The position numbers and the translations under genes were made by a program. A model generated the notes under the pieces. It saw nothing but the letters and a program-made list of their open reading frames with translations. It was not told where the DNA came from and made no database searches. Shown here one piece after another: positions 1-64,000 of a stretch of DNA of 64,000 nucleotides; position 1 is the stretch's first letter, and the number at the start of each line of letters is the position of its first letter. Source of the DNA: Candidatus Saccharimonadales bacterium (GTDB taxonomy: Bacteria; Patescibacteriota; Saccharimonadia; QS-5-54-17); contig JBBDUI010000002.1 in the NCBI GenBank assembly GCA_040903985.1, forward strand, positions 326,038 through 390,037. The letters run 5' to 3'.

Positions 1-283
1 CCACCTTACCATCTAGCCGCAACGGGCGCAGACGTCTGCTCTCCCCTCTACCTTCGCGGAAAAGCCGCTCGCTATACTCTGGAGACAGGCCGACGTACTG
101 AGCATAGCTACGCAACTTACCTCGCGTATATACGTCATCACTGAGAGCGGAAGTGTCGCCCGCCTCAAGCTGGGCGATGAATTCAGTGCTGATTCCCAGG
201 GCTCGACTCACCTGCTCCGGACTTTTCTCCCGTTTCTCTCGCGCTTGCCGTAACTGTTGAGAGAGGTCGACTTTAGAGCTCAT
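1..283 (-). CDS. Partial CDS (5' part only; continues beyond window start): helix-turn-helix domain protein, RodZ/XRE-like N-terminus
   Basis: The minus-strand ATG at 281-283 overlaps the ftsK stop (ATGA-type overlap). Translation reads MSSKVDLSQQLRQAREKREKSPEQVSRALGISTEFIAQLEAGD, a typical HTH. It is absent from the ORF track because it runs off the window. Confidence 0.4.
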   Translation of the reverse strand, partial: MSSKVDLSQQLRQAREKREKSPEQVSRALGISTEFIAQLEAGDTSALSDDVYTRGKLRSYAQYVGLSPEYSERLFREGRGESRRLRPLRLDGKV

Positions 284-2396
284 CGTCTCCCATAATCTCA
301 GACACATCTCTAACTAGGACGTCACGCGGACGAGAACCGTCGGGACCGGAAACGATTCCCTGTTCCTCCAGCATGTCGATCAAGCGCGCGGCGCGTGAGT
401 AACCGACCCGGAGGCGACGCTGTAGCAATGAAGCCGAAGCCTTCCCCGACTCGATGACCAGCTTAGCTGCATCCATAAATAAGTCATCATCTCCATCACC
501 GATATCACCGAGTGCGTTAGCTCCTCCGCCCAGCTTTACTTTCTGGTTCAGCACCTCATCGTTGTACTGCGGTGGTCGGGCTTCCCTTAAGAAATCAGTT
601 ACCTTACGTACTTCCTGCTCACTTATAAATACACCTTGATTACGTCGTGGCTTGATAAAATCAGGGGCAAGAAACAGCATGTCGCCATTCCCTAGCAACT
701 TTTCGGCTCCGGCCGAATCAATGATGGTTCGGGAGTCGACCTGACTAACGGTCGAGAAGCTCATCCGAGCCGGTACGTTAGCCTTAATCAAGCCAGTGAT
801 CACGTTTACACTGGGTCTCTGGGTCGCTAATACCAAGTGGATACCGGTAGCGCGCGACTTCTGCGCTAAGCGGACGATTAAGCTCTCCACATCTTGAGCG
901 GCTAGCATCATCAGGTCGGCCATCTCATCGATGACGATGACGATATATGGCATATGTTCGTCGGTTTGAGAGGAGTTGTACTCACCGATGTTACGTTTAC
1001 CCAGTTCGGCAAACACGCTATAACGCCGTTCCATCTCCGCCACGGCCCACTTCAGGGCCGAAATCGTCTTCTCCGGATCGGTGATTACCGGACTGAGTAA
1101 GTGCGGGATGTCCTTATACAAGCTCAGCTCCACCTGCTTCGGATCGACTAAAATCAGCTTTAAGTCGGCCGGCGAGTTACGATAAAGGAGACTAAGCAAA
1201 AAAGCGTTAATCATCACCGACTTACCAGAACCGGTAGCGCCGGCTACTAGCAAATGGGGCATTTTAGCCAGATCGGCCACTTCGGCATTTCCTGCCACTC
1301 CACGTCCGAGAACGAAATTAAGCGAACTCTTGGCCTGTAGCCACTCATCCGCCTGTAATATCTCTCGCAAACGAACCACAGCCGATTTCTCGTTTGGCAC
1401 CTCGATACCGACTGCACTCTTGCCAGGAATCGGGGCCTCAACTCGCAGCGATTGAGCCGCTAAGTTCAACGCCAGGTTATGCTCTAGCTCCGTAATCTTG
1501 CTCAATTTAACGCCGCTAGCCGGTCGCAATGTATATTGAGTAACGGTTGGCCCGATATTAACCTCTTCCATCTCAACGTCTACACCGAAGCTACGTAGGG
1601 TCTCTTTAATAATTTCGGCTTTCTCTTCGGGTTTTCCAGCGCTAGCCTTGCCCTGCTTATCTTCTAGTAACTCTATAGAAGGCAGTGTCCAGTCAGGGTC
1701 GTTACTGGCGGTTAGAACCTCCGGCTCAGCGGTGCTCTCCTCAATACGATTTGAACTGCTACCTGATTTAGCTAACGGTACTTTGGCATTAATCTTCATC
1801 TTAGCCGGCATATCCTCGCCTAGCTGAGAGGCGAAATCATCTCGCGTCTGGGCACTACTCGCCCGCAAGCGGCCGAATGCTGCCCAGACCTCGCTTAAGG
1901 TCACATTTGCAGCTAGCACTGCACCGATCACACTGGTAGCTACCAAAGCAATCCCAGCCCCTACCTGGCTTAACAGTGCCGCCAGGGCAACACTCATACC
2001 GAAACCGATCACTCCGCCACCGACACCCTGTCGGGCCGTTGCGAAGTCGGTCACATCACTCAAGAGGCTAAACAAGCCAGCTAGCGAAGCCACTAAGAGT
2101 AGTAAGCCACCGTAATGAATCAGATGTAACTCTCGTGTCTTAGCTAGAAACAGCCGGATAGCAGTGTAGATTAAAGCAAAAGGTAGTACATATACTACCC
2201 GGCCAAACTGCCAAGATAAGACATCGATCAGTCCATCAGTTAGACGACCACCGACAAAGAACAGCGCTACTAGCAGCAACAGACCGAGCGCCAGCACAGC
2301 TACGGCGGCGGCCTCGCGGCCAACGCCCGGCGCCAGACTGGCGGGAACCTGGGTTTTTTTAGCTTTGGATTTGGACTTTTTTGCCGACTTTGCCAT
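273..2396 (-). CDS. ftsK: DNA translocase FtsK/SpoIIIE
   Basis: N-terminal multi-TM region. Motor domain with Walker A VAGATGSGKSVMINAFLLSLL and Walker B IVIVIDEMADLM. C-terminal gamma winged-helix LLQRRLRVGYSRAARLIDMLEEQGIV. Confidence 0.9.
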   Translation of the reverse strand: MAKSAKKSKSKAKKTQVPASLAPGVGREAAAVAVLALGLLLLVALFFVGGRLTDGLIDVLSWQFGRVVYVLPFALIYTAIRLFLAKTRELHLIHYGGLLLLVASLAGLFSLLSDVTDFATARQGVGGGVIGFGMSVALAALLSQVGAGIALVATSVIGAVLAANVTLSEVWAAFGRLRASSAQTRDDFASQLGEDMPAKMKINAKVPLAKSGSSSNRIEESTAEPEVLTASNDPDWTLPSIELLEDKQGKASAGKPEEKAEIIKETLRSFGVDVEMEEVNIGPTVTQYTLRPASGVKLSKITELEHNLALNLAAQSLRVEAPIPGKSAVGIEVPNEKSAVVRLREILQADEWLQAKSSLNFVLGRGVAGNAEVADLAKMPHLLVAGATGSGKSVMINAFLLSLLYRNSPADLKLILVDPKQVELSLYKDIPHLLSPVITDPEKTISALKWAVAEMERRYSVFAELGKRNIGEYNSSQTDEHMPYIVIVIDEMADLMMLAAQDVESLIVRLAQKSRATGIHLVLATQRPSVNVITGLIKANVPARMSFSTVSQVDSRTIIDSAGAEKLLGNGDMLFLAPDFIKPRRNQGVFISEQEVRKVTDFLREARPPQYNDEVLNQKVKLGGGANALGDIGDGDDDLFMDAAKLVIESGKASASLLQRRLRVGYSRAARLIDMLEEQGIVSGPDGSRPRDVLVRDVSEIMGDDEL

Positions 2397-2450
2397 TACT
2401 CAAGTAGTATACAGGACTTAACCTGATCGATGCACCGTAATCGCCACAGA

Positions 2451-4517
2451 TTACTGCTGATTCGAGTTGGGTGCTTTAGCCTGACTAGGCTTAGCCTGGC
2501 CAGACTGACCGTTTGGTGGAGTATTCCCGCGGTGGCGGTTACGTCCTCCCCCATTCGGACGGGACTGAGACTTACCCCCACCCCCAACCAAGTTGACTAC
2601 TGGAATTACCATTGGAGCCTTACCGGTCTCATTAAAGAGAAAGCCACTAACTTCATCGCGCAAGTTCTGTTTGAAGACTTTTAGATCACTCCGACGAATC
2701 TGCTGCTTAGTGAAATCACGCAATTGGTTACGTAGGCCGTCAAGTAGTTCACCCTGCTCCTGCATGTGGATGAAACCGCGCGAGATGATATCCGGGCTGC
2801 TTAACATCTGCTTCGACTGCTTATCGACGGTCAGTACGACCACTACTATGCCGTCCTCGCCCATGAGCAGACGGTCCTTAATCACTAAGTTCGGCACAAC
2901 CGAGCCGGTCTGATCGACCAGTACCGTACCGGCCGGGACATGACCGTCTCGGTTCAGCTGGCCAGAATCGTTAAACTCAAGTACGTCACCGTTATCGATT
3001 AGTACGACCTGCTCCCGAGTGTAACCGGCGCTTTCGGCGATACTGACGTAACGTTGGCGGTGGAAATACGGACCATGATTCGGCATGATGTACTTCGGCT
3101 TGGTCATCTCAATCATCTGTTTAAGCTCATCTCGGTTACCATGACCGGAAACGTGCAATGGACCACAACCGTCGAGTTCGTGAGTTCGGTGACGGTAAAC
3201 GCTAGCACCCAGCCGCATCAGACGATCGACATTTTTCGCCACTGCCACTTCGTTACCGGGGATTGGGTTTGAGCTTAAGATCACGGTGTCGCCCTCTTTG
3301 AGCTTGATGTGGTTGTGATCGCCATAAGACATTCGCTGCAGGGCGGCGTTAGGTTCACCCTGAGAACCGGTGCAGATAATGGTCACCTCACGATCATCGA
3401 CGTTGGCGATGTCTTTCATGGCCACGATCGTACCCTGAGGAATCTTCATATAGCCCAACTTGAAGGCAAGCTCGACGGTGGCTAGCATACTGCGGCCATC
3501 GATGGCGACACGGCGGCCGCTTTCAACGGAAGCGTTAATGATCATCTGCATACGGTTAATATTACTGGAGAATGTCGAGACCAGTACTCGCCCGCTGGAC
3601 TGATGCAAAATGTCATGGAAGCTCTTCTCTAGAGTGTGTTCCGTCTCGGTACGTCCTGGGCTCTCGGTATTGGTGCTCTCAGCCATCAATAGCAATACAC
3701 CTTCACGGCCCAACTCCTCTAATCGACTAATGTCAGACGGGTGGTGATCCAGTGGTTCTGGATCGAGCCGGAAGTCACCAGTGTGGATAATGCGACCAAC
3801 TGGAGTATCTATCACTACCGCGGTACAGTCCGGAATCGAGTGAGTAACGCGTACCAGTTCGATGAAGAAGGGTCCAACCTTCAGCTTCTCATGGTTGTCG
3901 ATATTCATCGCCACTGTCTCTGGTACAAAATCTAACTCGAGGTCACTGTCTTTAATCTGTTTCTCCACCATACCGACGGTAAAGGTAGAGCCGTAAACCG
4001 GGGCCGGGATCTTCGGTATCACAAACGGAGTAGCTCCAATGTGGTCTAGGTGGCCATGAGTAAAGACATAGCCGCGTACCTTGTGTTTAATCGACTCTAA
4101 GTAGGTAATGTCCGGGATGCCGTAGTTAATGCCCGGCAGATCCAGTCCGAGGGCAAATCCACAGTCGACTACGATAGCATCATCGCCGTACTCGATTACG
4201 TTCATGTTGTTGTTACCGACCTCATCTTGACCGCCTAGTGGAGTCACTTTTAGCTTCGGTGTGCCCTCATCAAGCTGATTGGCCTGTTTCTGACGCATAG
4301 CTAATCGAGCACGGTCAGCATCGGTTACGACATCATCAAACAGCGCATTACGGTGGGCATCGTCTTGATTACGACGCACCTCACGTTCGGCTGCTCGGGC
4401 ATTACGCCGTGAATTGTGTGGCTTGCTGTTGGCCGATGACTGATTCTGCGGCCGACGATTCCGACCACGATTCCGATTTTGGTTATTGTTATTGTTCTTC
4501 TTATTTTCTTCTGACAT
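2451..4517 (-). CDS. rnj: Ribonuclease J (metallo-beta-lactamase / beta-CASP) with Arg/Gly/Asn-rich low-complexity N- and C-terminal extensions
   Basis: HxHxDH motif VFTHGHLDHIGA and overall RNase J architecture. N-terminus NNNNNQNRNRGRNRRPQ and C-terminus GGGGKSQSRPNGGGRNRHRG are low complexity. Confidence 0.85.
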   Translation of the reverse strand: MSEENKKNNNNNQNRNRGRNRRPQNQSSANSKPHNSRRNARAAEREVRRNQDDAHRNALFDDVVTDADRARLAMRQKQANQLDEGTPKLKVTPLGGQDEVGNNNMNVIEYGDDAIVVDCGFALGLDLPGINYGIPDITYLESIKHKVRGYVFTHGHLDHIGATPFVIPKIPAPVYGSTFTVGMVEKQIKDSDLELDFVPETVAMNIDNHEKLKVGPFFIELVRVTHSIPDCTAVVIDTPVGRIIHTGDFRLDPEPLDHHPSDISRLEELGREGVLLLMAESTNTESPGRTETEHTLEKSFHDILHQSSGRVLVSTFSSNINRMQMIINASVESGRRVAIDGRSMLATVELAFKLGYMKIPQGTIVAMKDIANVDDREVTIICTGSQGEPNAALQRMSYGDHNHIKLKEGDTVILSSNPIPGNEVAVAKNVDRLMRLGASVYRHRTHELDGCGPLHVSGHGNRDELKQMIEMTKPKYIMPNHGPYFHRQRYVSIAESAGYTREQVVLIDNGDVLEFNDSGQLNRDGHVPAGTVLVDQTGSVVPNLVIKDRLLMGEDGIVVVVLTVDKQSKQMLSSPDIISRGFIHMQEQGELLDGLRNQLRDFTKQQIRRSDLKVFKQNLRDEVSGFLFNETGKAPMVIPVVNLVGGGGKSQSRPNGGGRNRHRGNTPPNGQSGQAKPSQAKAPNSNQQ

Positions 4518-4545
4518 AGTTTATGTCTCCTTATTATATAATTGG

Positions 4546-5202
4546 TTAATTAGTTAATAATTCTAAAATTTGGGGTATCTGGGCAAAGTCATCCAGTAAG
4601 GTTTGCCGCTGAGCGCCGTTATACAGTGCAGCGGCAGGATGATATAGCGGCAAAAGGACTACTCGCCCATCAGCTAAGAGGTCTGACTCTAGCTGCATGG
4701 GCTTGACGTCACCCGCACCGGACTCCATCAGCTTAACGCTTTGCGGTTGCCCGTGAATGTGGCCGATAGTTTCGTTCGGCAAGAACACATTCATAGGAAA
4801 CCGTCCGAGAGTGACTACTAACTTCGGCTGAATGATTTCCAGCTGCCGAGCCAGATACGGCATAAAGGCCGCCACTTCAGCCGGAGCAGGATCTCGGTTG
4901 TCTGGCGGACGATACTTTACAATGTTAGTAATGTAGATATCATCCCGGGCTAAATTAACCGAGTCCAGCATTACGTCTAGGAATTTTCCAGCTGCGCCAA
5001 CAAATGGCTGACCACTCTCATCTTCGCGCTTACCGGGTGCTTCACCGATGAAAACGGTGCTGGCATCGGGATTGCCGGCACCCATGACTAACTGTTGGGC
5101 CGTAGCCCGTAACTCAGCAGTAGTACCACTGGTCTCAATATCTCGGGCCAAAGTATTTAACTGAAGTGTCTTATCCATAGTTACAAACGGCATAGCTAGC
5201 AC
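4546..5202 (-). CDS. Uracil-DNA glycosylase superfamily protein (family 4-like, cysteine-free)
   Basis: Motif A GEAPGKREDESGQPFVGAAGKFL and motif B LYHPAAALY. No Cys residues, so no Fe-S cluster. Start codon uncertain (alternative MDKTLQ at 5175). Confidence 0.75.
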   Translation of the reverse strand: MLAMPFVTMDKTLQLNTLARDIETSGTTAELRATAQQLVMGAGNPDASTVFIGEAPGKREDESGQPFVGAAGKFLDVMLDSVNLARDDIYITNIVKYRPPDNRDPAPAEVAAFMPYLARQLEIIQPKLVVTLGRFPMNVFLPNETIGHIHGQPQSVKLMESGAGDVKPMQLESDLLADGRVVLLPLYHPAAALYNGAQRQTLLDDFAQIPQILELLTN

Positions 5203-5250
5203 CGTGAAGCTACTGCCGCGACTGCTAAGTCGAGCCTAGCTCTCCGGTTG

Positions 5251-7374
5251 CTACTCATCGGCAGCTTTCTTGCTTAGCTTGAGGCGACCCATGTCGTCGA
5301 TACCGATTAGTTTGACGCGAATCGAATCGCCCTCACTAACCTCATCTTCTACCCGCTCAATTCGGTGATCGGCAAACTCGGAAATATGCACGAGTCCATC
5401 CTTGCCAGGCATGATCTCAACGAAAGCACCGAAGTCCATGATCTTCACCACCTTACCATCGTAGACGGTGCCGATCTCCGGATCCTCAGTTAGACCACGG
5501 ATCAACTCGATCGCCTTCTCAGCTCCAGCTGCATTACCGGTCTCTGCCGCTACCAGAACTAAACCGTCATCTTTAATATCGATCTGAGCCCCGGTTTCGT
5601 CAATGATGCCGTTAATCGTCTCGCCGCCCTTGCCGATGACGGTCCGAATCTTATCTGGACTGATCTTAACCGTCAAGATACGCGGCGCATTCTGGTTAAG
5701 CTCGGGTCTAGGGGCCTCTAGTACGCTTAGCATATGGTCGAGGATATGAGCTCGACCAGCTTTAGCTTGGGTTAAAGCCTCGCTCATGATCTGAGGTGTA
5801 ATACCTTTAACCTTGATATCCATCTGCAGCGCTGTAATGCCCTCACTAGTTCCAGCCACCTTGAAGTCCATATCACCGGCGAAGTCCTCGGCACCAGCGA
5901 TATCAGAGAGAATCTTATACTCCCCGTCTTCGCCCTTCATCAATCCCATAGCGATACCGGAAACCGGTCGCTTCAGCGGTACACCGGCGTCCATCATACT
6001 CAGTGTCGCACTGCAGACACTAGCCATCGACGTCGAACCGTTACTAGTAGTAATCTCTGAGACGCTACGGATTACGTAAGGGAAGTCTTCCTGAGAAGGA
6101 ATCATCGGGTCCAGTGCTCGTTCAGCTAAGGCACCGTGACCGATCTCCCGCCGACCAGGTGTGCGCATCGGGCTCACCTCACCGACCGAGTAACCGGGAA
6201 AATTGTAATGATGCAGGAAGTGCTTTTCGCGATCTTCTTCCATAGTGTCAATCATGAGAGCAAAACTCGACGAGGCCAGGGTAGTAATATTCAGCGCCTG
6301 GGTGCTACCTCTAGTAAAGAGAGCTGAGCCGTGAGTTCGAGGCAGTACCCCTACTTGGGAGCTAAGCGGTCGAACTTCATCAGTTTGGCGATTATCCGGA
6401 CGAGCGCCTTCCTCTAGAATAGCCCGCCGGACTTCACGCTTAATGGCAGCCTCAAAGCTCTCCGACACGTGAGCTCGTTCGTAACGATCGGCATGCGTAC
6501 TAGCAAAGTGCTCGATCACTTCCTCTCTCAGGTTCTCTACTGCCCGGTGCCGCGCATAGTGACTTTCGTGACGAACGGCTGGGCCTAATCGATCGCGCAA
6601 AAACTTACTCATCTCATCTTCCAACTCAGTATCATCCTCATGGACCTCATACTTCATAGTAGTCACTTCCATCTGCTGGGCCAGATCCTGCTGTAGCTTA
6701 ATCACTGGCTGCATAGCCTGATGGGCCAGCTCTAGAGCCTCACTCATCGTGGCTTCATCTACTTCGTCGGCGGCTGCCTCTACCATCATGATAGCTTCGC
6801 TTGTTCCGGCTACGGTCAGCTCGAGATCACTCTCATCCATCTGCTTGTTAGTCGGATATGGCACTAACTTGCCGTCGATCAAACCTACCTTCACCCCGGC
6901 AATCGGTCCGGCAAAAGGAGCTCCACTGAGCGTGAGAGCACTAGAGATCGCGATCATAGCCAGAATGTCGGTACTGTGCTCCATATCGGCACTCAACACA
7001 GTAGCTACGCCCTGAACATCATGACGGAAGCCTTTCGGAAACAGGGGTCGAATTGGTCGGTCGATCAACCGCGCCGTTAAAGTGGCGGCCTCACTAGGGC
7101 GACCTTCCCGCTTAACGTAACGTGAACCGGATATCTTACCGGTAGCGTACATCTTCTCCTCATAATCAATTAGTAGCGGGAAAAAATCAATGCCATCCCG
7201 TACCTTGTTCGACACTACGGCCGTCCCCATGATGACAGTATCACCATATCGAACCGTAACTGCACCATCGGCTAGAAAGGCCATATGTCCGGTCTCGATC
7301 GTCAGTGTCTTACCACAAAACTCGGTCTCGACTTTTAGTTGTTTTCCGTTAAATGGGTGGATAATTGTATCCAT
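5251..7374 (-). CDS. pnp: Polyribonucleotide nucleotidyltransferase (PNPase)
   Basis: Two RNase PH domains, then a KH domain (ILTVKISPDKIRTVIGKGGETINGI) and an S1 domain (GTVYDGKVVKIMDFGAFVEI). Confidence 0.9.
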   Translation of the reverse strand: MDTIIHPFNGKQLKVETEFCGKTLTIETGHMAFLADGAVTVRYGDTVIMGTAVVSNKVRDGIDFFPLLIDYEEKMYATGKISGSRYVKREGRPSEAATLTARLIDRPIRPLFPKGFRHDVQGVATVLSADMEHSTDILAMIAISSALTLSGAPFAGPIAGVKVGLIDGKLVPYPTNKQMDESDLELTVAGTSEAIMMVEAAADEVDEATMSEALELAHQAMQPVIKLQQDLAQQMEVTTMKYEVHEDDTELEDEMSKFLRDRLGPAVRHESHYARHRAVENLREEVIEHFASTHADRYERAHVSESFEAAIKREVRRAILEEGARPDNRQTDEVRPLSSQVGVLPRTHGSALFTRGSTQALNITTLASSSFALMIDTMEEDREKHFLHHYNFPGYSVGEVSPMRTPGRREIGHGALAERALDPMIPSQEDFPYVIRSVSEITTSNGSTSMASVCSATLSMMDAGVPLKRPVSGIAMGLMKGEDGEYKILSDIAGAEDFAGDMDFKVAGTSEGITALQMDIKVKGITPQIMSEALTQAKAGRAHILDHMLSVLEAPRPELNQNAPRILTVKISPDKIRTVIGKGGETINGIIDETGAQIDIKDDGLVLVAAETGNAAGAEKAIELIRGLTEDPEIGTVYDGKVVKIMDFGAFVEIMPGKDGLVHISEFADHRIERVEDEVSEGDSIRVKLIGIDDMGRLKLSKKAADE

Positions 7375-7504
7375 AGACTCCTTTGCTTACCACATATGAG
7401 GCAGGGTACAGACATCGCTTTATAAAAAGCATGGCTGTTGCACTACCTCAACCTGGATAAATTAATTTATTAACACTTACGATGACTCCTCTACACTTCG
7501 TCAT

Positions 7505-7551
7505 CCTAAAACTGTTTCAGGGGTGAATCAGCTCAGCCTAAGCTGAAACAG
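7505..7551 (-). terminator. Intrinsic terminator of rpsO / pnp leader hairpin
   Basis: Minus-strand hairpin CUGUUUCAG...CUGAAACAG (9 bp stem) followed by UUUUAGG, immediately downstream of the rpsO stop. This is the classic rpsO-pnp intergenic structure. Confidence 0.6.
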
Positions 7552-7565
7552 ATCCAGAATGACGC

Positions 7566-7832
7566 TTAGCGACGAAGGCCTAGCTTCTTCACAATCTTCT
7601 GGTAGCTATCAACATCTTTACGCTTGAGATAGTCGAGCAGACGGCGGCGCTTACCTACCATCTGTAGCAGGCCGCGGCGGGAGTGACGATCCTTCTTGTG
7701 AATCTTAAGGTGTTCGGTCAGAGACTGAATACGCTCGGTAAGAATACCTACCTGCACCTGAGGAGAACCGGTATCGGTCTTGTGGGTGCCCAGCTCTTGG
7801 ACAATTTGTTGTTTCTTCTTATTCTCTAACAT
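7566..7832 (-). CDS. rpsO: 30S ribosomal protein S15
   Basis: 89 aa from internal Met [11 protein letters not shown]...[20 protein letters not shown]. The tracked ORF extends 17 codons upstream, but the S15 alignment starts at this Met. Confidence 0.85.
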
Positions 7833-7975
7833 TGCTCTTTCATAGTACCAATTATTACGACTTGCAACAATAACACAGCGCACTGAAACGGCGCAACTAG
7901 TCTGTTATCTTACCCTGTTATCCCGGTGGGCTCCGGTAAGTTATTAATTTACTATAACTAAGAATGCTATATTTG

Positions 7976-8710
7976 TCAAATAAATGCCTGCTCTAGAGGA
8001 ATGATCTGGCGTCGCAACTCCTCGGCCGTCAGTTGGGGCGAAACCGCCGTCGCCACACTCCACTCACCAATTGCAGTCCGGCGCAGACTGCTCAGGTAGC
8101 CCCCCACCCCTAAACCAGCTCCGATATCACGCGCCAAGCTGCGAATATAGGTACCGCTCGATACATGTACATTAAAACCAAGGCGGGGGTAGTGATAACT
8201 GATACCACTGATTTCATGCACGATAACCGGGCGCGGGTGCAATTCCACCGGTTCTCCCCGTCGCGCCAGCTTATAGGCACGCTGGCCATCGATCTTAATC
8301 GCCGAGTGCTGGGGTGGTAGCTGTGTAATGGGGCCGCGGAAACGCTGCAGCACCGTCTCTACATCGGCCAAGGTAGGCGGCTGTGCTCGCCCAGTAGCTA
8401 GATCAGTAGTGATCTTCCCTTCGGCGTCGTCGGTACTACTGATAGCTCCCAGAGTCATCTCGGCCGTGTACCACTTATCGAGCTTCATAAAGTCGGCCTG
8501 CGCCTTAGTGGCCTTCCCGACTAAAACGATTAAAAGACCGGTCGCCATAGGATCCAGTGTTCCGGCGTGGCCAACTCGAAACTTTACTGCTCTATCGAGA
8601 TCGGCAGGCTGACTGGTTTGCCATAACGAACGCAGAGATGATCGGATCTTCCCGACCACATCGTGTGAGGTCCAGCTCTCGGGCTTATCTACTAGAAGTA
8701 TGCCATCCAT
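7976..8710 (-). CDS. truB: tRNA pseudouridine(55) synthase TruB
   Basis: LLVDKPESWTSHDVV and the catalytic Asp motif RVGHAGTLDPMATGLL. Confidence 0.9.
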   Translation of the reverse strand: MDGILLVDKPESWTSHDVVGKIRSSLRSLWQTSQPADLDRAVKFRVGHAGTLDPMATGLLIVLVGKATKAQADFMKLDKWYTAEMTLGAISSTDDAEGKITTDLATGRAQPPTLADVETVLQRFRGPITQLPPQHSAIKIDGQRAYKLARRGEPVELHPRPVIVHEISGISYHYPRLGFNVHVSSGTYIRSLARDIGAGLGVGGYLSSLRRTAIGEWSVATAVSPQLTAEELRRQIIPLEQAFI

Positions 8711-8749
8711 AACTCCTAGGGTATAGGGTTTGTGTCCGACGGGCTAGAC

Positions 8750-10186
8750 TCAAACTCCCGCCGGTGGCGGTGGTGGCTGATTAGCGGCTGGAGCTTGGCC
8801 ACCTTGATGCGCCTGCTCGACCGCCTTACGGGCGGCTTCCAGCTCGGCACCTAAATCAGGCGCCTCCGGGTTAGGAGCGGTAGGACCAGTCTGAGCGGTA
8901 TCGCCAATATCATTAATGTTGGGTGGTGGAGTGGGTGGCGGTGGCTGGATCACCTTCTCGCCATGCTGAGGCTGATCAGTCGGTCCTTGGGTACCTCCAC
9001 CCTGATGAGCTGGTCCATCAATACTGGGCGTCGGTGGGTTGGGTTGCAATGGTGGGGCTAGTTGTCCGCCTATACTGTGACCCATAGCGGGAAAGCCAGG
9101 ATTAGGTGGTGAGGATGGTGGCGATATCGGCGGGGTAATCGGAGTTGGAGCTGACGGTGGTGGCTGAACGGCAGTAGGCTCCGGCTTGGGTGGTGCAGGC
9201 GGCGGTGTTGGCTCAGGTGGTTGAGTAACAACCGACTCTGGCTCAGGTGAAAGAGTAAATCCTTCACTACTGGCTGGCGTTGGCTGAGTATGACGAATCT
9301 GGAACTCATTCGACGGTACCTCAGAAGGTTTAGGCGGCTGCTCTTGATCGTGCTTACCCTCTTTAGTCTCGTCTGATGCCTTAGCTGTAGACGATTTAGA
9401 CGCTGAACTGTGTGGCTTTGGGTGAGTTACCGGGGCAGATAGACGCTTCACCACCTCGGCCTGATTAGCTCCGGCCGCTAGCAGCTGTGCCGCCATAGTC
9501 ATAACTTTCGGAGTAGTAGCACTGTTAGTAAAATGCTCCGTCTTGTCCACGATACCGGTGAAGAGTGCGGTAGCAATATCTTTATCTACCATGCCACTAC
9601 CTAGTGCTTCGGACATACTCATCACCATCTCACAAATCGAACTCGCACTCGGATCGTTCCAGCTTAACGCCTCCCCTGCTTCACTACTAGTCGTGATAAA
9701 GGCAAACTTAGCATTTTGGGTTAGCTTCTGCTCTTTAGTTACAGCTGGATCGAGTTGACTCGGGTTGGTAGCTCCTAGTCCGATGATAACGTCACAATGA
9801 TAATCCCCATAACTAAAGCCGACATCACTAGCACTATACACGCCATTATAAGGAGTAATGTATATCTTTAATTTTCCACCCTCAGTTACATATTTAAGAT
9901 GGTCGGCCTCAGTGCGCGATTGATCGACTTCGATAACGAAGTCGCGTTGACCTTGTAGTTTATCATTAACAAGTTTTACTGGAAGGAAGTCGAGCTGACT
10001 CGGCACAGGAGTCGCGATGACTATCTCTGCCACCTTCTCTAACTTCATTAGTAATAAATGCAGTCCTATGGCAGCTGCGATTTCATCTCGACCAGGATTT
10101 TTCGCGGTCGTAATAACAACACTTTCTGCACCGCGTAACGCCTCAGTTAGCTGTTGTTTTGGAGAGGGCTGTCCATTGTTATCCAT
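8750..10186 (-). CDS. DHH-family phosphoesterase (NrnA-like) with ~220 aa Pro-rich low-complexity C-terminal extension
   Basis: N-terminal DHH-like motifs VVITTAKNPGRDEIAAAIGL and GDYHCDVIIGLG. Location downstream of truB is typical for nrnA. C-terminal half is PPEPTPPPAPPKPEPTAVQPPPSAPTPITPPISPPSSPP. Confidence 0.6.
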   Translation of the reverse strand: MDNNGQPSPKQQLTEALRGAESVVITTAKNPGRDEIAAAIGLHLLLMKLEKVAEIVIATPVPSQLDFLPVKLVNDKLQGQRDFVIEVDQSRTEADHLKYVTEGGKLKIYITPYNGVYSASDVGFSYGDYHCDVIIGLGATNPSQLDPAVTKEQKLTQNAKFAFITTSSEAGEALSWNDPSASSICEMVMSMSEALGSGMVDKDIATALFTGIVDKTEHFTNSATTPKVMTMAAQLLAAGANQAEVVKRLSAPVTHPKPHSSASKSSTAKASDETKEGKHDQEQPPKPSEVPSNEFQIRHTQPTPASSEGFTLSPEPESVVTQPPEPTPPPAPPKPEPTAVQPPPSAPTPITPPISPPSSPPNPGFPAMGHSIGGQLAPPLQPNPPTPSIDGPAHQGGGTQGPTDQPQHGEKVIQPPPPTPPPNINDIGDTAQTGPTAPNPEAPDLGAELEAARKAVEQAHQGGQAPAANQPPPPPAGV

Positions 10187-10234
10187 AATTCTTACGCTAC
10201 GCTAACCATCCCTGTTTTGTCAAACCTACAACAC

Positions 10235-10263
10235 TTTACAAGCCGCCCACCCTTAGCTATAGT
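10235..10263 (+). promoter_or_regulatory. Sigma-70-like promoter of rpsT
   Basis: TTTACA, 17 nt spacer, TATAGT. RBS AAGGGAG lies 9 nt upstream of the ATG at 10310. Confidence 0.45.
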
Positions 10264-10309
10264 CTAACTTTGAATTTATCGAGCAATAAGCCAAGGGAGC
10301 TAGAAGCAT

Positions 10310-10741
10310 ATGCCAATCATTAAATCTGCCGCCAAACGTGTGCGGCAAAACGCTAAACGAGCCACTATTAACTCACGTTATAAACGAGAGATGCGCGCTA
10401 GTATCAAACAGCTAGAGGCCGACATCGCCACCAAGAAGAAGACGACTGCACCCGCCTCACTCGCTGCCGCTCAAAAAGCCATCGACAAGGCCGTTAAGAA
10501 AGGTGTGATTCACCAGAACACGGCCGCTCGACGTAAATCACGTCTCAGCCGTAGCTTTGCGGCTACTTTCGATACACCTGCTTCGACTACTAAAACAGCT
10601 AAGAAGACTCCGGCGAAAAAGACCGCACCGACTAAGAAAACCTCAACTAAGAAACCGGCAGCTAAGAAAACAGCTAAGGCCCCAGCTAAGAAGCCGGCTA
10701 CGAAATCGACTGCCAAGAAAACAGCTACCAAAAAGTCCTAG
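10310..10741 (+). CDS. rpsT: 30S ribosomal protein S20 fused to a Lys/Ala-rich histone-H1-like C-terminal tail
   Basis: First ~85 aa align to S20: MPIIKSAAKRVRQNAKRATINSRYKREMRASIKQ...KGVIHQNTAARRKSRL. Last ~55 aa are AKKT/PAKK repeats: TKTAKKTPAKKTAPTKKTSTKKPAAKKTAKAPAKKPATK. Confidence 0.85.
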   Translation: MPIIKSAAKRVRQNAKRATINSRYKREMRASIKQLEADIATKKKTTAPASLAAAQKAIDKAVKKGVIHQNTAARRKSRLSRSFAATFDTPASTTKTAKKTPAKKTAPTKKTSTKKPAAKKTAKAPAKKPATKSTAKKTATKKS

Positions 10742-10771
10742 CACTATAAACTATCACTAAGTATCGACTAG

Positions 10772-10806
10772 CCTACCCGGTAATCTGCCGGGTAGGTTTA
10801 TTTTTA
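10772..10806 (+). terminator. Intrinsic terminator after rpsT
   Basis: CCTACCCGG-TAATCTG-CCGGGTAGG followed by TTTATTTTT. Confidence 0.7.
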
Positions 10807-10809
10807 GGC

Positions 10810-11754
10810 TTAGTTTCTACTCCGTGGTCGACTGACATCGGCTATATAGAAGATCACCCGCTCGATTAGACCCTCTGGGTCGGTAGAACGGCCGGTCTTT
10901 AACTCATAATCGGCTTGTATCACCTGCTGATAGGCCGCAATTAGTGCCTCCAAGGGTATACGCTTAGCCGTCGCCTTCGACTTACTAACCACATACGGAT
11001 TAAGGCCGTGGTCGCGCGCAATCGCAGTGTCCGAATGCTCCCTGCAGCTAGCGATAACTATCAGATTACGTAGCTGCCAGCTAATCATCGTCAGTATCTC
11101 TAACACATGCACGCCCTGCGCACGTAAATCGTCCCAGTAGCGCAGGGCTGTCTCAGTATCCCCGCGAGCTAACACTTCTAGTAGTTCAAATATAGTGTGG
11201 CGGGGACTGGGCAACACCAGACTCTCAATTAATTCAACCGTTAGATCGCTCCTGGAGGCTAGCTTTGCCACCTCCTGGCTTAAACGCCACTGGTCGGAGC
11301 CAACACGATCGAGTAATAATCGAGCCAATTCCGGAGATAACTCGAGCCCTTCGGCCTTAGACTGCTGCTGCAACCAGGCCAGTAACTGAGCATCGCTTTT
11401 CGGTTTAAACTCCTTAAGTTTAGCTTGCTGTTGCAGAGTCTTAAACCACTTAGTCCGTTTGTCGATATTCGGATCTACTAACACTACTACTGTACTCGAC
11501 GGTATCTGATCGATATTAGCTAAAATCTTAGTTTGCAGCTCTTTATTCTGCGATGGATTCTCTACCACTACTAGGCTACTATCGGCAAACATCGGTTGCG
11601 CCGTCAGAGCCGTTAGCACTTGGGTGCTATCACTGTCGCTCTCGAACCAGTGCAGGCCGTAGTTCGAACCAGTACTGCCCTCATAGCGCTTCGCTAGCTT
11701 ACGGACTTGGTCCTTAGCCGCAAAAGTATTCTCACCGTAGAATAGATACACCAT
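10810..11754 (-). CDS. holA: DNA polymerase III delta subunit (HolA)
   Basis: N-terminus MVYLFYGENTFAAKDQVRKL, with the length and helical C-terminus typical of clamp-loader delta. Confidence 0.65.
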   Translation of the reverse strand: MVYLFYGENTFAAKDQVRKLAKRYEGSTGSNYGLHWFESDSDSTQVLTALTAQPMFADSSLVVVENPSQNKELQTKILANIDQIPSSTVVVLVDPNIDKRTKWFKTLQQQAKLKEFKPKSDAQLLAWLQQQSKAEGLELSPELARLLLDRVGSDQWRLSQEVAKLASRSDLTVELIESLVLPSPRHTIFELLEVLARGDTETALRYWDDLRAQGVHVLEILTMISWQLRNLIVIASCREHSDTAIARDHGLNPYVVSKSKATAKRIPLEALIAAYQQVIQADYELKTGRSTDPEGLIERVIFYIADVSRPRSRN

Positions 11755-11779
11755 ACAGGTAGTATCTAGGATTTAAGTC

Positions 11780-12661
11780 TTAGGTTCTAGTCTTGAGCAG
11801 CTGACACTGTGGGCAAATGTGTGTACCGCGGCCAGCTACCCGCAGTTTATCGATCGGCGTACTACACTCCGGACAGGGTTGGTTCGTGCGCCCAAATACG
11901 CGGGCCATTTCGAAATAACCACCACTCTCCCCTTTGTGATTCCTAAAGTTACGAAAAGTTGTACCTTTGAGCTCGATAGCTCGGGTGATAATAGTGATGA
12001 TGGCTTGATGCAGTCGCCTCAGCTCAGTTGGAGACAGATCAATACCGTGGGTGAGCGGGTGAATTCGCGCTAAGTGCAACGCCTCATCGACGTAAATGTT
12101 TCCCAGTCCTGCCACAGTCGACTGGTCCAGTAGTACCGCTTTGATCGGTGATTTACGGCGAGCTACTTTAGCGGTGAAGTTCGAGAACGTAAATTCTGTA
12201 CTCAAAGGTTCCACGCCCATACGAGTGAGTAATGAATCTTGCTCAACCTCCGCCGTTGGTAGTAGTTTTATCCAGCCGAATTTACGCTGATCGTTGAAAA
12301 AAAGTCGATCTCCACCCCTGAAATTGAACACGACGCGGGTGCTATTATCCGGCAGCTCACGCACCATCGATTTTGTAGGATGGCCACCACCGCGCCGCAC
12401 GCCATCAGCGCGCTGCAGGATTAGCTGGCCGGTCATTTTTAGGTGCACCATTAGACTATAGTGGGTGTCGAGATCGACAATCATCACCTTACCCCGGCGG
12501 CGCAGAGCACTCACCTTTGCTCCTACTACCCTATCCGCGATCAGCTGCTCGAGGGCGGGCATCGACTTGGCAAACAGTATCTCCGTGCTCGCAATCAGCT
12601 GTCCCGTTAGCTCTCTCTCCAGTCCACTGCGAATCGTCTCTACTTCCGGTAGTTCCGGCAT
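11780..12661 (-). CDS. mutM: Formamidopyrimidine-DNA glycosylase (Fpg/MutM)
   Basis: Catalytic N-terminus MPELPEVE, H2TH region, and C-terminal zinc finger CPECSTPIDKLRVAGRGTHICPQCQ. Confidence 0.9.
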   Translation of the reverse strand: MPELPEVETIRSGLERELTGQLIASTEILFAKSMPALEQLIADRVVGAKVSALRRRGKVMIVDLDTHYSLMVHLKMTGQLILQRADGVRRGGGHPTKSMVRELPDNSTRVVFNFRGGDRLFFNDQRKFGWIKLLPTAEVEQDSLLTRMGVEPLSTEFTFSNFTAKVARRKSPIKAVLLDQSTVAGLGNIYVDEALHLARIHPLTHGIDLSPTELRRLHQAIITIITRAIELKGTTFRNFRNHKGESGGYFEMARVFGRTNQPCPECSTPIDKLRVAGRGTHICPQCQLLKTRT

Positions 12662-12668
12662 AACTCCC

Positions 12669-13103
12669 CTAGCCCTGTATGGTGCGTTTGAGCATTAAGA
12701 GGCAGACGCCAACGACTCCGAAGGCTAACAGTGAACCGAACGGGATCGTCATAAAGCCTAGAAGCTCGATCTGCTTCTCTGTGCAGGAAACTAGCGAAGC
12801 GCTGCAGACACTAGATACCTGCGGTGACATCTGTAGGACATAGTGATAGAGCGCAACGGCCGCGCCGACTATCACTAGTGGCATACCGTACCAGAAGACA
12901 TCGGTCTTCTTCTGCGCTAGAGCGGCCCCGAAAATAAACGGTAGCGGATACATAAAGGCGCGCTGCCACCAGCATAGTTCACAGGGGAGAAAATCAAGAA
13001 CGTTGCTAAGAATAATTGAGCCTAAAGCAGCTGAAAGCGAGATGAAGAAGGCGGCCTGCAGCCAAAACAGGGGCGTCACAGTAAGTTGTCTGACTTTATC
13101 CAT
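12669..13103 (-). CDS. Disulfide bond formation protein B (DsbB/BdbC-like thiol-disulfide oxidoreductase)
   Basis: Four TM helices. First loop CELCWWQR (CxxC) and second-loop cysteine pair VCSASLVSC. Resembles Bacillus BdbC PPCELCWYQR. Confidence 0.7.
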   Translation of the reverse strand: MDKVRQLTVTPLFWLQAAFFISLSAALGSIILSNVLDFLPCELCWWQRAFMYPLPFIFGAALAQKKTDVFWYGMPLVIVGAAVALYHYVLQMSPQVSSVCSASLVSCTEKQIELLGFMTIPFGSLLAFGVVGVCLLMLKRTIQG

Positions 13104-13142
13104 ACCTATCTCCTTATCGGTCTTGAGTATTAATATAGCAGA

Positions 13143-14075
13143 TTATTGCGGTCGACTGTGTTGGCTCACGCCCTCAACCCAGCGCCCATACTCTGCCCGC
13201 GTCTCCTCTACTGTGCGCCCATTGGTATCGAATAAGACATGCCTGGAATCACTCCCGTCTGGCTGTCTCCCTACGACTAGTTCAACCTTCCCGTGCCAAA
13301 GCCGGGCATCTGTCTCCGTACTCCAGGCTACTAAGTGGTCTTTGGTCAGTGCCATCGGGTCGGCATGGTTACTAGAATCGCTATCCCGCGCGTTACGCTC
13401 ACTAAGACTCCGGGCGCGGGTGCGGACTATTGGATCGTCATTTGAGAGTGTCCTGTAGGGTATATCTTTGTCCCGCGATAGCGTCCTATGAGCTGCCTCG
13501 ACCACATCGACCTTAAAAAAAGCCGGCAGGCCTAGGCGCGCCTGTTGGCGTAAGCGAAGATTCTGACGCAGACCGCGGATCATCACGTTGCGCTCACTAC
13601 GACCGTCGAGGTAGACACTGTCCAACTCCCGCTCGGCCGCATCGAGTACAAAGCGAACCGAAATATTACCGCAAAAGCTCCGCACCGCCTCTTTACGGGC
13701 GAGAAATGAGATGACGTCATTAATCGCATCGTGATATAGAACCTGAGGAATGTTAGCCAGCGGAATATGGTCGGTATCGATGCGTACGCCTTCCACCCCA
13801 AACGCTACCGTTCGACTGAGCGAGTCAGCAAACTGAGCTAAGTGTTCCTCATCTTCGGTGAACGCCCGCGCCTGCTGGCGCAGACGTTCAGTGTCGCTGC
13901 GATCAAAATTAGCATCTGCTTCGGCTTGAACTCGGAGCCAATACTCAGTAACGGCCCGGTAACCCTGGCCAGTATCGAGGTGCGGCACGCCCTGCTTGCT
14001 CAGCCAGCTGCCGATAGTTCCCTTGCCGGATCCACCGGTTCCGTCACCGGTATGTACTAGTACTTCATGGGGCAT
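13143..14075 (-). CDS. cmk: Cytidylate kinase-like P-loop kinase with insertions/extension
   Basis: N-terminus VHTGDGTGGSGKGTIGSWLSKQGVPHLDTGQGYRAVT resembles Cmk IAIDGPAGSGKST...YLDTGAMYRAVT. At 310 aa it is longer than canonical Cmk. Confidence 0.55.
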   Translation of the reverse strand: MPHEVLVHTGDGTGGSGKGTIGSWLSKQGVPHLDTGQGYRAVTEYWLRVQAEADANFDRSDTERLRQQARAFTEDEEHLAQFADSLSRTVAFGVEGVRIDTDHIPLANIPQVLYHDAINDVISFLARKEAVRSFCGNISVRFVLDAAERELDSVYLDGRSERNVMIRGLRQNLRLRQQARLGLPAFFKVDVVEAAHRTLSRDKDIPYRTLSNDDPIVRTRARSLSERNARDSDSSNHADPMALTKDHLVAWSTETDARLWHGKVELVVGRQPDGSDSRHVLFDTNGRTVEETRAEYGRWVEGVSQHSRPQ

Positions 14076-14146
14076 ATTTAATCTCTACCTTCTTCTACTA
14101 CTCCTAGCATAGAGCTAACACTTCAGAAGACACAAGCATGAGCGTC

Positions 14147-16693
14147 TTAGTGCAGCTCGCCCCACGTCTCACCGATCGAAGTATCGACATCGAGCCGGAC
14201 CGCTAATTCCGGAGCGATCGCCTCCATAATCTCCTTGAGCATCTGGGCCACCTGCTTACTCTTGGTTTGGGGCGCCTCCACGATAATCGAGTCGTGCACC
14301 TGCATCACCTGACGGCAGTCCTCATCTAATACTTCCTCCACTCTAATCATCGCCAGCTTCATTAAATCGGCCTCTGTGCCCTGAATCGGCATGTTCATCG
14401 CCGCTCGTTCGGCCCCGGCACGTACCGCGAAATTACTAGAATGAATATCCGGCATCGGGCGGCGGCGCCCCAAAAGAGTCTCAACGTAACCTTGAGACTT
14501 AGCCAACCCTTTCAACCCCTCCAGATAGGTATGCAGCTCCGGGCGCAGATCAAAGTACTTCTTGATAAAGCTAGCGGCCTCTTCCCGGCTCATACCGGTA
14601 GCAATACTCAATCCGTGCGGACTCATGCCATACATCACACCAAAATTAACCGCCTTGGCATTGTAACGCTGCTCCTTGCTGACCTTCTCCGGTTCAACCC
14701 CATAAAGTTCAGCCGCCGTTAACTGGTGGATATCCCACCCGGCGTTAAAGGCCGTAATCATCTGTTTATCCCCACTGAGGGCGGCAGCTAAGCGCAGCTC
14801 GAACTGCGAGTAGTCGGCACTAATTAACACGTTCCCGGATTCGGCCGTAAAGGCCGTACGAATTGCCCGACTCTCTTCGGTGCGCACCGGTATATTTTGC
14901 AAATTCGGATGCAGCGAGGATAGGCGACCGGTCTGAGCCACAGTCTGCGACAGGGTCGTATGTAGGCGCCCATCTTTACCTACCTGCCGGGGCAGAGTAT
15001 CGATATAAGTACTCTTCAGCTTAGTTAGCTCACGGTACCGGCTGATTAGATCGATGACCGGGTGCAGATGACGCAGTTTAGCCAATTCGCTAGCTCCGGT
15101 AGAGTAACCGGTCTTAGTCTTTTTAATCCCGGTGCTATCAAGTTGAAGCTTCTCAAATAAAATCGTTTGCAGCTGCTGGGGGGAGTTAATGTTGAACTCC
15201 TGTCCGGCTGCCTCATAAATCGCCGTCTCCAGCTCCTTAATCCGACCACTGAAATCATCGCTCATTTTCTCCAAATACCCTACATCCAGCTTCATGCCCC
15301 GAGCTTCCATTCGTGCTAAGACTGGGATCAAGGGCCACTCGATCTCCTTAACCACTCGGCTTAAAGCCGGAACAGCAGCCAGTTGATCTCGATAGACATC
15401 GTATAGCTTCCACATTACGGCCAAGATTAATCCGGCCTGAGCTAGGTCCATGTCGTCATGCCGCTCAAACTCGGCTAATTCTACCGTTAATACCTCTTGC
15501 GCTAAAGCCGCTAGCGACTGGCGACGCAGGAGCGGGTTCAGCACGAAAGCAGCCACCATAATGTCAAACTCTACCGCAACCGAGGAGTTAAGCCGGTGCA
15601 AATCAAGCTTAGTGTCAAAACCGATGATCTGGTCCACTTCGACTTGAGAGGACGGCAGTAGGTAGGCCTCGTCTGGCTTCGGGCTAATGAAGGTCAGCTC
15701 CTTCAAAGTTAAGACCAGTGCCGTCTCGCAAGAAAGTTTAGTCTCGCGCCGTTTAACTGTTATCGGTTCAATACCTGGTGCCGCTACCTCAGCCGAGTTG
15801 AACAGGCCAGCCTGCGGTTTCATCCACTCCGGTAGATCGTTCAGGAGACGCCGGAAATTTAACTCCGCAAACAAAGCTTGGATGGCAGCCGGATCACAGT
15901 CTTCAGTCCGCGCTGCAGCCAGATCTAGCTGCACCGGAGCGTCACACATGATCTCAACCAGCTGGCGACTGAGGTAGGCCATATCACGATCAGCCTCTAG
16001 TTTAGCTCGCACGGCCCCTTTAATCTCCGCAAGGTGGGCATAAACCCCATCTAGCGAATCATACTCAGCGATCAACTGTTTAGCCGTCTTCTCTCCTACC
16101 CCAGCCACTCCGGGGATGTTATCACTCGGATCACCACGTAGAGCCTTGTAGTCGATGAACTGAGCTGGAGTCATGCCGAACTCCTCTTGCAGGCGCTGGG
16201 GCGTGTACTCCACGGTCTGAGTCAGACCTTTCTTCAGTGTCAGTACACTAGTATGACCGTTAACCAGCTGCAAAGTATCTAGATCACTAGTCACTAGTAC
16301 TACATCAATGCCCTCAGCATAGGCCTGCTCCCGCAATGTACCCATGATGTCATCAGCTTCGTAGTCATCTACTTCGAGAAATGGCCAAGAGAAAGCTGCA
16401 CACAGTCGTCTCACATCTGGAATCTGCTCCCGTAAGTCCTCCGGCATTGGCTTACGCTGGGCTTTGTACTCAGGATACAGCTCACGTCGAGAGCGGATGT
16501 TAGTCTTCGACATATCCCATGCCACGATGACATAATCTGGCTTAAGATCTTTGATAATTCTCAATCCCATCATAGCAAAACCGTAGGTCGCCCCGGTCGG
16601 TTTGCCCGCCTTATTACTTAGATGAGTCATGGCATAGTAGCCCCGATAGAGGACGCTCTTACCGTCGATTACTACCAGTTTTTTTCTAGCCAT
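14147..16693 (-). CDS. polA: DNA polymerase I (5'-3' exonuclease domain plus polymerase domain)
   Basis: N-terminal 5' nuclease region. Polymerase motifs RRRPMPDIHSSNFAVRAGAERAAMNMPIQGTEADLMK and VHDSIIVE. Confidence 0.95.
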   Translation of the reverse strand: MARKKLVVIDGKSVLYRGYYAMTHLSNKAGKPTGATYGFAMMGLRIIKDLKPDYVIVAWDMSKTNIRSRRELYPEYKAQRKPMPEDLREQIPDVRRLCAAFSWPFLEVDDYEADDIMGTLREQAYAEGIDVVLVTSDLDTLQLVNGHTSVLTLKKGLTQTVEYTPQRLQEEFGMTPAQFIDYKALRGDPSDNIPGVAGVGEKTAKQLIAEYDSLDGVYAHLAEIKGAVRAKLEADRDMAYLSRQLVEIMCDAPVQLDLAAARTEDCDPAAIQALFAELNFRRLLNDLPEWMKPQAGLFNSAEVAAPGIEPITVKRRETKLSCETALVLTLKELTFISPKPDEAYLLPSSQVEVDQIIGFDTKLDLHRLNSSVAVEFDIMVAAFVLNPLLRRQSLAALAQEVLTVELAEFERHDDMDLAQAGLILAVMWKLYDVYRDQLAAVPALSRVVKEIEWPLIPVLARMEARGMKLDVGYLEKMSDDFSGRIKELETAIYEAAGQEFNINSPQQLQTILFEKLQLDSTGIKKTKTGYSTGASELAKLRHLHPVIDLISRYRELTKLKSTYIDTLPRQVGKDGRLHTTLSQTVAQTGRLSSLHPNLQNIPVRTEESRAIRTAFTAESGNVLISADYSQFELRLAAALSGDKQMITAFNAGWDIHQLTAAELYGVEPEKVSKEQRYNAKAVNFGVMYGMSPHGLSIATGMSREEAASFIKKYFDLRPELHTYLEGLKGLAKSQGYVETLLGRRRPMPDIHSSNFAVRAGAERAAMNMPIQGTEADLMKLAMIRVEEVLDEDCRQVMQVHDSIIVEAPQTKSKQVAQMLKEIMEAIAPELAVRLDVDTSIGETWGELH

Positions 16694-16738
16694 CCGAGCT
16701 CCCTAGTTTCTTCAGCCAGTATAACAACCGAATCGGGT

Positions 16739-17827
16739 TTAGCCGAGGTAGTCTCGCAGATCACGTGACTCGCGGTTCTTACGCAGCTTAGCTAAGGCCT
16801 TAGCTTCGATTTGACGAATTCGTTCACGTGTAACACCGAACTCCTGCCCCACTTCTTCCAGAGTATGAGTCCGTCCATCTTCCAGGCCGAAACGCATCTT
16901 AAGAATCTTCTGCTCCCGAGGAGTCAGGATATCAAGCATGACGTTCACATGCTCTTTAAGTAGTTGCTGCGTAGCAGCCTCTTCGGGAGTATCTGATTCT
17001 TCGTCTTCGATGAAATCACCTAATTTCGAATCCTCCTCCTCGTCTCGTACCGGAGCATCGAGGCTGGAGATCTCCTGCTTAATCTTCATGATGTGATCTA
17101 CCTTCTCGACCTCCATCTCCATCTCTTTCGCGATCTCCTCATTGGTCGGCTCACGACCCATCTCCTGGGTCATGCGGCGCTGGGTCCGCAACAGCTTATT
17201 GATCGTCTCCACCATATGAACTGGAATACGAATCGTACGGGCCTGATCAGCTATAGCGCGGGTGATAGCTTGACGAATCCACCAAGTTGCATAGGTCGAA
17301 AACTTAAAGCCTCGAGTCGGGTCGAACTTCTCTACCGCCCGCAACAGACCAGTGTTACCTTCCTGAATGAGGTCGAGCAGATCCAGACCTCGTCCGACAT
17401 ACTTCTTAGCAATCGAAACCACCAACCGCATGTTGGCTTCGGCCATCTGATCTTTTGCCTCCTTATCACCCTCAGTAACCCGGGTGGCTAGCGCTACCTC
17501 TTCCTCAGCTGAGAGCAAAGGAATCTTACCGATCTCGCGCAAGTACAGTCGAACCGAGTCGTCGGCGATGTCGTCGATATATTTATCATCGTTCTCCTCT
17601 TCCTCATCCTCGTCTTCCCAGGTAGTTCCCTTTTCGTTAATTAGCTCGACTCCGGCATCGATAAAATCGGAATGTAGTGAATCGAGAATCTCTAGGTTGT
17701 CCTCCGTCTCCGGAATGTTTTTTATAACTTCTTTATAATCGATATAGCCCTGACTTTTGCCCTTTTTAAAGAGCTTCTCTGCTACATCTTCTAAATTAAC
17801 CGGCGGTTTAGGATCTCGCTTTGCCAA
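16739..17827 (-). CDS. rpoD: RNA polymerase sigma-70 factor RpoD
   Basis: Region 2 [51 protein letters not shown] and region 4 [15 protein letters not shown]...[24 protein letters not shown]. Confidence 0.9.
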
Positions 17828-17843
17828 ACTGGACTCCTTCGTA

Positions 17844-19574
17844 TTATGTAAGTGACTGATACTGTTTTAGTAGTTTCCGGCGCAAATCATCATCTCCGGC
17901 TGCCTCTGCAGCTGCTATTTCCTGACTGATGCGCTGTCTGTGTCGTTTAGTTTGGAGTTCTTGTAGGCGGTGGGTCAAACTAAAGGCCTCAACTTGTCGG
18001 TCAAGCAGTGCCCAGGACCCGTATTCTTCTTCGCCTCTTAATAGTAGTATTTTGACATAGTTTTCTAGCGGTAGCAACTCCTCAGGGATGGCGCTATCCG
18101 TTATATCCTCTCCATGCTCTCGTAAGTAAGCTAACAGCTGAATGGCGAAGTCGTCCAGTTGTTCCGGTTTAACCTCTTTAAGCGCGCCGCGCACATCCGG
18201 GTAGGTCACCGCTAGACTCAACAGCGCAGTACTGACCGTCGTCACTTCATCATGTGTCGGCGTGGCAGTGGATACCGCCTTAACTCGCTTCAAAGTGGCT
18301 GAGCCACCCGGGCTCACCTGAGACAACTTATCCTTCACCGTCGCTGGTGCTACCGCCGTCATATCAGCTAATAGCTTAATGTAATGCTCCTGCTCGACCG
18401 GATCACGTAAGCGACGCAAACTGTCTGCAATACTACTAGTGAAGTCTCGCTTGCCCTCGGCAGTAGCGAGATCATAATCAACCGCAAGAGCTTCGATGAG
18501 CCAGTCCATCACATACTGCTTATCACTCAGTAGCTGCTGCCACTGCTTGGGATTAGCCCGTATCACATCATCCGGGTCAGAGCCGGCCGGCAGAGTCACT
18601 ACCGATAAATTTATTCCGACCTCCTGGGCCAGCGGTACAGCTCGCATGCAGGCTTTAATCCCGGCACTATCGGCATCAAAGGCAAACGTCACTTTATCAC
18701 TCAGACGAGCTAACTGCTTTAGCTGTGGCAGTGTTACAGCCGTACCACTCACCGCCACCACTCGGGCAACTCCAGCCTGATGTGAACTAAGCACGTCTAA
18801 GTTTCCCTCCACTACTACGGATTCGTCCTGAGTGCGGATACTTTCTTTCGCCTGATACAGGCCAAAAACGAAACGGCTTTTGTCGAAGAGTTGAGTCTGG
18901 GGCGTGTTGAGATACTTTGGCATCCCTTCACCCAAGACACGGCCGGTAAAACCGATGATCCGGCCCTGAACGTCAAAAAAGGGTACCATTATTCGCCCCC
19001 AGAATAGGTCTTGTAGCTGTGAACCGCGCCGGCGAGCCAACCCCGCCTCCAGCAGCTCCTTATCGGTAAAGCCCTGTTTAGTTAAGAAGTGGGTCAAACG
19101 CGAACCTTCAGGCGGAGCCCATCCCAGTCGAAACTGTTTAATTGTCGCCTCACTCAAACTCCGACGTTCAGTAACGTACTCCCTAGCGACCGACGAGCGA
19201 CTAAGCTGGATGTGATAATACTGAGCCGCGGTCTCCAGGACTGAGTACAGACGGGCCTTATGGTCCTTAGCTGCTTGGGTGTTAGCCCCACTCCGCTCGG
19301 CGAGTTCGACACCGGCCTTGCTAGCTAACTTCTCTAGGGCTTCCCTGAAAGTTAGTCCGTCGACCTTTTCCACGAAAGTGAATATGTCGCCACCTTCACC
19401 ACAACCGAAACAGTGGTATATTCCCTTATCGGGGCTAACCATGAAGCTGGGGGTCTTTTCATTGTGAAACGGGCAAAGACCCTTAAAGTTACTACCGGCC
19501 GGCTTAAGCTGAACGTACTCGCCCACCACCTCATCAACCCCAAGTCGATCTTTGATCTCCGCCACTTCATCCAT
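17844..19574 (-). CDS. dnaG: DNA primase DnaG
   Basis: Zinc ribbon [30 protein letters not shown] and TOPRIM region [11 protein letters not shown]. Confidence 0.9.
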
Positions 19575-19665
19575 GGCATTTAGTATATAGGTTTTAGGTC
19601 TAAGGTGTTAGATATTCATCTCAACAACGCTTGACCCTGACAGCTTAAGCGATAATACTTAGGCT

Positions 19666-20154
19666 ATGGAACGCTCAAAACTTATCCTCATCGGCGCTAT
19701 CTTAGGTGGAGTAGCCCTTATCTTATTCATATTGCGAGCCACGGTGGGCGGCAGTGGTGGCATCGAGATTAACCTCCGAGAGAGCCTAACAGATCATCTG
19801 ACCATGATCGAACTCAGTACGACCGCTAGCCAACAGGAGGGCAACCCTGATACCCAAGCTATTGCCGCGAGCATCACTAGCACAGCCGCCAGCGACTATA
19901 CACAGTTGGCAGCGTACTATGAGTCAGACTTTGGCGCTCCGCCCACCGAAGGCGACCCGGAAGCAATCGAAAGCCTGGCCAGAGCGGGAGAGAACTTCAA
20001 CCAAGTATACCGAGAGCTTGTCACTGCTACACTCCAAGCCTCACGCACTAACCTGTTTGCGCTCCAAGCTAACGCCGCTCACGATGACTTCGCTGCTGCT
20101 ATCGAAGTAGCCCTAGCTAATCACGAGGCTCATCTGAGCCGACTAGCGCGTTAG
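19666..20154 (+). CDS. Hypothetical membrane-anchored protein
   Basis: ORF with one N-terminal TM helix (LILIGAILGGVALILFIL). No recognisable domain. Confidence 0.4.
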   Translation: MERSKLILIGAILGGVALILFILRATVGGSGGIEINLRESLTDHLTMIELSTTASQQEGNPDTQAIAASITSTAASDYTQLAAYYESDFGAPPTEGDPEAIESLARAGENFNQVYRELVTATLQASRTNLFALQANAAHDDFAAAIEVALANHEAHLSRLAR

Positions 20155-20218
20155 CTTATCCCCTCCGGAGTGCGTATTATTAATTAAAATAAGTTAAACG
20201 ATTAAGTAGGATATAGCA

Positions 20219-20407
20219 ATGCAACTCAGCACCGGAATGATTAGAGCCATCGTCGTCTTCATAATTACCGCCAGCTTCATCTGGATGCTGCTCTATCTCA
20301 TCGGTCAGGTCGGTCTCAACTTCTTCGCCGAACCCCTGTTGATTATCATCGGTGCTGGCTGGGCGGCCTACTATATTTGGAAGAAGACCGAATACGGCCG
20401 CTATTAA
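20219..20407 (+). CDS. Hypothetical small two-TM membrane protein
   Basis: 62 aa with two hydrophobic helices. Overlaps the downstream gene by 4 nt. Confidence 0.35.
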   Translation: MQLSTGMIRAIVVFIITASFIWMLLYLIGQVGLNFFAEPLLIIIGAGWAAYYIWKKTEYGRY

Positions 20408-21024
20408 AATAGCGTTGGCGTCGCCTTGTAGCCACGAAGATAGTCCGGTACCGCGTACTTACTAAATTCATCCAGTAGGACCTGGCCCGTTAAGAGACGA
20501 CTAAACGCTTCGGCTTCCATCTTCGCTCCCATAAGAGCAATATGTGGGGTCGGCTCGAGCGGTAGGCCGACGTAGCGCAGCACCGTATTAGCTTTGATGT
20601 CAGATAAGCCCTGATAAAGCGGCAGTGGATGATTGAGACGTTTCATCTGCAGATACGCCATCGAATGCAAATCTAGAGCTCTGAAACCAAACGGCCAACG
20701 CAATCGCGAAGGATGCACTACTGCCTGAAGCATCGCCACGTCAAAATGAGTATTATGACCACCCAGCGTGCGCTCCTTGATCGGCTCACTCCACTCGATG
20801 AAGCGGGCCACCGCTTCGACCGCCGTAGCCTTACTATCATCACGTACTTCAGTCTCCGTAAACCCGTTCACTCGCAAGGCGCCTGGATCGATTTCAATAT
20901 TATCTGCGATACAGCACTCAACATAAAACTGGTTCGTAGCATTAGTTAAATCAACTGCACCGATACTGACGATACCGTGCCGTCCCGGCACTAGACCGGT
21001 TGTCTCTACATCTACTACTATCAT
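20404..21024 (-). CDS. DEDD-family 3'-5' exonuclease (DnaQ/epsilon-like)
   Basis: Exo I motif MIVVDVETTGL and Exo II-like motif GHNTHFDVAML. Confidence 0.75.
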   Translation of the reverse strand: MIVVDVETTGLVPGRHGIVSIGAVDLTNATNQFYVECCIADNIEIDPGALRVNGFTETEVRDDSKATAVEAVARFIEWSEPIKERTLGGHNTHFDVAMLQAVVHPSRLRWPFGFRALDLHSMAYLQMKRLNHPLPLYQGLSDIKANTVLRYVGLPLEPTPHIALMGAKMEAEAFSRLLTGQVLLDEFSKYAVPDYLRGYKATPTLF

Positions 21025-21169
21025 AGTACTGCCCCTGTTGATCTCACGATTACTAGCTTTATTGTAGCAGTTGCTGCTAACGCCAGCCTATGCGAGAATA
21101 CGGGTAGGCAAGCAGTGCAAATGTTCGCCTCGTACCTAATCAGGCAGTCGACAAATCTGGGGGTATGTC

Positions 21170-21616
21170 ATGGGAAGCGCTCACGTAGTATCGACCACAG
21201 ATAGCCGACCTACGGAAGCGGTGCTGCAGCAAGCATCACGAGCCGTCCGAGCCAACTTACGAGATCAGTTTCGTAGCTGGCGAGACGAGAGTCGACTCGA
21301 TCCATGCATCAGTCTGCCCGACGGACTGGTGGTATATCTCGAGGAGCACCGAGCTGACCAGAGTCAAACGGTCAGCGATGACCACCAGCTGACGAAATAC
21401 GGCGTTGGAATTCTCGACTATCAGGGCTGTCAGACGCTGCTGATGGTACCGGCCAAAAGAATCGTTGGGGCCTGGAGCAGTGTGCAGACCCAGTTCACTG
21501 CTAACGGCCTTGTGATCGAGAGTTGGTCGCCGGCCGATCTACCCGGCACCATCAAAGACGCTTTCCGCGTCATTGACCTGGACCGGATCGAACCCCTCTT
21601 CCCTACTAGTTGGTAG
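21170..21616 (+). CDS. Hypothetical protein
   Basis: 148 aa ORF with no recognisable motif. Confidence 0.4.
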   Translation: MGSAHVVSTTDSRPTEAVLQQASRAVRANLRDQFRSWRDESRLDPCISLPDGLVVYLEEHRADQSQTVSDDHQLTKYGVGILDYQGCQTLLMVPAKRIVGAWSSVQTQFTANGLVIESWSPADLPGTIKDAFRVIDLDRIEPLFPTSW

Positions 21617-21639
21617 CGGGGTTGTCCACTGCCCACCCA

Positions 21640-21712
21640 GCGCCAACACTTCTCAGTCGTTCCGGGATTCCTCGGGACGCGGACTGGCGAGTGTTGGCGC
21701 GTTACTTTTATA
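21640..21712 (+). terminator. Compound GC-rich hairpin / intrinsic terminator between convergent genes
   Basis: Outer stem GCGCCAACACU / AGUGUUGGCGC (11 bp) with inner stems, followed by GUUACUUUUAUACUU on the plus strand. Confidence 0.5.
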
Positions 21713-21718
21713 CTTAAT

Positions 21719-22864
21719 TTAATAACGCAAGATAGCCAATGCTGGAGCCATACCTACCCCAGCTAGATCGTTGGCCTCGTGCACCTCACCTCCATGGGCA
21801 TAGGTGCCGGCGATGGCGATATCTATCAAATCAACTGCCCCGGGACGACGTTCAGAGAGTGAGACTACCTGCTGGTCATCAACTTCTCCCCATACCTGCT
21901 GATTGCCACGATAAAGTAATCGCTCCACCTTACCGGCTAAAGCCGCCCGGACGATCTCTTCCAGTCGGCCACTGGCTAGTTGCTGATTCTTCGCCTTTAA
22001 TTCGTGGTAGCGCTCAACTACCTCCGCCGTATCAATTGCAAAACGCGGCTGCATCAGTTCAAGTGCCCGTCGATGCAGCTCGTGGGGTTTTACGGTATCG
22101 AAGTTACCACTTAGATGTTCCTCGACTAGTTTATGTTTTAGTTTAGCCCCTCTGTATAGGGAAAATAACTTATCATCTCCGGCAAATAGCACAGGAGCGT
22201 GGCTGTCACGGAGTTCCTGGTTTACACCCTCAGCAATCAGGCGGATAAAACGAGGCGGATCAACATCCTGTAGGTCCTTAGCACCACCATGGCCATGAAA
22301 GATCGCGTCCCCCCTGCTACCGCCCTGATCGGCCACGTGGTTCTGTAGTTGCCGTTCGTTATCGTCCGTGCCCAAGCCCTGCTTAATATCGACAGGTATG
22401 GCGTCGGAGTTGATCACAGATATTCCCTCCATATTCGCCCGGTAAAGCTGTACTCGATTTAAGCTGGCCTGCAGGATATAGAAAATCTGATTAGCACTGA
22501 TTAGTGGTATCAGTGGCTTAATATGGTAGTGACCAGCTGTAATCGAGACCTCCGGCACTGGCAATGGCAGGCGGTAATCTTTCGTCCCTTGCTCCGATAT
22601 ATAAACGGCTAGCCCTTGACGCTGATGCTGCCAGAAAAGGTCATCGCCCAAGAAATCGCGGGCTTTACGTAGACGCTCCTCCACTTTACGGCGCTTATAA
22701 CCAAGTTCAATTAAATCAGTAGCGGCGCTATCCAGAAGATTACGGAAACGAATACGGTCTTCCTCCAGCTCCCGCACCGCCGCTTTATGGGTGGGTAGGT
22801 AAATCGAAGTGACGTGGCCACTCTGCGGTCGCATTAACCTATCGATTAGCTTACGGTTGATCAT
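21719..22864 (-). CDS. Hypothetical protein, possibly eRF1/Pelota-like (baeRF-type) fold; assignment tentative
   Basis: 381 aa, soluble. The motifs YLPTHKA and FHGHGGAKDLQD and the predicted alpha/beta organisation resemble bacterial eRF1-like families. This is my recollection only, not verified. Confidence 0.45.
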   Translation of the reverse strand: MINRKLIDRLMRPQSGHVTSIYLPTHKAAVRELEEDRIRFRNLLDSAATDLIELGYKRRKVEERLRKARDFLGDDLFWQHQRQGLAVYISEQGTKDYRLPLPVPEVSITAGHYHIKPLIPLISANQIFYILQASLNRVQLYRANMEGISVINSDAIPVDIKQGLGTDDNERQLQNHVADQGGSRGDAIFHGHGGAKDLQDVDPPRFIRLIAEGVNQELRDSHAPVLFAGDDKLFSLYRGAKLKHKLVEEHLSGNFDTVKPHELHRRALELMQPRFAIDTAEVVERYHELKAKNQQLASGRLEEIVRAALAGKVERLLYRGNQQVWGEVDDQQVVSLSERRPGAVDLIDIAIAGTYAHGGEVHEANDLAGVGMAPALAILRY

Positions 22865-22967
22865 ACCTACCTCCTGCTTTTAACGTACTCACTAAGTATA
22901 CCAAGCCAGTGACATTTAACAGGGGCGGATGTTTGACTTAGCCTACATCAAGTAGTCTAGTAATGAG

Positions 22968-23369
22968 CTAGGCGTTATCACTACTATCTGGGTCGAAATC
23001 AAGTGCTAGCGAGTTGATACAGTAGCGCTGTCCCGTCGGCTGAGGTCCGTCACTGAAAAGGTGACCCAGATGGGAGCCGCAACGCTTGCAACGCACTTCG
23101 ATGCGACTCATACCGTGAGAACTATCGCTGACAAGCTTAACCCTCTCACTGTCTTTAACATCGCAAAAGCTGGGCCATCCGCTGCTTGAATCAAACTTTG
23201 TTTCAGAATCGAACAGCACTTGATGACAGGCAGCACACGAGTAGCTACCGTGTTCGGAATTATGCAGCAGAGTACCACTGCCTGGTAATTCCGTTTCACC
23301 TTGACGCAGTATTCTATACCGAGCCGGACTTAAGCGCTCCTGCCACTGTTCATCTGTTAATTCATCCAT
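22968..23369 (-). CDS. msrB: Peptide methionine (R)-S-oxide reductase MsrB
   Basis: Two CxxC zinc pairs (CAACHQ, CKRCGSH) and the catalytic RYCINSLAL. Start moved to MDELTDEQW (23369), which matches MsrB N-termini. Confidence 0.9.
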   Translation of the reverse strand: MDELTDEQWQERLSPARYRILRQGETELPGSGTLLHNSEHGSYSCAACHQVLFDSETKFDSSSGWPSFCDVKDSERVKLVSDSSHGMSRIEVRCKRCGSHLGHLFSDGPQPTGQRYCINSLALDFDPDSSDNA

Positions 23370-23422
23370 AGCTACTATTATACGCCCTGGACATCGGCCC
23401 ACTTCAATGGGAAACTAGCCGT

Positions 23423-23920
23423 ATGGCAAACTACTCATTCGACATTGAATCAACTTTCGATAAAGCGGAGCTAAACAACGTTTTCGATCAAACTCAACGC
23501 GAGATAGCTAACCGGTATGATTTTAAAGGTACTCCAGCCCAACTGGAATGGCTAAATAGCGATAGAACCGGCTTTAAGGTAACCGGCAGTGGGGACTGGC
23601 AAATTGACGCCATCCTTGACATAGTCCGCAAGAAGTTAGCTAGCCGAGGGCAGAGCCAAAAGATACTCGACACCAACCGTGACTCCATAACCCGTAACCT
23701 CAAGACCACGAAAGAAGTACTGTTTAAGCAGGGCTTAGATCAGGACAAGGCTAAACATCTCACCAAGCTTATCCGGGATAAATTTCCTAAAGTTAAGACC
23801 CAGATTCAAGGTGATGCAGTCCGGGTAAACGGTAGTAGCAAGGACGACCTCCAGGCGGTCATGCAACTGATTAATTCCCAAGAGTTAGACTTTCCAGTTA
23901 GTTTTACTAACTACCGCTAG
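23423..23920 (+). CDS. yajQ: YajQ family nucleotide-binding protein (UPF0234)
   Basis: MANYSFDIESTFDKAELNNVFDQTQREIANRYDFKGT matches the YajQ N-terminus. 165 aa. Confidence 0.8.
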   Translation: MANYSFDIESTFDKAELNNVFDQTQREIANRYDFKGTPAQLEWLNSDRTGFKVTGSGDWQIDAILDIVRKKLASRGQSQKILDTNRDSITRNLKTTKEVLFKQGLDQDKAKHLTKLIRDKFPKVKTQIQGDAVRVNGSSKDDLQAVMQLINSQELDFPVSFTNYR

Positions 23921-24888
23921 CTATCGATCACTCCGAGCCTCGCGAACAGTCGCTGCATAAAGTGTGATTTATGGTGCTTGGTGTGGACGTGATAGTGGTG
24001 GAAGACGCGTACGTGGTGCGGATGAGACAGTAATACACCGGCTAAAATAACTACCGCGCCTATAACCGCACTTACTGCTAGTCGTTCGCCTAGCAGTGTA
24101 GCTGCCGCTGCCGCGCCCACCAGTGGCTCTAAGTAGTATATCGGCGCCGTATCCTCTGCCCTCACCTCATGTAGTGACCAATAGTAGAGACCGTTAGCTA
24201 TGACACCAGGCACGATAGTGCAGTAGAGTAAGGACCACCAAGCTACAGAATCCCCGAGCGGTAGCGTCGACCAATCACTGGAAATAGCCACATAGGCTAA
24301 AACCAAGCCGCCGGCGAGTATAAACCGTAAGCTGATCAACTCATTGGGCGCCAACCAGGTGTACATGTATTTAGCGTGAACTATACCGGCTGCAACCGAT
24401 GCGTAAGCTGTCAGTAGTAATACATCGCCTAGAACCAGCGTCTGACCTAAAACCACCGGCAGACCGATTAGCATCAGGCCACCGGTAAGCGATATCATAC
24501 CACCGATTAAGACACGTTTTATCGCCGGTTCATGCAGCAAGATCAGCGAGAACAGATAGACAAAGATCGGTGTAGTCAGGCCTAGAATTGAGGCCTTTAA
24601 GGCAGTCGATGCATCTACCCCAAGTGGAAATGCGACTACAAATACGATTATAAACGCTACCGATACACCTAACTGTAACAGTAGCCACTTATTCTTAAGG
24701 AAGCTTAGGCTGTGCACAAAACTTAACAAGATTAGACCGATGAGAAAGAAGCGTAATGAACTAAATAGCAAGGGGTCCATCGTCTCTATTCCGACCTTCA
24801 TGACTACGGCATTAGTGCCATACAGACTAATGGCAAAGGCAGCGACTGCTAGAGCGTTATAGTTTCTGGTTTTATTAATACTCAACAT
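23917..24888 (-). CDS. EamA/DMT-family transporter
   Basis: About 10 TM helices arranged as two EamA-like repeats. The C-terminus is His-rich. Confidence 0.65.
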   Translation of the reverse strand: MLSINKTRNYNALAVAAFAISLYGTNAVVMKVGIETMDPLLFSSLRFFLIGLILLSFVHSLSFLKNKWLLLQLGVSVAFIIVFVVAFPLGVDASTALKASILGLTTPIFVYLFSLILLHEPAIKRVLIGGMISLTGGLMLIGLPVVLGQTLVLGDVLLLTAYASVAAGIVHAKYMYTWLAPNELISLRFILAGGLVLAYVAISSDWSTLPLGDSVAWWSLLYCTIVPGVIANGLYYWSLHEVRAEDTAPIYYLEPLVGAAAAATLLGERLAVSAVIGAVVILAGVLLSHPHHVRVFHHYHVHTKHHKSHFMQRLFARLGVIDS

Positions 24889-25002
24889 TTCTCTGACATA
24901 GTAGCACAGAGGCTCGGGGGGTGCGGGACCATAACCAGGTCGTACGCCACTCCACTTTAACTCCTATATAATAGAGCTAACTGACTTAACTTGAAGTGAT
25001 CT

Positions 25003-25581
25003 ATGCCCGATAAACTCTCTACTCGCTACAAACTCGGCTGGCAAGCAATCCGTCGGCTCCTTAGCCGCCCCCGCTATCTTCTCCTAGCCGCTCTGCTCTA
25101 TCCTCCGGTGCTCTGGCTGTTCACCTACCTCAGCAACCTCAACCTATTTATCTATGTAATGCGGGCCAACTTCTTAAGTGGCCGGGATAAGATTGAATTT
25201 CTGCTCAGCTCCTTCACTAATGTCTTCGCTAATCTGAATGATCCCTTAGCACTATCGATCGTCATCTTCGCCGGCTTCGCCACCCTGAACTTAGTCATGT
25301 TAAGCTATGCTATTAAAATGAACCGTCGAATCAGCGGCGCTAAGAGTTCATCAGCAGCGGCGCTAACCCTAGCTGGCTCCCACTGCATCGCTTGTGGCGG
25401 CTCCCTGCTGGCTCCGATCTTAACTGCTCTCTCCGGCAGCGGTGCATACATCAGCGCTACTCGAGCAAATACTACCGTACTGTTAGTGGTATCAATCAAT
25501 ATCATAGCAATCTTAATCATAGTCCACGCGACTTTAACGCTTGCGCAGCGGTCAAATGTCGGGCTGGCTAGGGCGCAGTAA
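25003..25581 (+). CDS. Hypothetical polytopic membrane protein
   Basis: Several hydrophobic helices. No known motif. Confidence 0.4.
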   Translation: MPDKLSTRYKLGWQAIRRLLSRPRYLLLAALLYPPVLWLFTYLSNLNLFIYVMRANFLSGRDKIEFLLSSFTNVFANLNDPLALSIVIFAGFATLNLVMLSYAIKMNRRISGAKSSSAAALTLAGSHCIACGGSLLAPILTALSGSGAYISATRANTTVLLVVSINIIAILIIVHATLTLAQRSNVGLARAQ

Positions 25582-25748
25582 GGATAGTCGGTATAATTAT
25601 TCACATGAATAACTACAAACTACTTAGAATTGGAGTCTTAACAGTAGGACCGTTAATGTCCGCTACATTTACGCTATAGCCTATCTTCCGCTACGCTAGC
25701 CCTTCTGAACTTATTAACGAATTAATATATGGTTCAGGGATCGGCTGG

Positions 25749-25970
25749 ATGATACTATCTCTACCCTATGTTTGGTTCTGGGCGGTTACTAAGAAAGCCA
25801 AAGGCATTTTAGTGCCAATCTCAGCTAGTGTCTTAATTATGACAGGTCTAGCGGGGATGTTATTTGTACACCTATCTAGCGGTGCGCAGTCTGGTCTAGT
25901 GTTCTTATATATTATACCGATTCAGTTCATCGCTGTAGCTTATCTGGCTTTCCAGACTAAAACCAGTTAG
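25749..25970 (+). CDS. Hypothetical small membrane protein
   Basis: 73 aa with two TM helices. Confidence 0.3.
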   Translation: MILSLPYVWFWAVTKKAKGILVPISASVLIMTGLAGMLFVHLSSGAQSGLVFLYIIPIQFIAVAYLAFQTKTS

Positions 25971-26064
25971 CATTCCTTATGCACTGAATCCTAATTGGGA
26001 GCTGTTTCGTTCGGAAAAGGAAGAACCATAGCCCTTAGCAAGTGCCGAATAGCGGAGAGGGCGG

Positions 26065-26115
26065 GTCCAAACCCCGATCTCCAGAAGACTATGCCCCACC
26101 GTTGGCGGAGACATA
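26065..26115 (-). repeat. Two short direct copies of the 3' end of tRNA-Ser(GGA) (possible att-site remnants)
   Basis: gcggagagggcggg (14 nt) and ttggcggaga (10 nt) both match the 3' end of the tRNA-Ser gene at 26772-26788, in the same orientation, about 700 bp away. Confidence 0.4.
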
Positions 26116-26138
26116 GTCATTAAAGCAGAGCAACTGGA

Positions 26139-26741
26139 TCAAGAACTCGACTTCCGAGCAATAAAGTTAAGATAATTACTAGCTCTGGGCTGAAACTTAG
26201 AGAAGAACAAGATATCGAATCCGTGCTTTTCCATCAAGCTCCTGATCTCACTCTCTGTATAGTAGCTAAACCAGCGCGGCTTGTTTACTCCTGCACTTTC
26301 CCGATAGCCTTCGCCCTTCCCTTCAATCATGCCTAGCCCTATGACCCCATTCGGCCGCAAAACCCGACTCACCTCAATTAATGGAATATCTACAGCTGAC
26401 TTTTTAGCGTGCAGCAAGGAAGTATATGCCCAAACAGCGTCGAAGCTTCTATCCCCAAAAGGCATACTATTATAGTCACCCATTACTGCCCTTAGCCCAC
26501 GTGCTGAACAGAAATCAATCATAGCCTGAGATGCATCAAGACAGGTGACATCCAAGCCTTTTTCCCTAAGGATCAGTCCATCCCTCCCGGGGCCACTCCC
26601 TACATCTAGCACCTTCTTGCCAAACGCTAACTCAGTAAACTTATCGATGAATTCTCGAGGATGGTCATCCCAAAAACCAGTAGTCTCTTCGTCGTACTCC
26701 GACGCCAACTGGTTATATGTATTGATTGTGATTTTATCCAT
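26139..26741 (-). CDS. Class I SAM-dependent methyltransferase
   Basis: Motif I VLDVGSGPGRDGLIL and post-I LDASQAMI. Confidence 0.75.
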   Translation of the reverse strand: MDKITINTYNQLASEYDEETTGFWDDHPREFIDKFTELAFGKKVLDVGSGPGRDGLILREKGLDVTCLDASQAMIDFCSARGLRAVMGDYNSMPFGDRSFDAVWAYTSLLHAKKSAVDIPLIEVSRVLRPNGVIGLGMIEGKGEGYRESAGVNKPRWFSYYTESEIRSLMEKHGFDILFFSKFQPRASNYLNFIARKSSS

Positions 26742-26771
26742 AACAGATAGGCCTTAATAAAATTTAATAAT

Positions 26772-26863
26772 TGGCGGAGAGGGCGGGATTCGAACCCGCG
26801 AAACGGATTGCTCCGCTTACACGCTTTCCAAGCGTGCTCCTTCAGCCTCTCGGACACCTCTCC
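26772..26863 (-). tRNA. tRNA-Ser (anticodon GGA), CCA encoded
   Basis: The reverse complement folds as a type II tRNA: acceptor GGAGAGG/CCUCUCC, anticodon stem CACGC/GCGUG, loop UUGGAAA, long variable arm, T-loop GGUUCGAAUCC. Confidence 0.85.
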
Positions 26864-26897
26864 ACGCATACTATGATATCAAAGTAGCCTCAATGAC

Positions 26898-27500
26898 CTA
26901 GCTATACGACCAGTCTACAGGGGTAAGCTTAAAACCAAGCGCCTGGGCACCGGTAGACTCCACTAATGTCACCCCTTGATCGACATCACAGATAGCCGAG
27001 GCCATCGCCAGTAGAACTGCCCGGTCTTGCTGGCACTTCTCTTTTGGCATACCAGCACTAAGATCTACTTCCGGCAGATTATAGAGATGCGCACTATAAA
27101 CTGAACCGAACCGGTCCACTCCGAAGGCACTCACCGTATGAGCCGCCACAACGTTCTGCGCTAAGCCCGGAGTCGGAAACATACTAGCTGTAAAGTCCGG
27201 CTCATCAGAACCGATCGCTATCTTACCAAAGCCATAACGCATAGCTTCTTTACGGATGAACCGGGCTACCTCTGCCTGCATTACCTCAAAAGGCTCATTC
27301 TCAATGAATCCCAGTAAGTAGTCCATCTCTAACGGTACGCGTTCCGGTATATTCGGTATATCACGCCTATTCCGGATCGCTATACTGCTACTTAACGCTC
27401 GCAATAGCCAAGATTGAGCTTGACTGACCTCGACTAGTTTGGGCCGCAAGCCAGCTTCTTTTGAGGAGATCGGGGCTACATAGTTAGGGTTTGCGGCCAT
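26898..27500 (-). CDS. Hypothetical protein
   Basis: 200 aa soluble ORF with no recognisable motif. Confidence 0.4.
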   Translation of the reverse strand: MAANPNYVAPISSKEAGLRPKLVEVSQAQSWLLRALSSSIAIRNRRDIPNIPERVPLEMDYLLGFIENEPFEVMQAEVARFIRKEAMRYGFGKIAIGSDEPDFTASMFPTPGLAQNVVAAHTVSAFGVDRFGSVYSAHLYNLPEVDLSAGMPKEKCQQDRAVLLAMASAICDVDQGVTLVESTGAQALGFKLTPVDWSYS

Positions 27501-27580
27501 GTGTTTATTTCTGCTTGTGAATGTACTTAGAAAATACCATAAGAATTACTGGATTACAATCGAGATTGAATTATGCTTGA

Positions 27581-27610
27581 TTGAACAAATATGTGAGAGG
27601 TATGTATAAT
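27581..27610 (+). promoter_or_regulatory. Sigma-70-like promoter giving an apparently leaderless ABC-transporter mRNA
   Basis: TTGAAC, 18 nt spacer, TATAAT ending 7 nt before the ATG at 27618. No room for an RBS. Confidence 0.45.
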
Positions 27611-27617
27611 AGAGTCA

Positions 27618-28295
27618 ATGTCGCTTATAAAGCTGAACAACATTACGAAGTCCTACGGCAAGGGTGACACCTCTACGCAAGTACTGGAAGATGTCTCCCT
27701 GGAGATAAACGAAGGTGAATTTGTCGCTATCGTCGGTGCCTCCGGTAGTGGTAAGACCACTCTGATGAACCTTATCGGTCTACTCGATCGACCCGATAGT
27801 GGTACCTACACACTCAACGATAAGGACGTCAGCAAGTTATCCGACGCTCGCCGAGCCCAAGTGCGCCGGGAGCAAGTTGGCTTCGTCTTCCAAAGTTTCA
27901 ACCTCATCCCCCGCCTCAGTGCTCAAGGCAACGTAGAACTACCGATGATTTATGACAAAGTCAGTAGTAAAAATCGCCGCGTTCAGTCTGAGCGCTTACT
28001 TAAACTCGTCGGGCTCGGTGACCGGATGAAAAACCGACCAAACCAGCTCTCCGGCGGACAGATGCAACGCGTAGCCATCGCTCGTGCCTTAGCTAATCGC
28101 CCGAAGCTGATTCTAGCCGACGAACCGACCGGCAACCTCGACAGCAAGACCGGTGCTACAATCTTAAAGATGTTCCAGAAACTGAACGCCAAGGGCAATA
28201 CCATTATTATCATCACCCACGATACCGAGGTCGCACAATATGTAAATCGCACTATCACTATTAAAGATGGTCGCATTGAGGAGAAAACCGAATGA
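27618..28295 (+). CDS. ABC transporter ATP-binding protein (MacB/LolD/FtsE-like)
   Basis: Walker [10 protein letters not shown], signature [15 protein letters not shown], Walker [13 protein letters not shown]. Confidence 0.9.
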
Positions 28296-29533
28296 TCTGG
28301 CGCAACTTCAAAATGGCAGTGGCTTCTCTCCGGCACAGTAAGTTACGTTCATTTTTAACCATGCTAGGCATCATCATCGGCGTATCTTCCGTGATTACCG
28401 TGATCGCTGTCGGCGAGGGTGTGAAGCAACAGATTGTAGGTGAGTCGGAAACCTTAGGGGCTAACCTAATCAGTATCACCCCTGGCCAAACCTTCGGTGA
28501 AGACGGTCAGGGCTTTAACCCAGCCGCCTCGATCGGCGTATCTACTCTGACTGAGGCCGATTTAGCAACTATCCGTAACATCGACACGGTCGCAGTAGCC
28601 GCCCCACTCTCTCTCATCTCCGGTGTACCGAGTCGTGGCGAGACTCGCGCCAGTGGATCCACTATCATGTCCACTACACCCGATATAGCTGAAGTACTAA
28701 AGCTAGACCTCGCTGTCGGCAACTTCTTCGCTACCTCAACCGCTGAGGGAACAGAGAATGCCGCTGCTAGTCCCGAGACGGTACTCGGCTTTAACGTAGC
28801 TGACCAATTATTTGACTCTCCTGAGCAGGCAGTAGGAGAAACTATCAAGCTACGAGACCGTAACTTTGTAGTTACCGGAGTGCTTGCCGAACCGGCCGAT
28901 GGCTTCGCTTTCGGCGTGGAAGCTCAAATGGCTGGAGGAGTCTTTATACCCTTTGAGGTTGGGCGTGATATAGCCGGTGGGGTAGCTAACATCATTGAAA
29001 TCGATGCTCTCGCTACTGATACTGAGGTGCTAGACGAGACTGTCGCCGCTATCGAGAGCGCCATCCTCGCCAACCATGATGGTGAAGAAGATTTTACTGT
29101 CATGACTCAGGACCAATTCGTCGAAGTCTTCGACACCATTTTCGGCTCAGTGGCTGCTTTCATCGCAGCTATTGCTGCCATCTCCCTCCTAGTTGGTGGT
29201 ATCGGGGTAGCCAACATCATGCTCGTCTCCGTAACCGAGCGCACCCGTGAAATCGGTATTCGTAAGGCCGTAGGTGCCACCCGCCTACATATCATGCTAC
29301 AGTTCCTGATTGAAGCTATAGTACTCTCTGTTATCGGTGGTCTGCTAGGAGTGGCAGCGGCCTATGGATTAACCCAGATTATCGAGTCCCAAGCCAGTAT
29401 CCAAGCCATATTTACACCGATGGCATTCATGCTAGCCCTAGGTGTATCTGGCGGTGTCGGTATTCTCTTCGGTATCGCACCAGCTATTAAAGCCGCCCGT
29501 AAGGACCCCATCAAATCCCTCCGCTACGAATGA
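28292..29533 (+). CDS. ABC transporter permease, FtsX/MacB-type with large extracytoplasmic domain
   Basis: N-terminal TM, ~250 aa periplasmic-like domain, C-terminal three-TM FtsX domain. Overlaps the ATPase gene by 4 nt. Confidence 0.85.
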
Positions 29534-29569
29534 ACCGGTAGAACATTAACGTAGAACTACGATATGCCA

Positions 29570-29603
29570 AAACGAAAACATCTTATGGTGTTTTCGTTTT
29601 GTT
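29570..29603 (+). terminator. Intrinsic terminator after ABC operon
   Basis: AAACGAAAACA-UCUUAUGG-UGUUUUCGUUU (11 bp perfect stem) followed by UGUU. Confidence 0.55.
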
Positions 29604-29704
29604 AAGGAGGAGTCGATGACAAGCAAGGCGTAAGCCAGTGGCGGCATTGACGTAAAGCTGAGCGGACTCCGACGTGATATACTGTCGCCAAAGGATTATT
29701 CAGG

Positions 29705-30424
29705 ATGAAGCTGCTAGCTCCCACTATCTTCGACCCCTTTCCGGAAGTAGTAGCAGCTATGAGTATGCGTGACACTGCTGGTGCGAACCAGCTAAACATG
29801 AGCCGGCAGCAAGAAAGTAAAATCGCTCGTACTAACCGCCAACAATTCGCTGCTGAGATCGGGTTCGACCTAGAGCAGCTAGCCGCTCCCGAACAGAATC
29901 ACACTGATATAGTCCATGTCGTTCAAGGAGAGTACCACCCCCACCCGGGAGACGGCGTGATTACTAGTGAGCCAGGCTGGCTACTTGGTATCACGGTGGC
30001 TGACTGCGTACCGCTCCTACTGTTCGACCCCTTATCTGGTAGTTACGGCGCTATCCACTCTGGCTGGCGTGGCAGCGCCCAGAACATCGCCGGTATAACC
30101 GTGCAGAAAATGATGCGAGAGTTCTCCCTGCGACCAGAGAACCTCTATGCCTGGATCGGTCCCAGTGCCGATAAAGCCACCTATGAGGTCGGCTACGATG
30201 TAGTCAGTCAGTTTAATCCTAAATACTCCACTCCCCTAGATGCCGACCGCTGGCTATTTGATAACAAGAGGGTGGTACATGATCAGCTATTAGACAATGG
30301 GCTAAGACTAGAGCGGATCGAGATATCCAGCCTTGATACTATCTCCAACCCCGAGCTACACTCCGAACGGCGAGATGAAGAGACCTCCGGACGGATGTTA
30401 GCCGCCATCGGCATAACTCGTTAG
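29705..30424 (+). CDS. pgeF: YfiH/PgeF-family (DUF152, laccase-domain) purine-nucleoside/peptidoglycan-editing enzyme
   Basis: GITVADCVPLLLFDP and AIHSGWRGSAQNI motifs. Confidence 0.8.
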   Translation: MKLLAPTIFDPFPEVVAAMSMRDTAGANQLNMSRQQESKIARTNRQQFAAEIGFDLEQLAAPEQNHTDIVHVVQGEYHPHPGDGVITSEPGWLLGITVADCVPLLLFDPLSGSYGAIHSGWRGSAQNIAGITVQKMMREFSLRPENLYAWIGPSADKATYEVGYDVVSQFNPKYSTPLDADRWLFDNKRVVHDQLLDNGLRLERIEISSLDTISNPELHSERRDEETSGRMLAAIGITR

Positions 30425-30427
30425 GAC

Positions 30428-31462
30428 CTACAACTGGCCCTTTAACTTCTCGATCGTCTCAACTCTAACTGGGTTCACGCCGTTGAGGATGCCACTGTAT
30501 ACACTGACGAAATCACCCAGCAGACAGCTCCAAAGCAACTGCTCGAGACGATTCTGTCCCTTTACTTCCACCTCGATTGGGGCCGGCATTTGTCCGGACA
30601 ACAAACGATTACTGAGGTCAAAGCGCTTCTGTACTTGCGGATGATCTAGGTGGGAGCGTAGCTCTACTATGCCAAATGGCTTCTCTACTGGGTGAGAGGT
30701 CCAGCCGATAAACTCATTGTGGTTAAACTCCGGTAGCTCATTCCAGCTAGCTACACTCTTCGCGTTCTCGTTAAAATCAATCTTCCATTTGTAAGCTGCG
30801 CTAGCCAGGCTGGCACTGGCATAGATCCAAACCGCCTTGCCCATCAGCTGCTCCGCTATTTGTTTAGCATAGTTGCTATCGGTCGGCACACTAAGCTCCC
30901 ACGCTTTCGCCGCGGAACGCAGTAGGCCTTCGGCTTGCTGTAGTTCATTAGTTGCATCCTCCACTAGCTTTAACGCCTCGAAGAGTGTGGCTAGTGACTT
31001 AACTCCGTACCAGACCGCCATGCGTGGCTGATAGCCAGTCGGCAGTTCGATAAAGGTCGAGTTATCAGCCTGGGCTAAGTCGCGAAGCTCTCCCCCGCTA
31101 GCCATGACTATGATCTGCGCCTGTATACGCTTAGCCTCGATGAAACAACTCAATACCTCTTCGGTATTTCCGGAGTAGCTAGCGCAGATGATTAAGGTCC
31201 GATCATTCGCATAAGCCGGGAGCTTATAATCTCGAATGACTATGAACGGCACTGCCAGGCGATCACTCCACCAGTTCTGGCAAAGGGCAGCGGCCAGAGC
31301 GGAGCCCCCCATACCGACGAAGACCACTTGATCGATCTTATCCTTATCAATTGCCTCAAGTGTTAATGCCGGTGTATAGCTTAGCTGCTCCGGCTGGGTC
31401 GCGGTAACTGCTAAGGCATTATCTGCATCGATTCGTCGCACATAGTGTTCGTCGTCTAGCAT
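30428..31462 (-). CDS. Bifunctional phosphoglucose/phosphomannose isomerase (SIS domain)
   Basis: SIS motifs VVFVGMGGSALAA and LIICASYSGNTEEVL. The size and C-terminal domain resemble archaeal-type PGI/PMI. Confidence 0.7.
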   Translation of the reverse strand: MLDDEHYVRRIDADNALAVTATQPEQLSYTPALTLEAIDKDKIDQVVFVGMGGSALAAALCQNWWSDRLAVPFIVIRDYKLPAYANDRTLIICASYSGNTEEVLSCFIEAKRIQAQIIVMASGGELRDLAQADNSTFIELPTGYQPRMAVWYGVKSLATLFEALKLVEDATNELQQAEGLLRSAAKAWELSVPTDSNYAKQIAEQLMGKAVWIYASASLASAAYKWKIDFNENAKSVASWNELPEFNHNEFIGWTSHPVEKPFGIVELRSHLDHPQVQKRFDLSNRLLSGQMPAPIEVEVKGQNRLEQLLWSCLLGDFVSVYSGILNGVNPVRVETIEKLKGQL

Positions 31463-31517
31463 GTTAGCGTTTCCATTTAGGATTTACCCTAGTATAACGG
31501 GTTTAGAAAATTGACGC

Positions 31518-31538
31518 GACCGCCAGTGACTGGCGGTC
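31518..31538 (-). terminator. Putative terminator hairpin downstream of ORF 31577-31840
   Basis: GACCGCCAG-UGA-CUGGCGGUC, with a U-rich tract 7 nt further on the minus strand. Confidence 0.4.
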
Positions 31539-31576
31539 GTTTGATCGTCTAAATTATAAATTGTTTGATCTAGCTT

Positions 31577-31840
31577 CTACTCAGTAGTATGGCGAATCGC
31601 GATACGGCCAGCTGGATACTGAACATGCTGGCGGGCCTCTTCATGTTGCTTAGCGTCGGCCTTGGCCTCCATGGCTGTAAGTCGGGCCAATCGCACTTCG
31701 CGAGCCTCGCCCCAATGTTCCGCTGAGGCAGCGGCATGGACAGGTTCGACTAAATTACTACTTTCAAATACTCGAGTTGTCATAGTTGATTTATATTTAT
31801 TTAATTGTATTTTATCTAAGAGTTCGACCGACCATCGCAA
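31577..31840 (-). CDS. Hypothetical small protein
   Basis: 87 aa ORF with no motif. May be spurious. Confidence 0.3.
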   Translation of the reverse strand: MRWSVELLDKIQLNKYKSTMTTRVFESSNLVEPVHAAASAEHWGEAREVRLARLTAMEAKADAKQHEEARQHVQYPAGRIAIRHTTE

Positions 31841-31913
31841 AACGACAGTAATTACCCTTACCTACATCAAACTCTTATGGTTAAGGTTTGTCAATAAAGC
31901 TATACACTATACT

Positions 31914-32432
31914 TTAGCCGTCTGCACCTTCTACGCCATCAGCCGCTGGTTCCCACTTAATCTGAGTATAAAAAGCCTCATACTGCCGATCATCACTACT
32001 GAAACTAATTAACGGAACAGGAATAGCAGTATGTGGCTTAGGGAGGACCATACTTACGCCCACCACTGAGAGGATCGCGGTCTCTAGCTCTACCACTTTA
32101 GCCTGATCACGCTGCGTAACTTCTGCTAGCGTACCCCTCACTATTACCCTAGGAGGCAATAGAGACTCAATTAGCTCTTGAGTATCCTGACTGGCATGCA
32201 TGAGCTGCTCCTGTGATATTTCTAATTGACGCTTTAGGTGCCGCACATGAGAAAGACCTTCCCCGTAGCGGCTAAGTTCTCCTTGGTAGATTCTGCTGTC
32301 GTACGCCACCTGCGCGCGCCAGGATGCCAGATGGGCTAACTGGTAGCCGATAATCGCATGAGGATCTTCTATCTTACGGGGTCGGGTCTCCATGAGCCTA
32401 TTCTCTACCGCTAGTAGTGCACATGCAAGCAC
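31914..32432 (-). CDS. Hypothetical protein
   Basis: 172 aa. Likely true start at METRPRK (32393). Confidence 0.4.
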   Translation of the reverse strand: MLACALLAVENRLMETRPRKIEDPHAIIGYQLAHLASWRAQVAYDSRIYQGELSRYGEGLSHVRHLKRQLEISQEQLMHASQDTQELIESLLPPRVIVRGTLAEVTQRDQAKVVELETAILSVVGVSMVLPKPHTAIPVPLISFSSDDRQYEAFYTQIKWEPAADGVEGADG

Positions 32433-32510
32433 AAGTGATTACGCTAAACACCCCGACAGTTTATCGCCGGGGTGTTTAAAAGGTGCTTTGAGGACAGGGG
32501 CGCCGAGCGC

Positions 32511-34175
32511 CTACATCATGCCCATGCCACCGGGCATACCGCCACCCATACCACCTGCTGCGCTACCTTCATCTTTTTCCGGAATATCAACGATCAGCGC
32601 GCCCATTGTCATGGCCGTACCGGCCACTGAAGCTGCGTTCTGCACTGCCTCACGAGTTACCTTAGCCGGATCGATGATACCGGCCTTAATTAGATCCTGA
32701 ATCTTAGCCGGATCGTTCACATCAAACCCCTGACCCGGTTTAGCCTTCAGTACTTCCGGTAACTTCTCATCCGGGTTGACCCCAGCGTTAGCCATCAAGT
32801 GTCGGAAGGGTTGCTGCAGGGCGTTCTTGAGGATTAACCAACCAGCACCCTCAGAATCTGCTACCTTGTGATCGTCGAGATCGATTTTCTTTGCTAGATC
32901 TACAAATGTAACCGCACCACCAGCTACGATACCTTCAGCCACGGCTGCCTTAGTGGCCGCCACTGCATCATCGACACGAAACTTCTTCTCCTCGATCTCG
33001 GTCTCAGTCGCACCGCCGACACGGATGACAGCTACCTTACCGGTAAGAGCAGCTAATCGCTTCTCTAGATTTTCTTTCTCATACTCACTAGGTACGTTTT
33101 CAATCTGACCGCGAATCTGCTGCATGCGGGCCTCGACCTCACTCGGGTCGCCACCGCCCTCAATGATGGTGGTGTTGTCCTTGTCCGAAATGATCTTCCG
33201 AGCCGTTCCTAGCATATCTAGATCGGCCGTCTCGAAACTGTAACCACGCTCCTCGCTGATCACGGTAGCCCCAGTTAAGGCGGCGATGTCCTCTAGGATT
33301 GCCTTGCGACGATCACCGAATGCTGGCGCTTTAATAGCGAGAGCGTTGAAGACACCCTTTAGCTTGTTCAGCACCAAGGTAGCTAAAGCCTCACCTTCCA
33401 GCTCCTCAGCGATGATAACTAGATCTTTCTTACCGGCTTGAGCAGCTTTTTCCAGAATCGGCAGAATCTCCTGTACACTAGCGATCTTCTTATCAGTTAT
33501 CAAAATAGCTGGCTTATCATATACCGCCTCCATCCGAGCCGGGTCGGTCACCATGTAGGGACTCACGAAACCACGATCGATAGTGAAGCCTTCCACGACC
33601 TCACTCTCAAGCTCTAGACCCTGGCTTTCTTCCACGGTTACGACACCGTCTTTACCGATTTGCTCAATCACATTGGCAATCATCTTACCAATCTCCTCTG
33701 AGCCAGCTGAAATAGTAGCTACCTCGGCGATACGTTCTTTCTTCTCGCCGATCTGCTCAGTCAAATTAGTGATCTCTCCTAAGACATGAGCCGTTGCCGC
33801 ATCGAGACCTTTGCGTAAATCCATTGGATTGTGCCCAGCTGCGATTAAACGGTTAGCCTCACTGAGAATGTGGTAAGTCAGCACCGTTACTGAAGTAGTA
33901 CCGTCTCCGGCCACATCGTTCATCTTAGTAGCAGCCTGCTTGACTAGCTCGGCACCGACACTCTGACCGAGTGTTTCATCATCTTCGCTCGGCAGCTCGA
34001 CTCCCTTAGCTACAGTCACCCCGTCGTGAGTGATGGTCGGACTACCATAGCCCTTCTCGATCATCACATTACGACCCTTCGGCCCCATCGTTACCTTAAC
34101 TGCATTATATAAAGCCTCGGCTCCTTCGAGAATGCGCTTTCGGGCCTCATCGTCATAAAAAATTTTCTTTGCCAT
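32511..34175 (-). CDS. groL: Chaperonin GroEL
   Basis: MAKKIFYDDEARKRILEGAEALYNAVKVTMGPKGRNVMIEK and the C-terminal GGM repeat. Confidence 0.95.
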   Translation of the reverse strand: MAKKIFYDDEARKRILEGAEALYNAVKVTMGPKGRNVMIEKGYGSPTITHDGVTVAKGVELPSEDDETLGQSVGAELVKQAATKMNDVAGDGTTSVTVLTYHILSEANRLIAAGHNPMDLRKGLDAATAHVLGEITNLTEQIGEKKERIAEVATISAGSEEIGKMIANVIEQIGKDGVVTVEESQGLELESEVVEGFTIDRGFVSPYMVTDPARMEAVYDKPAILITDKKIASVQEILPILEKAAQAGKKDLVIIAEELEGEALATLVLNKLKGVFNALAIKAPAFGDRRKAILEDIAALTGATVISEERGYSFETADLDMLGTARKIISDKDNTTIIEGGGDPSEVEARMQQIRGQIENVPSEYEKENLEKRLAALTGKVAVIRVGGATETEIEEKKFRVDDAVAATKAAVAEGIVAGGAVTFVDLAKKIDLDDHKVADSEGAGWLILKNALQQPFRHLMANAGVNPDEKLPEVLKAKPGQGFDVNDPAKIQDLIKAGIIDPAKVTREAVQNAASVAGTAMTMGALIVDIPEKDEGSAAGGMGGGMPGGMGMM

Positions 34176-34197
34176 TACTATCTCCTTATTGCTTTAG

Positions 34198-34461
34198 CTA
34201 CTTTACGATTCCCAGTACATCCTCTTCCTTGAGGATCATGTATTCATTGGACTCTACCTTAATCTCGGTCGTACCGAATTTCGGGTAGATGATGGTATCG
34301 CCTTTTTTCACCTCACTGACGTCTTTACCAACGGCCACGACTTTAGCTAGTTGTGGCTTTTCCTTGGCATCTTGCGGTAGATAGAACCCCGACTCGGTCT
34401 TATCACTAGCTTGAATCGGCTCAGCAACGATGCGGTCGGCTAACGGCTGAATCTTACTCAT
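34198..34461 (-). CDS. groS: Co-chaperonin GroES
   Basis: 87 aa: IQPLADRIVAEPIQASDKTESGFYLP...GDTIIYPKFGTTEIKV. Confidence 0.9.
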   Translation of the reverse strand: MSKIQPLADRIVAEPIQASDKTESGFYLPQDAKEKPQLAKVVAVGKDVSEVKKGDTIIYPKFGTTEIKVESNEYMILKEEDVLGIVK

Positions 34462-34591
34462 CTCTCCTCCTTTACCCTGCGCTTGTTGCAGGGTTTACCT
34501 TGGTAGCGCACAATATCACTCTCGAACACATCAACGAGTGCTAATTAGACACTACCAAGTATTATTAATAAATTAACCTAATGTAAATTAT

Positions 34592-34618
34592 TTAGCACTC
34601 TTATATTTAGAGTGCTAG
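34592..34618. promoter_or_regulatory. CIRCE operator (HrcA binding site) upstream of groES-groEL
   Basis: TTAGCACTC-N9-GAGTGCTAg, which is the consensus TTAGCACTC-N9-GAGTGCTAA with one mismatch. It lies 131 nt upstream of the groES start. Confidence 0.8.
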
Positions 34619-34701
34619 TACATCTTAATAGTAGCGAATCGCCGAGAAGGGTGTCAAGTAGCAAAGGTAGATAAATCGCTTACTCGGCAAAGGCGATCGC
34701 G

Positions 34702-35163
34702 CTATTGTGAGGCTAGCCCAGCCGCTTCATTAAGTTTCTGCGAACAGTACATAATCTTTATAACCTCATCCTGGGGTTCGACTGGAATCTCACTATTAAG
34801 ATCGGGAGTAAAGAGTTTTACCGTTACTCGGCCAGTATCGCACATCTCTAGAACTAACCTACCGTCTTGCCGTGAACTAGCATAATCCATATACACATAG
34901 ACCGACTCTACCCCGTCTTCATACTGGCGCTCCTCAACTTCCGCTACTCCTTTGACCAACGGTATCTCAGCCCGTTTACCTGCATAGGGCTGATAGCTTT
35001 TATTCTCATCGTCTAGGCGTACTGCGTCGGCGTTATGCTGCTGAAATGGAAAGGTCTCCTCTACTCTTATCAGGCTATCTTTTATGAAACCGGTAGTAGG
35101 CATATAGTCTTTGGCAGCAAAGTTAGGGTTACCATTGGGAGTTGATGCGCCTTCAAATGACAT
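34702..35163 (-). CDS. Hypothetical protein
   Basis: 153 aa soluble ORF with no recognisable motif. Confidence 0.45.
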   Translation of the reverse strand: MSFEGASTPNGNPNFAAKDYMPTTGFIKDSLIRVEETFPFQQHNADAVRLDDENKSYQPYAGKRAEIPLVKGVAEVEERQYEDGVESVYVYMDYASSRQDGRLVLEMCDTGRVTVKLFTPDLNSEIPVEPQDEVIKIMYCSQKLNEAAGLASQ

Positions 35164-35231
35164 ACTATTTATTCCTGTTTAAGTAAGATTGACTTATTTC
35201 ATACTTTAGCATAAGTTTGATTAAAAATCAA

Positions 35232-36590
35232 CTAGCTGTCCTGACCAATAAGAGAGGTGAGACGGCCAACTAGCTCGTCTACCTGATCTTGATCACGAGC
35301 CTCTATATTGAGACGGAGAAGCGGCTCCGTATTACTGGCTCGGACATTAAACCACTTATCTTTGTAGTTCACGCTCAGCCCGTCCAGTTCATCCTGCTCT
35401 CCATCATTAAAAGCCGTCTTAATACGCGCGATAACGGTTTCCTTATCAGCCACTTCGAAGTTAATCTCTCCCGACTGAACATAGGAAGTACGAAAACGAT
35501 TAGCCAACTCACTTAAGCTACCTCCCGCTTCGCTTAAGACGCTCATAGCCACTAAAGCGGCAATGAGCCCAGAGTCGGCCGACCAGTTATCCCGGAAATA
35601 GTAGTGCGCCGAGTGTTCACCGCCGAATGGCGCATCATACTCCCGCATGGCTGCCTTGATATAGGAATGGCCTACCTTGGTCCGGACCGGTATACCCCCA
35701 TTCTCGCGGATAGTTTGATCCACTACCCGAGAGCAGATGGCGTTATACAGAATTGTGCTGCCCGGATGCTCATCTAAAAAATGCTCGGCCAGAATAGCCG
35801 CCGTTACACTACCAGATACAGTCTGACCTGTCTCATCTATAAGCACTACCCGGTCTCCATCACCATCAAAAGCGAGGCCTAGATCTAGACCGTTCTCGAC
35901 TACTGTCCGCTTCAACACTTCCAGCGTCTCTTCTTTGAGCGGATTGGCCTCGTGATTTGGAAACGTCCCATCCAACTCAAAATAAAGCGGTGTGATCTCT
36001 AACGGCGTCTTACCAATAAGGTGCGGAATGACGGCCCCGGCCATGCCGTTACCGGCATCGACGGCGACTCGGAACGGCTTGAGCTCGCCTGTAAAGCTAA
36101 GGGCATGCTCGACCCATGCTTTCATAATGTTAGCCTCAGCTATCGTACCTGGCGAGCACTGGGGAAATTCGCCTAATTCTACCGCCCGCTTTATATCAAG
36201 CAGACCCGTATCGACCCCCACCGGGCGAGCCTCTTCGCGACAGATCTTCATACCGTTGTATTTGCCCGGGTTATGACTGGCTGTTACAACTACCCCACCA
36301 GCCGCTCGCAGGTGCCCTACCGCGAAATAGAGCATGTCACTTGCTACCAGCCCCACGCTGATCACATCTCTACCCTGTGTCTTTATGCCGGTAATAACCG
36401 CTTGAGCTAAAGCTTTCGAATCACTCCGCATATCGTGTCCGACTATCAGCGGTTGCGAGTTAGTTTCGGGGGATTTATCAGTTAAAAACTCGGCAAAAGC
36501 GCGACCGATCCGAGTGGCGACCGCTTCATTCAACTCATCGGGGACTAGACCCCGGATATCATAAGCTTTAAATATCGCATCCAGACTCAT
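35232..36590 (-). CDS. Phosphomannomutase/phosphoglucomutase (alpha-D-phosphohexomutase)
   Basis: Active-site loop VVVTASHNPGKYNGMKI. Start set at MSLDAIFKAYDIRG (36590), which has a GGAG RBS 7 nt upstream. The tracked ORF begins 13 codons earlier. Confidence 0.85.
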   Translation of the reverse strand: MSLDAIFKAYDIRGLVPDELNEAVATRIGRAFAEFLTDKSPETNSQPLIVGHDMRSDSKALAQAVITGIKTQGRDVISVGLVASDMLYFAVGHLRAAGGVVVTASHNPGKYNGMKICREEARPVGVDTGLLDIKRAVELGEFPQCSPGTIAEANIMKAWVEHALSFTGELKPFRVAVDAGNGMAGAVIPHLIGKTPLEITPLYFELDGTFPNHEANPLKEETLEVLKRTVVENGLDLGLAFDGDGDRVVLIDETGQTVSGSVTAAILAEHFLDEHPGSTILYNAICSRVVDQTIRENGGIPVRTKVGHSYIKAAMREYDAPFGGEHSAHYYFRDNWSADSGLIAALVAMSVLSEAGGSLSELANRFRTSYVQSGEINFEVADKETVIARIKTAFNDGEQDELDGLSVNYKDKWFNVRASNTEPLLRLNIEARDQDQVDELVGRLTSLIGQDS

Positions 36591-36639
36591 CGATAGCTCC
36601 TGCTTACTACATGATTGACAATACCACAATTGCTACGAT

Positions 36640-37150
36640 TAAATACTCTGGTTGGGGAAAGTCTCCAGCACCTTACCATTGGGGTAAACAGATGCAACGC
36701 CCGACAGACTCGCAATACGAGCTACACAGCACGCACAAGCTCCCGAACGGTCGGTGCAAAGTCCTTTTCCGCCACTCCGGCGGAGGGCTCAATAGCGCCA
36801 CCCTCAGGGGGCTAGCCTCGCAAGCTGACGGCAGCACCATAGCTCGAGTCGATATCGGCCCCAACCAGGGTCGGTTCGTTAAGATCTTCCTCCACGACGG
36901 AAAGAAGATCATCGACTTCGCGCCAGCCGTACCGGCTCCAGAGCCGGAGCTCGTCAAGGCCCGATAGGGCTGATACTGCGATCCTGTGACACACGTGATC
37001 ACGGGATCAACTGCGAGACTGGGGTGACTTCCCTGCGCTGACGTCGGTGTAAACCGAAATTAGCGCGCCCCACGGCCCGAGCGGATTCCTTGTTGCGGAC
37101 GCGCTGCGTCCACGAACCCAACAGGATCCGCTCGGGCCATCTCTCTTTCA
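36640..37150 (+). other. GC-rich non-coding island A (~510 bp); candidate structured RNA or foreign DNA fragment
   Basis: About 60-65% GC against ~50% background. Six-frame ORFs here overlap on both strands and lack RBSs. Many hairpins. Ends with a ~30 bp imperfect inverted repeat (37070-37135) followed by a UCUCUCUUUC tract on the plus strand. A possible promoter TTGACA-17-(a)TTAAAT lies at 36614-36646. Confidence 0.35.
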
Positions 37151-37385
37151 TTAGAACGCTAATTATGTTATAAATACATTCCTTATGAATCCTAATAGAC
37201 TCCCTGCCGACTCCACCAACGAATCCGCGCTCCAAACAGCGCGAATTGAAGGTGTACTTGAACAAACCCTCCCACCCCAGGAGGGAGACCAATCGATAGA
37301 GAATAGAGAAGCAATGCTGCGCCAAGATATTCAGAGACTTTCTCAAGTTGCAGTTAAACAGGTTACGAGCAGAACAGAAGAGTAG

Positions 37386-38510
37386 CTACAAGCTAGAGAT
37401 ACTAGAGGCAGCTAGCTCCTTTACCTCTCCTGCTACCTGGCGGCGCTCACTTTTTCCCTCGCGCAGGATATTACTTCCCTCTATCTCGTACGCCACCCGC
37501 GTGGCAACAAGTTCATGCTCAATGCTGCGCCGTAAATTATTGGAATTGGCACTTACTACCAGAACTCTCTCATCATACTGTCCGGATACCTCAGAATCTT
37601 TATAAGCCTTGAGTTGTATCGGTACGCTAACATCGTCACGACTCGCCACCGCATCAAATGCCTGATTTTTAAGCCCGTGCCGCTTGAATCCGTCATGAGG
37701 ACGGTCCTGACGCGGAAAGCTTGAAGATATATCTATATCGTCACCTTGATGAGCCTCCCAGAGCAGACGGCGAACTGCAATCTGGTAGTACTCTTCCCAC
37801 ATGAAGCCAGTAGACACACCCTCCGTTATAACAGCCTGAATCCGTCGGATCTGATTAAGCTGAGAGTGCACAAATGCCTGCTGATATTTTTTAGCACTCA
37901 TCTCTGGTTGGTGTGTTAATAAGTAGAATTCTATATCACTTAAGTACTGATGAGCCTCTTCCTTGTAGTGGGCTGACCAAGAAACGTCACTATTAACGAT
38001 GCTGCTATACACGTCGTGCGCGGATCGAAGCAATATATCTCTGACTTGAGGGTTACGGTGCTGCAGTCCCATTTCATGTATACAGCAGCCAGCAAGTAGC
38101 TTGCCTTCTGATGGTGGTCGTTCTAGTGCCTTCTCTTTTACGAACGACAGGAATTCGGTGGGGTTGTCAGGATCCTGCTTTAAGTCCTCATCACCTAGAA
38201 AGATCAATACTAATCGAGCTAGTTCACCACCGGCCTCTTCCATAGCGTTAAAGCTACCATATGACAGATATAGTTCACGAGCAGCGCCAGTTCGACTAGC
38301 GAACGGGCGCGGTGTTTCATGAACAGTGAGAACGCTATGTCTAAGCGCCTGTAGGCGATCCTGATTTACTTCACATTCCTCTCTAGCTTCCGGGTATTCA
38401 GCGGCCATTTCTGCCCAATGATTTAGATACGGTGGTAGGGCAGGGTCGATCTCAAGCCTGGTGCTATCCTCGAGTACCCTAGATTGAGATGTTTCGTACA
38501 TATTTGTCAT
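37386..38510 (-). CDS. Hypothetical protein (374 aa, acidic, no recognisable domain)
   Basis: Long ORF with no TM helices or known motifs. Confidence 0.5.
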   Translation of the reverse strand: MTNMYETSQSRVLEDSTRLEIDPALPPYLNHWAEMAAEYPEAREECEVNQDRLQALRHSVLTVHETPRPFASRTGAARELYLSYGSFNAMEEAGGELARLVLIFLGDEDLKQDPDNPTEFLSFVKEKALERPPSEGKLLAGCCIHEMGLQHRNPQVRDILLRSAHDVYSSIVNSDVSWSAHYKEEAHQYLSDIEFYLLTHQPEMSAKKYQQAFVHSQLNQIRRIQAVITEGVSTGFMWEEYYQIAVRRLLWEAHQGDDIDISSSFPRQDRPHDGFKRHGLKNQAFDAVASRDDVSVPIQLKAYKDSEVSGQYDERVLVVSANSNNLRRSIEHELVATRVAYEIEGSNILREGKSERRQVAGEVKELAASSISSL

Positions 38511-38589
38511 GTTTGTTTTTATCGTATACTAACTTTATATACATTAGCATATTATTGCTAAATAATCAACTACTTGGTCTGCTTGCAGG

Positions 38590-38990
38590 AGACTACCCCT
38601 CGTGCTTAAATAGCCGTATCACGGTGGAAATCGTGTGAACTTAGAGAAGGAGAGCGCTGCATGGACAAGGTAAACCCGTACGCTCGTAGAGCCGGTATCC
38701 ATGCCCTACGACACGGCGACGCCGGGCAAAACGGCAGCCATGGCAAAGGTGATGATGCCGGCGGGTCCAAGCCCGCCCAACACATCACCCATAACCAACC
38801 GATGGCCAATCGGCCGCAGCCATACGGCAAGTAATGGCTTCTACGTGTCGCCCCGAACGAGCTGGCCGCATGAATGTGGCACAACAGACGTTCGTTCGGG
38901 GCAGAGCTATTAGCGATGGGCTGGACTTACCTTCAGGCTGTACACTTACCCCGCCACTCTCCTTCTCGTTTCTTTTCTTTCTTTGTATTA
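38590..38990 (+). other. GC-rich non-coding island B (~350-400 bp); candidate structured RNA / long 5' leader
   Basis: GC-rich with overlapping spurious ORFs on both strands. Hairpins include GCCCCGAACGA...UCGUUCGGGGC (11 bp stem), GGCGGG-UCCAA-GCCCGCC and GCCAU...AUGGC. Ends in a pyrimidine tract CUCUCCUUCUCGUUUCUUUUCUUUCUUUG. An extended -10 candidate TGCTTAAAT lies at ~38633. Confidence 0.3.
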
Positions 38991-39077
38991 AGCCAGATCT
39001 AAATTTAATACCGACTAACCACCTTTGTCCTTGTCGGTGTTTCAGCGTATTGTAGTGGCAATACGAGGTTTACCACG

Positions 39078-39314
39078 GTGAGCATAGAGCGATTTCGACA
39101 AAAGCAACTCAGCAGCAAAGAGGCATCTGAAGCACTCGATGAAACGGATGATAACCAGAGTGAAGCTGAGCACCTAGACATCTTCCAAGAGGCTATCATG
39201 CAGGCACTGCCGGCCAGCGTTACAGTACATTTCTTAGCGGACGGAACACGCGTATTTGAGATCGAAACCAACCCCCCAGGAACTATGCTGCCAGTCGATC
39301 ATGAAACGGATTGA
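39078..39314 (+). CDS. Hypothetical small acidic protein
   Basis: 78 aa ORF immediately downstream of island B. Its 3' end overlaps the convergent gene by 32 nt. Confidence 0.3.
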   Translation: MSIERFRQKQLSSKEASEALDETDDNQSEAEHLDIFQEAIMQALPASVTVHFLADGTRVFEIETNPPGTMLPVDHETD

Positions 39315-40485
39315 GCGCTGCCTCTAAGGTCCGTTGTTCGGAAAGCTGTAAGGGTTGGTTGGCGTAGTCCTTACCCATCGCCCGAGCTGCCCCCCCAAGC
39401 ACCTCCGATAAACCAACCCCATCTTCAAAACTAAAAACTATCTTCTCGATGTCGGGCAGACACTCTGTAGTTCCGCCACCTACTTTTAACTGAATTGGGC
39501 GCGACCTAGGACTTCCACCCTCCCCTCTTTCCGTCACTATGATGTTGAAACCGTGCTTTGGTACTTGGTGCGTATTGCGCGTGCCGCCCCGATTTGATTT
39601 CTTGGTTACATGGAACCACGGCTCCTCCTCACGCGGTAGAGCGGTACGGATAAAGGAGTCCCTATGTAGGCTAGCCTGATCGATAAAGCGCCGGTAAGCC
39701 AGCACCGAGAACCACTCCAGACATAATCTGCGGGCATGAGTAGCGGTACCGTCTAGCTTTTTACGTAACTCATCCCGCTCTTGACCCTTAGCCCGCATAA
39801 GCCCCTGTCGTATCCGCTCCTCATGTTGATTCAGTTGATTTAAATAAAGTAGAAAATCGTTGATGTAGGCTATCTGTAGATCTTTATGCATCGACCGTAA
39901 CTGTTCCAGTCTGTATGTGCCCGCTTTTGTGGCATCGAACACTCGCAAAAACTGAATGTCGTAGCTATAGCGCAGAGCGTGCTGCGCGTTAACACCGATT
40001 AGATCATCCTTCTCCTGATCTAGAACTCCCTGATACTGAGCTAAAGCCCGGCTCAACATCGAGGCCCGGAAACTACCGTCACTAACGAGCGCCGACTCTT
40101 CGAATAGACACCCGCTCAGCAGCTGGTCATGTGTCGCATACTCCCCACGTTCAGTGCTGGCTTCAGCTCTACGCTGCAGGATCAGTCCGGCCTCGGCTAG
40201 AATCTCGTTAGCTCCAACTAGCTGATTCAAACTACCTAAACGGTAGTAAAAGTTCTTTGCTTCAGTTGAAGAATCTCTACCTGCCTGATCCCAAGTATCA
40301 CCAACGACACCCTCCATACGCTTACTACACTTGTCAGTGGAGCGAGCGATATCCTCGATATCTTTATTACTTTTTATCATCTTAGGATGGCCACTGATGA
40401 AATCTGACCAATAGTCTCGATATGATGAAGCGGCCTCAGAGGCCGCTTCATCATATCCTTCGCTCAACTTTTCGCTAGATTGCAT
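39283..40485 (-). CDS. Hypothetical protein (400 aa, no recognisable domain)
   Basis: Long soluble ORF with no TM helices or known motifs. Confidence 0.5.
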   Translation of the reverse strand: MQSSEKLSEGYDEAASEAASSYRDYWSDFISGHPKMIKSNKDIEDIARSTDKCSKRMEGVVGDTWDQAGRDSSTEAKNFYYRLGSLNQLVGANEILAEAGLILQRRAEASTERGEYATHDQLLSGCLFEESALVSDGSFRASMLSRALAQYQGVLDQEKDDLIGVNAQHALRYSYDIQFLRVFDATKAGTYRLEQLRSMHKDLQIAYINDFLLYLNQLNQHEERIRQGLMRAKGQERDELRKKLDGTATHARRLCLEWFSVLAYRRFIDQASLHRDSFIRTALPREEEPWFHVTKKSNRGGTRNTHQVPKHGFNIIVTERGEGGSPRSRPIQLKVGGGTTECLPDIEKIVFSFEDGVGLSEVLGGAARAMGKDYANQPLQLSEQRTLEAALNPFHDRLAA

Positions 40486-40546
40486 TTAGCTTTCTCCGCC
40501 AGTTTGCTTTTCATTAGCATAATCCAACTACGGGAACGGAGCAAAT

Positions 40547-41848
40547 TTAAGCCATAGTCTCCAATAACTCTCGCGCCACGGCTCGATCATCCCACTCTAT
40601 GCGCTGAGCGTTACCGATTCGGCGATACTTCTGATGCCCGAGACAAAGCAGTGCTACCGTATCATCTGCTCCTGCCAGTGCAAAAGCCCGCGCTATCCCA
40701 TCTCTGCGATCAGCTATCTCTTCCACTTGAGCGGTAGCTGCCGTTCTGGCAGCCTCTACTATCTCTTCTCTGATCACTCTCGGATCACTATCCATTGGCT
40801 CATCATCAGTTACAATTACTACATCACTCAACCGCCCTGCCGCTTCTCCGAGGCCACGATAATCATGAGTCGGAGCACCCCCGAAGACGGTAATGATCCG
40901 GCCCTTAGTTACCGGCCGTAAGTTGCCCAGGACATTCTCAAACGCATCAGGTGTATGGGCGTAATCGACGATAACGGTGAAGTCTTGACCGGTATGAATG
41001 GCCTCCATGCGACCCGGGACCCCGCTGAGCAGCTTTAACCCCGCCTGCACGTCCTCCCAATCAATCTCTAGCCCAAAGGCGACTGTAGCGGCTGCAAGAG
41101 CGTTATAGACGTTAAACTTACCAGGTAACTGCAGGTCGAGCTCCATCATCCGCTCCCCATAACGAATCTTGATATGCGAGGTATCGGAATGCAGTTTAGC
41201 TTTTTCTAGTCGGACGTCAGCCTCCTTCGCGGTGCCATAAGTATAAGCCGCATGGAAAGCGCTCTTACGAAAATAGTCGTACCATTCGTCGTCTCGGTTT
41301 AATACCGTGGCTACTCGAGCCTGACAGAGCAGTTTAGCTTTAGTAGCAGCATACTCCTCGACCGTACCGTGATAGTCCAGGTGGTCGGGGCTGAGATTAG
41401 TCAGTACCGCCGTATGAATCGGTACTCCCCAGGTACGGTACTGGCTTAAAGCGTGCGAGGTGACTTCGAGCACTACCCAATCGACCTGCGCCTCCCGCAT
41501 TCGGCGCAGGAGCTTCTGTAGTGCGAAAGGATTAGTGGTGGTCATATTCAATTCGTTATCCCATGCCTCCTCACCGATACGAAAGTTAGCCGTCGTACTC
41601 ACCCCTACCTTATACCCGGCAGCCCCTAATATACTGGCCAGATAGTTGGCGCTGGTTGTCTTACCATTCGTACCAGTTATGCCGATAACTTTTAGGCCCC
41701 GAGCCGGAAAACCATAGATTAAATTTGCCAGCAGCGCTCGCGAGAAATGATACGGGCGTAAGATCGGTTTAACGAGTGAGCTGGGTAGGAGACTTTTTAT
41801 GAGTTTTTTCATCTTCTTAAGTATGCCATCTCCGTCCCAGCTACTCAA
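40547..41848 (-). CDS. murE: Mur ligase (UDP-N-acetylmuramoyl-tripeptide synthetase, MurE-like)
   Basis: P-loop VIGITGTNGKTTSANYLASIL and the MurE-type DYAHTPDAFENVL motif. Confidence 0.8.
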   Translation of the reverse strand: MSSWDGDGILKKMKKLIKSLLPSSLVKPILRPYHFSRALLANLIYGFPARGLKVIGITGTNGKTTSANYLASILGAAGYKVGVSTTANFRIGEEAWDNELNMTTTNPFALQKLLRRMREAQVDWVVLEVTSHALSQYRTWGVPIHTAVLTNLSPDHLDYHGTVEEYAATKAKLLCQARVATVLNRDDEWYDYFRKSAFHAAYTYGTAKEADVRLEKAKLHSDTSHIKIRYGERMMELDLQLPGKFNVYNALAAATVAFGLEIDWEDVQAGLKLLSGVPGRMEAIHTGQDFTVIVDYAHTPDAFENVLGNLRPVTKGRIITVFGGAPTHDYRGLGEAAGRLSDVVIVTDDEPMDSDPRVIREEIVEAARTAATAQVEEIADRRDGIARAFALAGADDTVALLCLGHQKYRRIGNAQRIEWDDRAVARELLETMA

Positions 41849-42591
41849 TTCGCGCGAGCTGGCTCCATTAACCTCAGGGTAGGATTATCACCATCTGGTC
41901 GAAACAAGTCACGACCAACCTGCGCACCAATTCGCACTATCATCCTGGGTATCTGCTCTCCTTCTGCGACTAACTCATCCGGTGCATCTGCTGCCGGCAC
42001 AAATGGCTCAGCATCTAGCACGTAGATGTAGCCAGCGGTAAATATCTCCTCTGGATGCTCCACGATGTAGTCAAATACTGCCTTACTATCAACTCCGATG
42101 TATGGTGCCGCCGGCTTATCACTTACTTGGCTCACGCCGAAAGACGTCACAAAGCTGTCGAAACCGCGTTGGCGCAGAGCTTTCCGGTTCATCAAGGCGT
42201 ACGGGATAACCGCCACCGAATTATCTGTAGCGTAAACCCCATACCTCTGCCCGGACTCTCGCCGTACATCGTGACCTTGATAAGGAGTCAGGGTACGGTG
42301 AAGCTGCTCTGACCCAGGGTTAGAACCGTGCAATAGATATCCCTTCCCTACCAGCTCGGTGAGCGACTCTCGCACCTCAGCATAAGATAAGGCTGTCCAG
42401 TCGTACACTTCAGGAACACTGGTACGCTCGGGAGTATCGGCAACTAAGCTTGGACCGGTATCTTCCCTGGAGCCACTCGGTAGATCATCCATAAGTTCTA
42501 TACTAATCTCAGCTAAGGAATGGGCTACCCGCTCACTACCGCGGCCCGATCGAGCTTCCTCTACTGGAGTGTGCAGCGACTGCTCGCGCAT
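41845..42591 (-). CDS. Hypothetical protein
   Basis: 248 aa. The ATGA overlap with murE suggests an operon. Confidence 0.45.
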   Translation of the reverse strand: MREQSLHTPVEEARSGRGSERVAHSLAEISIELMDDLPSGSREDTGPSLVADTPERTSVPEVYDWTALSYAEVRESLTELVGKGYLLHGSNPGSEQLHRTLTPYQGHDVRRESGQRYGVYATDNSVAVIPYALMNRKALRQRGFDSFVTSFGVSQVSDKPAAPYIGVDSKAVFDYIVEHPEEIFTAGYIYVLDAEPFVPAADAPDELVAEGEQIPRMIVRIGAQVGRDLFRPDGDNPTLRLMEPARAN

Positions 42592-42740
42592 GGTTACTTC
42601 CCTTCTTTTGAATGTTTTTATTTTTTTCTATGTAGCTTTCTTATGTAACTATCTGCATATCATAGCATGAATTGGCCCAATTTACAAGGGTAGGGTTACG
42701 ACATGGCGTTGTGAATAAAGACTTTGATACTATAGATAGC

Positions 42741-43817
42741 ATGAATATCCTCGGGGTTGAGACTAGTTGTGACGAAACGGCGGCGGCCGTCGTGACCGAC
42801 GGCACTACTCTACTTTCGCACGTAGTCGTCAGTCAGATCGATATCCACCGCGAGTTTGGAGGAGTGGTCCCAGAGATAGCCTCCCGAAGCCATATAGAAG
42901 TTATTCTACCCGTCATTAGTAAGGCTTTAGACGATGCCCGCCTAGACTGGGAGGAGATCGATGGAATCGCCGTGACTTTCGGCCCCGGTCTATCTGGTAG
43001 CCTCCTCATCGGCTCCCTGACCGCTCGCACCCTAGCCCTGCTCAAGCATAAACCTCTCTATCCCATCCATCACGTGGAAGCTCACACCTATGCTAACTTC
43101 ATCATTAGAGTGAAAGATGAGGCCGCTACCGGTTTAAGGGTCGATGATCTTCCATCACGTGAACCTAGCTTTCCCCTCCTGTCCTTAACCGTCTCCGGGG
43201 GGCATTCTCAACTCGTACTATTTCAGGCTCACGGTGATTACCGCTTACTGGGGCAGACTCAGGATGATGCCGTAGGAGAGGCTTTCGATAAAGTGGCTAA
43301 GGTGCTGGGGCTAGAGTACCCGGGTGGACCCGCGATCGCACAAGCCGCTAAAGCGGGTGATCCCAAGGCTTACAAATTTCCTATCAGTAAACTAGATAAT
43401 CCATATGATTTTAGTTTTTCCGGATTAAAGACAGCTGTACTGCGCCACCTACAAAATCTAATCGGCGAAGACTTCAACTATCCCTCCCACCAGATAGCGA
43501 TGCGGCTCAGTCCCCAGCAAATAAACGATACGGCAGCCAGTTTCCAGCTGGTAGCAGTCCAAACTCTGGTAGATAAGACAGTGATGGCCCAACGAGAATA
43601 TACTCCGAGAACAGTAGTTATAGCTGGCGGGGTAGCTGCCAATCAAGAGCTACGCCATCAGCTTAGAGAGAAGCTACCGGTCGAGATCGAGTATGCCCCC
43701 AGTAGTCTATGCACTGATAACGCCGCTATGATTGCTGCGCTTGGTTACTACAAATCGCGGCAGACTGAGTCGGTCGACCCTTATAACCTGGAAATTGCTC
43801 CTAGCTTGAGCATGTAA
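42741..43817 (+). CDS. tsaD: tRNA N6-adenosine threonylcarbamoyltransferase TsaD (Kae1/Gcp)
   Basis: MNILGVETSCDETAAAVV and the His pair HVEAH. Start moved to MNILG (42741), since the tracked ORF has a 23-codon non-homologous lead-in. Confidence 0.9.
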   Translation: MNILGVETSCDETAAAVVTDGTTLLSHVVVSQIDIHREFGGVVPEIASRSHIEVILPVISKALDDARLDWEEIDGIAVTFGPGLSGSLLIGSLTARTLALLKHKPLYPIHHVEAHTYANFIIRVKDEAATGLRVDDLPSREPSFPLLSLTVSGGHSQLVLFQAHGDYRLLGQTQDDAVGEAFDKVAKVLGLEYPGGPAIAQAAKAGDPKAYKFPISKLDNPYDFSFSGLKTAVLRHLQNLIGEDFNYPSHQIAMRLSPQQINDTAASFQLVAVQTLVDKTVMAQREYTPRTVVIAGGVAANQELRHQLREKLPVEIEYAPSSLCTDNAAMIAALGYYKSRQTESVDPYNLEIAPSLSM

Positions 43818-43819
43818 GC

Positions 43820-43833
43820 GTTTCACGTGAAAC
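43820..43833. promoter_or_regulatory. Perfect 14-bp palindrome GTTTCACGTGAAAC (copy 1), candidate dimeric regulator site
   Basis: Exact palindrome centred on CACGTG, 3 nt after the tsaD stop. An identical copy sits at 43980-43993, and a related ATCACGTGACTTC at ~44138 upstream of valS. Confidence 0.35.
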
Positions 43834-43979
43834 TATGCGTTCTGCTACTGAGCTGTTGCTTAGTCTAACGTTCATGGTAAAATCTAACCAGACAAACAAA
43901 AACGTCCGTTGCTTAGGGAGCTTTAAAAATATGGAGGTTTGAGTCGCGAGAGTACTACTTAAGTACCTTACGCCAGACC

Positions 43980-43993
43980 GTTTCACGTGAAAC
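43980..43993. promoter_or_regulatory. Perfect 14-bp palindrome GTTTCACGTGAAAC (copy 2)
   Basis: Identical to copy 1. Its 3' half is also the 5' arm of the following terminator stem. Confidence 0.35.
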
Positions 43994-44022
43994 ACCCTCG
44001 CTTTAGCGAGGGTGTTTCTTTT
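43989..44022 (+). terminator. Intrinsic terminator
   Basis: GAAACACCCUCGC-UUUA-GCGAGGGUGUUUC (13 bp stem) followed by UUUUAC. Confidence 0.7.
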
Positions 44023-44206
44023 ACGAGCTCATTATAAACCTAGCTTGTCCTAGCTATAGGCTATGCCGTAGCCTACTGGCACTAAGGTACGGGTGAGGGG
44101 AGTGAGTATTTATCTACAGATATTTAACCCTTATATATCACGTGACTTCTACTAAAGTATCCGCTCTAGTAGAAAAATACCAATTATCTCCTATACTTAT
44201 ATCCAT

Positions 44207-46738
44207 ATGGCCCTAGAGAAGAACTACGAACCACAGCAGCATGAAGCCGACATCTACCACCGTTGGGAGGAGTCCGGGGCCTTTCAGCCTCAGGGATCGG
44301 GAGAGCCTTACACCATCATCATGCCGCCGCCCAATGCCAACGGTTCACTCCATGCTGGGCACGCCAGTGGTTATACACTCGAGGACGTACTAATTCGCTA
44401 TCACCGCATGCAGGGCCGCCGTACTCTGTGGCTGCCCGGTACCGATCATGCCGGCATCGAGACGCAGTTCGTCTATGAGCGTGAACTAGCTAAGGCGGGC
44501 AAGGATCGTTTCGACCTCGGGCCAGAGAAGTTCTACGCCGCCGTCATGGAATTTACTCAAGCCTCCCAAGGCAACATGCTAGCTCAGATGCGGGCGATGG
44601 GCTGGAGCGCTGACTGGAGTAAGCTGAAGTTCACACTCGACGAGGATATCATCGGTACCGTCTACGATACTTTTATCCAAATGCACCGAGACGGACTGGT
44701 CTATCGGGGTAATCGTATCGTTAACTGGTGTCCGCGGTGCAGCGCCGCTTTCGCCGATATCGAGCTAGACCACGTCGACCAAGAGGGCAAACTCTACACC
44801 TTGGACTACGGCTCGATTCAGATCGCTACCACCCGTCCCGAAACCATCTTTGCCGATACTGCGGTGGCGGTCCACCCAGAGGATGAGCGCTACCGAGACC
44901 TAGTAGGGCAGACCGCTACCGTACCCCTAGTAGAGCGACCGGTAGCCATTATCGCCGATAAGTACGTCGACCCTGGTGCCGGTACTGGTGCGTTAAAGGT
45001 GACGCCCGGCCATGACCCAAACGATTATGAGATCGGCGTGCGCCACCAACTAGCTGAGATCAGCGTGATCGATCCGGAGGGTAAACTGATCAATGTACCG
45101 GAAGAGTTTGCCGGGTTAGATGTGGGGGAGGGTAGGTTCGCCGTAGTAGCTGCTCTGGAGAAAGCCGGCAAACTACTCAAACAACAATCCATCCAGCATG
45201 CAGTCGCCATTCACGACCGTTGTGGAACCACTATTGAGCCCTTGATCTCGGAGCAGTGGTTCTTACGTGTCGGCGAGCTGAACCGCACGACCATCAAAGC
45301 CATCGAAACCGACGCGATCACCATCGTACCGCAGCGTTTTAAGAAAATCGCTCTCAATTGGCTGGAGCAGGAACACGACTGGTGTATCTCCCGACAGATA
45401 TGGTGGGGAATACGCATTCCGGTCTTTTATAAGACCTCCAATGATCCGGATAAAGAGCCCTATCTGGTAGCTAAGACCGAAGCTGAGGCTACGGCCTACT
45501 ACGGTAGTAACAACTATCGGGCCGAAACCGACACCTTCGATACCTGGTTCTCTTCCGGTCAGTGGCCTTACGCTACCTTAATGGCTCACGACCTAGAGAA
45601 TGAGTTCTACCCCACTACAGTCATGGCGACTGCTCGCGAGATTCTCCATAAATGGGTCACCCGAATGATAATGTTTGGCCTCTATCGTACCGGTGAAGTA
45701 CCGTTTAAGAGTGTCTACCTCTGGGGATTAGTGACCGACGAAGCGGGGCAGAAGATGAGTAAGAGTAAAGGGAACGTACTCGACCCGCTCGAACTCAGTC
45801 AGCGTTACGGCACCGATGCGCTCCGCATGACCATGGTGGTGAAGAATACCCCCGGTAACGACAGTCCCTTAAGCGAAAAGCAGGTCGAGGCTTACCGCAA
45901 CTTCTGCAACAAACTCTGGAACGTTTCGCGCTACACCTTGACCCAGCTAGGTAATACAGCAGCTAAGCCCCCGGTAGCTGTGACACTGGCAGACCGCTGG
46001 ATATACAGTCGCTTGCAGGCGGTTACGGCTGAAATCGACCGATTAGTCGCAGCTTATCGCCTCGATGAGGCAGCTCAAGCCATTTATCACCTACTCTGGA
46101 GTGACTTTGCCGACTGGTACCTCGAAGCGCATAAGCTAGAACAAAACCACGCCATGTTGTCATACGGTCTCGAGACTATCCTTAAACTGGCTCACCCTAT
46201 AGTTCCATTCATCACCGAGGCTATCTGGGGCGAACTACCGGGCTCGCGTGACCCCTTGATCACTACCTCTTGGCCCCACCCTGAGCGCATCGATCAGAAG
46301 TCTATAAGTGAGTTTAATCAGCTACAGTCGCTCATCTCACAAATTCGCACAGTCATCGCTGAAACCGGAGAAACTGCTCCTAACCTCTACTATCGAGAGG
46401 CCGACCTACTGGACGATAACGCCGCCCTAGTGAGCAAACTGGCCGGGCTAGAAAGCTGCACCCGCGTAACCGATGGGCGAGGACTGCCGATACCGGGCAC
46501 TCCCATCGCCTGCTGGCTCGATGTAGATGAGCACACTATCGCTCGTTATCGCCAAAAACTAGAAGCTAGCCTAAAAGAGACGCAAGCGCAGGTTGCTGGC
46601 TTTGAGTCAAAGCTAGATAATAAGGCCTACAGGCGCAATGCACCCAAAGAGATAGTCAAGGAGACGCGAGTACGGCTAAAGGCTGCTCAGATGCGCTTAC
46701 AAACACTCTCAGAGCAACTTAAAGATCTGGATCAATAG
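44207..46738 (+). CDS. valS: Valine--tRNA ligase
   Basis: HIGH motif PPPNANGSLHAGHASGYTLEDVLIRY and KMSKS motif KMSKSKGN. Editing domain and C-terminal coiled coil present. Confidence 0.95.
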   Translation: MALEKNYEPQQHEADIYHRWEESGAFQPQGSGEPYTIIMPPPNANGSLHAGHASGYTLEDVLIRYHRMQGRRTLWLPGTDHAGIETQFVYERELAKAGKDRFDLGPEKFYAAVMEFTQASQGNMLAQMRAMGWSADWSKLKFTLDEDIIGTVYDTFIQMHRDGLVYRGNRIVNWCPRCSAAFADIELDHVDQEGKLYTLDYGSIQIATTRPETIFADTAVAVHPEDERYRDLVGQTATVPLVERPVAIIADKYVDPGAGTGALKVTPGHDPNDYEIGVRHQLAEISVIDPEGKLINVPEEFAGLDVGEGRFAVVAALEKAGKLLKQQSIQHAVAIHDRCGTTIEPLISEQWFLRVGELNRTTIKAIETDAITIVPQRFKKIALNWLEQEHDWCISRQIWWGIRIPVFYKTSNDPDKEPYLVAKTEAEATAYYGSNNYRAETDTFDTWFSSGQWPYATLMAHDLENEFYPTTVMATAREILHKWVTRMIMFGLYRTGEVPFKSVYLWGLVTDEAGQKMSKSKGNVLDPLELSQRYGTDALRMTMVVKNTPGNDSPLSEKQVEAYRNFCNKLWNVSRYTLTQLGNTAAKPPVAVTLADRWIYSRLQAVTAEIDRLVAAYRLDEAAQAIYHLLWSDFADWYLEAHKLEQNHAMLSYGLETILKLAHPIVPFITEAIWGELPGSRDPLITTSWPHPERIDQKSISEFNQLQSLISQIRTVIAETGETAPNLYYREADLLDDNAALVSKLAGLESCTRVTDGRGLPIPGTPIACWLDVDEHTIARYRQKLEASLKETQAQVAGFESKLDNKAYRRNAPKEIVKETRVRLKAAQMRLQTLSEQLKDLDQ

Positions 46739-47286
46739 CCCCAAGCATCCACTACGCGTGCTATCACCAACGACTCAGCATGTTTTCGAACGTGATCCGG
46801 AGTGTCTCGATACAACATCCGGGTGCGATACTTGTACACGCAAAGCTCACGAGCTAGCTCTAACGTCACTCCTAGAAGCATCTCAATCTCAGCTTGACGA
46901 TCATCTGGCACCTCTGGCGGCTCATGCAAACCATAGAGTAACCAGCGACCACCGGGCTGTTCTAGGTAGTAGATAATATCGGCAATCTCCAGTGCCTTAT
47001 CGGCTGTAAGCCCTGGTTCATCCCGGTCTTTCGCCAACCGACGCTGCTCGATAAGCTCCCACATCTCTCCCGGCTTATCGACAGCGGTAGAGAATAACTT
47101 AGCGTAGACTTCACCCTGAGAACACGGCTTAATCCGCCCCCTATGAGCATCCATCTCTGGATGCAGAGTGTCATGGATATAGGCCACTACGCTTTCAGCC
47201 TGCGCTAATTCAAATCGTATCGACTCATAAAGCGCATCGGTAGCCGACATTTCAGCTGTGATTATTGTCTTGCCTTGCTCACCCAT
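46732..47286 (-). CDS. Hypothetical protein (possibly MazG-like NTP pyrophosphohydrolase fold)
   Basis: 184 aa. KALEIADIIYYLEQ weakly resembles the MazG EE-x-D motif. Tentative. Confidence 0.4.
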   Translation of the reverse strand: MGEQGKTIITAEMSATDALYESIRFELAQAESVVAYIHDTLHPEMDAHRGRIKPCSQGEVYAKLFSTAVDKPGEMWELIEQRRLAKDRDEPGLTADKALEIADIIYYLEQPGGRWLLYGLHEPPEVPDDRQAEIEMLLGVTLELARELCVYKYRTRMLYRDTPDHVRKHAESLVIARVVDAWGY

Positions 47287-47315
47287 TACTACAACTATAC
47301 CATCGCTAAGTCGAA

Positions 47316-48152
47316 TTAAGCGGTAAAGTGTCGGGCTACGATACGTTTGATACTGGCCTGCGGGTCATACTCGTCGAACCATTCGGCTTGCCAGCCAAAG
47401 CTCTGGGCGGCCGCAACGTTTACCTTTGAATCATCGATAAATAGGATATCGCCCGGCTGCGCCCTAGCTGCTTGCGTAGCTATATCATAGATGGCCGAAT
47501 CCGGCTTGGTTACCCCCAGATCGCACGACTGTACTACCGCCTTATACTTCAAACTGGGTACTAGTTTGCGCTCTATGTACTCGCTGTAGGCTCCTTTACC
47601 GATATTGGTCAGTAGTCCGATCGGATAACTACGACTCATGGCTGCGATAAAAGTATGGGTCGGCAAGATTGGCCGCATATCATCAACCCAGGACTGCAGC
47701 GCCGCCTCACGACCAGCTCCGCTTGGATCAAGCTTCAACTTCAGCATGCAAAGCAGCTGAAATTCCTCGAAGTCCATCTCGCCACGACAGGTAGGACCCA
47801 GATACTCATAAAATAGCTTCAACACTTGGTCGTATGGTCGATTGATCCGTTCGGCGTAAGCCTGGACACTGGGTAGCCAGTGCACTAATACACCGCCCAC
47901 ATCAAAGTAGACGAACTTGATGCTGTCGCTTAGGGCGATCTTCAGTTTAGGTAATGTCAGTAAATCGGCCGCCGTACAGTGCAATGCATCGGCTAAATTG
48001 TGTACAGCCGTAACGGAAGGGGAGGGAATCTGTCCTTGCTCCAATTTAGTCAAAGTGGAATAGGCAACTCCTGAGCGGCGAGCCAACTCAGTCTGGGTAA
48101 AGCCGGCCGATTTACGTTCTTTCTTGAGTGCTTTTGGATCGAGCTGCGACAC
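47316..48152 (-). CDS. Fusion protein: N-terminal XRE-family HTH plus C-terminal HAD-superfamily hydrolase domain
   Basis: HTH ERKSAGFTQTELARRSGVAYSTLTKLEQG. HAD motif I FDVGGVL and motif IV ILFIDDSKVNV. Confidence 0.6.
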   Translation of the reverse strand: MSQLDPKALKKERKSAGFTQTELARRSGVAYSTLTKLEQGQIPSPSVTAVHNLADALHCTAADLLTLPKLKIALSDSIKFVYFDVGGVLVHWLPSVQAYAERINRPYDQVLKLFYEYLGPTCRGEMDFEEFQLLCMLKLKLDPSGAGREAALQSWVDDMRPILPTHTFIAAMSRSYPIGLLTNIGKGAYSEYIERKLVPSLKYKAVVQSCDLGVTKPDSAIYDIATQAARAQPGDILFIDDSKVNVAAAQSFGWQAEWFDEYDPQASIKRIVARHFTA

Positions 48153-48535
48153 TAGCTTGTTAACACCTGATGCGTAGAGATTAACTCCGCTTCTGTTACC
48201 TTCTCGGTATGCTGAAGCTGGATCTTACCCGGACCCTCCATCGGGATCAGATGTACATGAGCGTGCGGCACATCAAAACCATAGACCACTAGACCTACCC
48301 GCTTGGGATTAAGCTTCTCTTTCAGGAGCCGGGCCATCTTATGCACTGTCGTCATCACGGCCTGATACATGTCTGGCTCTAAATCCTGCAGTTCATCAAC
48401 TTCTAGCTTGGGCACAACCAGTAAGTGCCCCTCGCTGACCGGTCGAATATCAAGGAAGGCAAGCGTCATCTCATCTTCATAGACAATGTGTGCCGGAATC
48501 TCCCGCTGAATAATCTTGGTGAATATACTCGACAT
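48152..48535 (-). CDS. HIT-family (histidine triad) nucleotide hydrolase
   Basis: Histidine triad HAHVHLIP. N-terminus MSSIFTKIIQREIPAHIVYEDEMTLAFLD. Confidence 0.85.
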   Translation of the reverse strand: MSSIFTKIIQREIPAHIVYEDEMTLAFLDIRPVSEGHLLVVPKLEVDELQDLEPDMYQAVMTTVHKMARLLKEKLNPKRVGLVVYGFDVPHAHVHLIPMEGPGKIQLQHTEKVTEAELISTHQVLTS

Positions 48536-48642
48536 GGCTTCTATTATAGCAAGATATGGCTAGTTATCACCTACCGGTTCGCTCTCCTGATAGGATTTAA
48601 GCTTGGTGAGATCGCTTAGTTTAGTATAAAGTAGCTAACCTA

Positions 48643-49023
48643 ATGGAAACTAACGACTCACACTTGGAAATCGACCCCCGACAAGACGCCCTGGAAGAAG
48701 TAGCATTTATAGTCTGGCAGTTTGCTGCGGCCTGGCAGCAAGTGTCGTTTCATGACGATATGAAGCCAGTCAGACAGCCTAGTCATGATGAGCGCCTCAA
48801 AGCAGCTGAGTTGATGTATGACTTTGACTTAACCGCTGATGAGGTAGATGCGCAGGCCCGAAGCTTTTATCAGGAAACCGTCGAGATACTCTATCCGACA
48901 GATGGCTTAGACCCTATTCAGAGAGAACTAACACTGGACCAGCGCGATCGCCAGTATCTCAATGCACTATGGTCTATAAATGGAGCGATACGTACACGTA
49001 TACTCCAGGAGCGAGAAGCATAA
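48643..49023 (+). CDS. Hypothetical protein
   Basis: 126 aa acidic ORF. Confidence 0.4.
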   Translation: METNDSHLEIDPRQDALEEVAFIVWQFAAAWQQVSFHDDMKPVRQPSHDERLKAAELMYDFDLTADEVDAQARSFYQETVEILYPTDGLDPIQRELTLDQRDRQYLNALWSINGAIRTRILQEREA

Positions 49024-49045
49024 ATTAAAGAGTCGAGCACCACAG

Positions 49046-49133
49046 CGGAGGGAGTGGGATTCGAACCCACGATTCCGGGTTACGGAATACTGCTTTTCGA
49101 GAGCAGCGCCTTCAGCCGCTCGGCCATCCCTCC
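49046..49133 (-). tRNA. tRNA-Ser (anticodon CGA)
   Basis: Reverse complement GGAGGGAUGGCCGAGCGG... with anticodon stem CUGCU/AGCAG, loop CUCGAAA, long variable arm, and T-arm GUGGGUUCGAAUCCCAC. Confidence 0.8.
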
Positions 49134-49192
49134 GCTCTAATGCTTACAACCTACAGTTTAAAAGCAAACGAACTTAAAGTCGAAACCTTAAA

Positions 49193-49588
49193 CTACTTAA
49201 TCTCTGGGTACTTATCCGGCTTTGTCTCGAAATACTCTATCCAGGGACTGTCGTTCGGCACCGACACCTGCTCGATCCAGATTGACTGCACAAAGCCGCC
49301 TTTCTTCCTTAGCTTTGCTTCATGGAGCTCGACAAACTTAGCCCTATCATCGCTCCTCAGCCCTTCAACTAGCGCATCGATAACCAGCTGGACGTCGGCC
49401 AGCTCCTCCAAGAAATCGTCTTGATCGCTAGCTGCCGAGATTTCCTGCGACTCCTCATTAAGCTTTTCCGTCAGTTTAGCCTGTCGTTCAGCTCCCTCTA
49501 GCACTCGATACTTAACCTCGCAGCCCTCATCCTGCATCGCATCTAGTATCTTATCTCTGATTACTTTCCCGAAGTAAAATGTTCTCAT
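49193..49588 (-). CDS. MazG/HisE-like nucleoside triphosphate pyrophosphohydrolase domain protein
   Basis: EELADVQLVIDALVEGL is a typical NTP-PPase metal-binding helix. 131 aa. Confidence 0.5.
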   Translation of the reverse strand: MRTFYFGKVIRDKILDAMQDEGCEVKYRVLEGAERQAKLTEKLNEESQEISAASDQDDFLEELADVQLVIDALVEGLRSDDRAKFVELHEAKLRKKGGFVQSIWIEQVSVPNDSPWIEYFETKPDKYPEIK

Positions 49589-49814
49589 AGCAGCTCCTTG
49601 CAGGCATTATACATATTTTCACTTCGTAAAAGATCAGGTTCGAATCCGCTATCAAAGATAGCCATAGAATTAAAAATACCCTCTAACGAGGGCAGTGATT
49701 GGCTGTTTGCCCAGACAAAACGATACTGTTTTGTCTGGAGAAGGAAGACAAACCGAAAGCTGAAAGTAAAACAGCTTCCGCTGTTTGTACGGAAGCTATA
49801 GGTTTAGTCTGACG

Positions 49815-49891
49815 TGGTGTCCTCGGCAGGATTCGAACCTGCGGCCTTTGGCTCCGCAAGCCAACGCTCTATCCAGCTGAGCTACGAGGAC
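49815..49891 (-). tRNA. tRNA-Arg (anticodon GCG as read), CCA encoded
   Basis: Reverse complement GUCCUCGUAGCUCAGCUGGAUAGAGCG-UUGGC-UUGCGGA-GCCAA-AGGCC-GCAGGUUCGAAUCCUGC-CGAGGAC-A-CCA. It is co-linear with E. coli tRNA-Arg(ACG). The anticodon loop reads U-U-GCG-G-A. Confidence 0.75.
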
Positions 49892-49953
49892 ACATACCCT
49901 TCATTATGCCATCTTTAATCAGTTTCTCAATCACTTTAAGCCTAAAATAGGCC

Positions 49954-50802
49954 CTACAGCTTGAGGCGTCTACTCAAACGGTCCACAGTATCCGGCTTGC
50001 GCTCCTCAAACGGAAGTCGATTCATCAGTATATCTAGTACTTGCTCTTCGGTCTTTGGTTCTAAGTTAACACTTAAGCTAGGCGAAAAACGCTTGGTTGG
50101 TATTAACTCTACAACTTGAGCGGTATCGCCCATCATACTGAAAGCCCGCAAGTCACTGAAAGAATAGTGTCTCTCACCAAGGGTAATGCCATCCTCGTAT
50201 AGCGCATATGACTCAAGGTGTCCATGGCGGCGATTCGACACGATCAGTGCCACTACACCTAAGATTACGGCAACCGCGCTAAGTACTGAGCTGAAGTTAA
50301 ACCCTCCCACTACAAACAAAGCTACCGTAACCAGAAGTCCTACGCCTCCGTAAACTAGCACCTGGCGCGAGCTACTACTGCCGCTGACCGGCTCGGCAGC
50401 CTGCCAAGAAAGCAAGGGGGCGTCGTCTGTCTGATCTACAGCCGGTGCAGTAGGATAATCTGCCGGATCGGTCGCCACCTCTTCCGGTAGTGGTTGAGGG
50501 GGTGTACCTGATGGCGATAAGGGCCGGTCTGAAACAGAGGGTACAGATGGTGTAGGAGTAAGGGGCTCGGCCACAGCGGCCGGTTCTGGAGCTACCGGTG
50601 GCTGCTGCTGCATCGCCATTTCTATCTGGGCGATCTCATCCGGCGTCTTGGGCGCGACTGGCTGAGACCCCGGAGCGGCCTCTTCTTTCACTACTGGCTC
50701 AGGTACTGGCGGCGGAGTCACTAAATCGGCCGGGCGATTTGCCGGTAGATCAGTATTGCTAGATTGAGGAGTAAATATTTGTCCGGGTCGCTGGTCTTTC
50801 AT
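49954..50802 (-). CDS. Hypothetical membrane protein with Pro-rich N-terminal region
   Basis: About 160 aa of Pro/Ala/Thr-rich low complexity, a central TM pair, and a C-terminal globular region. Confidence 0.45.
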   Translation of the reverse strand: MKDQRPGQIFTPQSSNTDLPANRPADLVTPPPVPEPVVKEEAAPGSQPVAPKTPDEIAQIEMAMQQQPPVAPEPAAVAEPLTPTPSVPSVSDRPLSPSGTPPQPLPEEVATDPADYPTAPAVDQTDDAPLLSWQAAEPVSGSSSSRQVLVYGGVGLLVTVALFVVGGFNFSSVLSAVAVILGVVALIVSNRRHGHLESYALYEDGITLGERHYSFSDLRAFSMMGDTAQVVELIPTKRFSPSLSVNLEPKTEEQVLDILMNRLPFEERKPDTVDRLSRRLKL

Positions 50803-50919
50803 AACTTGGATTATAGCAAACGCTTATGTTTTTAGCCCGCTCACTAATTAGCTTTGACTACTACTGCGACTCTAGTTTGCTTAAAATCATTGCTGTACAA
50901 TTAACTCTGACTGAGGTGA

Positions 50920-51009
50920 GGAGAGGTGGCCGAGCGGTTGAAGGCACTGGTCTTGAAAACCAGCAGGCCCTCACGGGTCTCGTGGGTTCGAATCCCACCC
51001 TCTCCGCCA
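50920..51009 (+). tRNA. tRNA-Ser (anticodon TGA), CCA encoded
   Basis: GGAGAGGUGGCCGAGCGGUUGAAGGCA-CUGGU-CUUGAAA-ACCAG... long variable arm ...GUGGGUUCGAAUCCCAC-CCUCUCC-G-CCA. Confidence 0.85.
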
Positions 51010-51086
51010 GTCGATAAGTGTTACACTTTAAAATACGGCCGAGCTGCAGCTATGCTCAATCGGAGAAGTACAGCTATCAAGCACGT

Positions 51087-51179
51087 GGAGAGGTACCCAA
51101 GAGGCTGAAGGGGCTGGTTTGCTAAACCGGTAGGGGGGAGCAATCCCCCGCGAGGGTTCGAATCCCTCCCTCTCCGCCA
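51087..51179 (+). tRNA. tRNA-Ser (anticodon GCT), CCA encoded
   Basis: GGAGAGGUACCCAAGAGGCUGAAGGGG-CUGGU-UUGCUAA-ACCGG... long variable arm ...GAGGGUUCGAAUCCCUC-CCUCUCC-G-CCA. Confidence 0.85.
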
Positions 51180-51188
51180 AAGAAAAAT

Positions 51189-51216
51189 CCTTGCATGAAT
51201 GCAGGGGTTTTTCTTT
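51189..51216 (+). terminator. Intrinsic terminator after tRNA-Ser(GCT)
   Basis: CCUUGCA-UGAA-UGCAGGG(G) followed by UUUUUCUUU. Confidence 0.65.
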
Positions 51217-51367
51217 GGTATAGGGAAGCAAATGAATAGTTTCAGTTGCGAGGGATTCGAGCAGGCGGAGCGATGTCTAAGTTTACCCTGCCAACGGCAG
51301 GGTAAGGCGAAGACCGCGAGCCATGCCGACGAGAAAATTCCGTCAGGAGTTTTACTCGTGGGGCGAT

Positions 51368-51383
51368 AACCCTCCCTCTCCGC
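51368..51383 (+). repeat. 16-nt direct copy of the tRNA-Ser(GCT) 3' end (CCCTCCCTCTCCGCCA)
   Basis: Exact match to 51164-51179, 189 bp downstream in the same orientation. Followed by GGAGAG, which can pair back on it. Confidence 0.5.
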
Positions 51384-51447
51384 CAGGAGAGTGTATCCGA
51401 GCTGTAAGCTCGGGTATAGTCTCCTGGACTGGGACTCGAACCTAAAT

Positions 51448-52119
51448 CTAATGTTTCGCTACCACCACCGCATCCACTCGTTTCGCGCCGCCCGCCCGCA
51501 AAAGTCGGGCGCATTCGTTTAGAGTGGCTCCAGTCGTCACCACGTCATCAACTAGCAGTACGCGTAGGCCTTTGACTCGGTCTGTACTCCGCAGCTTAAT
51601 GCTGCCCCTCACTTGGATTAAGCGCTGCTTGCGATCGGCACCGACCTGACGCAATCTACCCGCCTTATATCCCGTCTCGATGCAGGGTAGATCCATTAGA
51701 CGGGCTAATGCCCTAGCCAACTCTGCCGCCTGATTATAGCCCCGACGGCGAAAGCTGCGTGCAGTAGTTGGAGCCCAGGTAATCACATCGTAGCTCTGCT
51801 CCAGACTCACTAATTTAGTCGCTAGCAGTCGCGCCAAGGGAGTAGTCGCGTCTATACCGTTCTCGTACTTAAGGTAGCGAATCAGTTCCTTCACTAGACC
51901 GTCGTACTGGCTGGCCACCACCACCCGATAGAGCTGACTCTGCTTGCGGCAGCGGCTACAGGTACGAAAGCTCGGGCTGAGACGGTTACAGTTATAGCAG
52001 GTCTCTGCTCGGGGATTATCGAGATAGGGAAGGCAGTCGCGACATACCAGCTCACCGGTCGCACCGCAGCGACGGCAGGTGTGAGGCGCTATCAGTTTGA
52101 GGATTTGCTTGAAAAACAT
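51448..52119 (-). CDS. ComF family protein (competence protein ComFC-like, phosphoribosyltransferase domain)
   Basis: N-terminal Cys-rich zinc region CRRCG...CRDC...CYNC...CSRC. C-terminal PRTase motif VLLVDDVVTTGATLNE. Confidence 0.75.
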   Translation of the reverse strand: MFFKQILKLIAPHTCRRCGATGELVCRDCLPYLDNPRAETCYNCNRLSPSFRTCSRCRKQSQLYRVVVASQYDGLVKELIRYLKYENGIDATTPLARLLATKLVSLEQSYDVITWAPTTARSFRRRGYNQAAELARALARLMDLPCIETGYKAGRLRQVGADRKQRLIQVRGSIKLRSTDRVKGLRVLLVDDVVTTGATLNECARLLRAGGAKRVDAVVVAKH

Positions 52120-52208
52120 AGGATTTGCTTGCGTAAGTACACCTTATGTAGCTATAATAGGCGAAAATAGAAAACAAATGGAGTAACTAATACGCAAACG
52201 GAGGTGCT

Positions 52209-52685
52209 ATGGCTGCACGTGATAACGACCTAGATGATTTATTTGCCGAAGAACTCGAAGGTGATTTTTTAAATGATACCCCGGCTCAGACTAGCCCGGT
52301 AGCTGCTAACGACAGCGATAACAGTACGGAATCTGATGACTGGTTAGCCGAATCAGAAGTACCAGGTCAACTAGCGGTAGATGTCTACCAGACCAAGGAA
52401 AGCATCGTAGTGGTAGCTCCAGTCCCTGGCGTCAGTAAGGCCGACCTCGACCTTAGTATCGTCGAAAGCACCTTAACGGTCCGCGGCGCTCGCCGTGAGA
52501 GCGAGAAGATCCGTACTAGCGACTACTTCGTTCAGGAATGCTATTGGGGAGAGTTCTCTCGCTCTATAATTCTACCGGTCCAGGTCAAGGAAGAAGAGGC
52601 TGAAGCCGAGCTCAAAGACGGTATGCTGACAGTCACTATTCCTAAAGCTGAACAAGACCGCATCAAGAAGATCAGCATTAGCTAA
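52209..52685 (+). CDS. Small heat-shock protein (Hsp20/alpha-crystallin) with acidic N-terminal extension
   Basis: Alpha-crystallin domain AVDVYQTKESIVVVAPVPGVSKADLDLSIVESTLTVRG...KDGMLTVTIPK. Upstream candidate promoter TTGCGT-18-TATAAT and a tandem AGGATTTGCTTG direct repeat. Confidence 0.85.
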   Translation: MAARDNDLDDLFAEELEGDFLNDTPAQTSPVAANDSDNSTESDDWLAESEVPGQLAVDVYQTKESIVVVAPVPGVSKADLDLSIVESTLTVRGARRESEKIRTSDYFVQECYWGEFSRSIILPVQVKEEEAEAELKDGMLTVTIPKAEQDRIKKISIS

Positions 52686-52712
52686 ACTGCCCGGCGGTAG
52701 TCCGCACCCAAG

Positions 52713-52741
52713 AATAACCCCGCCATGATGGCGGGGTTATT
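52713..52741. terminator. Bidirectional hairpin terminator between hsp20 and pilin array
   Basis: AAUAACCCCGCCAU-G-AUGGCGGGGUUAUU, a 14 bp perfect stem between convergent transcription units. Confidence 0.6.
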
Positions 52742-52774
52742 CTCTTGCATCAACCTCTATGCACTCCGCTAGAT

Positions 52775-53122
52775 CTAAGTGGCGTTACCCTGGCTCAGCT
52801 GATCGATCACAAAGTCGACGGCAGCCCAGGATAGGAAGGCGACGATGATACCGATGATGGCGTAGAGAATAGTATTCTTAGCTCCTTCAACGGCACTGGA
52901 ATCACCTCCGGATACTACGTAGCGGAAACCACCGATGATTAGCATGATGACGGCGATGGCACCGAGTAGAGAAAGAAGGGTGTTAGCGATCGACTCAAAC
53001 ACCCCACCCGAACCGAATAAGCTATCGGCTACACCGCTGGGTTTAGTCGCATTAACCCCCCGCTCCAGGCTAGACTGAGCCACAGTATTAATAGCGCTTT
53101 GCAATATGCTGAGTTTATCCAT
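52775..53122 (-). CDS. VirB2/TrbC-like T4SS pilin-family paralog 1 (no signal peptide; possible silent/cassette copy)
   Basis: C-terminal 57 aa LGAIAVIMLIIGGFRYVVSGGDSSAVEGAKNTILYAIIGIIVAFLSWAAVDFVIDQL are identical to paralog 2. The N-terminus is hydrophilic. No RBS within 15 nt of the ATG. Confidence 0.6.
   Translation of the reverse strand: MDKLSILQSAINTVAQSSLERGVNATKPSGVADSLFGSGGVFESIANTLLSLLGAIAVIMLIIGGFRYVVSGGDSSAVEGAKNTILYAIIGIIVAFLSWAAVDFVIDQLSQGNAT
52798..52970 (-). repeat. 173-bp exact direct repeat shared by pilin paralogs 1 and 2 (second copy at 53274-53446)
   Basis: Identical nucleotide sequence at an offset of 476 bp. Encodes the conserved C-terminal double-TM hairpin. Confidence 0.8.
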
Positions 53123-53224
53123 AGTCTATGAGCCGAACTGTACGCCCGGCCGCTCCCTAGTTAATGATTAGCGAATTAACTATATTATACAATAAATTGT
53201 GCTTCATACAAAGAGTAACCGACC

Positions 53225-53254
53225 CTGGGTCGGGTCGGTTACTGACTAGCCTGG
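53225..53254 (-). terminator. Hairpin terminator after pilin paralog 2
   Basis: AGUAACCGACCC-UGGGUC-GGGUCGGUUACU, a 12 bp stem just downstream of the paralog 2 stop on the minus strand. Confidence 0.5.
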
Positions 53255-53266
53255 TAGACCAGATTC

Positions 53267-53650
53267 TTACTGAAGCTGATCGATCACAAAGTCGACGGCA
53301 GCCCAGGATAGGAAGGCGACGATGATACCGATGATGGCGTAGAGAATAGTATTCTTAGCTCCTTCAACGGCACTGGAATCACCTCCGGATACTACGTAGC
53401 GGAAACCACCGATGATTAGCATGATGACGGCGATGGCACCGAGTAGAAGGAGTAGGATGTTAGCGACTGTCTGGAAGACTCCACCGGCCTCAAACAAGGA
53501 ACTAGCTGTTCCTTCAGGCTTAACATCATTCAACTTATCGCCACCCAACTGGGCAAAGGCACTAGATGGTGTTAGTACGGCGGTAAAGAATATTGCCGCT
53601 TCTAGCAGCTTACGCTGAACGCCTTTCGAGATAGTTTGTAATTTTTTCAC
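53267..53650 (-). CDS. VirB2/TrbC-like T4SS pilin-family paralog 2 (likely major expressed copy)
   Basis: GTG start with GGAGG RBS 8 nt upstream. Own -10 TATAAT at ~53697-53702 on the minus strand. Signal peptide ending AFA-QL, variable region, then the conserved double-TM C-terminus. Confidence 0.7.
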   Translation of the reverse strand: MKKLQTISKGVQRKLLEAAIFFTAVLTPSSAFAQLGGDKLNDVKPEGTASSLFEAGGVFQTVANILLLLLGAIAVIMLIIGGFRYVVSGGDSSAVEGAKNTILYAIIGIIVAFLSWAAVDFVIDQLQ

Positions 53651-53733
53651 TTAAATTCTCCTCTTATTAGATATTCTGTTTCGATGACTTATGCTGAAAT
53701 TATAGCATAATTGCAGACATTCAAAAATCTTAA

Positions 53734-54207
53734 CTATCGGGGTCTAGAAGTTCCACCTGCACCACTATTCTCACTCTGCGACTGAGTCGTTGTTCCGCTA
53801 TTAGCTAGCTGATCGATCACAAAGTCGACGGCAGCCCAAGATAGGAAGGCGACGATAATGCCAACGATAGCGTAGAGAATGGTGTTGCGTGCGCCCTGGA
53901 CGGCATTCGAATCACCCCCAGAGACGACGAAGCGAAAGGCCCCAATTACTAGCATGATAACCGCTACCGCCCCCAGCACGAGAAGGAGTACATCGATAAC
54001 CGTCTTCACCGTATCGATCAGCTCTGGGCTATCGCCACCCATACTACACTCACTACCAGTCCAGCTACCACCGGCACCGATACAGGCCGACTCCTGCGCC
54101 GTCTGGGCATAAACCACATTCACGGTGCCTACGGTGCCGAACGCGAGCACACCCGCTACTACGATTAACATGCTAGATAGTATTTTTCTCATCCTGTCCC
54201 TTATCAT
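53734..54207 (-). CDS. VirB2/TrbC-like T4SS pilin-family paralog 3
   Basis: Signal peptide, Cys-containing variable region (ACIGAGGSWTGSECS), and conserved C-terminus LGAVAVIMLVIGAFRFVVSGGDSNAVQGARNTILYAIVGIIVAFLSWAAVDFVIDQL with a Gly/Ser/Thr-rich tail. Confidence 0.65.
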   Translation of the reverse strand: MIRDRMRKILSSMLIVVAGVLAFGTVGTVNVVYAQTAQESACIGAGGSWTGSECSMGGDSPELIDTVKTVIDVLLLVLGAVAVIMLVIGAFRFVVSGGDSNAVQGARNTILYAIVGIIVAFLSWAAVDFVIDQLANSGTTTQSQSENSGAGGTSRPR

Positions 54208-54566
54208 ACTGCACCCAGGGCAAACTGCACAATTATCTTAGCGGCAGCGGCCACCACTACCCCGACCAGAGAATAGATGATAGCCTCTCGGGCTCGCTTA
54301 GTCCGGTCCGGGCTACCCCCAGAGGTAGTGTAGATAAATCCGGCGACAATGATTACTACCACCGCTCCGATACCCATCACCCACAGTAGTAAGTCAGTAA
54401 TCGTATCGATGATACCAAGCACGGCATTTTGGTCAGCACTCTCACACTCCGCCCGATTGGGGTTATGCTGACAGACTATCTCCTGAGCTGACTGAGCTAA
54501 CGCCGGAGCTGCTCCGCTCAACATCATAACGAGAATTAGTCCGGTACTTATAATTGTCTGTTTCAT
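54204..54566 (-). CDS. VirB2/TrbC-like T4SS pilin-family paralog 4 (divergent)
   Basis: Signal peptide ALA-QS, Cys pair in the variable region, and a double-TM C-terminus: AVVVIIVAGFIYTTSGGSPDRTKRAREAIIYSLVGVVVAAAAKIIVQF. Confidence 0.6.
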   Translation of the reverse strand: MKQTIISTGLILVMMLSGAAPALAQSAQEIVCQHNPNRAECESADQNAVLGIIDTITDLLLWVMGIGAVVVIIVAGFIYTTSGGSPDRTKRAREAIIYSLVGVVVAAAAKIIVQFALGAV

Positions 54567-55063
54567 AGGTTATTTATCACAAAGTTTACGATAGTATAGG
54601 CCAGCACGCTAACCAATAGGCCGACTACGGCATAGAGGATAGTATTACGCGCGCTCTTCACTCCGTCCGGGCTACCGGCGGTAAAGACGAATTTGATCCC
54701 ACCGATGATAATGAAGACGGTAGCCAGCGCGCCAGTAATGACGAATACGATGTTAAGCACGCGGTTAAGAGCATTCTGATCCGCCTCAACATCCGGTATG
54801 CCTAGATCGTCTGCACTGCCCAGCGTACCAATATTAGCTGCTCCCGTACTGTCGACTCCGTTCTTATCTTCACAGAAGTCCACGCTATATCCCGGATATG
54901 GAGCTGGCTGTGGCACAGTCGTTCCATCATTACACTGCAGATCATCAGCATACACGACCGAAACACTCAGGTGCATCGTGAATGTAAGGATAACACTAGA
55001 GATCAATAGGAATCCGAAGACTCTAAGATCATGCGACGAGTAAATACCTTTTATAAAGTGCAT
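54563..55063 (-). CDS. VirB2/TrbC-like T4SS pilin-family paralog 5
   Basis: Signal peptide, Cys pair (CNDG...FCEDK), and conserved C-terminus IIIGGIKFVFTAGSPDGVKSARNTILYAVVGLLVSVLAYTIVNFVINNL. Confidence 0.6.
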   Translation of the reverse strand: MHFIKGIYSSHDLRVFGFLLISSVILTFTMHLSVSVVYADDLQCNDGTTVPQPAPYPGYSVDFCEDKNGVDSTGAANIGTLGSADDLGIPDVEADQNALNRVLNIVFVITGALATVFIIIGGIKFVFTAGSPDGVKSARNTILYAVVGLLVSVLAYTIVNFVINNL

Positions 55064-55417
55064 TTAGAATAGCCCCGCAACGAAGCCCACTAACGTACTG
55101 GCTAGAATCGCTATTACTAATCCTATCAGGGCATTAAGTAGTATCTTCTTTGCACTCTCGACAGCCGACGAGCTACCGCCGGAGGTGATGTAGCGGATAC
55201 CGCCGAAAATAATGAAGATTACAGCTAGTAGCCCAGCCAAGCGAATCGTTATATCCATGACGTTAGCTACTACTACCCAAAGATTATTAATATCCTGAAA
55301 GACTACCTGGCCTCCGTCACACTCTAGGCCGCGATACCAGTTAGGAAAGCCAAGGAAGTTGCTTGTACTCGGACACACTGCAGCAAACGTGTTTAGCAAA
55401 GGCTCAAAGTAGCTCAT
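55064..55417 (-). CDS. VirB2/TrbC-like T4SS pilin-family paralog 6
   Basis: Conserved C-terminus LLAVIFIIFGGIRYITSGGSSSAVESAKKILLNALIGLVIAILASTLVGFVAGLF. Weak N-terminal signal. Confidence 0.55.
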   Translation of the reverse strand: MSYFEPLLNTFAAVCPSTSNFLGFPNWYRGLECDGGQVVFQDINNLWVVVANVMDITIRLAGLLAVIFIIFGGIRYITSGGSSSAVESAKKILLNALIGLVIAILASTLVGFVAGLF

Positions 55418-55882
55418 CTATAGTATCCCTCCCGGAATTACGAAGTTAAGGATAGCCGCCATAAAAATAAACAGCAGCAGAGCCTCAAAAGCTTCCGTTA
55501 TCCGCTTTTTAGCGTGCGCCATACCTTCTGGGTTACCGGAAGAAGTGATGTACTGCACCCCACCAACCGTGATCATGAGGGCAATTACCAGGCCTACTCC
55601 ACCGGCTAAGAAACGAATGATCCAGCCCAAGTAGACAATAATCGGGTTAGTAGCTGCGTCGTCACCTCTAGGAACACAATTCTCCCCGTCCAGACCTACA
55701 CTGACATGTATCTCGTCATTTGCACAATGGTCGGCTATAACTGGAGCTACAGATAGTACCCCGATAAGGAGTATTACCCCAGCCAAAGAGGCGATACATA
55801 GTAATTTAAATTTGGCTCCGTTATTTATTTTTCTCATAGATTTAAGCAAATTATATAAGGTACTAAGTATTTCTACAACCAT
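55418..55882 (-). CDS. VirB2/TrbC-like T4SS pilin-family paralog 7 (first gene of array)
   Basis: Signal peptide, Cys pair (HCAND...ENCVP), and a double-TM C-terminus LVIALMITVGGVQYITSSGNPEGMAHAKKRITEAFEALLLFIFMAAILNFVIPGGIL. Confidence 0.55.
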   Translation of the reverse strand: MVVEILSTLYNLLKSMRKINNGAKFKLLCIASLAGVILLIGVLSVAPVIADHCANDEIHVSVGLDGENCVPRGDDAATNPIIVYLGWIIRFLAGGVGLVIALMITVGGVQYITSSGNPEGMAHAKKRITEAFEALLLFIFMAAILNFVIPGGIL

Positions 55883-55909
55883 ACAGCTGTTGCATGTTCT
55901 TTTCGCCTA

Positions 55910-55938
55910 TTGACATTTATAAGCACAGGTGTTATAGT
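55910..55938 (+). promoter_or_regulatory. Sigma-70 consensus-like promoter for the plus-strand T4SS operon
   Basis: TTGACA, 17 nt spacer, TATAGT. Lies in the divergent intergenic region between the pilin array and ORF 55978. Confidence 0.5.
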
Positions 55939-55977
55939 TAAAAGTATAGATTTAAGTTCGAAAGGCTACTTTAAATC

Positions 55978-57099
55978 ATGCCTAACCCTAGCCAAGAGCA
56001 ACCACAGTTATTTCCGCTCGAACATGACAACCCTGGTGTAATAGCGCAACTTGAACAACCTCCTGCCACCGCTAATTATGAAACTACGGATAGAATACGG
56101 CAGATAGACCCCCGCACTGAGCAGGACTCCGATTCCATAGGCAGCTCTAGCGGGCTGCTAGATAAGCTCCGCAGTAACAAAACCGCCGCCGTATCTGCAC
56201 TCGGCGGGGCCGTAGTAGCGACCATTCTCTTCAATATGAGCAAGGGCAACGATGAGCCGGGGATCCGCAACACCGTGGAAGCGTCGGGACCAGCTGATAG
56301 TCTAGACCCTGAAGCTACTAGTACGCAGCCGGAGGGTGGGAATACTAGTGTGTCACCACCGACAGAGAGTGGTGCAATTGATCCTGCTCCTGTCTTTAGA
56401 GACCGCTACGAAAGCCCTATAAGCGGTAACTCTGCTCCACGTGAAACCTGGATTCAGCTATGGCGCATTGAGACAGATCAGTTAGCCGGTCCTAGCGCTA
56501 AAGAAACCGGCACTCTTTCGTATGTCGATAGCACTACGGCCGATCTTAAGGAAAGAGTCGGACTAGAAAGTACCCCAGAAAACCCGCAAGCACGACCAGA
56601 TACTATAGAAATAGCTGAAAACGTAGCCTACCTCTATGAGTATGAGGGGCGCACTATAACGATTGATCGGCCCGCAATCTATGGAATGCACTTTGCTCCA
56701 AAAGATGACGGTAGTTTTGAGGCTCAGTGGAGCTGGAACGCCACTCATGAAGCGTACGATAACTACACTTTGCTTTTCCCTCTTGATGGAGACATAGAGC
56801 AATTTACCGTTACTGGTGAAGATAGCGATGTTCGTTGGTTTACTCAAGAAGGAGCCCGACTACTCGGCCTCTTCTATACTGACGGAAGCGAAGAAGCGAG
56901 GCTATCGCAGGTGGTTGCGAACACCGACGAGAGTTATTTGCGACGCGAATCGATATCTAATCAAACACCTCGGCTTGACCTAGGCGTAGCCGAAACTAGC
57001 GAACACGCTACAATTTGGGATGCTTGGGATTCACTTGAGACCAAATACCCGCAACTAGTACCAGTAGAACTTTCCGAAATCTCAAACTTCGCAAAATAA
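55978..57099 (+). CDS. T4SS-associated bitopic membrane protein (possibly VirB8/TcpC-like); hypothetical
   Basis: Cytoplasmic Pro/Gln-rich N-terminus, single TM (AAVSALGGAVVATILF), then ~270 aa extracytoplasmic domain. This topology and size are typical of VirB8/TcpC-like proteins. No sequence motif confirmed. Confidence 0.4.
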   Translation: MPNPSQEQPQLFPLEHDNPGVIAQLEQPPATANYETTDRIRQIDPRTEQDSDSIGSSSGLLDKLRSNKTAAVSALGGAVVATILFNMSKGNDEPGIRNTVEASGPADSLDPEATSTQPEGGNTSVSPPTESGAIDPAPVFRDRYESPISGNSAPRETWIQLWRIETDQLAGPSAKETGTLSYVDSTTADLKERVGLESTPENPQARPDTIEIAENVAYLYEYEGRTITIDRPAIYGMHFAPKDDGSFEAQWSWNATHEAYDNYTLLFPLDGDIEQFTVTGEDSDVRWFTQEGARLLGLFYTDGSEEARLSQVVANTDESYLRRESISNQTPRLDLGVAETSEHATIWDAWDSLETKYPQLVPVELSEISNFAK

Positions 57100-57122
57100 A
57101 CACTTGCATTGAGTGGTGTACA

Positions 57123-59543
57123 GTGAAGGGGCTTCATATTATACTACCTCAAATGAGCTCTACACTTTCCGAAAAGCTAAAAACAAATAAGTTGTTCCGA
57201 CTTTTTGTCGGCACTATATTTATACTAAGCACTGTCTTTTTGTTTCAGCTCGGTACTCCCGATACAGTCTACGCCGGCCGAGGGAATGAGTGCCATGACG
57301 CCTATGACCGCACACAACCCAGGGGAAACCCCAATAATACCGCTGACTACGTACTGGGCTACGTTCAATCTTATCCGGATAAAGCCCCTGAAGTAGTTTG
57401 CGGTACGGATGCACAAGGCGATGACATACGGGTAGCCCTCCTGCAGTGGGGGCCTGACGCTGGTAGCTGGCTTGGTGACAGTTCTCTGCCTGATGCTGCG
57501 GCACGTTACCTATTCTGGGCCTGGACTAGAGGAGAGGACCATGCCTCATTTATCAGATACAGCTATGCGACTAACCCGCCCGAAGTGGCTAATATTGTTT
57601 ACTTAAACCGCAACCTAACCGTTAGCATAGACGGCAGTAGCCAACGAGTGGATGATCCAGTCGGCCTCTTGCCACTTATTGAGCAGACCGAAGAGAATGG
57701 TAATGAGGGGGTGGGGACGAACCCGGACGATGTGACCAGTGAAACACCGGGACCAGAGTTAGAGGAAGACGAAGAGTGCGTCAATGAGGGTGGACTCTTC
57801 GGTGTCCTTATGTGTGATGCGTTAGTTTGGACCTTAAGTGCTCTAGAGTCTGTCCAGAGCTTAATTGTTGAAGTTCTCTTTGAAACTAAACCACTCATAG
57901 TCGGAGACACTAGCGATCCCCTATTTCAGATATGGGGAAACATTAGGGATGTGGCCAACATTCTTCTAGTAGTAGCTTTCATGTTCGTCATCTACTCCTT
58001 AGCCGTATCGGTAAATATTGATGCTTACTCAGTTAAAAGGATTGTTCCGCGACTACTAGTTGCCGCAGTATCGATTCAAGCTTCTTATTTTATATCAGCT
58101 ATCTTCATAGATATGACGTCTATTCTAGGGGCGGGAATTCAAGGATTTACAGACATAGCCATGGATGATGTAAGAATATCTCTCGGTAATGCCGAGGGAG
58201 CCGGCGGGTTCATCGCCCTCGGGTCTATTGCTGGACTAGCAGTAGCTGGAGGAATATTGCTCGCTCCATCTATAGGGTTAGTGGCTGTTATAATTCTATT
58301 AGTAGTGCTCGCAGCATTTGTAGTGGTAGCAGCTCGTGACCTACTCATTCTGATGTGCGTAGTCTTATCGCCCATCGCCTTCCTGGCAAACCTACTACCA
58401 AATACCGAGAAGTGGTTTAAATTCTGGTGGTCCAACTTTGCACGACTTCTGTTTATGTACCCTTTCATGATTCTCATGATTCAAATCGGAAACCTTGGTG
58501 CCTATATAGCGCTAAGTGCAAATCGTGAAGCTAGCTTTTTGGCTCCATTTATGGCACTCATCATGCAGGGTGTAGCTATCGGGTCGATCCTCCTCGCCTT
58601 CAAGGTTGGGGGGTCTCTTCTCTCGGTTACAACCAGTGGATTCCAGAAGTTCGCTAAGGGTGGAGGCGGTAGGAGCAAAGACGGTAAGGGGTTGCGCGGC
58701 AAAATTGGTCAACGTGCTCGAGAACGCCGAGGTGAGTACGCTACCGGCACAAGAGGTAACGCCTTTACCCGCGGCATTACTAGCCCAGCCACCGCATCGG
58801 TTATGCCTAGTCGTTTCCGCAATCAGTCAAGAGCTCAAGCCCTTAGTGGCTTTAACCTTCAACGAGGCGAGGCGGCCAAAGCACTGGAAGCTGAAGGTCA
58901 CGATGCCGATGCACTCAACACTTTTGCTAGGTATGGTGAATCGACCGATAGTTTTAAGCAAGGGTTAAAAGAGCTCCGCTCTAGTACTCGAATTAACCGG
59001 GAGACAGGCGCTGTTGAGTATAAAGACGCAGATGACATAGATAGAGATAACGCTAAAGCCGACAAGCTTGCCAATATGTCGCACCACGTAGGAAAGCGTG
59101 CATTCCAAGCAGCTGCACTTAAGCAGGTGGCCGACATGGGCTTTGCCGATAATGAAAGTTTCGAATCTGTCAGAGGCCTACTTCAAGACAATCCCACCCT
59201 AAGCCAACAAGTACTTACTCCGGCAGCTGTCGGTGCTAAAAAGGCCGGGCGCATTGATCAGTGGAAAGAGTACGGCCCTCTCGAGGCAAAGGATATCGTG
59301 GCGGGTATGGGCACGAAGGATATCGTCGAAATGAAACCGGTCAGCCTGAAAGACGCTGAACTGGCCAACCAGTTTAGAGATCAAGCAAGTGTGCCGAAAA
59401 GTGCTGCGCGCAAAGCATTATCAAGTGCACTGGGCTCAGCCAGTGGTATGAGCGCCAAACAACACGAAGAGTTTGAGCGTGTATTAGGACCCGACCTATA
59501 TGCCAAGTTGGTGGAAGAAGCTGAAGAAGGATGGAAGCGGTAG
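57123..59543 (+). CDS. VirB6/TrbL-like polytopic T4SS channel protein (PrgH/TcpH-like)
   Basis: 806 aa. Signal-anchor, ~220 aa extracytoplasmic domain, at least 6 TM helices in the 250-560 region, and a ~250 aa hydrophilic C-terminal domain. This is the Gram-positive-type VirB6 architecture. Located 3 genes upstream of VirB4. Confidence 0.6.
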   Translation: MKGLHIILPQMSSTLSEKLKTNKLFRLFVGTIFILSTVFLFQLGTPDTVYAGRGNECHDAYDRTQPRGNPNNTADYVLGYVQSYPDKAPEVVCGTDAQGDDIRVALLQWGPDAGSWLGDSSLPDAAARYLFWAWTRGEDHASFIRYSYATNPPEVANIVYLNRNLTVSIDGSSQRVDDPVGLLPLIEQTEENGNEGVGTNPDDVTSETPGPELEEDEECVNEGGLFGVLMCDALVWTLSALESVQSLIVEVLFETKPLIVGDTSDPLFQIWGNIRDVANILLVVAFMFVIYSLAVSVNIDAYSVKRIVPRLLVAAVSIQASYFISAIFIDMTSILGAGIQGFTDIAMDDVRISLGNAEGAGGFIALGSIAGLAVAGGILLAPSIGLVAVIILLVVLAAFVVVAARDLLILMCVVLSPIAFLANLLPNTEKWFKFWWSNFARLLFMYPFMILMIQIGNLGAYIALSANREASFLAPFMALIMQGVAIGSILLAFKVGGSLLSVTTSGFQKFAKGGGGRSKDGKGLRGKIGQRARERRGEYATGTRGNAFTRGITSPATASVMPSRFRNQSRAQALSGFNLQRGEAAKALEAEGHDADALNTFARYGESTDSFKQGLKELRSSTRINRETGAVEYKDADDIDRDNAKADKLANMSHHVGKRAFQAAALKQVADMGFADNESFESVRGLLQDNPTLSQQVLTPAAVGAKKAGRIDQWKEYGPLEAKDIVAGMGTKDIVEMKPVSLKDAELANQFRDQASVPKSAARKALSSALGSASGMSAKQHEEFERVLGPDLYAKLVEEAEEGWKR

Positions 59544-59654
59544 TGGAGGGGCTAGCGTCTATAACCCAGGAGATGATCCCGGCAACACTACTAACTGAGA
59601 CTGAGTTTGTTCAGATACCGCAGGTTGCTATACTAAAACCATAAGTGATTTATT

Positions 59655-60497
59655 ATGGCTGTATATAAAGTACCCCAAGATGTCGAAGCCGAGGATAAGC
59701 TCCTCGGCCCTCTAACTTTTAAGCAGTTTATCTTTCTGCTGATTGCCGGTGGGGCGGCTATGTTTGCCTGGCTGCTCTTCACTATTCAGCCGGTACTCGC
59801 CATCATCCCTCTGCCCATCATACTAATCTTCGGTGGTCTAGCTGTCTTTCGTCGTGAGGATCAACCGGTTGAACGTTACCTCCTATCGTTCTTCAACTAC
59901 ACACTGCGCCCCCGGGTGCGACTATGGAGCACGGAGGGATACTACGACCACCTAGTCATTACGGCCCCTAAGACCATGGCCACACCCGCTCTAAAGCAGG
60001 ATGTTAGTCAGGTTCATGGCCAGCTCGAGAAGCTAGCGCAAATTGTCGATACTCGTGGCTGGTCGGTTAAACAGCCCAACATTACACTGCCGAACCAAGT
60101 CGGTCAGGGCGACGACCGTCTCTTTCTCCCTCAGGTAGAGGCTCCACCGGAAGAAGTCCAAGAGAGCGACGATATTATGGATGACGCCAACCCTGAAGTA
60201 GTGCAGCTCGACTCCATCCTACAACAAGAAGCCGAACGACAACGCCAAGCTTTGCTGGAGCGAGTCAAACAGCAGGCTAGCGAACCTAGCCATTCCACAG
60301 CCACCACTGAGCCCCAAGCCGGCTCTGCAGAGCAAGAACGTGTAGCACCAGCGGTAGAGCCGGCTCCATCTAGCGGCAATACATCTGATATAATGAACCT
60401 ATCTGACCAGCTGACCGTCAGCCAGATTCAAGATCAGGTTAATCGTCAGGCTACCGACCAAAAACTAGAAGAGGGTGAGGAGATAAAACTACGCTAA
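59655..60497 (+). CDS. VirB3/PrgI-like small membrane protein with extended C-terminus; hypothetical
   Basis: Two closely spaced N-terminal TM helices (FIFLLIAGGAAMFAWLLF, LAIIPLPIILIFGGLAVF), located immediately upstream of the VirB4 ORFs. C-terminus is Gln/Glu-rich. Confidence 0.4.
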   Translation: MAVYKVPQDVEAEDKLLGPLTFKQFIFLLIAGGAAMFAWLLFTIQPVLAIIPLPIILIFGGLAVFRREDQPVERYLLSFFNYTLRPRVRLWSTEGYYDHLVITAPKTMATPALKQDVSQVHGQLEKLAQIVDTRGWSVKQPNITLPNQVGQGDDRLFLPQVEAPPEEVQESDDIMDDANPEVVQLDSILQQEAERQRQALLERVKQQASEPSHSTATTEPQAGSAEQERVAPAVEPAPSSGNTSDIMNLSDQLTVSQIQDQVNRQATDQKLEEGEEIKLR

Positions 60498-61369
60498 TGC
60501 CACCGAACAACACGCCCAACCAGCCCCAATCACCGGCTACACCCGAACCGGCTCCAGCTACCCCTCAGACTCAGATCAACCCCAGCGCTGCACCCTTAGG
60601 TCCGCCGCCACGCTCGATGCCTAAAACCGCTAAGCCAGCGGTTAAAAAGAAGTCTGACAATACCGCTCAGAAGAGTCTACTTATCTCTGAGATCCGGGAC
60701 GGCATGGTAGTGATGAAGGACGGCTCGATGCGAGCGGTCGTGATGTGCCAATCAATCAACTTCGACCTAATGAGCCCACAGGAAAGGGAAGGGATAGAGT
60801 ACTCCTACCAGGGCTTCTTAAACTCACTCTACTTCCCAGTCCAGATACTAATCCGAAGCCAGCATATTAACCTCGACGGCTACATGGAGCGATTAGAAGC
60901 AATCAGACGAGACCAGGACAACATTCTGCTCGGACTGCTGATGGAAGATTACATCACCTACGTACGTTATCTGGTAGAAGCGGCCAACATTATGGACAAG
61001 CAGTTCTACATCGTGGTGCCTTACTACCCTAATATGCTGAACAAAGAGGGGATAGCCAGCGGCGCCCAGAAGTTCTCCGAACTCTTCAAACCGAAACAAG
61101 AAGGAGTAATCACTATTAACGAGACCGACTTCACCAAGGCTAAGCAGGAGTTGACGCAGCAGGTCCGGGTGGTAGCTAACGGCCTAAACCAACTAGGGGT
61201 TAAATCCATACCCCTAAACACCCAGGAGTTAATCGAGCTTTACTATAACGTCTACAATCCAGTCACTGCTAAACAGCAGCCGCTAACTGACGTCGGTGAC
61301 CTAGATGCATCGATCATCGGTAAGGGTGACGGCCAAGCAAAACAGGTATTCCCAGGGGGCGGGGCATAG
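60497..61369 (+). CDS. VirB4/TraC N-terminal-domain protein (Pro-rich leader plus CagE_TrbE_VirB-like domain); possibly the 5' part of a split virB4
   Basis: LLISEIRDGMVVMKDGSMRAVVMCQSINFDLMSPQEREGIEYSYQGFLNSL matches the conserved VirB4 N-terminal block (kdGs...G.dfe...see). The ORF ends with TAG 1 nt before the ATG of the ATPase ORF, at a G-run. Confidence 0.55.
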   Translation: MPPNNTPNQPQSPATPEPAPATPQTQINPSAAPLGPPPRSMPKTAKPAVKKKSDNTAQKSLLISEIRDGMVVMKDGSMRAVVMCQSINFDLMSPQEREGIEYSYQGFLNSLYFPVQILIRSQHINLDGYMERLEAIRRDQDNILLGLLMEDYITYVRYLVEAANIMDKQFYIVVPYYPNMLNKEGIASGAQKFSELFKPKQEGVITINETDFTKAKQELTQQVRVVANGLNQLGVKSIPLNTQELIELYYNVYNPVTAKQQPLTDVGDLDASIIGKGDGQAKQVFPGGGA

Positions 61370-61370
61370 T

Positions 61371-63266
61371 ATGGGTATATTTAGTAAAAAAACCGATCCG
61401 GTCAGCCTAGCCGATGAGCAGAAGCGGCGGGAGCAGCTGGAAGTAGAGGAGCAGTTCCGCGAAGGCATCACCGGGCTGCGCGACTTTATCGCCCCTTCCA
61501 GCCTAGAGTTCGAATCATCCCAGATGAAAATCGGCACCCGCTACGCCCGCACCGTCTACGTCTACGGTTATCCGCGTCAAATCTATACCGGATGGCTCTC
61601 GCCAATTATTAATCTAGACGAAGCGCTCGATATCAGTATGTTTATCTATCCGGTCGAAAGTAAAGTCGTACTCGACAACCTCCGCAAGAAGGTTTCCCAA
61701 TTAGAAGCTAGTATTCAGATCAACGCTGAGAAAGGCCGGGTGCGTGATCCCGGACTAGAAGCCGCTATCCAAGATGCGGAGGAGTTACGGAGTCGCCTGC
61801 AGGTTGGCGAAGAGCGCTTCTTCCGTTTCGGGCTCTACATCACAATGTATGCCGACTCCCTAGAAGAGATGACCTACATCCAGCGCAAGATCGAGGGCAT
61901 CTTCGGCCAAGAACTGGTCTACACCAAGACGGCGACAGTTCAGATGGAGCAGGCCTTCAACTCGACCGTACCCCAGCTAACTGATCAGCTACAGATCAAG
62001 CGTAACCTCGACACCGGTGCACTCTCTACCACCTTTCCCTTTACTTCAGCTGATCTATCTCAGGAAGAGGGGATACTCTATGGCATTAACATGCATAACA
62101 ACGGCTTAGTCATCTTCGACCGTTTCTCATTAGAGAATGCCAATATGGTCGTCTTCGCCAAGTCCGGTGCCGGTAAGAGCTTCACGGTTAAGCTCGAGGC
62201 TTTGCGTAGTCTTATGTTTGGTCGCCAGGTTATCATCATCGATCCGGAAAACGAGTATGAGCGTCTGTCCGATGCAGTGGGGGGCAGCTACATTCACCTT
62301 AGCCTCAACTCCGATACTTATGTGAACCCTTTCGATTTACCGCAAGTAACCGACTCGGAAGAGGCAGACAACGCCCTGCGGGCTAACCTCATCACCCTGC
62401 ACGGTATGCTACGCCTGATGATGGGCAGCACTCGGCAGCAGGAAGATGGCAGTATGAGCTCCGGCATTACTGCCGCCGAAGAGGCCGACCTCGATATGGC
62501 CCTAATTAACACCTACGCGGCACGCGGCATCACTAGTGATCCGCTCACCCACAGCGTCGAGCCCCCCACCATTAACGATCTATACGAAACCTTAGTTAAC
62601 ATGTCGGGCACCGGACCTAGCCTGGCTCAGCGTTTGCGTAAATACACCCAAGGCACCTTCTCCGGTATCTTCTCAAATCAATCTAACGTCACTCTGGATA
62701 ATAATTTCGTCGTCTTCAACATCCGTGATCTTGAAGACGAATTACGCCCCGTCGCCATGTACATCGTCTTAAACTATATCTGGAACCGCGTGAAGTCCGA
62801 CCAGCGCGAACGTTTCCTGATCGTCGATGAGGCCTGGCAGCTGATGAAGCACGAAGACTCAGCCAACTTCCTCTTCTCGGTCGCCAAGCGCGCCCGTAAG
62901 TACGCCCTGGGACTAACCACTATCTCACAAGACGTAGAGGACTTCTTAACTTCCCGTATGGGTCGCGCTATCGTCTCTAACTCCAGTATGCAGGTACTGC
63001 TCAAGCAGGCTCCTTCGGCCGTCGACCTAGTAGCTGACACCTTTAAACTCACTAGCGAGGAGAAAAAGCGGCTTAGCCAATTCCCGGTCGGCCAGGGATT
63101 ATTCTTCGCCGGCTCCAACCACGTCCACATCCGGATTGAGGCCAGCCCCACCGAAACTCAGCTCATCACTACCGACCCACGCCAACTAGCCGCTATGCAG
63201 GCCATCACTGAAGGTCAGGATGCCGCCCAAGCCGCCTCAGAAGCCGCTAAAGAGCCGGAACTGTAA
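61371..63266 (+). CDS. VirB4-family T4SS ATPase (TraC/TrsE/PrgJ-like)
   Basis: Walker A VVFAKSGAGKSFTV, Walker B FLIVDEAWQLM, and C-terminal motifs TISQDVEDF and SNSSMQVLLKQ. Start set at MGIFSKK (61371), 2 nt after the upstream stop. Confidence 0.85.
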   Translation: MGIFSKKTDPVSLADEQKRREQLEVEEQFREGITGLRDFIAPSSLEFESSQMKIGTRYARTVYVYGYPRQIYTGWLSPIINLDEALDISMFIYPVESKVVLDNLRKKVSQLEASIQINAEKGRVRDPGLEAAIQDAEELRSRLQVGEERFFRFGLYITMYADSLEEMTYIQRKIEGIFGQELVYTKTATVQMEQAFNSTVPQLTDQLQIKRNLDTGALSTTFPFTSADLSQEEGILYGINMHNNGLVIFDRFSLENANMVVFAKSGAGKSFTVKLEALRSLMFGRQVIIIDPENEYERLSDAVGGSYIHLSLNSDTYVNPFDLPQVTDSEEADNALRANLITLHGMLRLMMGSTRQQEDGSMSSGITAAEEADLDMALINTYAARGITSDPLTHSVEPPTINDLYETLVNMSGTGPSLAQRLRKYTQGTFSGIFSNQSNVTLDNNFVVFNIRDLEDELRPVAMYIVLNYIWNRVKSDQRERFLIVDEAWQLMKHEDSANFLFSVAKRARKYALGLTTISQDVEDFLTSRMGRAIVSNSSMQVLLKQAPSAVDLVADTFKLTSEEKKRLSQFPVGQGLFFAGSNHVHIRIEASPTETQLITTDPRQLAAMQAITEGQDAAQAASEAAKEPEL

Positions 63267-63321
63267 CTTATTTTCGTGCTCAATAGTATCAACATAAGGT
63301 TAACCACTTAAACACAATATT

Positions 63322-64000
63322 ATGTCCACCCTAGAAGATAAAAAGCCAGACACCAAACCAGACGGTAGCCATGACGACGTGGAGCTTAGCGCCGCCGAGC
63401 GGGCCGAGTCAGACCAGCTACTCGCTAGCGCCGAAGAGGGCGACTCCTTTTATAGCGATGAAGGGAGCGAGGGCAAAAGAGGGGCGGGAAGTAGGTTGGC
63501 CGGGGCCGCTCTTAAAACCACACCGGTGGGGCGGGCGCTTAGTTTTATCACTCGCAACAAGAAGAGTACGGCAGTCGGGGGAGGGATACTGGGATTTATC
63601 GTCAGCGTTGTCGCACTAATCGTTATGATTATACCTCCCACCCAGCTAATGTGGATGAACAACGTCTTCCAGGATTTTAACTTTGGTCCCCATGACCGTA
63701 GTGTGGTCGGGCGGGCTAACCGAATTAACGAGCACTTACGACTACGTCGGTCTAACGACACCCAGCTAGGCCAGAAAATAGAAAACGTAAGTGCCGATGA
63801 TGCTCAGCGTGCCCGAGTAGCTGAGACAAGTGGCGACAGGGTGAGCCGCTACAATCGCCGCGCACCCTTTAGGGATATGATAGGTAGTAGGATTAGGGGT
63901 GGTTTTAACTGGCGATTCTTCACTGGTCACTCACGCAGCTCTCCTTCTTATGTCAACAGCCGCAACAAGATGCTGGGAATTAACGATTCTTCCTTACGCG
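63322..64000 (+). CDS. Partial CDS (3' end beyond window): hypothetical membrane-anchored protein downstream of virB4
   Basis: ATG at 63322, open to the window end with no stop, which is why it is absent from the track. Acidic N-terminus, then a TM helix (GGGILGFIVSVVALIVMIIPP). The tracked ORF 63371-63619 is in another frame and is probably spurious. Confidence 0.4.
   Translation, partial: MSTLEDKKPDTKPDGSHDDVELSAAERAESDQLLASAEEGDSFYSDEGSEGKRGAGSRLAGAALKTTPVGRALSFITRNKKSTAVGGGILGFIVSVVALIVMIIPPTQLMWMNNVFQDFNFGPHDRSVVGRANRINEHLRLRRSNDTQLGQKIENVSADDAQRARVAETSGDRVSRYNRRAPFRDMIGSRIRGGFNWRFFTGHSRSSPSYVNSRNKMLGINDSSLR

Follow-up and report, generated by a model that had tools for sequence, protein, structure and literature searches.

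The stretch of DNA analysed here, a 64-kb piece of a Saccharimonadales metagenome-assembled genome (the window), carries a G+C-rich island, island A, which occupies a syntenic slot flanked by manB and by a small gene that is conserved. The start of manB is ATG 36590, not TTG 36629. On its other side the island is bounded by a 66-aa gene (PGAP WD467_01890), which forms a separate unit; its N-terminal motif is common to L084_124 and L082_74, and its TATAAAT box is kept in the related loci L084 and L082. Among the neighbours of the island are clade-restricted ORFans, namely the genes for 374, 400 and 66 amino acids. The first-pass annotation had described a G+C-rich stretch, and base composition bears this out. 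The G+C content is 0.60-0.615 across 36700-37100 in 200-nt windows, and the segment 36739-37138 (0.625, +3.3 sd) is the highest of all 400-nt windows in the 64 kb (mean 0.508, sd 0.035). Only 0.23% of the 400-nt windows are at least as G+C-rich as 36680-37079. A relation between islands A and B was rejected; they have no sequence similarity, and the terminator architecture is their sole common trait.

Features identified in and next to island A are compiled in Table 1. They make up a predicted plus-strand unit with a promoter and a transcript-end hairpin of its own, in agreement with the plus-strand transcript end proposed in the first pass.

Table 1. Position and description of the features of island A and of its right boundary.
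Feature	Position	Strand	Description
Sigma-70-type promoter	36615-36644	+	-35 TTGACA 36615-36620, 18-nt spacer, -10 TTAAAT 36639-36644; read from the sequence
5'-terminal stem-loop	36651-36669	+	GUUGGGGA-AAG-UCUCCAGC, 8 bp, in the minimum free energy (MFE) fold
Shine-Dalgarno-like GGGGU and start codon	36681-36685; ATG 36692-36694	+	6-7-nt spacer
91-codon orphan ORF	36692-36967	+	stop TAG 36965-36967; NCBI hypothetical protein WD467_01885
Structured 3' UTR	36959-37073	+	three hairpins, MFE fold
3' UTR hairpin 1	36959-36970	+	GCCC-GAUA-GGGC, overlaps the ORF stop codon
3' UTR hairpin 2	36980-37008	+	GAUCCUGUGA...UCACGGGAUC
3' UTR hairpin 3	37036-37066	+	GCGCU..UCGGU-GUAA-ACCGA..AGCGC
Single-stranded ACUUCCCU motif	37027-37034	+	3' UTR, unpaired in the MFE fold
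Long branched hairpin, predicted intrinsic terminator	37074-37138	+	outer stem 13 bp perfect, up to ~15 bp
Pyrimidine tract UCUCUCUUUC	37140-37149	+	3' of the hairpin; not a U run
Next, separate unit	-10 box TATAAAT 37169-37175; 66-aa gene 37185-37385	+	right boundary of the island

A promoter had been proposed before as TTGACA-17-TTAAAT overlapping the start region of manB. The promoter is present, but its spacer measures 18 nt and, since manB starts at ATG 36590, the two do not overlap. A simple consensus scanner does not call it because of the scanner's rule for position 2 of the -10 box. The promoter block TTACTACATGATTGACAATACCACA (36604-36628) is identical at 25 of 26 nt in L084, the closest relative, and L107 carries TTGACA-17-TTTAAT at the corresponding place. 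At an equal distance from the -10 box both relatives have a hairpin of other sequence, UCUAGGG-AGAGA-CCCUGGA in L084 and GCCUGGA-GAG-UCCAGGU in L107. Stem-loops at the 5' terminus are known to stabilise mRNAs, e.g. in the E. coli ompA 5' UTR and the B. subtilis aprE leader. By analogy, the island's hairpin may belong to this type: it lies within a few nucleotides of the transcription start, which is a predicted one here, and its position is kept while its sequence is not. A likeness of GGGGAAAGUC to RNase P P4 was dismissed, as this segment belongs to the simple 5' hairpin. Further downstream, GGGGUA followed by a start codon is kept in the window (CAUUGGGGUAAACAGAUG), L084 (CAUGGGGUAGGACAAAAUG) and L107 (CAAGGGGUAUCUCUUG), and PGAP takes ATG 36692 as the start of WD467_01885.

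At the other end of the unit, the long imperfect palindrome followed by a pyrimidine tract that the first pass had noted was confirmed. Its 13-nt arms (37074-37086 and 37126-37138) are 100% complementary and enclose an inner hairpin GGACGC/GCGUCC at 37097-37111 with the 3' linker CACGAACCCAACA; the RNA string given for it at that time is the minus-strand reading of this near-palindrome. Including the inner hairpin, the structure has a folding energy of -44.8 kcal/mol (z -7.6), lies 106 nt past the ORF stop and precedes the -10 box of the next gene, 30 nt downstream. A simple terminator scanner made no call at this hairpin. In 10 relatives a homologous hairpin lies 3' of the slot gene. L084 carries the same outer stem GCCCGAGCGGA/UCCGCUCGGGC and the same inner GCGGAC as the window, and L001, L002, L082, L085 and L109-L113 show a like architecture after their slot gene; the hairpins of the relatives are trailed by tracts such as UUCUUCUAUUC, UACUUCUAUUU and CUUUCUUCC. 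The branched architecture, and partly its sequence, is kept across genomes whose manB is only 63-72% identical to that of the window. The structure resembles intrinsic terminators in that a G+C-rich inverted repeat with a pyrimidine-rich tail stands where the unit ends. It differs from the canonical form in its length (65 nt, far longer than the usual 7-20 bp hairpin), in its branching, with the inner hairpin on the 5' side and an unpaired 3' linker of 8-16 nt, and in its mixed C/U tail instead of a U run. Other kinds of element were considered for the palindrome. An integron attC site is an imperfect palindrome with RYYYAAC and GTTRRRY cores in this order and an integrase nearby; here GTTG...CAAC has the opposite core order on both strands, and Pfam found no integrase among the neighbouring genes. 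Retrons, diversity-generating retroelements and TnpB/IscB guide RNAs were rejected as well: cores of these kinds do not occur here, and the neighbourhood encodes none of the partner enzymes.

Moreover, island A folds far more strongly than its surroundings. RNAfold of 36630-37160 gave z -7.84 on the plus and -4.41 on the minus strand. The segment 36650-37070, which excludes the terminal hairpin, still reached -6.56 on the plus strand, as compared to -0.45 and -0.32 for two coding controls, and -3.7 on the minus strand. The description of the region as full of hairpins is confirmed. Among 142 background windows of 300 nt (mean z -0.64, sd 1.84), the window over the 3' part of the island has the strongest fold on both strands. 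The 3' UTR alone (36968-37073) folds at z -4.3, two of its hairpin loops read as GNRA tetraloops, and the MFE fold contains a long-range helix of 36698-36714 with 37011-37025. In 8 of 11 lineages the slot transcripts carry an unpaired CUUCCC(U/C) in their 3' UTR or in the loop of the terminator, either shortly before the terminator hairpin or within it; in the window it lies in the linker and not in the terminator loop. The 27 copies of CUUCCC in the whole window are at about chance level and constitute no enrichment. Read from the sequence, the 5' hairpins of the window (GGGGAAAGU) and of L084 (CUAGGGAG) are both complementary to the motif.

Concerning coding capacity, only overlapping multi-frame ORFs lacking ribosome-binding sites had been reported for the region, which was held to be non-coding. 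This does not stand. The ORF from ATG 36692 follows GGGG(U), with the start position and control signals kept in relatives; it is intact over 91 codons, is annotated by PGAP and has significant codon-usage and GC3 signals. Its GC1/2/3 values are 0.65/0.46/0.74 versus 0.60/0.41/0.53 in the genes of the window. Its codon-usage score exceeds all of 4000 dinucleotide shuffles and all of 620 stop-free shuffles, and its frame scores highest among the six. The coding score is above that of 99.2% of off-frame windows of real genes and below that of about 98% of real gene windows. Openness alone is not significant, since an open frame of 90 codons after ATG 36692 arises in 9% of shuffles (P 0.09). About half of the folding excess of the ORF survives synonymous-codon shuffling (z -2.05, P 0.015). 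For the 91-aa product, whose sequence includes MQRPTDSQYELHSTHK, a single-sequence AF2 model gave a beta-meander of mediocre confidence (mean pLDDT 57.5). A phmmer search of 1.84e9 representative proteins returned the query itself alone, the most protein-like minus-strand frame had no match among 5.8e9 proteins, and Pfam found no domain on the island; the idea of a pseudogene of a known protein was dropped on these results. A weak tblastn resemblance of the ORF to residues 175-252 of manB was attributed to chance; its E was 0.19 in a very small search space, and Pfam PGM_PMM_II had no match.

Comparison with related Saccharimonadales places the ORF in a recurring gene order, i.e. Mur ligase, 400-aa ORFan, 374-aa ORFan, 66-124-aa gene, slot gene X, manB and groES/groEL, which is seen in L082, L084, L085 and L109-L113 with a 170-aa gene present or absent beside the slot gene. 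In 11 related lineages the slot is occupied by a small GC3-rich gene, which spans 126-180 codons in its complete copies; one copy, cut by a contig end, is not counted in this range. The members of a 135-aa family (L082, L002, L085, L109, L110 and L112) match each other at E 1e-13 to 1e-65, L001 and L111 match at E 3e-10, and weaker links lead to L107, L084 and L113. Four compared pairs of one slot family evolve as coding sequences, with codon-position identities of e.g. 0.72/0.72/0.49. The GC3 of the island ORF compares with 0.52 in manB; likewise, in six of seven relatives the slot gene has a GC3 of 0.64-0.71 versus 0.45-0.63 in a neighbouring gene, the exception being a truncated L107 slice that is possibly out of frame. 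The island agrees with the slot of its relatives in position, orientation, control signals and GC3 bias and differs from it in the middle alone. The 91-aa product showed no similarity to five slot proteins (Smith-Waterman z -0.4 to -1.0) and none to L107 with standard gap penalties (z +0.5); z 3.4 against L107 was reached under permissive gaps only. Slot-protein HMMs of 7 and 5 members found no match to the island in the six-frame translation of the window, and hhalign of the product with slot proteins gave E 0.7-0.9. N-terminal motifs that seemed by eye to be common with slot proteins (NGRxKVxF, KYS..WGKQ) were discarded, as neither HMMs nor hhalign supported them. Relatives closer than 69% manB identity were not found in GTDB genomes, nor closer than 72% in the search of 5.8e9 proteins. 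Of the contigs with an identical neighbouring 374-aa gene, the one compared, L081, is 100% identical to the window and provides no strain variant, and a scan of JGI metagenomes with the conserved hairpin stem gave 19 matches, all on unrelated high-G+C contigs.

On balance we favour, with modest confidence, the explanation that island A is a monocistronic cassette for a lineage-specific orphan small protein whose heavily folded mRNA would be unusually stable. It is probably neither a new large RNA nor imported DNA. We infer an active promoter, an RNA that owes its stability to the 5' hairpin and the terminator, and an ORF that ribosomes translate. The near-consensus sigma-70 promoter would start transcription a few nucleotides before the 5' stem-loop, and ribosomes would load at GGGGU and translate the 91 codons. 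The hairpin-rich 3' UTR and the 65-nt branched hairpin with its pyrimidine tail (37074-37149) would end and protect the transcript. The G+C excess is ascribed to the GC3-rich codon usage typical of the slot's genes, to which helices rich in G+C add in the UTRs and the terminator. The coding interpretation draws on synteny, with slot genes in the relatives that are real proteins by their E-values and codon-position identities, on the control elements common with L084 and L107, on the codon signal, the GC3 and the PGAP call of the same 91-aa ORF, and on the exclusion of known RNA families, tRNA and tmRNA. Against it stand the lack of homologues and of slot-protein similarity, the chance frequency of such a frame, the coding score below most real genes, the folding that persists without the terminator and after synonymous shuffling, and the mediocre structure model. 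Orphan small protein genes of CPR bacteria and Saccharibacteria are likewise short, without Pfam domains or homologues, and set among other clade-restricted ORFans. Unlike the usual orphan genes of this kind, island A contains the most G+C-rich 400 nt of its window and folds far beyond ordinary genes, and its expression signals are conserved while its coding body is not recognisably so.

The folding invites a different reading, namely a structured non-coding or dual-function RNA of about 490 nt (~36650-37140) in which the ORF is incidental or secondary. This had been put forward in the first pass as an unrecognised large structured RNA; the unusual structure and the absence of a known family were upheld, and we now regard it as a minority reading, possible but not probable. 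Large structured bacterial RNAs such as OLE, GOLLD, ROOL, raiA and HEARO were found as G+C-rich intergenic regions (GC-IGR approach, PMC8632094). Island A is of the type which that approach flags, being long, G+C-rich, highly folded and without a recognised protein. Unlike those RNAs, it has no homologues, no model match at E <= 10 and a phase-consistent ORF at a conserved start site. Rfam 15, which covers RNase P, tmRNA, SRP, 6S, OLE, GOLLD, ROOL, HEARO, raiA, riboswitches and introns, returned only five tRNAs for the whole window at the gathering threshold. At E <= 10 it gave nothing but an 18-bit chance match of Scr2736 on the palindrome for 36400-37400. ARAGORN found neither tRNA nor tmRNA in 36000-39500, so that the earlier exclusion of RNase P, tmRNA and SRP is corroborated.

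More concretely, the 3' part of the island (~37020-37145) might be a 3'-UTR-derived regulatory RNA in which the single-stranded motif precedes two hairpins and the terminator, with a C/U-rich seed that would pair with G-rich ribosome-binding sites. Regulatory RNAs with such seeds include RsaE/RoxS and other UCCC-motif sRNAs of Firmicutes, and sRNAs derived from 3' UTRs are known. As in RsaE/RoxS-type sRNAs, the CUUCCC of the island is unpaired, flanked by helices and placed just upstream of the terminator hairpin, and the slot transcripts of 8 of the 11 lineages resemble the UCCC-motif sRNAs in carrying it there or inside the hairpin; unlike these sRNAs, the island has no sequence or Rfam relationship to them. 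Altogether we consider it unlikely that the transcript works as a functional structured RNA, be it as its main role or as an added one. If so, it may be a large RNA of about 490 nt that replaces the ancestral slot gene in this lineage, or a conserved 3'-UTR module with an unpaired CUUCCC seed between helices beside the branched terminator. The strand bias of the folding, the fold of the 3' part and of the 3' UTR, the GNRA loops with the long-range helix, the recurrence of the unpaired motif and its complementarity to the 5' hairpin speak for an RNA function, as does an orphan ORF of statistically unsurprising length. Speaking against it, no Rfam family matches, the middle 400 nt have no homologue and therefore no covariation support, and L001, L111 and L109 show little or no complementarity between the motif and the 5' UTR. 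Moreover, three-base periodicity and a codon signal in the frame with the conserved start are unexpected of a pure non-coding RNA, and all relatives examined have a protein-coding gene in the slot.

The ORF is shorter than the complete slot genes, its 106-nt 3' UTR is unusually long, no similarity to slot proteins is left and the coding score falls between genes and non-coding frames. These traits fit a decaying remnant, in which the ancestral slot gene was truncated or scrambled and a functionless ORF is transcribed between intact signals. We regard this as quite unlikely, because the conserved start opens an unbroken frame whose codon signal exceeds every shuffle, and promoter, 5' hairpin and terminator are fully intact. 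Decay does not explain folding stronger than that of any relative's slot gene. In addition, dead DNA in a reduced genome of 50% G+C is usually lost or drifts to genome composition, whereas the island is the G+C peak of the window.

An origin from foreign high-G+C DNA, as the first pass had suggested, here taken e.g. as an insertion from an actinobacterial host upstream of manB, would agree with that G+C peak and with a 34-nt, 85% identical match (36915-36948) 15 nt upstream of manB in the Actinomycetes MAG loci L066 and L048, which keeps its orientation relative to manB and is equalled in score by 1 of 300 shuffled queries; it is nevertheless very improbable, since the promoter with 5' UTR at one end of the unit and the terminator at the other are vertically conserved among Saccharimonadales relatives, the G+C excess tracks codon phase and lies mainly in third positions, a pattern that slot genes show in six of the seven relatives compared, the match, as the one donor-like similarity of the island, does not extend and has neither a protein-level counterpart nor an Rfam family there, blastn against plasmids and phages was empty, neither the plus-strand ORF nor the minus-strand frame matches any protein, and neither flanking repeats nor mobile-element genes were found at the island.

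An orphan small gene is ordinary for a CPR genome, and this one is already annotated as a hypothetical protein. If island A is indeed a small-protein cassette, G+C-rich, strongly folding and intergenic-looking islands of Saccharibacteria can be GC3-rich, fast-evolving small genes, which screens for new RNAs by G+C content and folding would flag as false positives. If the RNA interpretation were true instead, the CUUCCC module, common to most related slot transcripts, would act on G-rich ribosome-binding sites or, alternatively, pair with the 5' hairpin of its own mRNA and so close the molecule. What recurs at the slot is a conserved expression cassette of strong promoter, 5' hairpin, branched terminator and CUUCCC motif, with a hypervariable coding body inside. 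Such a constellation suggests either a product that is made in abundance and diversifies fast or a regulatory element in the 3' UTR. A diversifying product of this kind may bear on the epibiont lifestyle.

Island A, the GC-rich patch at about 36630-37160 of the window, occupies exactly the slot, the syntenic place between manB and a conserved small gene. Genes run in a conserved order: Mur ligase, a 400-aa ORFan and its 374-aa paralogue, a small gene of 66-124 aa, the slot gene (encoded on the opposite strand to manB), in some genomes a 170-aa gene, and finally manB and groES/groEL. manB puts the window in Saccharibacteria (Saccharimonadales MAGs); in NCBI it is WD467_01880, followed by 01885, 01890 and 01895. 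The lineage is thinly sampled. Among 5.8 billion proteins the nearest manB homologue has 72% identity and the neighbouring 374-aa protein a single homologue (56%); the 374-aa gene was found identical on four contigs, and the one compared matches the window at 100% identity. No closer relative turned up in any collection searched, which precludes comparative proof for or against coding. The 374-aa (37386-38510, minus strand) and 400-aa (39283-40485, minus strand) proteins are mutual paralogues of a clade-restricted family without Pfam domain. With neither spacer nor terminator separating the conserved 66-aa gene (37185-37385, plus strand) from the convergent 374-aa gene, which it abuts end to end, the two transcripts must overlap.

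Features of island A and the 5' hairpins of two compared loci (L084, the closest relative, and L107)
Feature	Position	Strand	Remarks
Promoter-like hexamers	TTGACA 36615-36620, TTAAAT 36639-36644	+	read from sequence; spacer 18 nt
5' hairpin, window			GUUGGGGA-AAG-UCUCCAGC
5' hairpin, L084			UCUAGGG-AGAGA-CCCUGGA
5' hairpin, L107			GCCUGGA-GAG-UCCAGGU
ORF, hypothetical protein WD467_01885	ATG 36692 (conserved start) to TAG 36965-36967	+	91 codons; same ORF annotated by PGAP
Three 3'-UTR hairpins	within the 106-nt 3' UTR	+	fold; GNRA loops in two of three
Unpaired ACUUCCCU	37027-37034	+	3' UTR, MFE fold
Terminal palindrome	arms 37074-37086 and 37126-37138	+	13 nt, perfect
Inner hairpin of palindrome	37097-37111	+	
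Pyrimidine tail	37140-37149	+	read from sequence

Both ends of the island are shared with relatives. The block TTACTACATGATTGACAATACCACA (36604-36628) is identical to L084 at 25 of 26 positions, and L107 carries TTGACA-17-TTTAAT at the equivalent place. In all three genomes a hairpin of differing sequence lies 5-9 nt past the -10 box and is followed by GGGGUA and the start codon (...CAUUGGGGUAAACAGAUG in the window, ...CAUGGGGUAGGACAAAAUG in L084, ...CAAGGGGUAUCUCUUG in L107). At the other end, the window and L084 have in common the outer stem GCCCGAGCGGA/UCCGCUCGGGC and an inner GCGGAC hairpin. Hairpins built alike recur 3' of the slot gene in L001, L002, L082, L085 and L109-L113: the outer stem has 10-15 bp and encloses an inner hairpin at its 5' side and an unpaired linker at its 3' side, with a pyrimidine tail after it. 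The promoter and the plus-strand transcript end proposed in the first-pass annotation are both backed by conservation and thus supported; the proposed overlap of the promoter with the manB start region does not hold, as manB likely starts at ATG 36590, preceded by GGAG, in agreement with homologue N-termini and the NCBI protein (452 aa), while the mechanical ORF (35232-36629) begins at TTG 36629. Sequence comparison indicates that island A forms a transcription unit of its own, inherited vertically. Other genes of the window also end in long hairpins (e.g. 21640-21700, 40419-40457), and thus long putative terminators are customary in this genome. In the region 21170-21700, the first of these follows a 148-codon, GC-rich (0.57) plus-strand ORF with CUCUUCCCUA near its stop codon; the hairpin is near-perfect with a U-rich tail, a layout resembling the slot cassette, and the slot-protein HMMs did not match this ORF.

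That the stretch is unusually GC-rich and hairpin-rich was confirmed. GC is 0.60-0.615 over 36700-37100 (200-nt windows), and 36739-37138 has the highest value (0.625) among 400-nt windows of the 64 kb (mean 0.508, sd 0.035). In RNAfold, 36630-37160 gave fold z-scores of -7.84 (plus) and -4.41 (minus), and -6.56 and -3.70 when the terminal palindrome was excluded (36650-37070); two ordinary coding controls gave -0.45 and -0.32. Among 142 background windows of 300 nt (mean z -0.64, sd 1.84), the extreme on both strands overlaps the 3' part of the island. The 3' UTR folds with z -4.3. The ORF by itself reached -3.9 against dinucleotide shuffles and -2.05 (P 0.015) against synonymous-codon shuffles; its folding therefore stems partly from the encoded sequence and partly from synonymous sites. 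For the relatives' slot genes, z lies between -0.7 and -3.2. Further strongly folding windows lie at 31501-31800 (z -4.5/-3.8), in an AT-richer intergenic gap of 451 nt (31463-31913), and at 4501-4800 (z -5.7/-4.9); no Rfam family was found at either at gathering score.

The island had been called non-coding. The analysis did not support this, in view of the intact PGAP-annotated ORF from a conserved start, its codon usage and GC3, and the protein-coding slot of relatives. Normalised for its own base composition, the codon-usage score of the ORF exceeded all 4000 dinucleotide and all 620 stop-free shuffles and was the highest of the six frames; under a 3-periodic Markov model the ORF beats 99.2% of off-frame windows from real genes. 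GC1/2/3 is 0.65/0.46/0.74, the GC3-rich pattern that also marks the slot gene in six of seven compared relatives (0.64-0.71 vs 0.45-0.63 in the neighbouring gene), the exception being a truncated L107 slice that may be out of frame. Complete slot genes of relatives have 126-180 codons. Those of L082, L002, L085, L109, L110 and L112 are clear homologues of one another (E 1e-13 to 1e-65), and this family, judged at sequence level, evolves as protein: identity by codon position is, for example, 0.72/0.72/0.49 and 0.58/0.67/0.36. A second group joins L001 and L111 (E 3e-10), to which L107, L084 and L113 are more weakly linked. Other results weigh against coding in island A. The coding score of the ORF lies under that of about 98% of genuine gene windows, and a 90-codon open frame past ATG 36692 appears in 9% of shuffles. 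The 91-aa product found only itself among 1.84 billion representatives (phmmer) and showed no relation to slot proteins by Smith-Waterman, two HMMs or hhalign; a permissive-gap alignment to L107 was the sole one to reach z 3.4. Single-sequence AlphaFold gave a beta-meander of low-to-medium confidence (mean pLDDT 57.5). The most protein-like minus-strand frame, broken by two TAG codons, found no match in a protein search. A second GC-rich patch, island B (38600-38905, GC 0.57-0.615), is a 57-codon plus-strand ORF (38661-38834, WD467_01900) whose coding score is normal (0.157) and whose ribosome-binding site, AAGGAG, is strong. A branched hairpin (~38850-38902) with the architecture of that of island A follows, and then a pyrimidine tract. 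The two islands share no sequence similarity, and in L082 the place of island B is taken by a mere gap of 293 nt.

A functional RNA, either the whole transcript or a 3'-UTR module, is a doubtful reading. Within the reach of the tools used, known RNAs are excluded: the gathering threshold of Rfam 15 was passed only by five tRNAs in the whole window, the sole hit at E <= 10 over 36400-37400 was a chance one (18 bits) between the palindrome and a Streptomyces sRNA model, and ARAGORN gave no match over 36000-39500. The reported absence of RNase P RNA, tmRNA and SRP thus stands, and island A matched no known family. CUUCCC(U/C), similar to the C/U-rich seeds with which sRNAs target SD sequences, is unpaired, either in the 3' UTR or in an internal loop of the terminator, in the slot transcripts of 8 of the 11 lineages (window, L084, L001, L111, L113, L085, L109, L112) and missing from the L082/L002/L110 subclade; its 27 copies across the window match chance frequency. 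The 5' hairpin is complementary through GGGGAAAGU (36654-36662) to ACUUCCCU and through GUUGGG (36651-36656) to the terminator linker CCCAAC (37117-37122), and L084 has the corresponding pair CUAGGGAG/UUCCCUAG. Such 5'-3' pairing or an sRNA-like seed may be taken as a lead only, because the motif's complementarity is weak or inconsistent in L001, L111 and L109.

That the island is a decaying remnant is slightly less probable still. The coding score of the ORF falls between those of genes and of non-coding frames; the frame itself is intact.

Foreign DNA, the other origin proposed, is very improbable: plasmids and phages gave no match (blastn, distant mode), and horizontal origin appears unlikely because of the conserved flanks and a GC excess that tracks codon phase. 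A 34-nt match (36915-36948, 85% identity) was found in the short manB leaders of two related Actinomycetes MAG loci (L066 3953-3986, L048 351-384), 15 nt upstream of the gene and with the same relative orientation. Only 1 of 300 shuffled queries scored as high; the match does not extend, has no protein counterpart or Rfam family, and was not seen at other actinobacterial or saccharibacterial loci.

On balance, and with modest confidence, we read island A as an orphan small-protein gene on a heavily folded mRNA that would be strongly expressed and stabilised, within a conserved cassette whose coding body would turn over very fast.

Follow-up and report, generated by a model that had tools for sequence, protein, structure and literature searches.

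A GC-rich stretch dense in potential hairpins, here called island B, lies between two genes without a family match in the DNA of a Candidatus Saccharimonadales MAG, and the question is what kind of element it is. We analyzed it within a window of 64 kb, which belongs to a parent contig of 747 kb. We tentatively propose that island B is a plus-strand unit of its own, an orphan small protein gene whose mRNA folds back on itself.

Position and structure of island B

Island B sits in a 772-bp gap that separates two minus-strand genes, one of 374 aa (37386-38510, NCBI WD467_01895) and one of 400 aa (39283-40485, NCBI WD467_01910). Convergent with the 400-aa gene, and overlapping its end, is a plus-strand ORF of 78 aa, ORF78 (39078-39314). 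Its acidic product (pI 4.3) and its place downstream of the island on the same strand agree with the earlier note. ORF78 is conserved, has a codon score of 0.268 and is not part of the island. The GC-rich core occupies a divergent region: the 374-aa gene starts on one side of it (38510, minus strand) and ORF78 on the other (39078, plus strand), and the two starts are 567 bp apart in the window. On its left, the island is limited by the palindrome TTAGCA-N6-TGCTAA (38544-38561, minus strand), which belongs to the conserved promoter region of the 374-aa gene and lies outside the island.

The earlier note had described a GC-rich, hairpin-dense island here, and its position held to within a base or two. 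The GC content of 38640-38970 is 0.589, compared with 0.508 for the window, and stands at the 98.8th percentile among 331-nt windows. Island B is structured far beyond chance. With 200 dinucleotide shuffles, the plus strand of 38640-38972 had a folding z-score of -6.3 and the minus strand one of -5.4. Windows of 340 nt throughout the 64 kb gave a mean z of -0.5 (sd 1.6), a grid scan relative to which the island's z-score is flattered because the island limits were picked after inspecting the fold. ORF78, the adjoining real gene, had a folding z of +0.9.

The hairpins named in the earlier note were all found, each on the plus strand. An 11-bp perfect stem, GCCCCGAACGA / TCGTTCGGGGC (38850-38860 / 38892-38902), encloses a loop of 31 nt. 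Together with its extension it forms the strongest local hairpin (38846-38916; z = -5.1 on the plus strand and -4.2 on the minus strand, 200 shuffles), which lies in the 3' untranslated part of the unit proposed below. The motif GGCGGG-TCCAA-GCCCGCC (38760-38777) is part of a larger hairpin, GGUGAUGAUGCC-GGCGGG-UCCAA-GCCCGCC-...-CAUCACC (38748-38789), which lies within a small ORF, ORF57, and is the source of a sub-threshold fluoride riboswitch match. A further hairpin, GCCAU...AUGGC (38819-38838), spans the ORF57 stop codon. The long pyrimidine tract is present as well: it measures 29 nt (38957-38985, plus strand) and consists of the arm CUCUCCUUCUC (38957-38967) and a U-rich tail (38968-38985).

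The absolute fold energy is lower on the minus strand (-158.3 kcal/mol) than on the plus strand (-143.9 kcal/mol), and the minus-strand fold has 19 G-U pairs among its 124 pairs, compared with 5 in the plus-strand fold. We discounted this lower energy because shuffles of the G+U-richer minus-strand sequence also fold better. After correction for composition, z was equal or better on the plus strand, both for the whole island and for its inner segments. The corrected z-scores, together with a promoter-like site, a ribosome-binding site and an ORF, make the plus strand the better candidate.

A probable small gene in the left half of the island

The island had been thought to hold no credible ORF, which was not borne out. 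ORF57 (38661-38834, plus strand, 57 aa) was called by two pipelines, Logan's gene caller and NCBI, and is already annotated by the latter as hypothetical protein WD467_01900. Its ribosome-binding site is canonical, with the Shine-Dalgarno core AAGGAG at 38647-38652, 8 nt before the ATG. The same AAGGAG is found 4-10 nt ahead of the start in GroES, GroEL and other real genes of the window.

Codon usage was scored with a model trained on the window's 28 ORFs of 250 aa or more. ORF57 had a codon log-likelihood of 0.192, compared with 0.256 +/- 0.12 for 57-codon pieces of true genes, and only 1 of 103 spurious ORFs of the same size scored as high. An ORF of 50 codons or more is in itself expected, being present in 82% of 3000 dinucleotide shuffles of the island. 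An ORF that matched the codon score of ORF57 was present in 3 of the 3000, none of them with a ribosome-binding site. The GC contents at the three codon positions of ORF57 (0.68/0.49/0.67) have the same shape as those of real genes (0.61/0.41/0.54). The gene-like codon usage and the ribosome-binding site are seen directly in the DNA. The scores of the island's other ORFs and frames are those of spurious ORFs, and the coding signal does not continue past the ORF57 stop codon. ORF57 spans about half of the island only, and none of the frames stays open throughout.

The ORF57 product would be basic and hydrophilic, with a pI of 10.0, a GRAVY of -1.31 and a maximum 19-residue hydropathy of -0.59. 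It is of low complexity and is predicted to be disordered; the AF2 model is mostly coil with one short helix. No homologue of ORF57 was found among 5.8 billion proteins or in viral contigs, and no paralogue was found in the protein collection, which includes the NCBI annotation of this MAG.

Upstream of ORF57, at 38583-38611 on the plus strand, there is a promoter-like site consisting of TTGCAG, a 17-nt spacer and TG-c-TTAAAT. Its extended -10 candidate, TGCTTAAAT (38603-38611), is the one that the earlier note had pointed out. The site is a consensus match only, with a weak -35 (3/6) and without the A at -11. It stands 49 nt upstream of ORF57, and its predicted transcription start is near 38618. 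The relaxed pattern TTGNNN-N13-15-TGnTnnAnT had 10 matches in the window compared with 5.9 expected and is not itself enriched; several of these matches precede real genes by 20-50 nt. No intrinsic terminator was called.

A predicted long-range helix that includes the ribosome-binding site

The earlier note missed one feature of the island. An 11-bp long-range helix (38644-38654 / 38957-38967) closes the core into one multi-branched domain, and does so on either strand. Its 5' arm (38644-38654, plus strand) contains the Shine-Dalgarno core of ORF57, and its 3' arm is the CUCUCCUUCUC part of the pyrimidine tract. The 11-nt inverted repeat behind the helix was equalled in 2 of 500 shuffles. In the DNA, the repeat stops at exactly 11 bp.

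To predict the pairing, we used a model transcript of the plus strand that begins at the predicted start (38619) and runs through the U-rich tract to 38986. In this transcript, the ribosome-binding site (38646-54) is predicted to pair with 38957-65 with a probability of 0.97-1.00. When the transcript was ended at 38950, 38920 or 38840, the ribosome-binding site became mostly unpaired, with a mean unpaired probability of 0.47-0.66.

These predictions suggest how the element could work. The promoter-like site at 38583-38611 would drive a plus-strand unit with a leader of about 40 nt and a strong Shine-Dalgarno sequence. The unit would continue with ORF57 (38661-38834) and then with a structured 3' region ending in the U-rich pyrimidine tract, so that the hairpins would be mRNA structure. 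In the complete transcript, the 3' CUCUCCUUCUC would pair with the ribosome-binding site and produce a compact multi-hairpin fold. The finished mRNA would then be poorly translatable and probably stable. Translation would take place only during transcription, or once the 3' end had been removed or opened, which is the logic of fold-back inhibition. Fold-back is the most likely way for the element to work, as judged from thermodynamic prediction on one sequence. Transcription from the promoter-like site, production of the ORF57 protein and regulation by the pairing are the three parts of this scheme that we infer.

Island B is absent from the syntenic relatives

Gene order around the island is conserved: Mur ligase, the 400-aa family, an antisense small acidic ORF, the 374-aa family, small antisense ORFs, phosphomannomutase and GroES/EL. 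The order Mur ligase, 400-aa gene and antisense small acidic ORF is kept in five relatives (L003, L005, L007, L009 and L042), four of which also keep a 374-aa-like gene (all but L007). ORF78 aligns with ORFs of 76-87 aa at the same position and in the same orientation in L005, L007 and L009; the 76-aa ORF of L007 (L007_76) matches it at E = 8.7e-4.

Comparison with related genomes had been proposed in the earlier note as a check, and it gave no sign of conservation, a lack that the note had listed among its refuting outcomes: the loci of the five syntenic relatives contain no trace of island B. In L005, L009 and L042, only 145-230 bp of AT-rich DNA separate the acidic ORF from the 374-aa-like gene. 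In L003 the two large genes are just 292 bp apart, and in L007 there are 98 bp from the acidic ORF to another small ORF. Alignment with relatives (L003/L009) is confined to the 60-130 nt or so that adjoin the 374-aa gene and hold the TTAGCA palindrome. The GC-rich core is an insertion of about 330-370 bp specific to this lineage. The only second assembly that we found, a Logan assembly, is identical to the window along 9.1 kb.

At the positions of the islands, relatives have different small ORFs, most of which are acidic. Elsewhere in the locus, a protein with Mtd_N and beta-helix domains is encoded between TsaD and the Mur ligase in one relative (L007 2567-3748 / L008 3389-4570). Proteins with these domains are of a type found among the targets of diversity-generating retroelements. 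The corresponding position in the window is occupied by an unrelated 248-aa protein of unknown type.

Searches for homologues of the island

Searches with the DNA of island B gave no second copy elsewhere in the 64-kb window, and blastn against phage and plasmid collections gave nothing. A pattern scan for the terminal repeat in collections of genome contigs and viral contigs returned only unrelated chance matches. A scan of metagenome contigs for the 11-bp hairpin stem found the same stem only in unrelated hairpins. No transposase is encoded near island B. There is no target-site duplication, and the flanks have no common direct repeat of 4 nt or more.

A protein-coding match, which the earlier note had listed as a possible refutation, did not appear in the protein searches. 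Pfam had no match in any of the six frames of the island. The longest open frame, of 106 codons on the minus strand, gave only two low-complexity matches when it was compared by phmmer with 1.84 billion proteins. A pseudogene or gene fragment was rejected on the same Pfam result and on the lack of a frame open across the island. Tblastx matched the island to the antisense of Mur-ligase genes of relatives (E = 0.04-0.2); we dismissed these matches, which were absent against the window's own Mur ligase.

Several other identities were tried and rejected. A guide RNA of the TnpB/IscB-like kind, in which the 374-aa or 400-aa protein would be followed by a structured RNA, was rejected because these proteins match no protein family and keep their position in relatives without islands, and because the AF2 model has no Foldseek match. 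Retrons, diversity-generating retroelements and integron attC sites were rejected as well, because reverse transcriptase, integrase and matching repeats are all absent. Island A, another structured stretch of the window (36630-37385), is not a second member of the same family, as islands A and B have no sequence similarity on either strand.

Known RNA families and the leader of ORF78

The Rfam check proposed in the earlier note returned, at gathering thresholds, only five tRNAs elsewhere in the window and no family in the island, so no known RNA family stands against the earlier reading. We also searched 4 kb and 601 nt under a relaxed limit (E <= 10). The only notable match, to the fluoride riboswitch (RF01734; 38739-38850, plus strand), scored 19.6 bits compared with a gathering score of 34. 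Its E-value was 0.006 in the 601-nt search and 0.038 in the 4-kb search; extrapolated to the whole window, it would be about 0.6. The likeness to the fluoride riboswitch (crcB motif) is local sequence, GGUGAUGAUG...CACC-CAUAACC...UAAUGGCUUCUAC. The match requires insertions of 28 nt and 35 nt and does not have the compact fold of about 52-64 nt. The nucleotides GAUGAUG and AUGGCU, which belong to the pseudoknot loop, are paired in local hairpins of the predicted fold. A fluoride riboswitch is expected in the leader of a crcB/eriC-F-type gene, whereas this match lies inside ORF57, and the next gene encodes the 78-aa acidic protein, which has no family match and is not fluoride-related. The resemblance to cobalamin riboswitches, already called unconvincing in the earlier note, found no counterpart in the models: RF00174 and its variants had no match even at E <= 10 in the 601-nt and 4-kb searches.

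We consider it very improbable that the island is a long structured 5' leader or riboswitch controlling ORF78, as had been suggested. The island does lie upstream of ORF78 on the same strand, and the fluoride match falls on that strand too. However, that match is below threshold and is weakened by its two large insertions, by its place in ORF57 and by the pairing of nucleotides that should be free; ORF78 is no fluoride-related gene, and cobalamin models gave nothing. In four relatives, the homologues of ORF78 have short AT-rich upstream DNA from which the island is absent. Because the core is a lineage-specific insertion, it cannot be a conserved ORF78 leader. ORF78 also has a promoter-like site of its own, TTGTCC-17-TATTGT (39025-39053), read from the sequence.

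An RNase P-like reading was prompted by eye: GAAGGUAAGUCCAGCC on the minus strand resembles a P4 strand and can pair with GGGUUUACCUU. It was rejected, as no RNase P or other Rfam model matched at E <= 10, the pairing is in another register and relatives lack the island.

Comparison with known systems and other explanations

In the hok and aapA mRNAs, a 5'-3' long-distance interaction is established as a means of sequestering the Shine-Dalgarno sequence, and the full-length toxin mRNAs of these systems are silent until their 3' end is trimmed (PMC6733600, PMC5416894). Like hok/sok of plasmid R1 and aapA/IsoA of Helicobacter pylori, which have an ORF of about 30-60 codons in a structured mRNA of about 200-400 nt, island B is a small, lineage-specific, intergenic module. 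In the modelled transcript its 5'-3' pairing likewise hides the ribosome-binding site, and the form shortened at the 3' end is predicted to be open. The protein is of a different kind: toxins of the hok/aapA type are hydrophobic membrane peptides, whereas ORF57 is hydrophilic, basic and predicted to be disordered. No antisense promoter-like site was called or seen by eye on the minus strand of the island, and the island is single-copy in the 64-kb window and has no homologues. By this comparison, island B is a mechanistic analogue only of the hok/aapA type I systems and not a member of them.

In its host-like translation signals and codon usage, its lack of homologues and its variable locus among small opposite-strand ORFs, ORF57 resembles the orphan small genes of CPR bacteria and Saccharibacteria. 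It differs from them in an unusually structured mRNA (z about -6) and in a GC content above that of host genes.

Could the island instead be an independent orphan structured ncRNA of about 330 nt, encoded on either strand, with ORF57 present by chance? The very strong closed structure, which is multi-branched rather than a simple rod, would suit such an RNA, and so would the enrichment in GC relative to the genome, a usual feature of structural RNAs. ORF57 is an orphan and its product is predicted to be disordered, and a minus-strand RNA would fit the lower free energy and the 19 G-U pairs of the 124-pair fold. We nevertheless regard this explanation as unlikely. The codon usage of ORF57 combined with its ribosome-binding site is very improbable by chance, neither a promoter nor a terminator for a minus-strand RNA was called, and once composition is controlled the z-scores do not favour that strand. 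Neither an Rfam family nor a homologue by any route was found, and all five syntenic relatives lack the island. For the left half of the island, a small gene is better supported than an independent ncRNA. An inert relic, be it a fragment gained by horizontal transfer or the decayed remains of a fold-back or miniature mobile element whose terminal inverted repeats are 11 bp long, would account for a lineage-specific insertion at a locus that varies among relatives, for GC above that of the host genome and for a sequence that is an orphan in both DNA and protein. The comparison with MITEs is apt in part: they too are short (about 330 bp here), non-autonomous-looking insertions with terminal inverted repeats, perfect in this case, and strong fold-back potential. 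However, the repeat of the island stops at only 11 bp and no target-site duplication accompanies it. The fold is multi-branched and not rod-like, neither a further copy in the 64-kb window nor an ORF57 paralogue in the protein collection was found, and no transposase is nearby. Random or decaying DNA also fails to explain a z of about -6 together with gene-like codons and a well-placed ribosome-binding site, and a relic is for us an improbable explanation.

An orphan small gene with a fold-back mRNA remains the reading that we prefer. A bolder version, to which we give little credence, is that the island is a recently acquired self-contained module encoding a basic protein silenced by fold-back (type-I-toxin-like or an otherwise gated, non-membrane effector, possibly acting with ORF78), or else a new orphan RNA of about 330 nt. 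If true, such a fold-back-gated module or orphan RNA would be the first of its kind described in this phylum. Long-distance sequestration of ribosome-binding sites is known mainly from toxin mRNAs of Proteobacteria. If the fold-back is real, long-distance sequestration would occur also in reduced CPR genomes, and on a different type of protein. The locus also calls for caution, in that GC-rich hairpin islands between uncharacterized genes of such genomes can be orphan small genes with structured mRNAs and not riboswitches or ncRNAs. As the case is a single-genome orphan, its wider importance is limited.

The flanking gene family and other features of the window

The 374-aa and 400-aa proteins are distant paralogues that share the motifs PRE(E/D)xP, (K)HGF and PIQLK. 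A 394-aa protein of L009 matches both of them, at E = 4.6e-22 and 8.7e-6, respectively. Their relatives are few, with 43-56% identity, and the family is confined to a few Saccharimonadales. Neither protein has a family match in Pfam, NCBIfam, PADLOC or PHROGs, and the AF2 model is helical, of low confidence and without a Foldseek match. Each copy of the family has companion small ORFs on the other strand, most of them acidic. Within its 5' part, the 400-aa gene contains a perfect 19-bp palindrome with a 1-nt spacer (40419-40457), where the local folding z is about -6.7.

Upstream of the 374-aa gene, the TTAGCA palindrome forms part of an operator- or promoter-like sequence, TTGATT...TTAGCA-N6-TGCTAA. 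A similar sequence is found upstream of a 153-aa gene (35201-35234), and a sequence of this type is kept upstream of the 374-aa homologues in L003 and L009. The sites at 38544-38561 and 35203-35231 may be bound by a shared regulator.

Island A, too, has strong structure (plus strand, z = -6.6; minus strand, z = -4.3). It contains a 118-aa ORF (36611-36967, plus strand) with gene-like codon usage, equalled in 0 of 2000 shuffles. This ORF has no ribosome-binding site and no homologue in the loci of relatives. The 3' half of island A holds a hairpin of about 26 bp near 37067-37135. It appears that islands A and B are both small genes specific to this lineage and are encoded on the other strand from the paralogous pair.

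Three other stretches of the window are unusual. The region 60498-61304 comprises 807 nt without an ORF of 70 aa or more and without an Rfam match. The most structured stretch of the window is 51175-51520 (plus strand, z = -9.1), where a 20-bp terminator-like hairpin directly after tRNA-Ser(GCT) is followed by a tRNA-like piece and then by a strong hairpin. The tRNA-like piece was called by neither ARAGORN nor Rfam, and its last 18 nt or so (51368-51385) repeat the 3' end of tRNA-Ser(GCT). This stretch may be an att-type partial tRNA duplication from an integrative element, or an unusual tRNA-like gene. Finally, 52797-54031 holds three direct copies of a 225-nt unit, 477-533 nt apart and 92% and 67% identical to the reference copy, which are probably repeated protein domains or duplicated small genes.

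Follow-up and report, generated by a model that had tools for sequence, protein, structure and literature searches.

A tandem array of seven pilin-like genes divergent from a T4SS operon in a Candidatus Saccharimonadales MAG

Seven neighbouring minus-strand genes at 52775-55882 of a 64,000-nucleotide stretch of an uncultured Candidatus Saccharimonadales MAG (the whole stretch being referred to here as the window) are real, pilin-like and located next to a T4SS (Table 1). Tandem arrays of this kind are already published, conserved and essential in a cultured relative. The explanation that we moderately favour is that the array is a Saccharimonadales T4SS pilin array made up of non-redundant, specialised subunits, with g2 as the major type, and that it is the orthologue of SEML1_0014-0019 of Southlakia epibionticum.

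Table 1. Coordinates of the features described in the window
Feature	Position	Strand	Description
g1	52775-53122	minus	115 aa
Perfect repeat, g1 copy	52797..52970	minus	174 nt, longest identical run; TM1-loop-TM2 module
Terminator-like hairpin	53214..53243	minus	g2/g1 interval; 12-bp stem, 7 GC pairs
g2	53267-53650	minus	127 aa, GTG start
Perfect repeat, g2 copy	53274-53447	minus	174 nt, partner of g1 copy
g3	53734-54207	minus	157 aa
g4	54204-54566	minus	120 aa
g5	54563-55063	minus	166 aa
g6	55064-55417	minus	117 aa
g7	55418-55882	minus	154-aa ORF
Promoter-like site	55910-55938		TTGACA-17-TATAGT, before first operon gene
First operon gene	55978..57099	plus	373-aa single-TM protein, without family match
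VirB6-like	57123..59543	plus	806-aa polytopic membrane protein (topology and position)
PrgI-family (VirB3-like)	59655..60497	plus	280 aa; PF12666, 55.4 bits
TrsD-like	60497..61369	plus	290 aa, resembles VirB4 N-terminal domain; NF041427 E=6.8e-7, below cutoff
VirB4-type ATPase	61305..63266	plus	PF19044, PF12846, PF03135

Genomic setting of the array

The coordinates of the seven open reading frames proposed in the first-pass annotation were reproduced exactly. The array is not a chance arrangement, since homologous arrays were found at the same place and in the same orientation in 37 related loci, and the linkage to VirB4 is kept in every one of these pilin-bearing loci (37/37). The comparison with related genomes that had been recommended at first pass thus recovered the array in relatives, with a copy number that varies from 5 to 8 in 20 complete arrays.

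The array is divergent from an operon whose VirB6-like, PrgI, TrsD-like and VirB4 genes lie 100 nt to 7.4 kb from it. A VirB6/VirB3/VirB4 locus had been placed opposite the array, which was supported by HMM for VirB3 (PrgI, PF12666) and VirB4, whereas its VirB6 is assigned by multi-TM topology and S. epibionticum synteny only. In fact, HMM searches with this 806-aa protein returned no match; it carries about seven hydrophobic segments between residues 220 and 500 and a large hydrophilic C-terminal domain, and is syntenic with SEML1_0011/0013, the nearest structure matches of these ML1 proteins being labelled T4SS protein and TrbL/VirB6. The 373-aa protein is only 30% identical to its counterpart in the related locus L002, and the TrsD-like protein is 70-74% conserved in L002 and L003. 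The true start of VirB4 is probably Met23, at 61371, because its homologues align from residue ~23.

A single operon had also been suggested from the tight spacing of the genes. This is sustained for g7 to g3, with successive intergenic distances of 0, 0, -4 and -4 nt (abutting or overlapping genes, g4 sharing 4 nt, ATGA, with both g5 and g3), but not for g2 and g1, which are set apart by upstream spacers of 83 and 144 nt, respectively. Since both spacers contain a TATAAT hexamer and g2 is followed by a terminator-like hairpin, it is unlikely that all seven genes form one operon. A consensus promoter scan flagged no minus-strand promoter upstream of g2 or g1, the promoter-like sequences at these sites having been read by eye.

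Family membership and protein architecture

The Pfam search envisaged at first pass assigned all seven proteins to the T4SS_pilin family PF18895, with scores of 27.1 to 48.6 bits (g1, 42.8; g2, 42.2; g3, 34.5; g4, 48.6; g5, 47.1; g6, 41.8; g7, 27.1) against a gathering score of 26.6 bits, and the same family was matched by 66/66 aligned relatives. The PF04956 (TrbC/VirB2) cutoff of 27.9 bits was not reached, g2 coming closest at 27.1 bits, with g5 and g6 at ~15 bits and the remaining four pilins without a match; among the relatives, 20 of the 66 matched PF04956 at E<0.01, the best at 1.5e-6. When the 66-sequence alignment was compared by hhalign with eight annotated plasmid MPF_T VirB2/TrbC sequences, no significant similarity was obtained (E=0.13, probability 0.5%), the aligned columns being topologically equivalent, and fold searches did not separate the pilin hairpin from other helical hairpins. 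The initial description of the proteins as VirB2/TrbC-type pilins therefore stands as regards the T4SS_pilin family, the architecture and the T4SS context, whereas direct homology to classical VirB2/TrbC is borderline and unproven. Additionally, all seven match NF045849, the Mbov_0395 pilin-like family of a Mycoplasma ICE, at 21.1-30.5 bits (E 2e-7 to 2e-4), none reaching its 40-bit cutoff; judged by these scores, they appear related to that family and not members of it.

The C-terminal hairpin of two hydrophobic segments, described from the start as a common module, is present in 7/7 proteins. In an AF2 model of g2 (pLDDT 86), a loop of four residues, with R84, D91, E95 and K98 on its flanks, connects helices 58-87 and 92-126. 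The proteins thus have the architecture of VirB2-like pilins, small polypeptides in which a short charged loop links two TM helices, usually behind a cleavable leader. Several finer claims of the first-pass annotation required adjustment. Its loop motif is matched completely by g1, g2 and g6, by g3 except at one Gly (GA for GG), and only loosely by g4, g5 and g7, and four columns only, Met aside, are invariant across the seven pilins. Signal peptides, attributed to five of the seven proteins, were recognised clearly in g3, g4, g5 and g7 and weakly in g2, whereas g1 and g6 have none, by heuristic calls made without SignalP; the topology of g1 and g6 is uncertain because both are leaderless. The variable part contains a Cys pair in five proteins (g3-g7) rather than three, and the N-termini, said to share no similarity, are alike in g1 and g2 (Smith-Waterman z=7.8), those of the other paralogs being strongly different.

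Subunit types, the terminal pair and competing explanations

The order of the genes is conserved in the 20 complete arrays, as are the N-terminal motifs particular to each paralog, and positions 1-6 of the window are reciprocal best hits of those in L002 and L003. The position-1 pilin g7 bears a signal peptide and a Cys pair and finishes with the sequence ...FVIPGGIL, a PGG ending that is found in 19/20 position-1 genes of complete arrays and at no other position; its start is probably Met16 (55837), giving 139 aa, as indicated by the orthologue alignment and by a 139-aa gene call in a second assembly. At position 2, g6 is leaderless in its clade and carries the conserved head motif C...FLGFPNWYRGLEC; this motif, FPxWYxGL, is found in 17/20 position-2 genes. 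The position-3 pilin g5, placed by reciprocal best hits and alignment, has an LGSADDLGIP motif and, in its clade, an extra leader and a Cys-pair insert of ~50 aa, the protein at this position being leaderless and ~95-100 aa long in most relatives. The position-4 pilin g4 combines a signal peptide with a short Cys-x8-Cys head. At position 5, g3 has a signal peptide, a Ser/Thr/Gly-rich C-terminal tail and a CxGxGGxWxxGxC head common to L002, L003, L004, L005, L014 and L050 (with the window, seven aligned genomes).

The terminal-type pilin is represented by g2, which is preceded by the Shine-Dalgarno sequence AAGAGGAG. Its module is the best conserved between genomes (60-87%), and the spacer before the last gene measures 36-144 nt in 19/20 listed arrays, at least 50 nt in 17, the upstream genes being mostly abutting or overlapping. 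This conservation and separate spacing make g2 a candidate major pilin. As no pilus has been seen, the division into major and minor subunits is one that we infer from spacing, conservation and the promoter-like sequences.

The sequence of g1 (NCBI annotation WD467_01995) identifies it as a partial duplicate of g2 that has no leader and is specific to this lineage. Its ATG is preceded, two codons upstream, by an in-frame stop, and in L002 and in L003 both g1 and g2 correspond to the one terminal gene. The perfect 174-nt repeat shared by the two extends to 193 nt at 97.4%, with a sharp drop in identity upstream. Protein identity between g1 and g2 is 72% over the full length and 92% in the module. 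A pattern of concerted evolution is also seen between g3 and g1/g2 in their C-terminal modules, affecting the 3' end of g3: pilins of position 5 and of the terminal type that come from one genome are 89-97% identical in their TM2 halves, compared with only 68-69% between the position-5 orthologues of the window and L002/L003. In the literature searched, neither the g1 partial duplication with its 174-nt tract, nor the concerted evolution of g3 with g1/g2 and the positional orthology of the arrays, nor the weak Mycoplasma ICE pilin-like match of all seven proteins was found described.

In the explanation that we favour, the array would hold six ancient subunit types, each tied to one position and distinguished by an exposed N-terminal head that is conserved. 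On the model of VirB2 and PrgF_B2, the pilins would enter the membrane so that both termini face outward and the loop faces inward, and would then be extracted by the VirB4 ATPase and stacked on the VirB6-like platform, forming a tube across the monoderm wall toward the bacterial host. The translationally coupled g7 to g3 would probably supply low-abundance specialised (minor, tip or base) subunits, and the terminal type g2, which is set off by a spacer and has a TATAAT box, a strong ribosome-binding site and a terminator-like hairpin to itself, probably the major one. In this scheme g1 would be a recent leaderless partial copy of g2, and gene conversion would maintain the likeness of g3, g2 and g1 in the C-terminal packing module that they have in common.

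The array had initially been regarded as a set of alternative or antigenically distinct subunits, that is, of interchangeable major pilins with different heads serving antigenic variation or host-strain matching, as was also suggested in PMC12102498. The differences between heads, the range of array sizes, the terminal-type duplications confined to individual lineages (g1/g2 in the window; L052 and L057 with two copies each) and the VirB2 paralog arrays of Bartonella and Anaplasma cited as precedents (PMC12102498) would agree with such a repertoire. However, array positions remain orthologous, each with its own N-terminal signature, across genomes whose VirB4 proteins are only ~70% identical, and the pilins diverge no faster than envelope genes nearby and no further than VirB6-like, PrgI or ComFC. 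Moreover, every one of the six pilin genes at the syntenic S. epibionticum locus appears essential in Tn-seq, which is unexpected of redundant subunits, and gene conversion homogenises the module and leaves the heads unshuffled, the opposite of pilE/pilS-type variation. An interchangeable repertoire is thus unlikely, the varying number of terminal-type copies per genome (one to two or three) leaving some room for such an element.

It is rather improbable that the proteins are membrane-resident T4SS components that form no filament and act as a part, chaperone or gate of the VirB6/VirB3/VirB4 translocon, their heads touching wall or host material. This would suit the generic hairpin fold, the non-significant homology to classical VirB2, the report that no pilus or filament of such a T4SS has been seen in any Patescibacterium (PMC12857230), and the Gram-positive plasmid systems in which, of several 2-TM proteins, only one was modelled as a pilus. 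Nevertheless, three independent HMM libraries or models read the family as pilin-like (PF18895, PF04956 at a borderline level, and NF045849), labelling of PrgF_B2 supports the extrusion of such hairpins, and heads able to form disulfides, together with Sec leaders, suggest that the proteins are exposed outside the cytoplasm. That the genes belong to an unrelated family of two-TM proteins (holin-like, bacteriocin or immunity-like) simply adjacent to the T4SS is already disfavoured and highly improbable: single members do match assorted TM families, including a holin family, but far under the cutoffs and inconsistently between paralogs, the VirB4 linkage is constant, and the S. epibionticum array is co-essential with its T4SS (PMC10633639).

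Comparison with known systems

The first-pass annotation held that several pilin genes in one T4SS depart from the canonical arrangement. Such arrays are indeed unusual by the standard of classical T4SSs, but published work shows them to be the rule in Saccharibacteria. A survey of Patescibacteria recorded 2-11 VirB2-like pilins per tandem array in 383 assemblies, with arrays of this kind particularly frequent in Saccharimonadia (Quinonero-Coronel et al. 2025, PMC12102498). As in the window, these consist of tandem PF18895/PF04956-type genes near an MPF_FATA-like virB4, although the within-array identity in that survey has a maximum of 54%, against 72% for g1/g2.

A close parallel is the six-gene array SEML1_0014-0019 of S. 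epibionticum ML1, essential in Tn-seq with all six genes classed GD/ES/ES (Wang et al. 2023, PMC10633639). The requirement of the array for epibiotic growth is known only for this strain, by Tn-seq (PMC10633639). Polar effects on the terminal gene could explain the essentiality of the ML1 upstream genes. Both loci have VirB4, a ~290-aa protein, PrgI and VirB6-like in the same order on one strand, and tandem PF18895 pilins divergent from these T4SS genes and followed by Hsp20, ComFC and tRNA-Ser; the sizes are similar, and a spacer of ~83 nt precedes the last ML1 pilin as it does g2. The window differs in having seven pilins instead of six, the extra one being g1, the leaderless partial duplicate of the terminal gene, and in pairing a single large VirB6-like protein with the 373-aa protein, whereas ML1 has two large proteins. 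The S. epibionticum T4SS locus was reported to contain neither a relaxase nor a coupling protein that could be recognised (PMC10633639), a VirD4-like component being listed for it by one review (PMC12857230), and most T4SS clusters of Patescibacteria are without relaxase (PMC12102498).

In monoderm T4SSs, PrgF_B2 of pCF10 is a reported pilus-forming VirB2-like protein, for which labelling data support hairpin extrusion, and a survey of Gram-positive plasmids described many systems with several small 2-TM proteins (bioRxiv 10.64898/2025.12.18.695078). Proteins of this type, which belong to MPF_FATA-type T4SSs and are proposed to stack on a VirB6 pentamer, resemble the window pilins in architecture and context (2-TM hairpin, short charged loop, VirB6-like gene nearby). 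However, the systems of PrgF_B2 and of these plasmid proteins are conjugative, with relaxase and coupling protein, and have a single functional copy, whereas the system of the window is chromosomal and has seven copies, their heads being elaborated. Classical VirB2/TrbC pilins (Agrobacterium VirB2, RP4 TrbC; PF04956) likewise share the leader, two hydrophobic helices, short loop and T4SS linkage, but belong to diderm systems with one gene per locus.

Antigenic-variation systems, such as pilE/pilS or the Bartonella/Anaplasma arrays, were considered and set aside, given heads that are position-specific and conserved, a divergence not raised relative to neighbouring genes, and a conversion tract that covers the conserved module and not the heads. 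Type IV pili and T2SS pseudopili offer a functional analogy, not homology, since their fold and assembly machine are unrelated to those of the window pilins; in them, too, paralogs share a hydrophobic packing module and differ in their exposed domains, and an abundant subunit expressed on its own, next to an operon for scarce ones, may be the counterpart of the arrangement of g2 and g7 to g3.

Seven pilin-like genes and their surroundings

Seven consecutive minus-strand ORFs, designated g1 to g7 with g7 first in transcription order, were found at 52775-55882, with coordinates exactly as in the first-pass annotation. All seven exceed the gathering threshold of the Pfam family PF18895 'T4SS_pilin' (27.1-48.6 bits against 26.6) and align over one C-terminal module of about 70 residues, in which a short loop joins two hydrophobic segments, bearing out both the pilin-like assignment and the single shared module. 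It was also observed that g2 and g1 are identical to WD467_02000 and WD467_01995, respectively, of a Candidatus Saccharimonadales MAG at NCBI. In the AlphaFold2 model of g2 (66 sequences, mean pLDDT 86), a leader helix (residues 2-26) is followed by two helices, 58-87 and 92-126, that form a hairpin. The start of g7 is probably Met16. Across all seven proteins, just four columns other than Met are invariant, and the loop motif originally quoted for all of them fits g1, g2 and g6 in full, falls one Gly short in g3 and is loose in g4, g5 and g7. Cys pairs are indeed present in the variable parts, in five proteins (g3-g7) rather than the three counted before, and the N-terminal parts are dissimilar as described except between g1 and g2, which are clearly similar there (z=7.8).

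Pilin-like array and the divergent T4SS genes in the window
Feature	Coordinates	Strand	Description
g1	52775-53122	minus	115 aa
g2	53267-53650	minus	127 aa, GTG start
g3	53734-54207	minus	157 aa
g4	54204-54566	minus	120 aa
g5	54563-55063	minus	166 aa
g6	55064-55417	minus	117 aa
g7	55418-55882	minus	154 aa as ORF
373-aa single-TM protein	55978-57099	plus	without family match; first gene of T4SS operon
806-aa protein, VirB6-like		plus	about 7 hydrophobic segments, large hydrophilic tail; label by topology
PrgI-family (VirB3-like) protein		plus	
290-aa TrsD-like protein	60497-61369	plus	
VirB4 ATPase	61305-63266	plus	

Five plus-strand genes diverge from the array. Since Pfam and NCBIfam searches returned no match for the 806-aa protein, topology and synteny are the basis of its VirB6 label; the same searches gave no match for the 373-aa protein, which is poorly conserved among the related loci fetched around VirB4 relatives, with 30% identity in L002 and no counterpart detectable in L003, L004, L005 and L014. 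The 290-aa ORF has weak matches to TrsD/TraD and to the N-terminal region in models of the VirB4 family; its conservation is high, with 70-74% identity to L002 and L003. For VirB4, the listed ORF is too long: homologues align from about Met23 (61371), and a start there removes the overlap with the 290-aa ORF. The other flank of the array carries Hsp20, ComFC-type phosphoribosyltransferase and tRNA-Ser genes, three of the latter clustered with tRNA-Arg just past ComFC. Scans of the window for tRNAs and Rfam families yielded only five tRNAs (tRNA-Ser isoacceptors CGA, TGA, GCT and GGA and tRNA-Arg(GCG), at 49045-51179 and 26772-26863) and nothing related to the array.

From g7 to g3 the genes abut or overlap (junctions of 0, 0, -4 and -4 nt). 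A single operon, as proposed earlier, is unlikely because spacers of 83 and 144 nt, each with one TATAAT hexamer read by eye, precede g2 and g1, respectively, and a 12-bp terminator-like hairpin lies downstream of g2. A consensus promoter scan found sites no more frequently than in shuffled sequences, and none upstream of g2 or g1.

Positional orthology across related genomes

The closest VirB4 relatives all belong to Saccharibacteria MAGs. When 80 loci around such relatives were fetched and their ORFs searched with an HMM of the C-terminal module, 164 pilin ORFs were recovered from 37 loci and the window, all but one lying opposite to the VirB4 strand and upstream of the VirB6-like gene. The array recurs, and its copy number varies from five to eight genes in the 20 complete arrays (5 in seven, 6 in eight, 7 in four and 8 in one), to which counting was confined, many others being cut by the 10-kb flank. 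The spacer preceding the last gene measures 36-144 nt in 19 of 20 listed arrays and at least 50 nt in 17, while the genes upstream mostly abut or overlap.

Clustering and reciprocal best hits revealed positional orthology, with g7 to g3 as positions 1 to 5 and g2, together with g1, as the terminal type. In L002 and L003, whose VirB4 is 86-87% identical, positions 1-6 correspond one-to-one with the window, and the single terminal gene matches both g2 and g1; for positions 1 and 2, reciprocal best hits persist in most genomes at about 70% VirB4 identity. Position 1 is marked by a near-invariant extreme C-terminus, ...(N/Q)(F/Y)(L/I)(I/V)PGG(I/L)(F/L) (55418-55450 in g7), found in 19/20 complete arrays, its PGG ending being absent from every other position, and position 2 by C..FLGFPxWYxGL..C (17/20 arrays). 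The remaining signatures are LG..D.GIP for position 3, a short Cys-Cys loop for position 4, CxGxGGxWxxGxC for position 5 and ...LFGxxGIFQTVxNILLF... for the terminal type, whose module is the most conserved (60-87% between genomes). Because each position carries its own signature, the N-termini are paralog-specific and not hypervariable, as had been thought. There is likewise no sign that pilin divergence is exceptional: orthologue identity to L002 (40-53% for g2-g7; 63% for g1, over a shorter alignment) is no lower than that of the neighbouring VirB6-like (32%), 373-aa (30%), PrgI (44%) and ComFC (49%) proteins.

Some positions have changed within the clade of the window, L002 and L003. The position-2 pilin (g6, 55064-55417) has lost its signal peptide, and the position-3 pilin (g5, 54563-55063), leaderless and about 95-100 aa long in most Saccharimonadales genomes, has gained a leader; a Cys-containing insert of about 35-50 aa is present in the latter in the window and L002 and absent in L003.

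The g1 duplicate and probable exchange between packing modules

A perfect 174-nt direct repeat links g1 (52797-52970) and g2 (53274-53447), extending in a longer form to 193 nt at 97.4%. The tract spans only the TM1-loop-TM2 module, identity dropping sharply just upstream, and the chance of such a run is about 1e-8 even at 90% background identity. A stop lies two codons ahead of the g1 ATG, and g1 is without leader. g1 is a copy of the terminal gene that lacks the 5' end and is specific to this lineage, and its identity with g2 would reflect either a very recent partial duplication or upkeep by gene conversion. Overall, the two proteins are 72% identical, whereas the maximum within-array identity in a published survey is 54% (PMC12102498). 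A second NCBI assembly contains an identical 6.3-kb region, which lowers the chance of an assembly artefact; this chance remains because both assemblies are short-read MAGs, probably of one study.

Near-identity to g1/g2 is also seen in the last ~58 nt of g3 (53804-53861). When TM2 halves are compared inside one genome (the window, L002 or L003), those of the position-5 and terminal pilins are 89-97% identical, whereas those of position-5 orthologues are only 68-69% identical between the window and L002/L003, even though the position-5 heads are still orthologous. This pattern indicates that the packing modules of these pilins evolve in concert, apparently by conversion.

Readings of the array and comparison with known systems

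On balance, the array probably encodes non-redundant specialised subunits, with g2 as the abundant one. Conserved order and heads, the tight coupling of g7-g3 in translation and, with Tn-seq polarity as a caveat, the fact that each array gene appears essential in the cultured relative Southlakia epibionticum ML1 argue for the former. For g2, its conservation, separate spacing, strong Shine-Dalgarno and terminator-like hairpin point to the latter. The pilins would be inserted by Sec, with a leaderless route for g1 and g6, so that the charged loop (R84, D91, E95 and K98 in g2) faces inside and the two termini lie outside. VirB4 would then extract the hairpins from the membrane, and these would stack as a tube on the VirB6-like platform, with the loop lining the lumen and the variable, often disulfide-bonded heads on the exterior. 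A more specific version is possible, if tentative: in this monoderm epibiont the T4SS filament would be heteromeric, combining five ancient minor VirB2-like subunits, each fixed in position and bearing a distinct disulfide-stabilised head, with one major subunit, its gene sometimes duplicated, and gene conversion would keep the packing modules of the last positions compatible.

An interchangeable repertoire, as the first-pass annotation proposed, would agree with the antigenic or host-range versatility suggested for such arrays (Quinonero-Coronel et al. 2025, PMC12102498), a suggestion repeated in a 2025 review, according to which a pilus still awaits demonstration (PMC12857230). However, the paralogs appear to act as fixed specialised parts and not as a variable repertoire, which makes that reading unlikely; the earlier interpretation is partly supported, while the observation behind it stands with minor corrections. 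Membrane-resident components that form no filament are somewhat less probable still, and the VirB2-like hairpin protein PrgF_B2 of pCF10 is reported to form pili in monoderm conjugative T4SSs (December 2025 preprint). A PDB sequence profile search with the family alignment returned only one designed coiled coil (E=2.9), and hhalign against eight annotated MPF_T VirB2/TrbC proteins from plasmids gave nothing significant. An unrelated two-TM family is scarcely credible, a holin or bacteriocin being disfavoured by the genomic context and by the inconsistency of its sub-threshold matches. NF045849 (NCBIfam; Mbov_0395, pilin-like conjugal transfer protein of Mycoplasma ICEs) matches all seven proteins below its cutoff of 40 (21-30.5 bits). 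These weak matches hint at a common ancestry of Patescibacteria pilins and the pilin-like proteins of monoderm T4SSs; taken with the PrgF_B2 report, they favour inheritance along with a monoderm-type T4SS rather than capture from diderm systems.

If each paralog is a specialised part, each is predicted to be individually required. The comparison also singles out one gene type as the probable major subunit, and both points can be put to the test in S. epibionticum, which is genetically tractable. A heteromeric filament, if true, would be the first T4SS pilus whose subunits divide the work as they do in type IV pili, and a likely conduit or attachment device for the exploitation of hosts by Saccharibacteria. 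Among the features of the Patescibacteria T4SS, which is conserved and essential, the pilin array is the oddest; the role of this system is an open question (PMC11665869), which the comparative results sharpen.

The window contributes no new kind of system. Arrays had already been published, both in ML1 and in a survey of Patescibacteria that counted 441 arrays, with 2-11 VirB2-like genes apiece, in 383 assemblies, chiefly of Microgenomatia and Saccharimonadia (PMC12102498), so the seven-pilin feature is a correct rediscovery. Positional orthology, the candidate major subunit, the g1 duplicate and module conversion were not found described in the literature searched, and these additions are incremental. 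In ML1, VirB4 (0008), 0009, PrgI (0010) and VirB6-like genes (0011, 0013) are followed by six divergent PF18895 genes, SEML1_0014-0019, all six classed GD/ES/ES by Tn-seq (Wang et al. 2023, PMC10633639), and then by Hsp20 (0020), ComFC (0021) and tRNA-Ser (supplementary tables, PMC10633639). The ML1 gene order is that of the window, including the Hsp20, ComFC and tRNA-Ser flank. In ML1, the region matching the 373-aa protein holds a non-essential 278-aa protein (NTF2-like domain match) and a second VirB6-like gene.

Follow-up and report, generated by a model that had tools for sequence, protein, structure and literature searches.

An identical membrane core in two neighbouring VirB2-like pilin genes of a Saccharimonadales array points to gene conversion

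Neisseria carries pilS copies without promoter and 5' coding region, which are arranged in banks and donate variable segments, and pilE/pilS variation in these bacteria needs a G4 element upstream of pilE. For the trwL genes of the Bartonella Trw type IV secretion system (T4SS), the title of a study by Nystedt et al. from 2008 reportedly names concerted evolution. This trwL (virB2) gene is tandemly amplified and encodes variant surface-exposed pilins under diversifying selection, according to the part of the literature used here (PMC2610397). The T4SS of Patescibacteria bear tandem arrays of 2–11 small pilin genes of the families PF18895 and PF04956, for which the survey, in the sections drawn on here, gives a within-array identity of 25% on average and of 54% at maximum (PMC12102498). 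In Ca. Southlakia epibionticum ML1, such a pilin series is described as essential in the corresponding excerpt (PMC10633639). Within these same sections, neither source mentions conversion tracts between array members (PMC12102498, PMC10633639).

Here, we describe two neighbouring pilin genes, P1 and P2, which share a long block of identical sequence. An earlier note on this DNA saw in P1 a likely silent cassette that resembles those of the pilE/pilS type. Our analysis instead makes ordinary concerted evolution of tandem T4SS pilin paralogs the likely explanation, and not a silent-cassette switch.

The pilin array and its surroundings

P1 and P2 form the end of a VirB2-like pilin array of seven genes on the minus strand of the window—that is, the whole 64-kb stretch of DNA that was analysed (Table 1). 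The array stems from the MAG of an ultrasmall Candidatus Saccharimonadales bacterium (Patescibacteria), and a monoderm-type T4SS cluster adjoins it. PF18895 (T4SS_pilin) is matched by 7/7 ORFs with 27.1–48.6 bits at a cut-off of 26.6 (gathering score), whereby P1 reaches 42.8 and P2 42.2 bits. P2 also matches PF04956 TrbC (TrbC/VirB2) weakly, with 27.1 bits just below the cut-off of 27.9, and the NCBIfam Mbov_0395 pilin-like family is likewise matched below cut-off. The genes P3–P7 (53734..55837) abut or overlap; they are complete and have positional counterparts in another array locus, L005. P1 is 50, 27, 31, 35, and 23% identical to P3, P4, P5, P6, and P7, respectively. Hence, the statement of the earlier note that the other five paralogs have diverged holds for the most part, with the last 50 nt of P3 as the exception.

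Table 1. Coordinates of the features of the array and its neighbourhood, counted from the first letter of the window
Feature	Position	Strand	Remarks
HSP20 gene	52209-52685	+	3' end convergent with P1
GC-rich inverted repeat AATAACCCCGCCA...TGGCGGGGTTATT	52713..52742	.	between the convergent HSP20 and P1 3' ends; probably a bidirectional terminator
P1 (WD467_01995)	52775..53122	-	115 aa, PF18895 T4SS_pilin; last gene of the array
Block copy 1	52797..52970	-	within P1, CDS nt 153-326; codons 52-108 fully covered
P1 -10 TATAAT	53184..53189	-	perfect; just 3' of the P2 terminator; then TTAATTCG (53179-53172)
Terminator-like hairpin	53214..53243	-	12 bp, 7 GC pairs; 3' of P2
P2 (WD467_02000)	53267..53650	-	127 aa, GTG start, PF18895 T4SS_pilin
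Block copy 2	53274..53447	-	within P2, CDS nt 204-377
P2 SD-like GAGGAG	53663-53658	-	7 nt ahead of GTG
P2 extended -10 TGCTATAAT	53699..53707	-	-10 box at 53704-53699
P3	53734-54192	-	T4SS_pilin paralog
P3 3' end	53807..53856	-	49/50 nt identical to P1 and P2; third, shorter homogenised segment
P4	54204-54566	-	T4SS_pilin paralog
P5	54563-54976	-	T4SS_pilin paralog
P6	55064-55417	-	T4SS_pilin paralog
P7	55418-55837	-	T4SS_pilin paralog
T4SS cluster	55978..63266	+	divergent to the array; includes a 373-aa protein of unknown function
TrbL_3/VirB6-like	57153-59543	+	T4SS cluster
PrgI/VirB3-like	59655-60497	+	T4SS cluster
TraC-like/TrsD-like	60497-61369	+	T4SS cluster
VirB4-like ATPase, CD1110 family	61371-63266	+	T4SS cluster; NF045971, 372.7 bits vs 325 cut-off

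The AF2 model of P1 displays two helices, 41–70 and 75–113, with a pLDDT of 84–93 over residues 41–110, and in the sequence this hairpin reads as a hydrophobic helix, a short polar loop, and a second hydrophobic helix (LLSLLGAIAVIMLIIGGF / RYVVSGGDSSAVEGAKN / TILYAIIGIIVAFLSWAAVDFVI). A profile search of the PDB sequences gave no match at E <= 1, and Foldseek against the PDB returned nothing at E <= 0.001—only generic helical hairpins and no specific pilin. Among Rfam families, tRNAs alone reach the gathering score, and a permissive search of 50800–53800 yielded only sub-threshold chance matches.

Signal peptides were judged by N-terminal hydrophobicity, as the maximal Kyte-Doolittle mean over 11 residues. 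The signal peptide of P2 ends, in sequence terms, with AFA before a Q. This signal peptide, the GTG start, an own -10 box, and the downstream hairpin all agree with the earlier note; the ribosome-binding site exists as well, but as GAGGAG at 7 nt and not as GGAGG at 8 nt. The hairpin would split P2 and P1 into separate transcription units.

The identical block and its origin

The exact block comprises 174 nt at an offset of 477. It had been noted before as a 173-bp direct repeat with the coordinates 52798–52970 and 53274–53446 and an offset of 476; the identity itself is confirmed (173/173 positions match at offset 477), but these coordinates are one base out of register. No other exact direct repeat of at least 30 nt is found in the 64-kb window. 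In the repeat search the match grows to 225 nt with 92% identity, and P3 holds a third copy of 67%. The product of copy 1 is a two-helix membrane hairpin, LLGAIAVIMLIIGGFRYVVSGGDSSAVEGAKNTILYAIIGIIVAFLSWAAVDFVIDQL.

The borders of the block are sharp. P1 and P2 are 73% identical overall and 100% identical over its 58 residues and 174 nt, and 0/171 nt differ inside the block versus 76/153 aligned nt on its 5' side (Fisher p = 3e-31). The 17 codons directly before it already show 18 differences in 51 nt, and on the other side the identity stops about one codon (4 nt) short of the P2 stop codon.

For comparison, a set of 83 pilin-array loci with 399 pilin ORFs was used. Between orthologues, the core displays a pS of 0.52–0.87 (pN 0.06–0.13), versus a pS of 0 between P1 and P2. 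Among the 83 loci, pairs of cores that agree in 95% or more of their amino acids have 60% of their codons in common and, on average, a longest exact run of 25 nt if they stem from different genomes, as against 88% and 116 nt within one genome. As the core is saturated at synonymous sites between species, protein constraint cannot explain the identity of P1 and P2. The halves outside the block tell a different age: the best matches of the P2 N-terminal half are the Z-type genes of L003 (E = 6e-15) and L006, and for the P1 N-terminal half L073, L037, L005, and other pilins rank first, with P2 only in 10th place. The unconverted parts thus group with orthologues of other genomes, which makes the P1/P2 paralogs older than the tract.

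The phenomenon is not confined to this genome. Comparable exact blocks are present in three other species, with 162 nt in L003, 240 nt in L006, and 192 nt in L078, whereby the block in L003 joins a gene without signal peptide to a P2-like gene, as is the case for P1 and P2. Overall, blocks of at least 40 nt between two pilin genes were found in 14 of the 83 loci and always lie over the core. Hence, sharp borders, zero synonymous differences, saturated orthologue cores, and recurrence elsewhere support the view—already suggested in the earlier note—that the 174-nt identity is a recent gene-conversion tract between P1 and P2.

A repeat of this kind may also be produced by the assembly itself, if repeat copies are collapsed or duplicated or if sequences are mis-joined. 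The DNA comes from a MAG, exact repeats of 174 nt are longer than the k-mers commonly used in de Bruijn assembly, and the merging of bubbles can wipe out a few real differences. Nevertheless, the flanking sequence runs in the same order as on the independent contig L086 (P3-like, P2-like, terminator/promoter, P1-like, HSP20, ComF-like), neither gene is truncated or out of frame, and two NCBI assemblies contain these same P1 and P2 proteins, on contigs that measure 739,010 and 747,367 bp. Analogous blocks are moreover seen in independently assembled genomes of other studies, and in the worst case an artefact turns about 98% identity into 100%. We regard an artefact as the source of the block as extremely improbable. 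The perfect identity may be slightly overstated if the assembler merged two near-identical copies.

A diversity-generating retroelement with its TR/VR pair was considered and rejected: the block has zero mismatches, both copies code for membrane helices, and no reverse-transcriptase family is among the Pfam matches of the genes called up to about 10 kb away on both sides.

In the gene-conversion reading, non-reciprocal homologous recombination—probably by a RecA-type mechanism—would have copied the tract between adjacent, anciently diverged VirB2-like pilin genes. The tract would have replaced the coding sequence for the pilin's conserved packing core, namely its membrane hairpin of two helices. 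Each gene would have retained its own 5' half, with promoter, leader, and a variable segment of ~35 residues of the mature protein, as well as its own last few codons. The outcome might be two pilins with the same core and different, presumably exposed ends; for the variable segment, exposure at the surface is what we infer.

The direction of the transfer would probably be from P2 to P1. With L086 as the single relative compared, the block is 80% identical to the P2 orthologue and 73% to the P1 orthologue (139 versus 127 matches over 174 nt), which suggests P2 as the probable donor and P1 as the recipient. A contig scan with the VirB6-like protein yielded no close strains, and a search of 5.8 billion proteins gave no non-self relative above 73% identity.

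P1 as a probable gene

P1 is a complete ATG-to-stop ORF that holds the whole mature pilin. Its residues 1–15 (MDKLSILQSAINTVA) contain no canonical signal peptide, and residues 16–51, which the tract does not reach, make up the variable segment; from AQSS onward, the mature region aligns with homologues that bear a signal peptide. The mature N-terminal peptide of P1 reads QSSLERGVNATK..., and sequence unique to P1 is found in GVNATKPSGVADSLFGSGGVFESIANTLLSLLGAIAV and in the C-terminal DQLSQGNAT.

The earlier note had described P1 as lacking a signal peptide, a nearby ribosome-binding site, and a promoter. The first two absences are borne out: the N-terminus is only weakly hydrophobic, with a maximal 11-residue mean of 1.21 as against 2.1–2.96 in P2–P5, and no SD motif lies within 22 nt upstream of the ATG—the sole SD-like motif, GGGAG, sits 31 nt upstream, and an in-frame TAG is located two codons ahead of the ATG. 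The third is not borne out. P1 bears a perfect TATAAT as a putative -10 box, which together with the following TTAATTCG aligns with the -10 regions ahead of the orthologues that L086 and L088 carry at this place and is, hence, conserved in position. As its ORF is complete and it appears to form a separate transcription unit, P1 most likely remains a gene.

Across the comparison set, the signal peptide is absent in 86/399 pilin ORFs (22%), spread over 62 of the 83 loci, and in the window two thirds of the ORFs (34/51) are without SD motif. Since both absences are this common in the arrays and in the window, respectively, their presence in P1 is no evidence for a silent cassette. Intact relatives of P1 without signal peptide but with SD motifs occur in L003, L005, and L006, and further ones without signal peptide are found among several metagenome proteins. 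The nearest positional orthologues, L086 P0002 (133 aa) and L088 P0004 (128 aa), in turn bear normal signal peptides. The P1 class therefore exists in both forms, and a pilin without signal peptide or SD motif need not be silent in these genomes. P1 would be expected to be expressed and inserted into the membrane.

These same orthologues with their signal peptides could also be read differently, namely that P1 has recently been disabled and is not exported—a relic on its way to a pseudogene, whose 3' half looks pristine only due to repeated overwriting by P2. The conversion would be real, yet functionally meaningless for P1. The low hydrophobicity score, the TAG ahead of the ATG, the missing SD motif, and the closer relation of the block to the P2 orthologue than to the P1 orthologue fit such a relic. 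However, the ORF is complete, the variable region of 36 unconverted codons is free of frameshifts and stops, and the -10 box is kept. This variable region displays a pN of 0.33–0.44 and a pS of 0.70–0.84 against orthologues, that is, a saturated pS and a pN/pS of about 0.4–0.55, similar to P2—a comparison across species that is blind to a very recent loss of function and hence only weakens the relic reading. The intact relatives without signal peptide and the frequency of genes that lack a signal peptide or an SD motif argue in the same direction. Overall, we consider a relic unlikely.

Three further ideas on the P1 leader were discarded. A frameshift at the G6 run (53056–53061), where one additional G would fuse the hydrophobic upstream frame KALLILWLSLAW to P1, is rejected as the annotated frame already fits homologues upstream of the run (AQSSLERGVNA versus AQSSIQNGVNA in L073) and as the alternative frame has no start codon. 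A 5' UTR that represents the decayed first 13 codons of an ancestor with signal peptide is unsupported by the alignment with L086, whose score does not stand out from those of shuffled sequences (z = 0.6; 143/500 shuffles equal it). Finally, a structured 5' UTR that draws GGGAG close to the AUG would require a fold, which turned out to be unremarkable (z = -0.84).

The comparison with Neisseria can be drawn at this point. There, too, a pilin gene lies beside a copy without leader peptide and nearby ribosome-binding site, and the identical block could support RecA-dependent non-reciprocal transfer. A programmed antigenic or host-range variation would make P2 the expression locus, P1 the silent donor, and the block the recombination anchor. 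The fully equipped copy adjoining a deprived one, with a long identical 3' block common to both, fits this scheme, as does the same pairing in L003; in addition, a role in host adaptation is speculated for Patescibacteria pilin arrays in the excerpted survey (PMC12102498). However, P1 is the only candidate cassette, without any bank, and keeps the conserved -10 box and its start codon, with the mature coding region present in full. No G4 motif (G3+N1-7 x4) is found on either strand of 52000–56200. Identity extends over the conserved core, whereas in Neisseria variable segments are donated, and the variable parts of P1 and P2 are distinct and group with pilins of other genomes instead of being shuffled. 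Furthermore, the P1 and P2 proteins are the same in two assemblies, the direction suggested here—P2 to P1—is the reverse of the pilS-to-pilE transfer, and P1 and P2 are VirB2-like T4SS pilins whereas the Neisseria family is that of type IV pilus pilins. The silent-cassette reading is thus not supported, and the chance that a pilE/pilS-like programme operates here is, in our view, very slight.

Meaning and comparison with other T4SS pilin arrays

In the sole Saccharibacterium tested genetically, epibiotic growth requires the T4SS pilin array, as far as the consulted part of that study goes (PMC10633639). At the present locus, and in several species, conversion preserves the identity of the membrane/packing core between neighbours, and their N-terminal segments remain different. 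This fits several pilin types with one common assembly interface, which differ only at their probably exposed ends. The practical value is modest: the repeat can confound assembly and orthology calls.

It might be asked if recombination over the core is a selected property of Saccharibacterial pilin arrays and not passive concerted evolution, which we hold to be quite improbable. If it were selected, the identical cores would act as portable crossover sites that re-assort, duplicate, or delete the variable N-terminal surface segments, promoters, and leaders with appreciable frequency, and the epibiont population might gain a small pilus-surface repertoire for different host strains. As possible traces of selected recombination, the order of the P1-like and P2-like classes differs between lineages, a P2-like gene is duplicated in L006, and inverted pilin pairs with identical blocks of 40–75 nt occur in L016 and L052.

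Returning to concerted evolution, the locus resembles the Patescibacteria arrays in having its seven pilin genes beside a relaxase-less, monoderm-type (MPF-FATA-like) T4SS with VirB4, VirB6, and PrgI/VirB3. On the contrary, the overall identity of P1 and P2, 73%, stands against the maximum of 54% in the part of the survey considered (PMC12102498). Going by these figures, the identity within an array can exceed the published ceiling of 54% (PMC12102498).

With the Bartonella Trw system, the locus shares tandem VirB2-family paralogs in a host-interaction T4SS without coupling protein, homogenised by recombination, as far as the cited excerpt describes it (PMC2610397). Unlike the Saccharimonadales array, that system belongs to a Gram-negative alphaproteobacterial pathogen and derives from plasmid R388, and its paralogs are young lineage-specific duplicates. 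The Saccharimonadales array, on the other side, contains old classes that are conserved across species-level genomes, and its tract is limited to the membrane core.

An exact repeat in a T4SS pilin array

All seven consecutive minus-strand ORFs from 52775 to 55882—the pilin paralogs P1 to P7, with P1 last in the array and P2 its neighbor—match the Pfam family PF18895 (T4SS_pilin) above its gathering score, and P2 scores slightly below the threshold of the TrbC/VirB2 family. The divergent cluster beside the array encodes TrbL_3/VirB6-like, PrgI, and TraC-like/TrsD-like proteins and a VirB4-like ATPase (CD1110 family). In the divergent intergenic region, a near-consensus plus-strand promoter (55910–55938; TTGACA and TATAGT spaced by 17 nt, a TG ahead of the latter; 11/12 matches) points toward this T4SS cluster. 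A survey (PMC12102498) counts 441 VirB2 arrays of 2–11 genes each across 383 assemblies of Patescibacteria, chiefly Microgenomatia and Saccharimonadia, with a mean identity of 25% and a maximum of 54% inside arrays; for Ca. Southlakia epibionticum, PMC10633639 gives a pilin series inside the T4SS cluster as essential. The AF2 model of P1 is a confident two-helix hairpin (helices 41–70 and 75–113, pLDDT 84–93), while PDB sequence and fold searches returned nothing specific for this protein.

Outside the array, ~160 nt downstream of tRNA-Ser(gct), a fragment at 51339–51385 resembles the 3' part of the neighboring tRNA-Ser genes and ends CCCTCCCTCTCCGCCA. It is called neither by ARAGORN (default settings) nor by Rfam, and a lowered threshold yields only a dubious tRNA-Arg(ccg) call; a tRNA remnant and the scar of an old integration are possible origins.

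The repeat between P1 and P2 described in the earlier note is real, and its register needs a one-base correction: the maximal exact block measures 174 nt at an offset of 477. It is the sole exact direct repeat of at least 30 nt in the whole 64-kb window. In a repeat search, an inexact extension reaches 225 nt (92% identity), and a third copy appears at 53807–54031 (67% identity). The last 50 nt of P3 (53807–53856) agree at 49/50 positions, 32 nt of them exact, with 52797–52846 and 53274–53323, and the remaining P3 core is ~70% identical to P1/P2. Hence, the P3 3' end is a third, shorter homogenized tract linking three paralogs.

Coordinates of the P1/P2 pair, its repeat block, and the −10 box of P1
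Feature	Position	Strand	Remarks
P1 (WD467_01995)	52775–53122	−	115 aa ORF
P2 (WD467_02000)	53267–53650	−	127 aa ORF, adjacent to P1
Block copy 1	52797–52970	−	P1 CDS nt 153–326
Block copy 2	53274–53447	−	P2 CDS nt 204–377
−10 box of P1	53189–53184	−	perfect TATAAT, then TTAATTCG; directly downstream of P2 terminator hairpin

Recent non-reciprocal exchange in the membrane-hairpin core

Recent non-reciprocal exchange has homogenized the membrane-hairpin core of these two adjacent pilin genes, which still differ in promoter, leader, variable segment, and C-terminal tail. In the codon alignment of P1 and P2, the block has 0/171 differences, against 76/153 aligned nt in the part 5' of it (Fisher p = 3e-31); 18/51 nt differ even in the last 17 codons ahead of the block, which makes for a sharp tract boundary. 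Protein conservation cannot explain this identity, as a codon comparison of conserved cores shows. We compared 83 loci (the window, L003, and L005–L085)—80 species-level Saccharibacteria loci, other fetched loci, and the window—in which a profile found 400 pilin ORFs. Between genomes, core pairs of at least 95% amino acid identity share the same codon at 60% of identical residues, and their longest exact run averages 25 nt, peaking at 78 nt in the near-identical species pair L034/L035. For such pairs within a genome, 88% of codons are shared and the longest run averages 116 nt. Synonymous sites in the core of P1 or P2 are moreover saturated relative to orthologues (Nei–Gojobori pS 0.52–0.87, pN 0.06–0.13).

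The two genes themselves are old paralogs, since their N-terminal halves find their best matches elsewhere: that of P2 in the P2-like genes of L003 (E = 6e-15) and L006 (E = 4e-13), and that of P1 in pilins of other genomes, which rank above P2. Two old paralogs whose identity is limited to their core bear the mark of recent gene conversion, and the earlier note's proposal of such an event holds.

The same pattern recurs in other species. An exact block of at least 40 nt between two pilin genes occurs in 14/83 loci, always in the hairpin core and with differing N-terminal segments. L003 pairs an SP-less gene (without a signal peptide-like N-terminus) with an adjacent P2-like gene, as in the window, over 162 nt; two P2-like genes share 240 nt in L006, two pilin genes 1.4 kb apart share 192 nt in L078, and L005 has a block of 59 nt. 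These analogous blocks in unrelated assemblies speak against an assembly artefact, as do the collinear order and flanks in the independent contig L086 and the presence of both P1 and P2 proteins in two NCBI assemblies; bubble-merging could have erased at most a few P1/P2 differences.

Some pilin genes in opposite orientation carry exact inverted blocks (L016 1712/3526, 75 nt; L052 6083/7952, 40 nt), and the segment between them could, in principle, invert. In L003, L005, and L006, the pilin classes run X, SP-less, P2-like (P2-like doubled in L006), whereas the window and L086 lack class X and have P2-like followed by P1-like, a difference that recombination at similar cores could account for. 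Saccharibacteria-type arrays also appear in MAGs labeled Magnetospirillaceae, Nanoarchaeia, Acidobacteriota, Verrucomicrobiia, and Dongiaceae (L010, L018, L032, L066, L073), probably through binning contamination.

Expression and leader of P1

P1 had been proposed as a silent, promoter-less cassette of the pilE/pilS type. Its N-terminus is indeed no more than weakly hydrophobic (1.21 versus 2.1–2.96 for P2–P5), and the 22 nt before its ATG contain no SD motif. The gene does not look promoter-less, however: a perfect −10 box lies upstream, and this region aligns with TGgTATAGT...TTAATTCG upstream of the L086 positional orthologue and with TATAAT in L088. SD motifs at −22 to −4 precede only 17/51 window ORFs, and many window ORFs show a TATAAT- or TATACT-like box 6–12 nt ahead of the start codon (e.g., 273–2396(−), 17844–19574(−), 44207–46738(+), 49954–50802(−), 55418–55837(−), 57153–59543(+)), which together suggests that leaderless or very short-leader mRNAs are widespread in this genome. 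SP-less pilins, defined by an N-terminus that is not hydrophobic and signal peptide-like, are likewise common (86/399 T4SS_pilin ORFs in 62/83 loci, among them P6 and the corresponding L005 and L009 genes). The SP-less relatives of P1 in L003, L005, and L006 are intact ORFs bearing SD motifs, and several more occur in metagenomes. Codons 16–51 of P1, outside the tract, give pN 0.33–0.44 and pS 0.70–0.84 against five orthologues, close to the P2 variable region (pN 0.33–0.40), so that the unconverted part still looks selected. Unlike the cassette bank of Neisseria, the window holds one candidate cassette, which keeps its start codon and full mature region, shares the conserved rather than the variable part with P2, and belongs to another protein family; no G4 motif is found in 52000–56200. 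Taken together, the missing signal peptide and SD do not imply that P1 is silent, and the cassette reading is not supported.

SP-less examples lie at L058 3859–4865, L076 4798–5786, and window 55064–55417; many members of this group are ~95–110 aa long and open with a short M..L(L/I)..(F/L)A motif. P6 (55064–55417) belongs to a conserved SP-less class at the second array position, with an FP.WY(R/K)GL.C motif ahead of the hairpin (also L005 1421–1792, L009 172–537, L042 4406–4780).

P1 as a relic copy that lost its signal peptide is a live, if less probable, alternative. Its nearest positional orthologues, L086 P0002 (133 aa) and L088 P0004 (128 aa), each the last pilin before HSP20, have normal signal peptides, and their alignment with P1 begins at AQSS. 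An in-frame TAG lies two codons upstream of the P1 ATG, and the sole SD-like GGGAG is 31 nt upstream. Examination of the P1 5' UTR as a decayed coding region found no support. The P1 state might be long-standing and stable or stem from a recent loss: window HSP20 is about equally distant from the SP-bearing group (L086/L088, 77–78% identity) and the SP-less group (L003/L006, 71–74%), and hence favors neither.

Upstream of the P1 G6 run (53056–53061, minus strand), a frame reads like a hydrophobic leader that one added G would fuse to P1, and this homopolymer is a spot where sequencing error or slippage would matter. A frameshift here was rejected, as the homologue alignment marks the resemblance as coincidence.

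Direction of transfer and known systems

The block is closer to the L086 orthologue of P2 (80% identity) than to that of P1 (73%), which hints that P2 overwrote P1—opposite to the transfer from cassette to expression site in pilE/pilS. The exchange may have proceeded within the chromosome by conversion of the RecA type that started in the conserved core. In F- and T-pilus structures, the filament packs through the two helices, with the termini exposed. If this layout holds here, P1 and P2, with identical packing cores and distinct termini, would be interchangeable in assembly and different at the surface.

With direct repeats of 174 bp, the pair is also liable to a 477-bp deletion or to duplication by unequal crossing-over, in keeping with the way P1-like and P2-like classes vary in copy number and order across lineages. 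The closest precedent is the Trw system of Bartonella, for which Nystedt et al. in 2008, as cited in PMC2610397, reportedly described concerted evolution of tandem T4SS pilins; the P1/P2 tract is a new example of an already known process in an already known kind of array.
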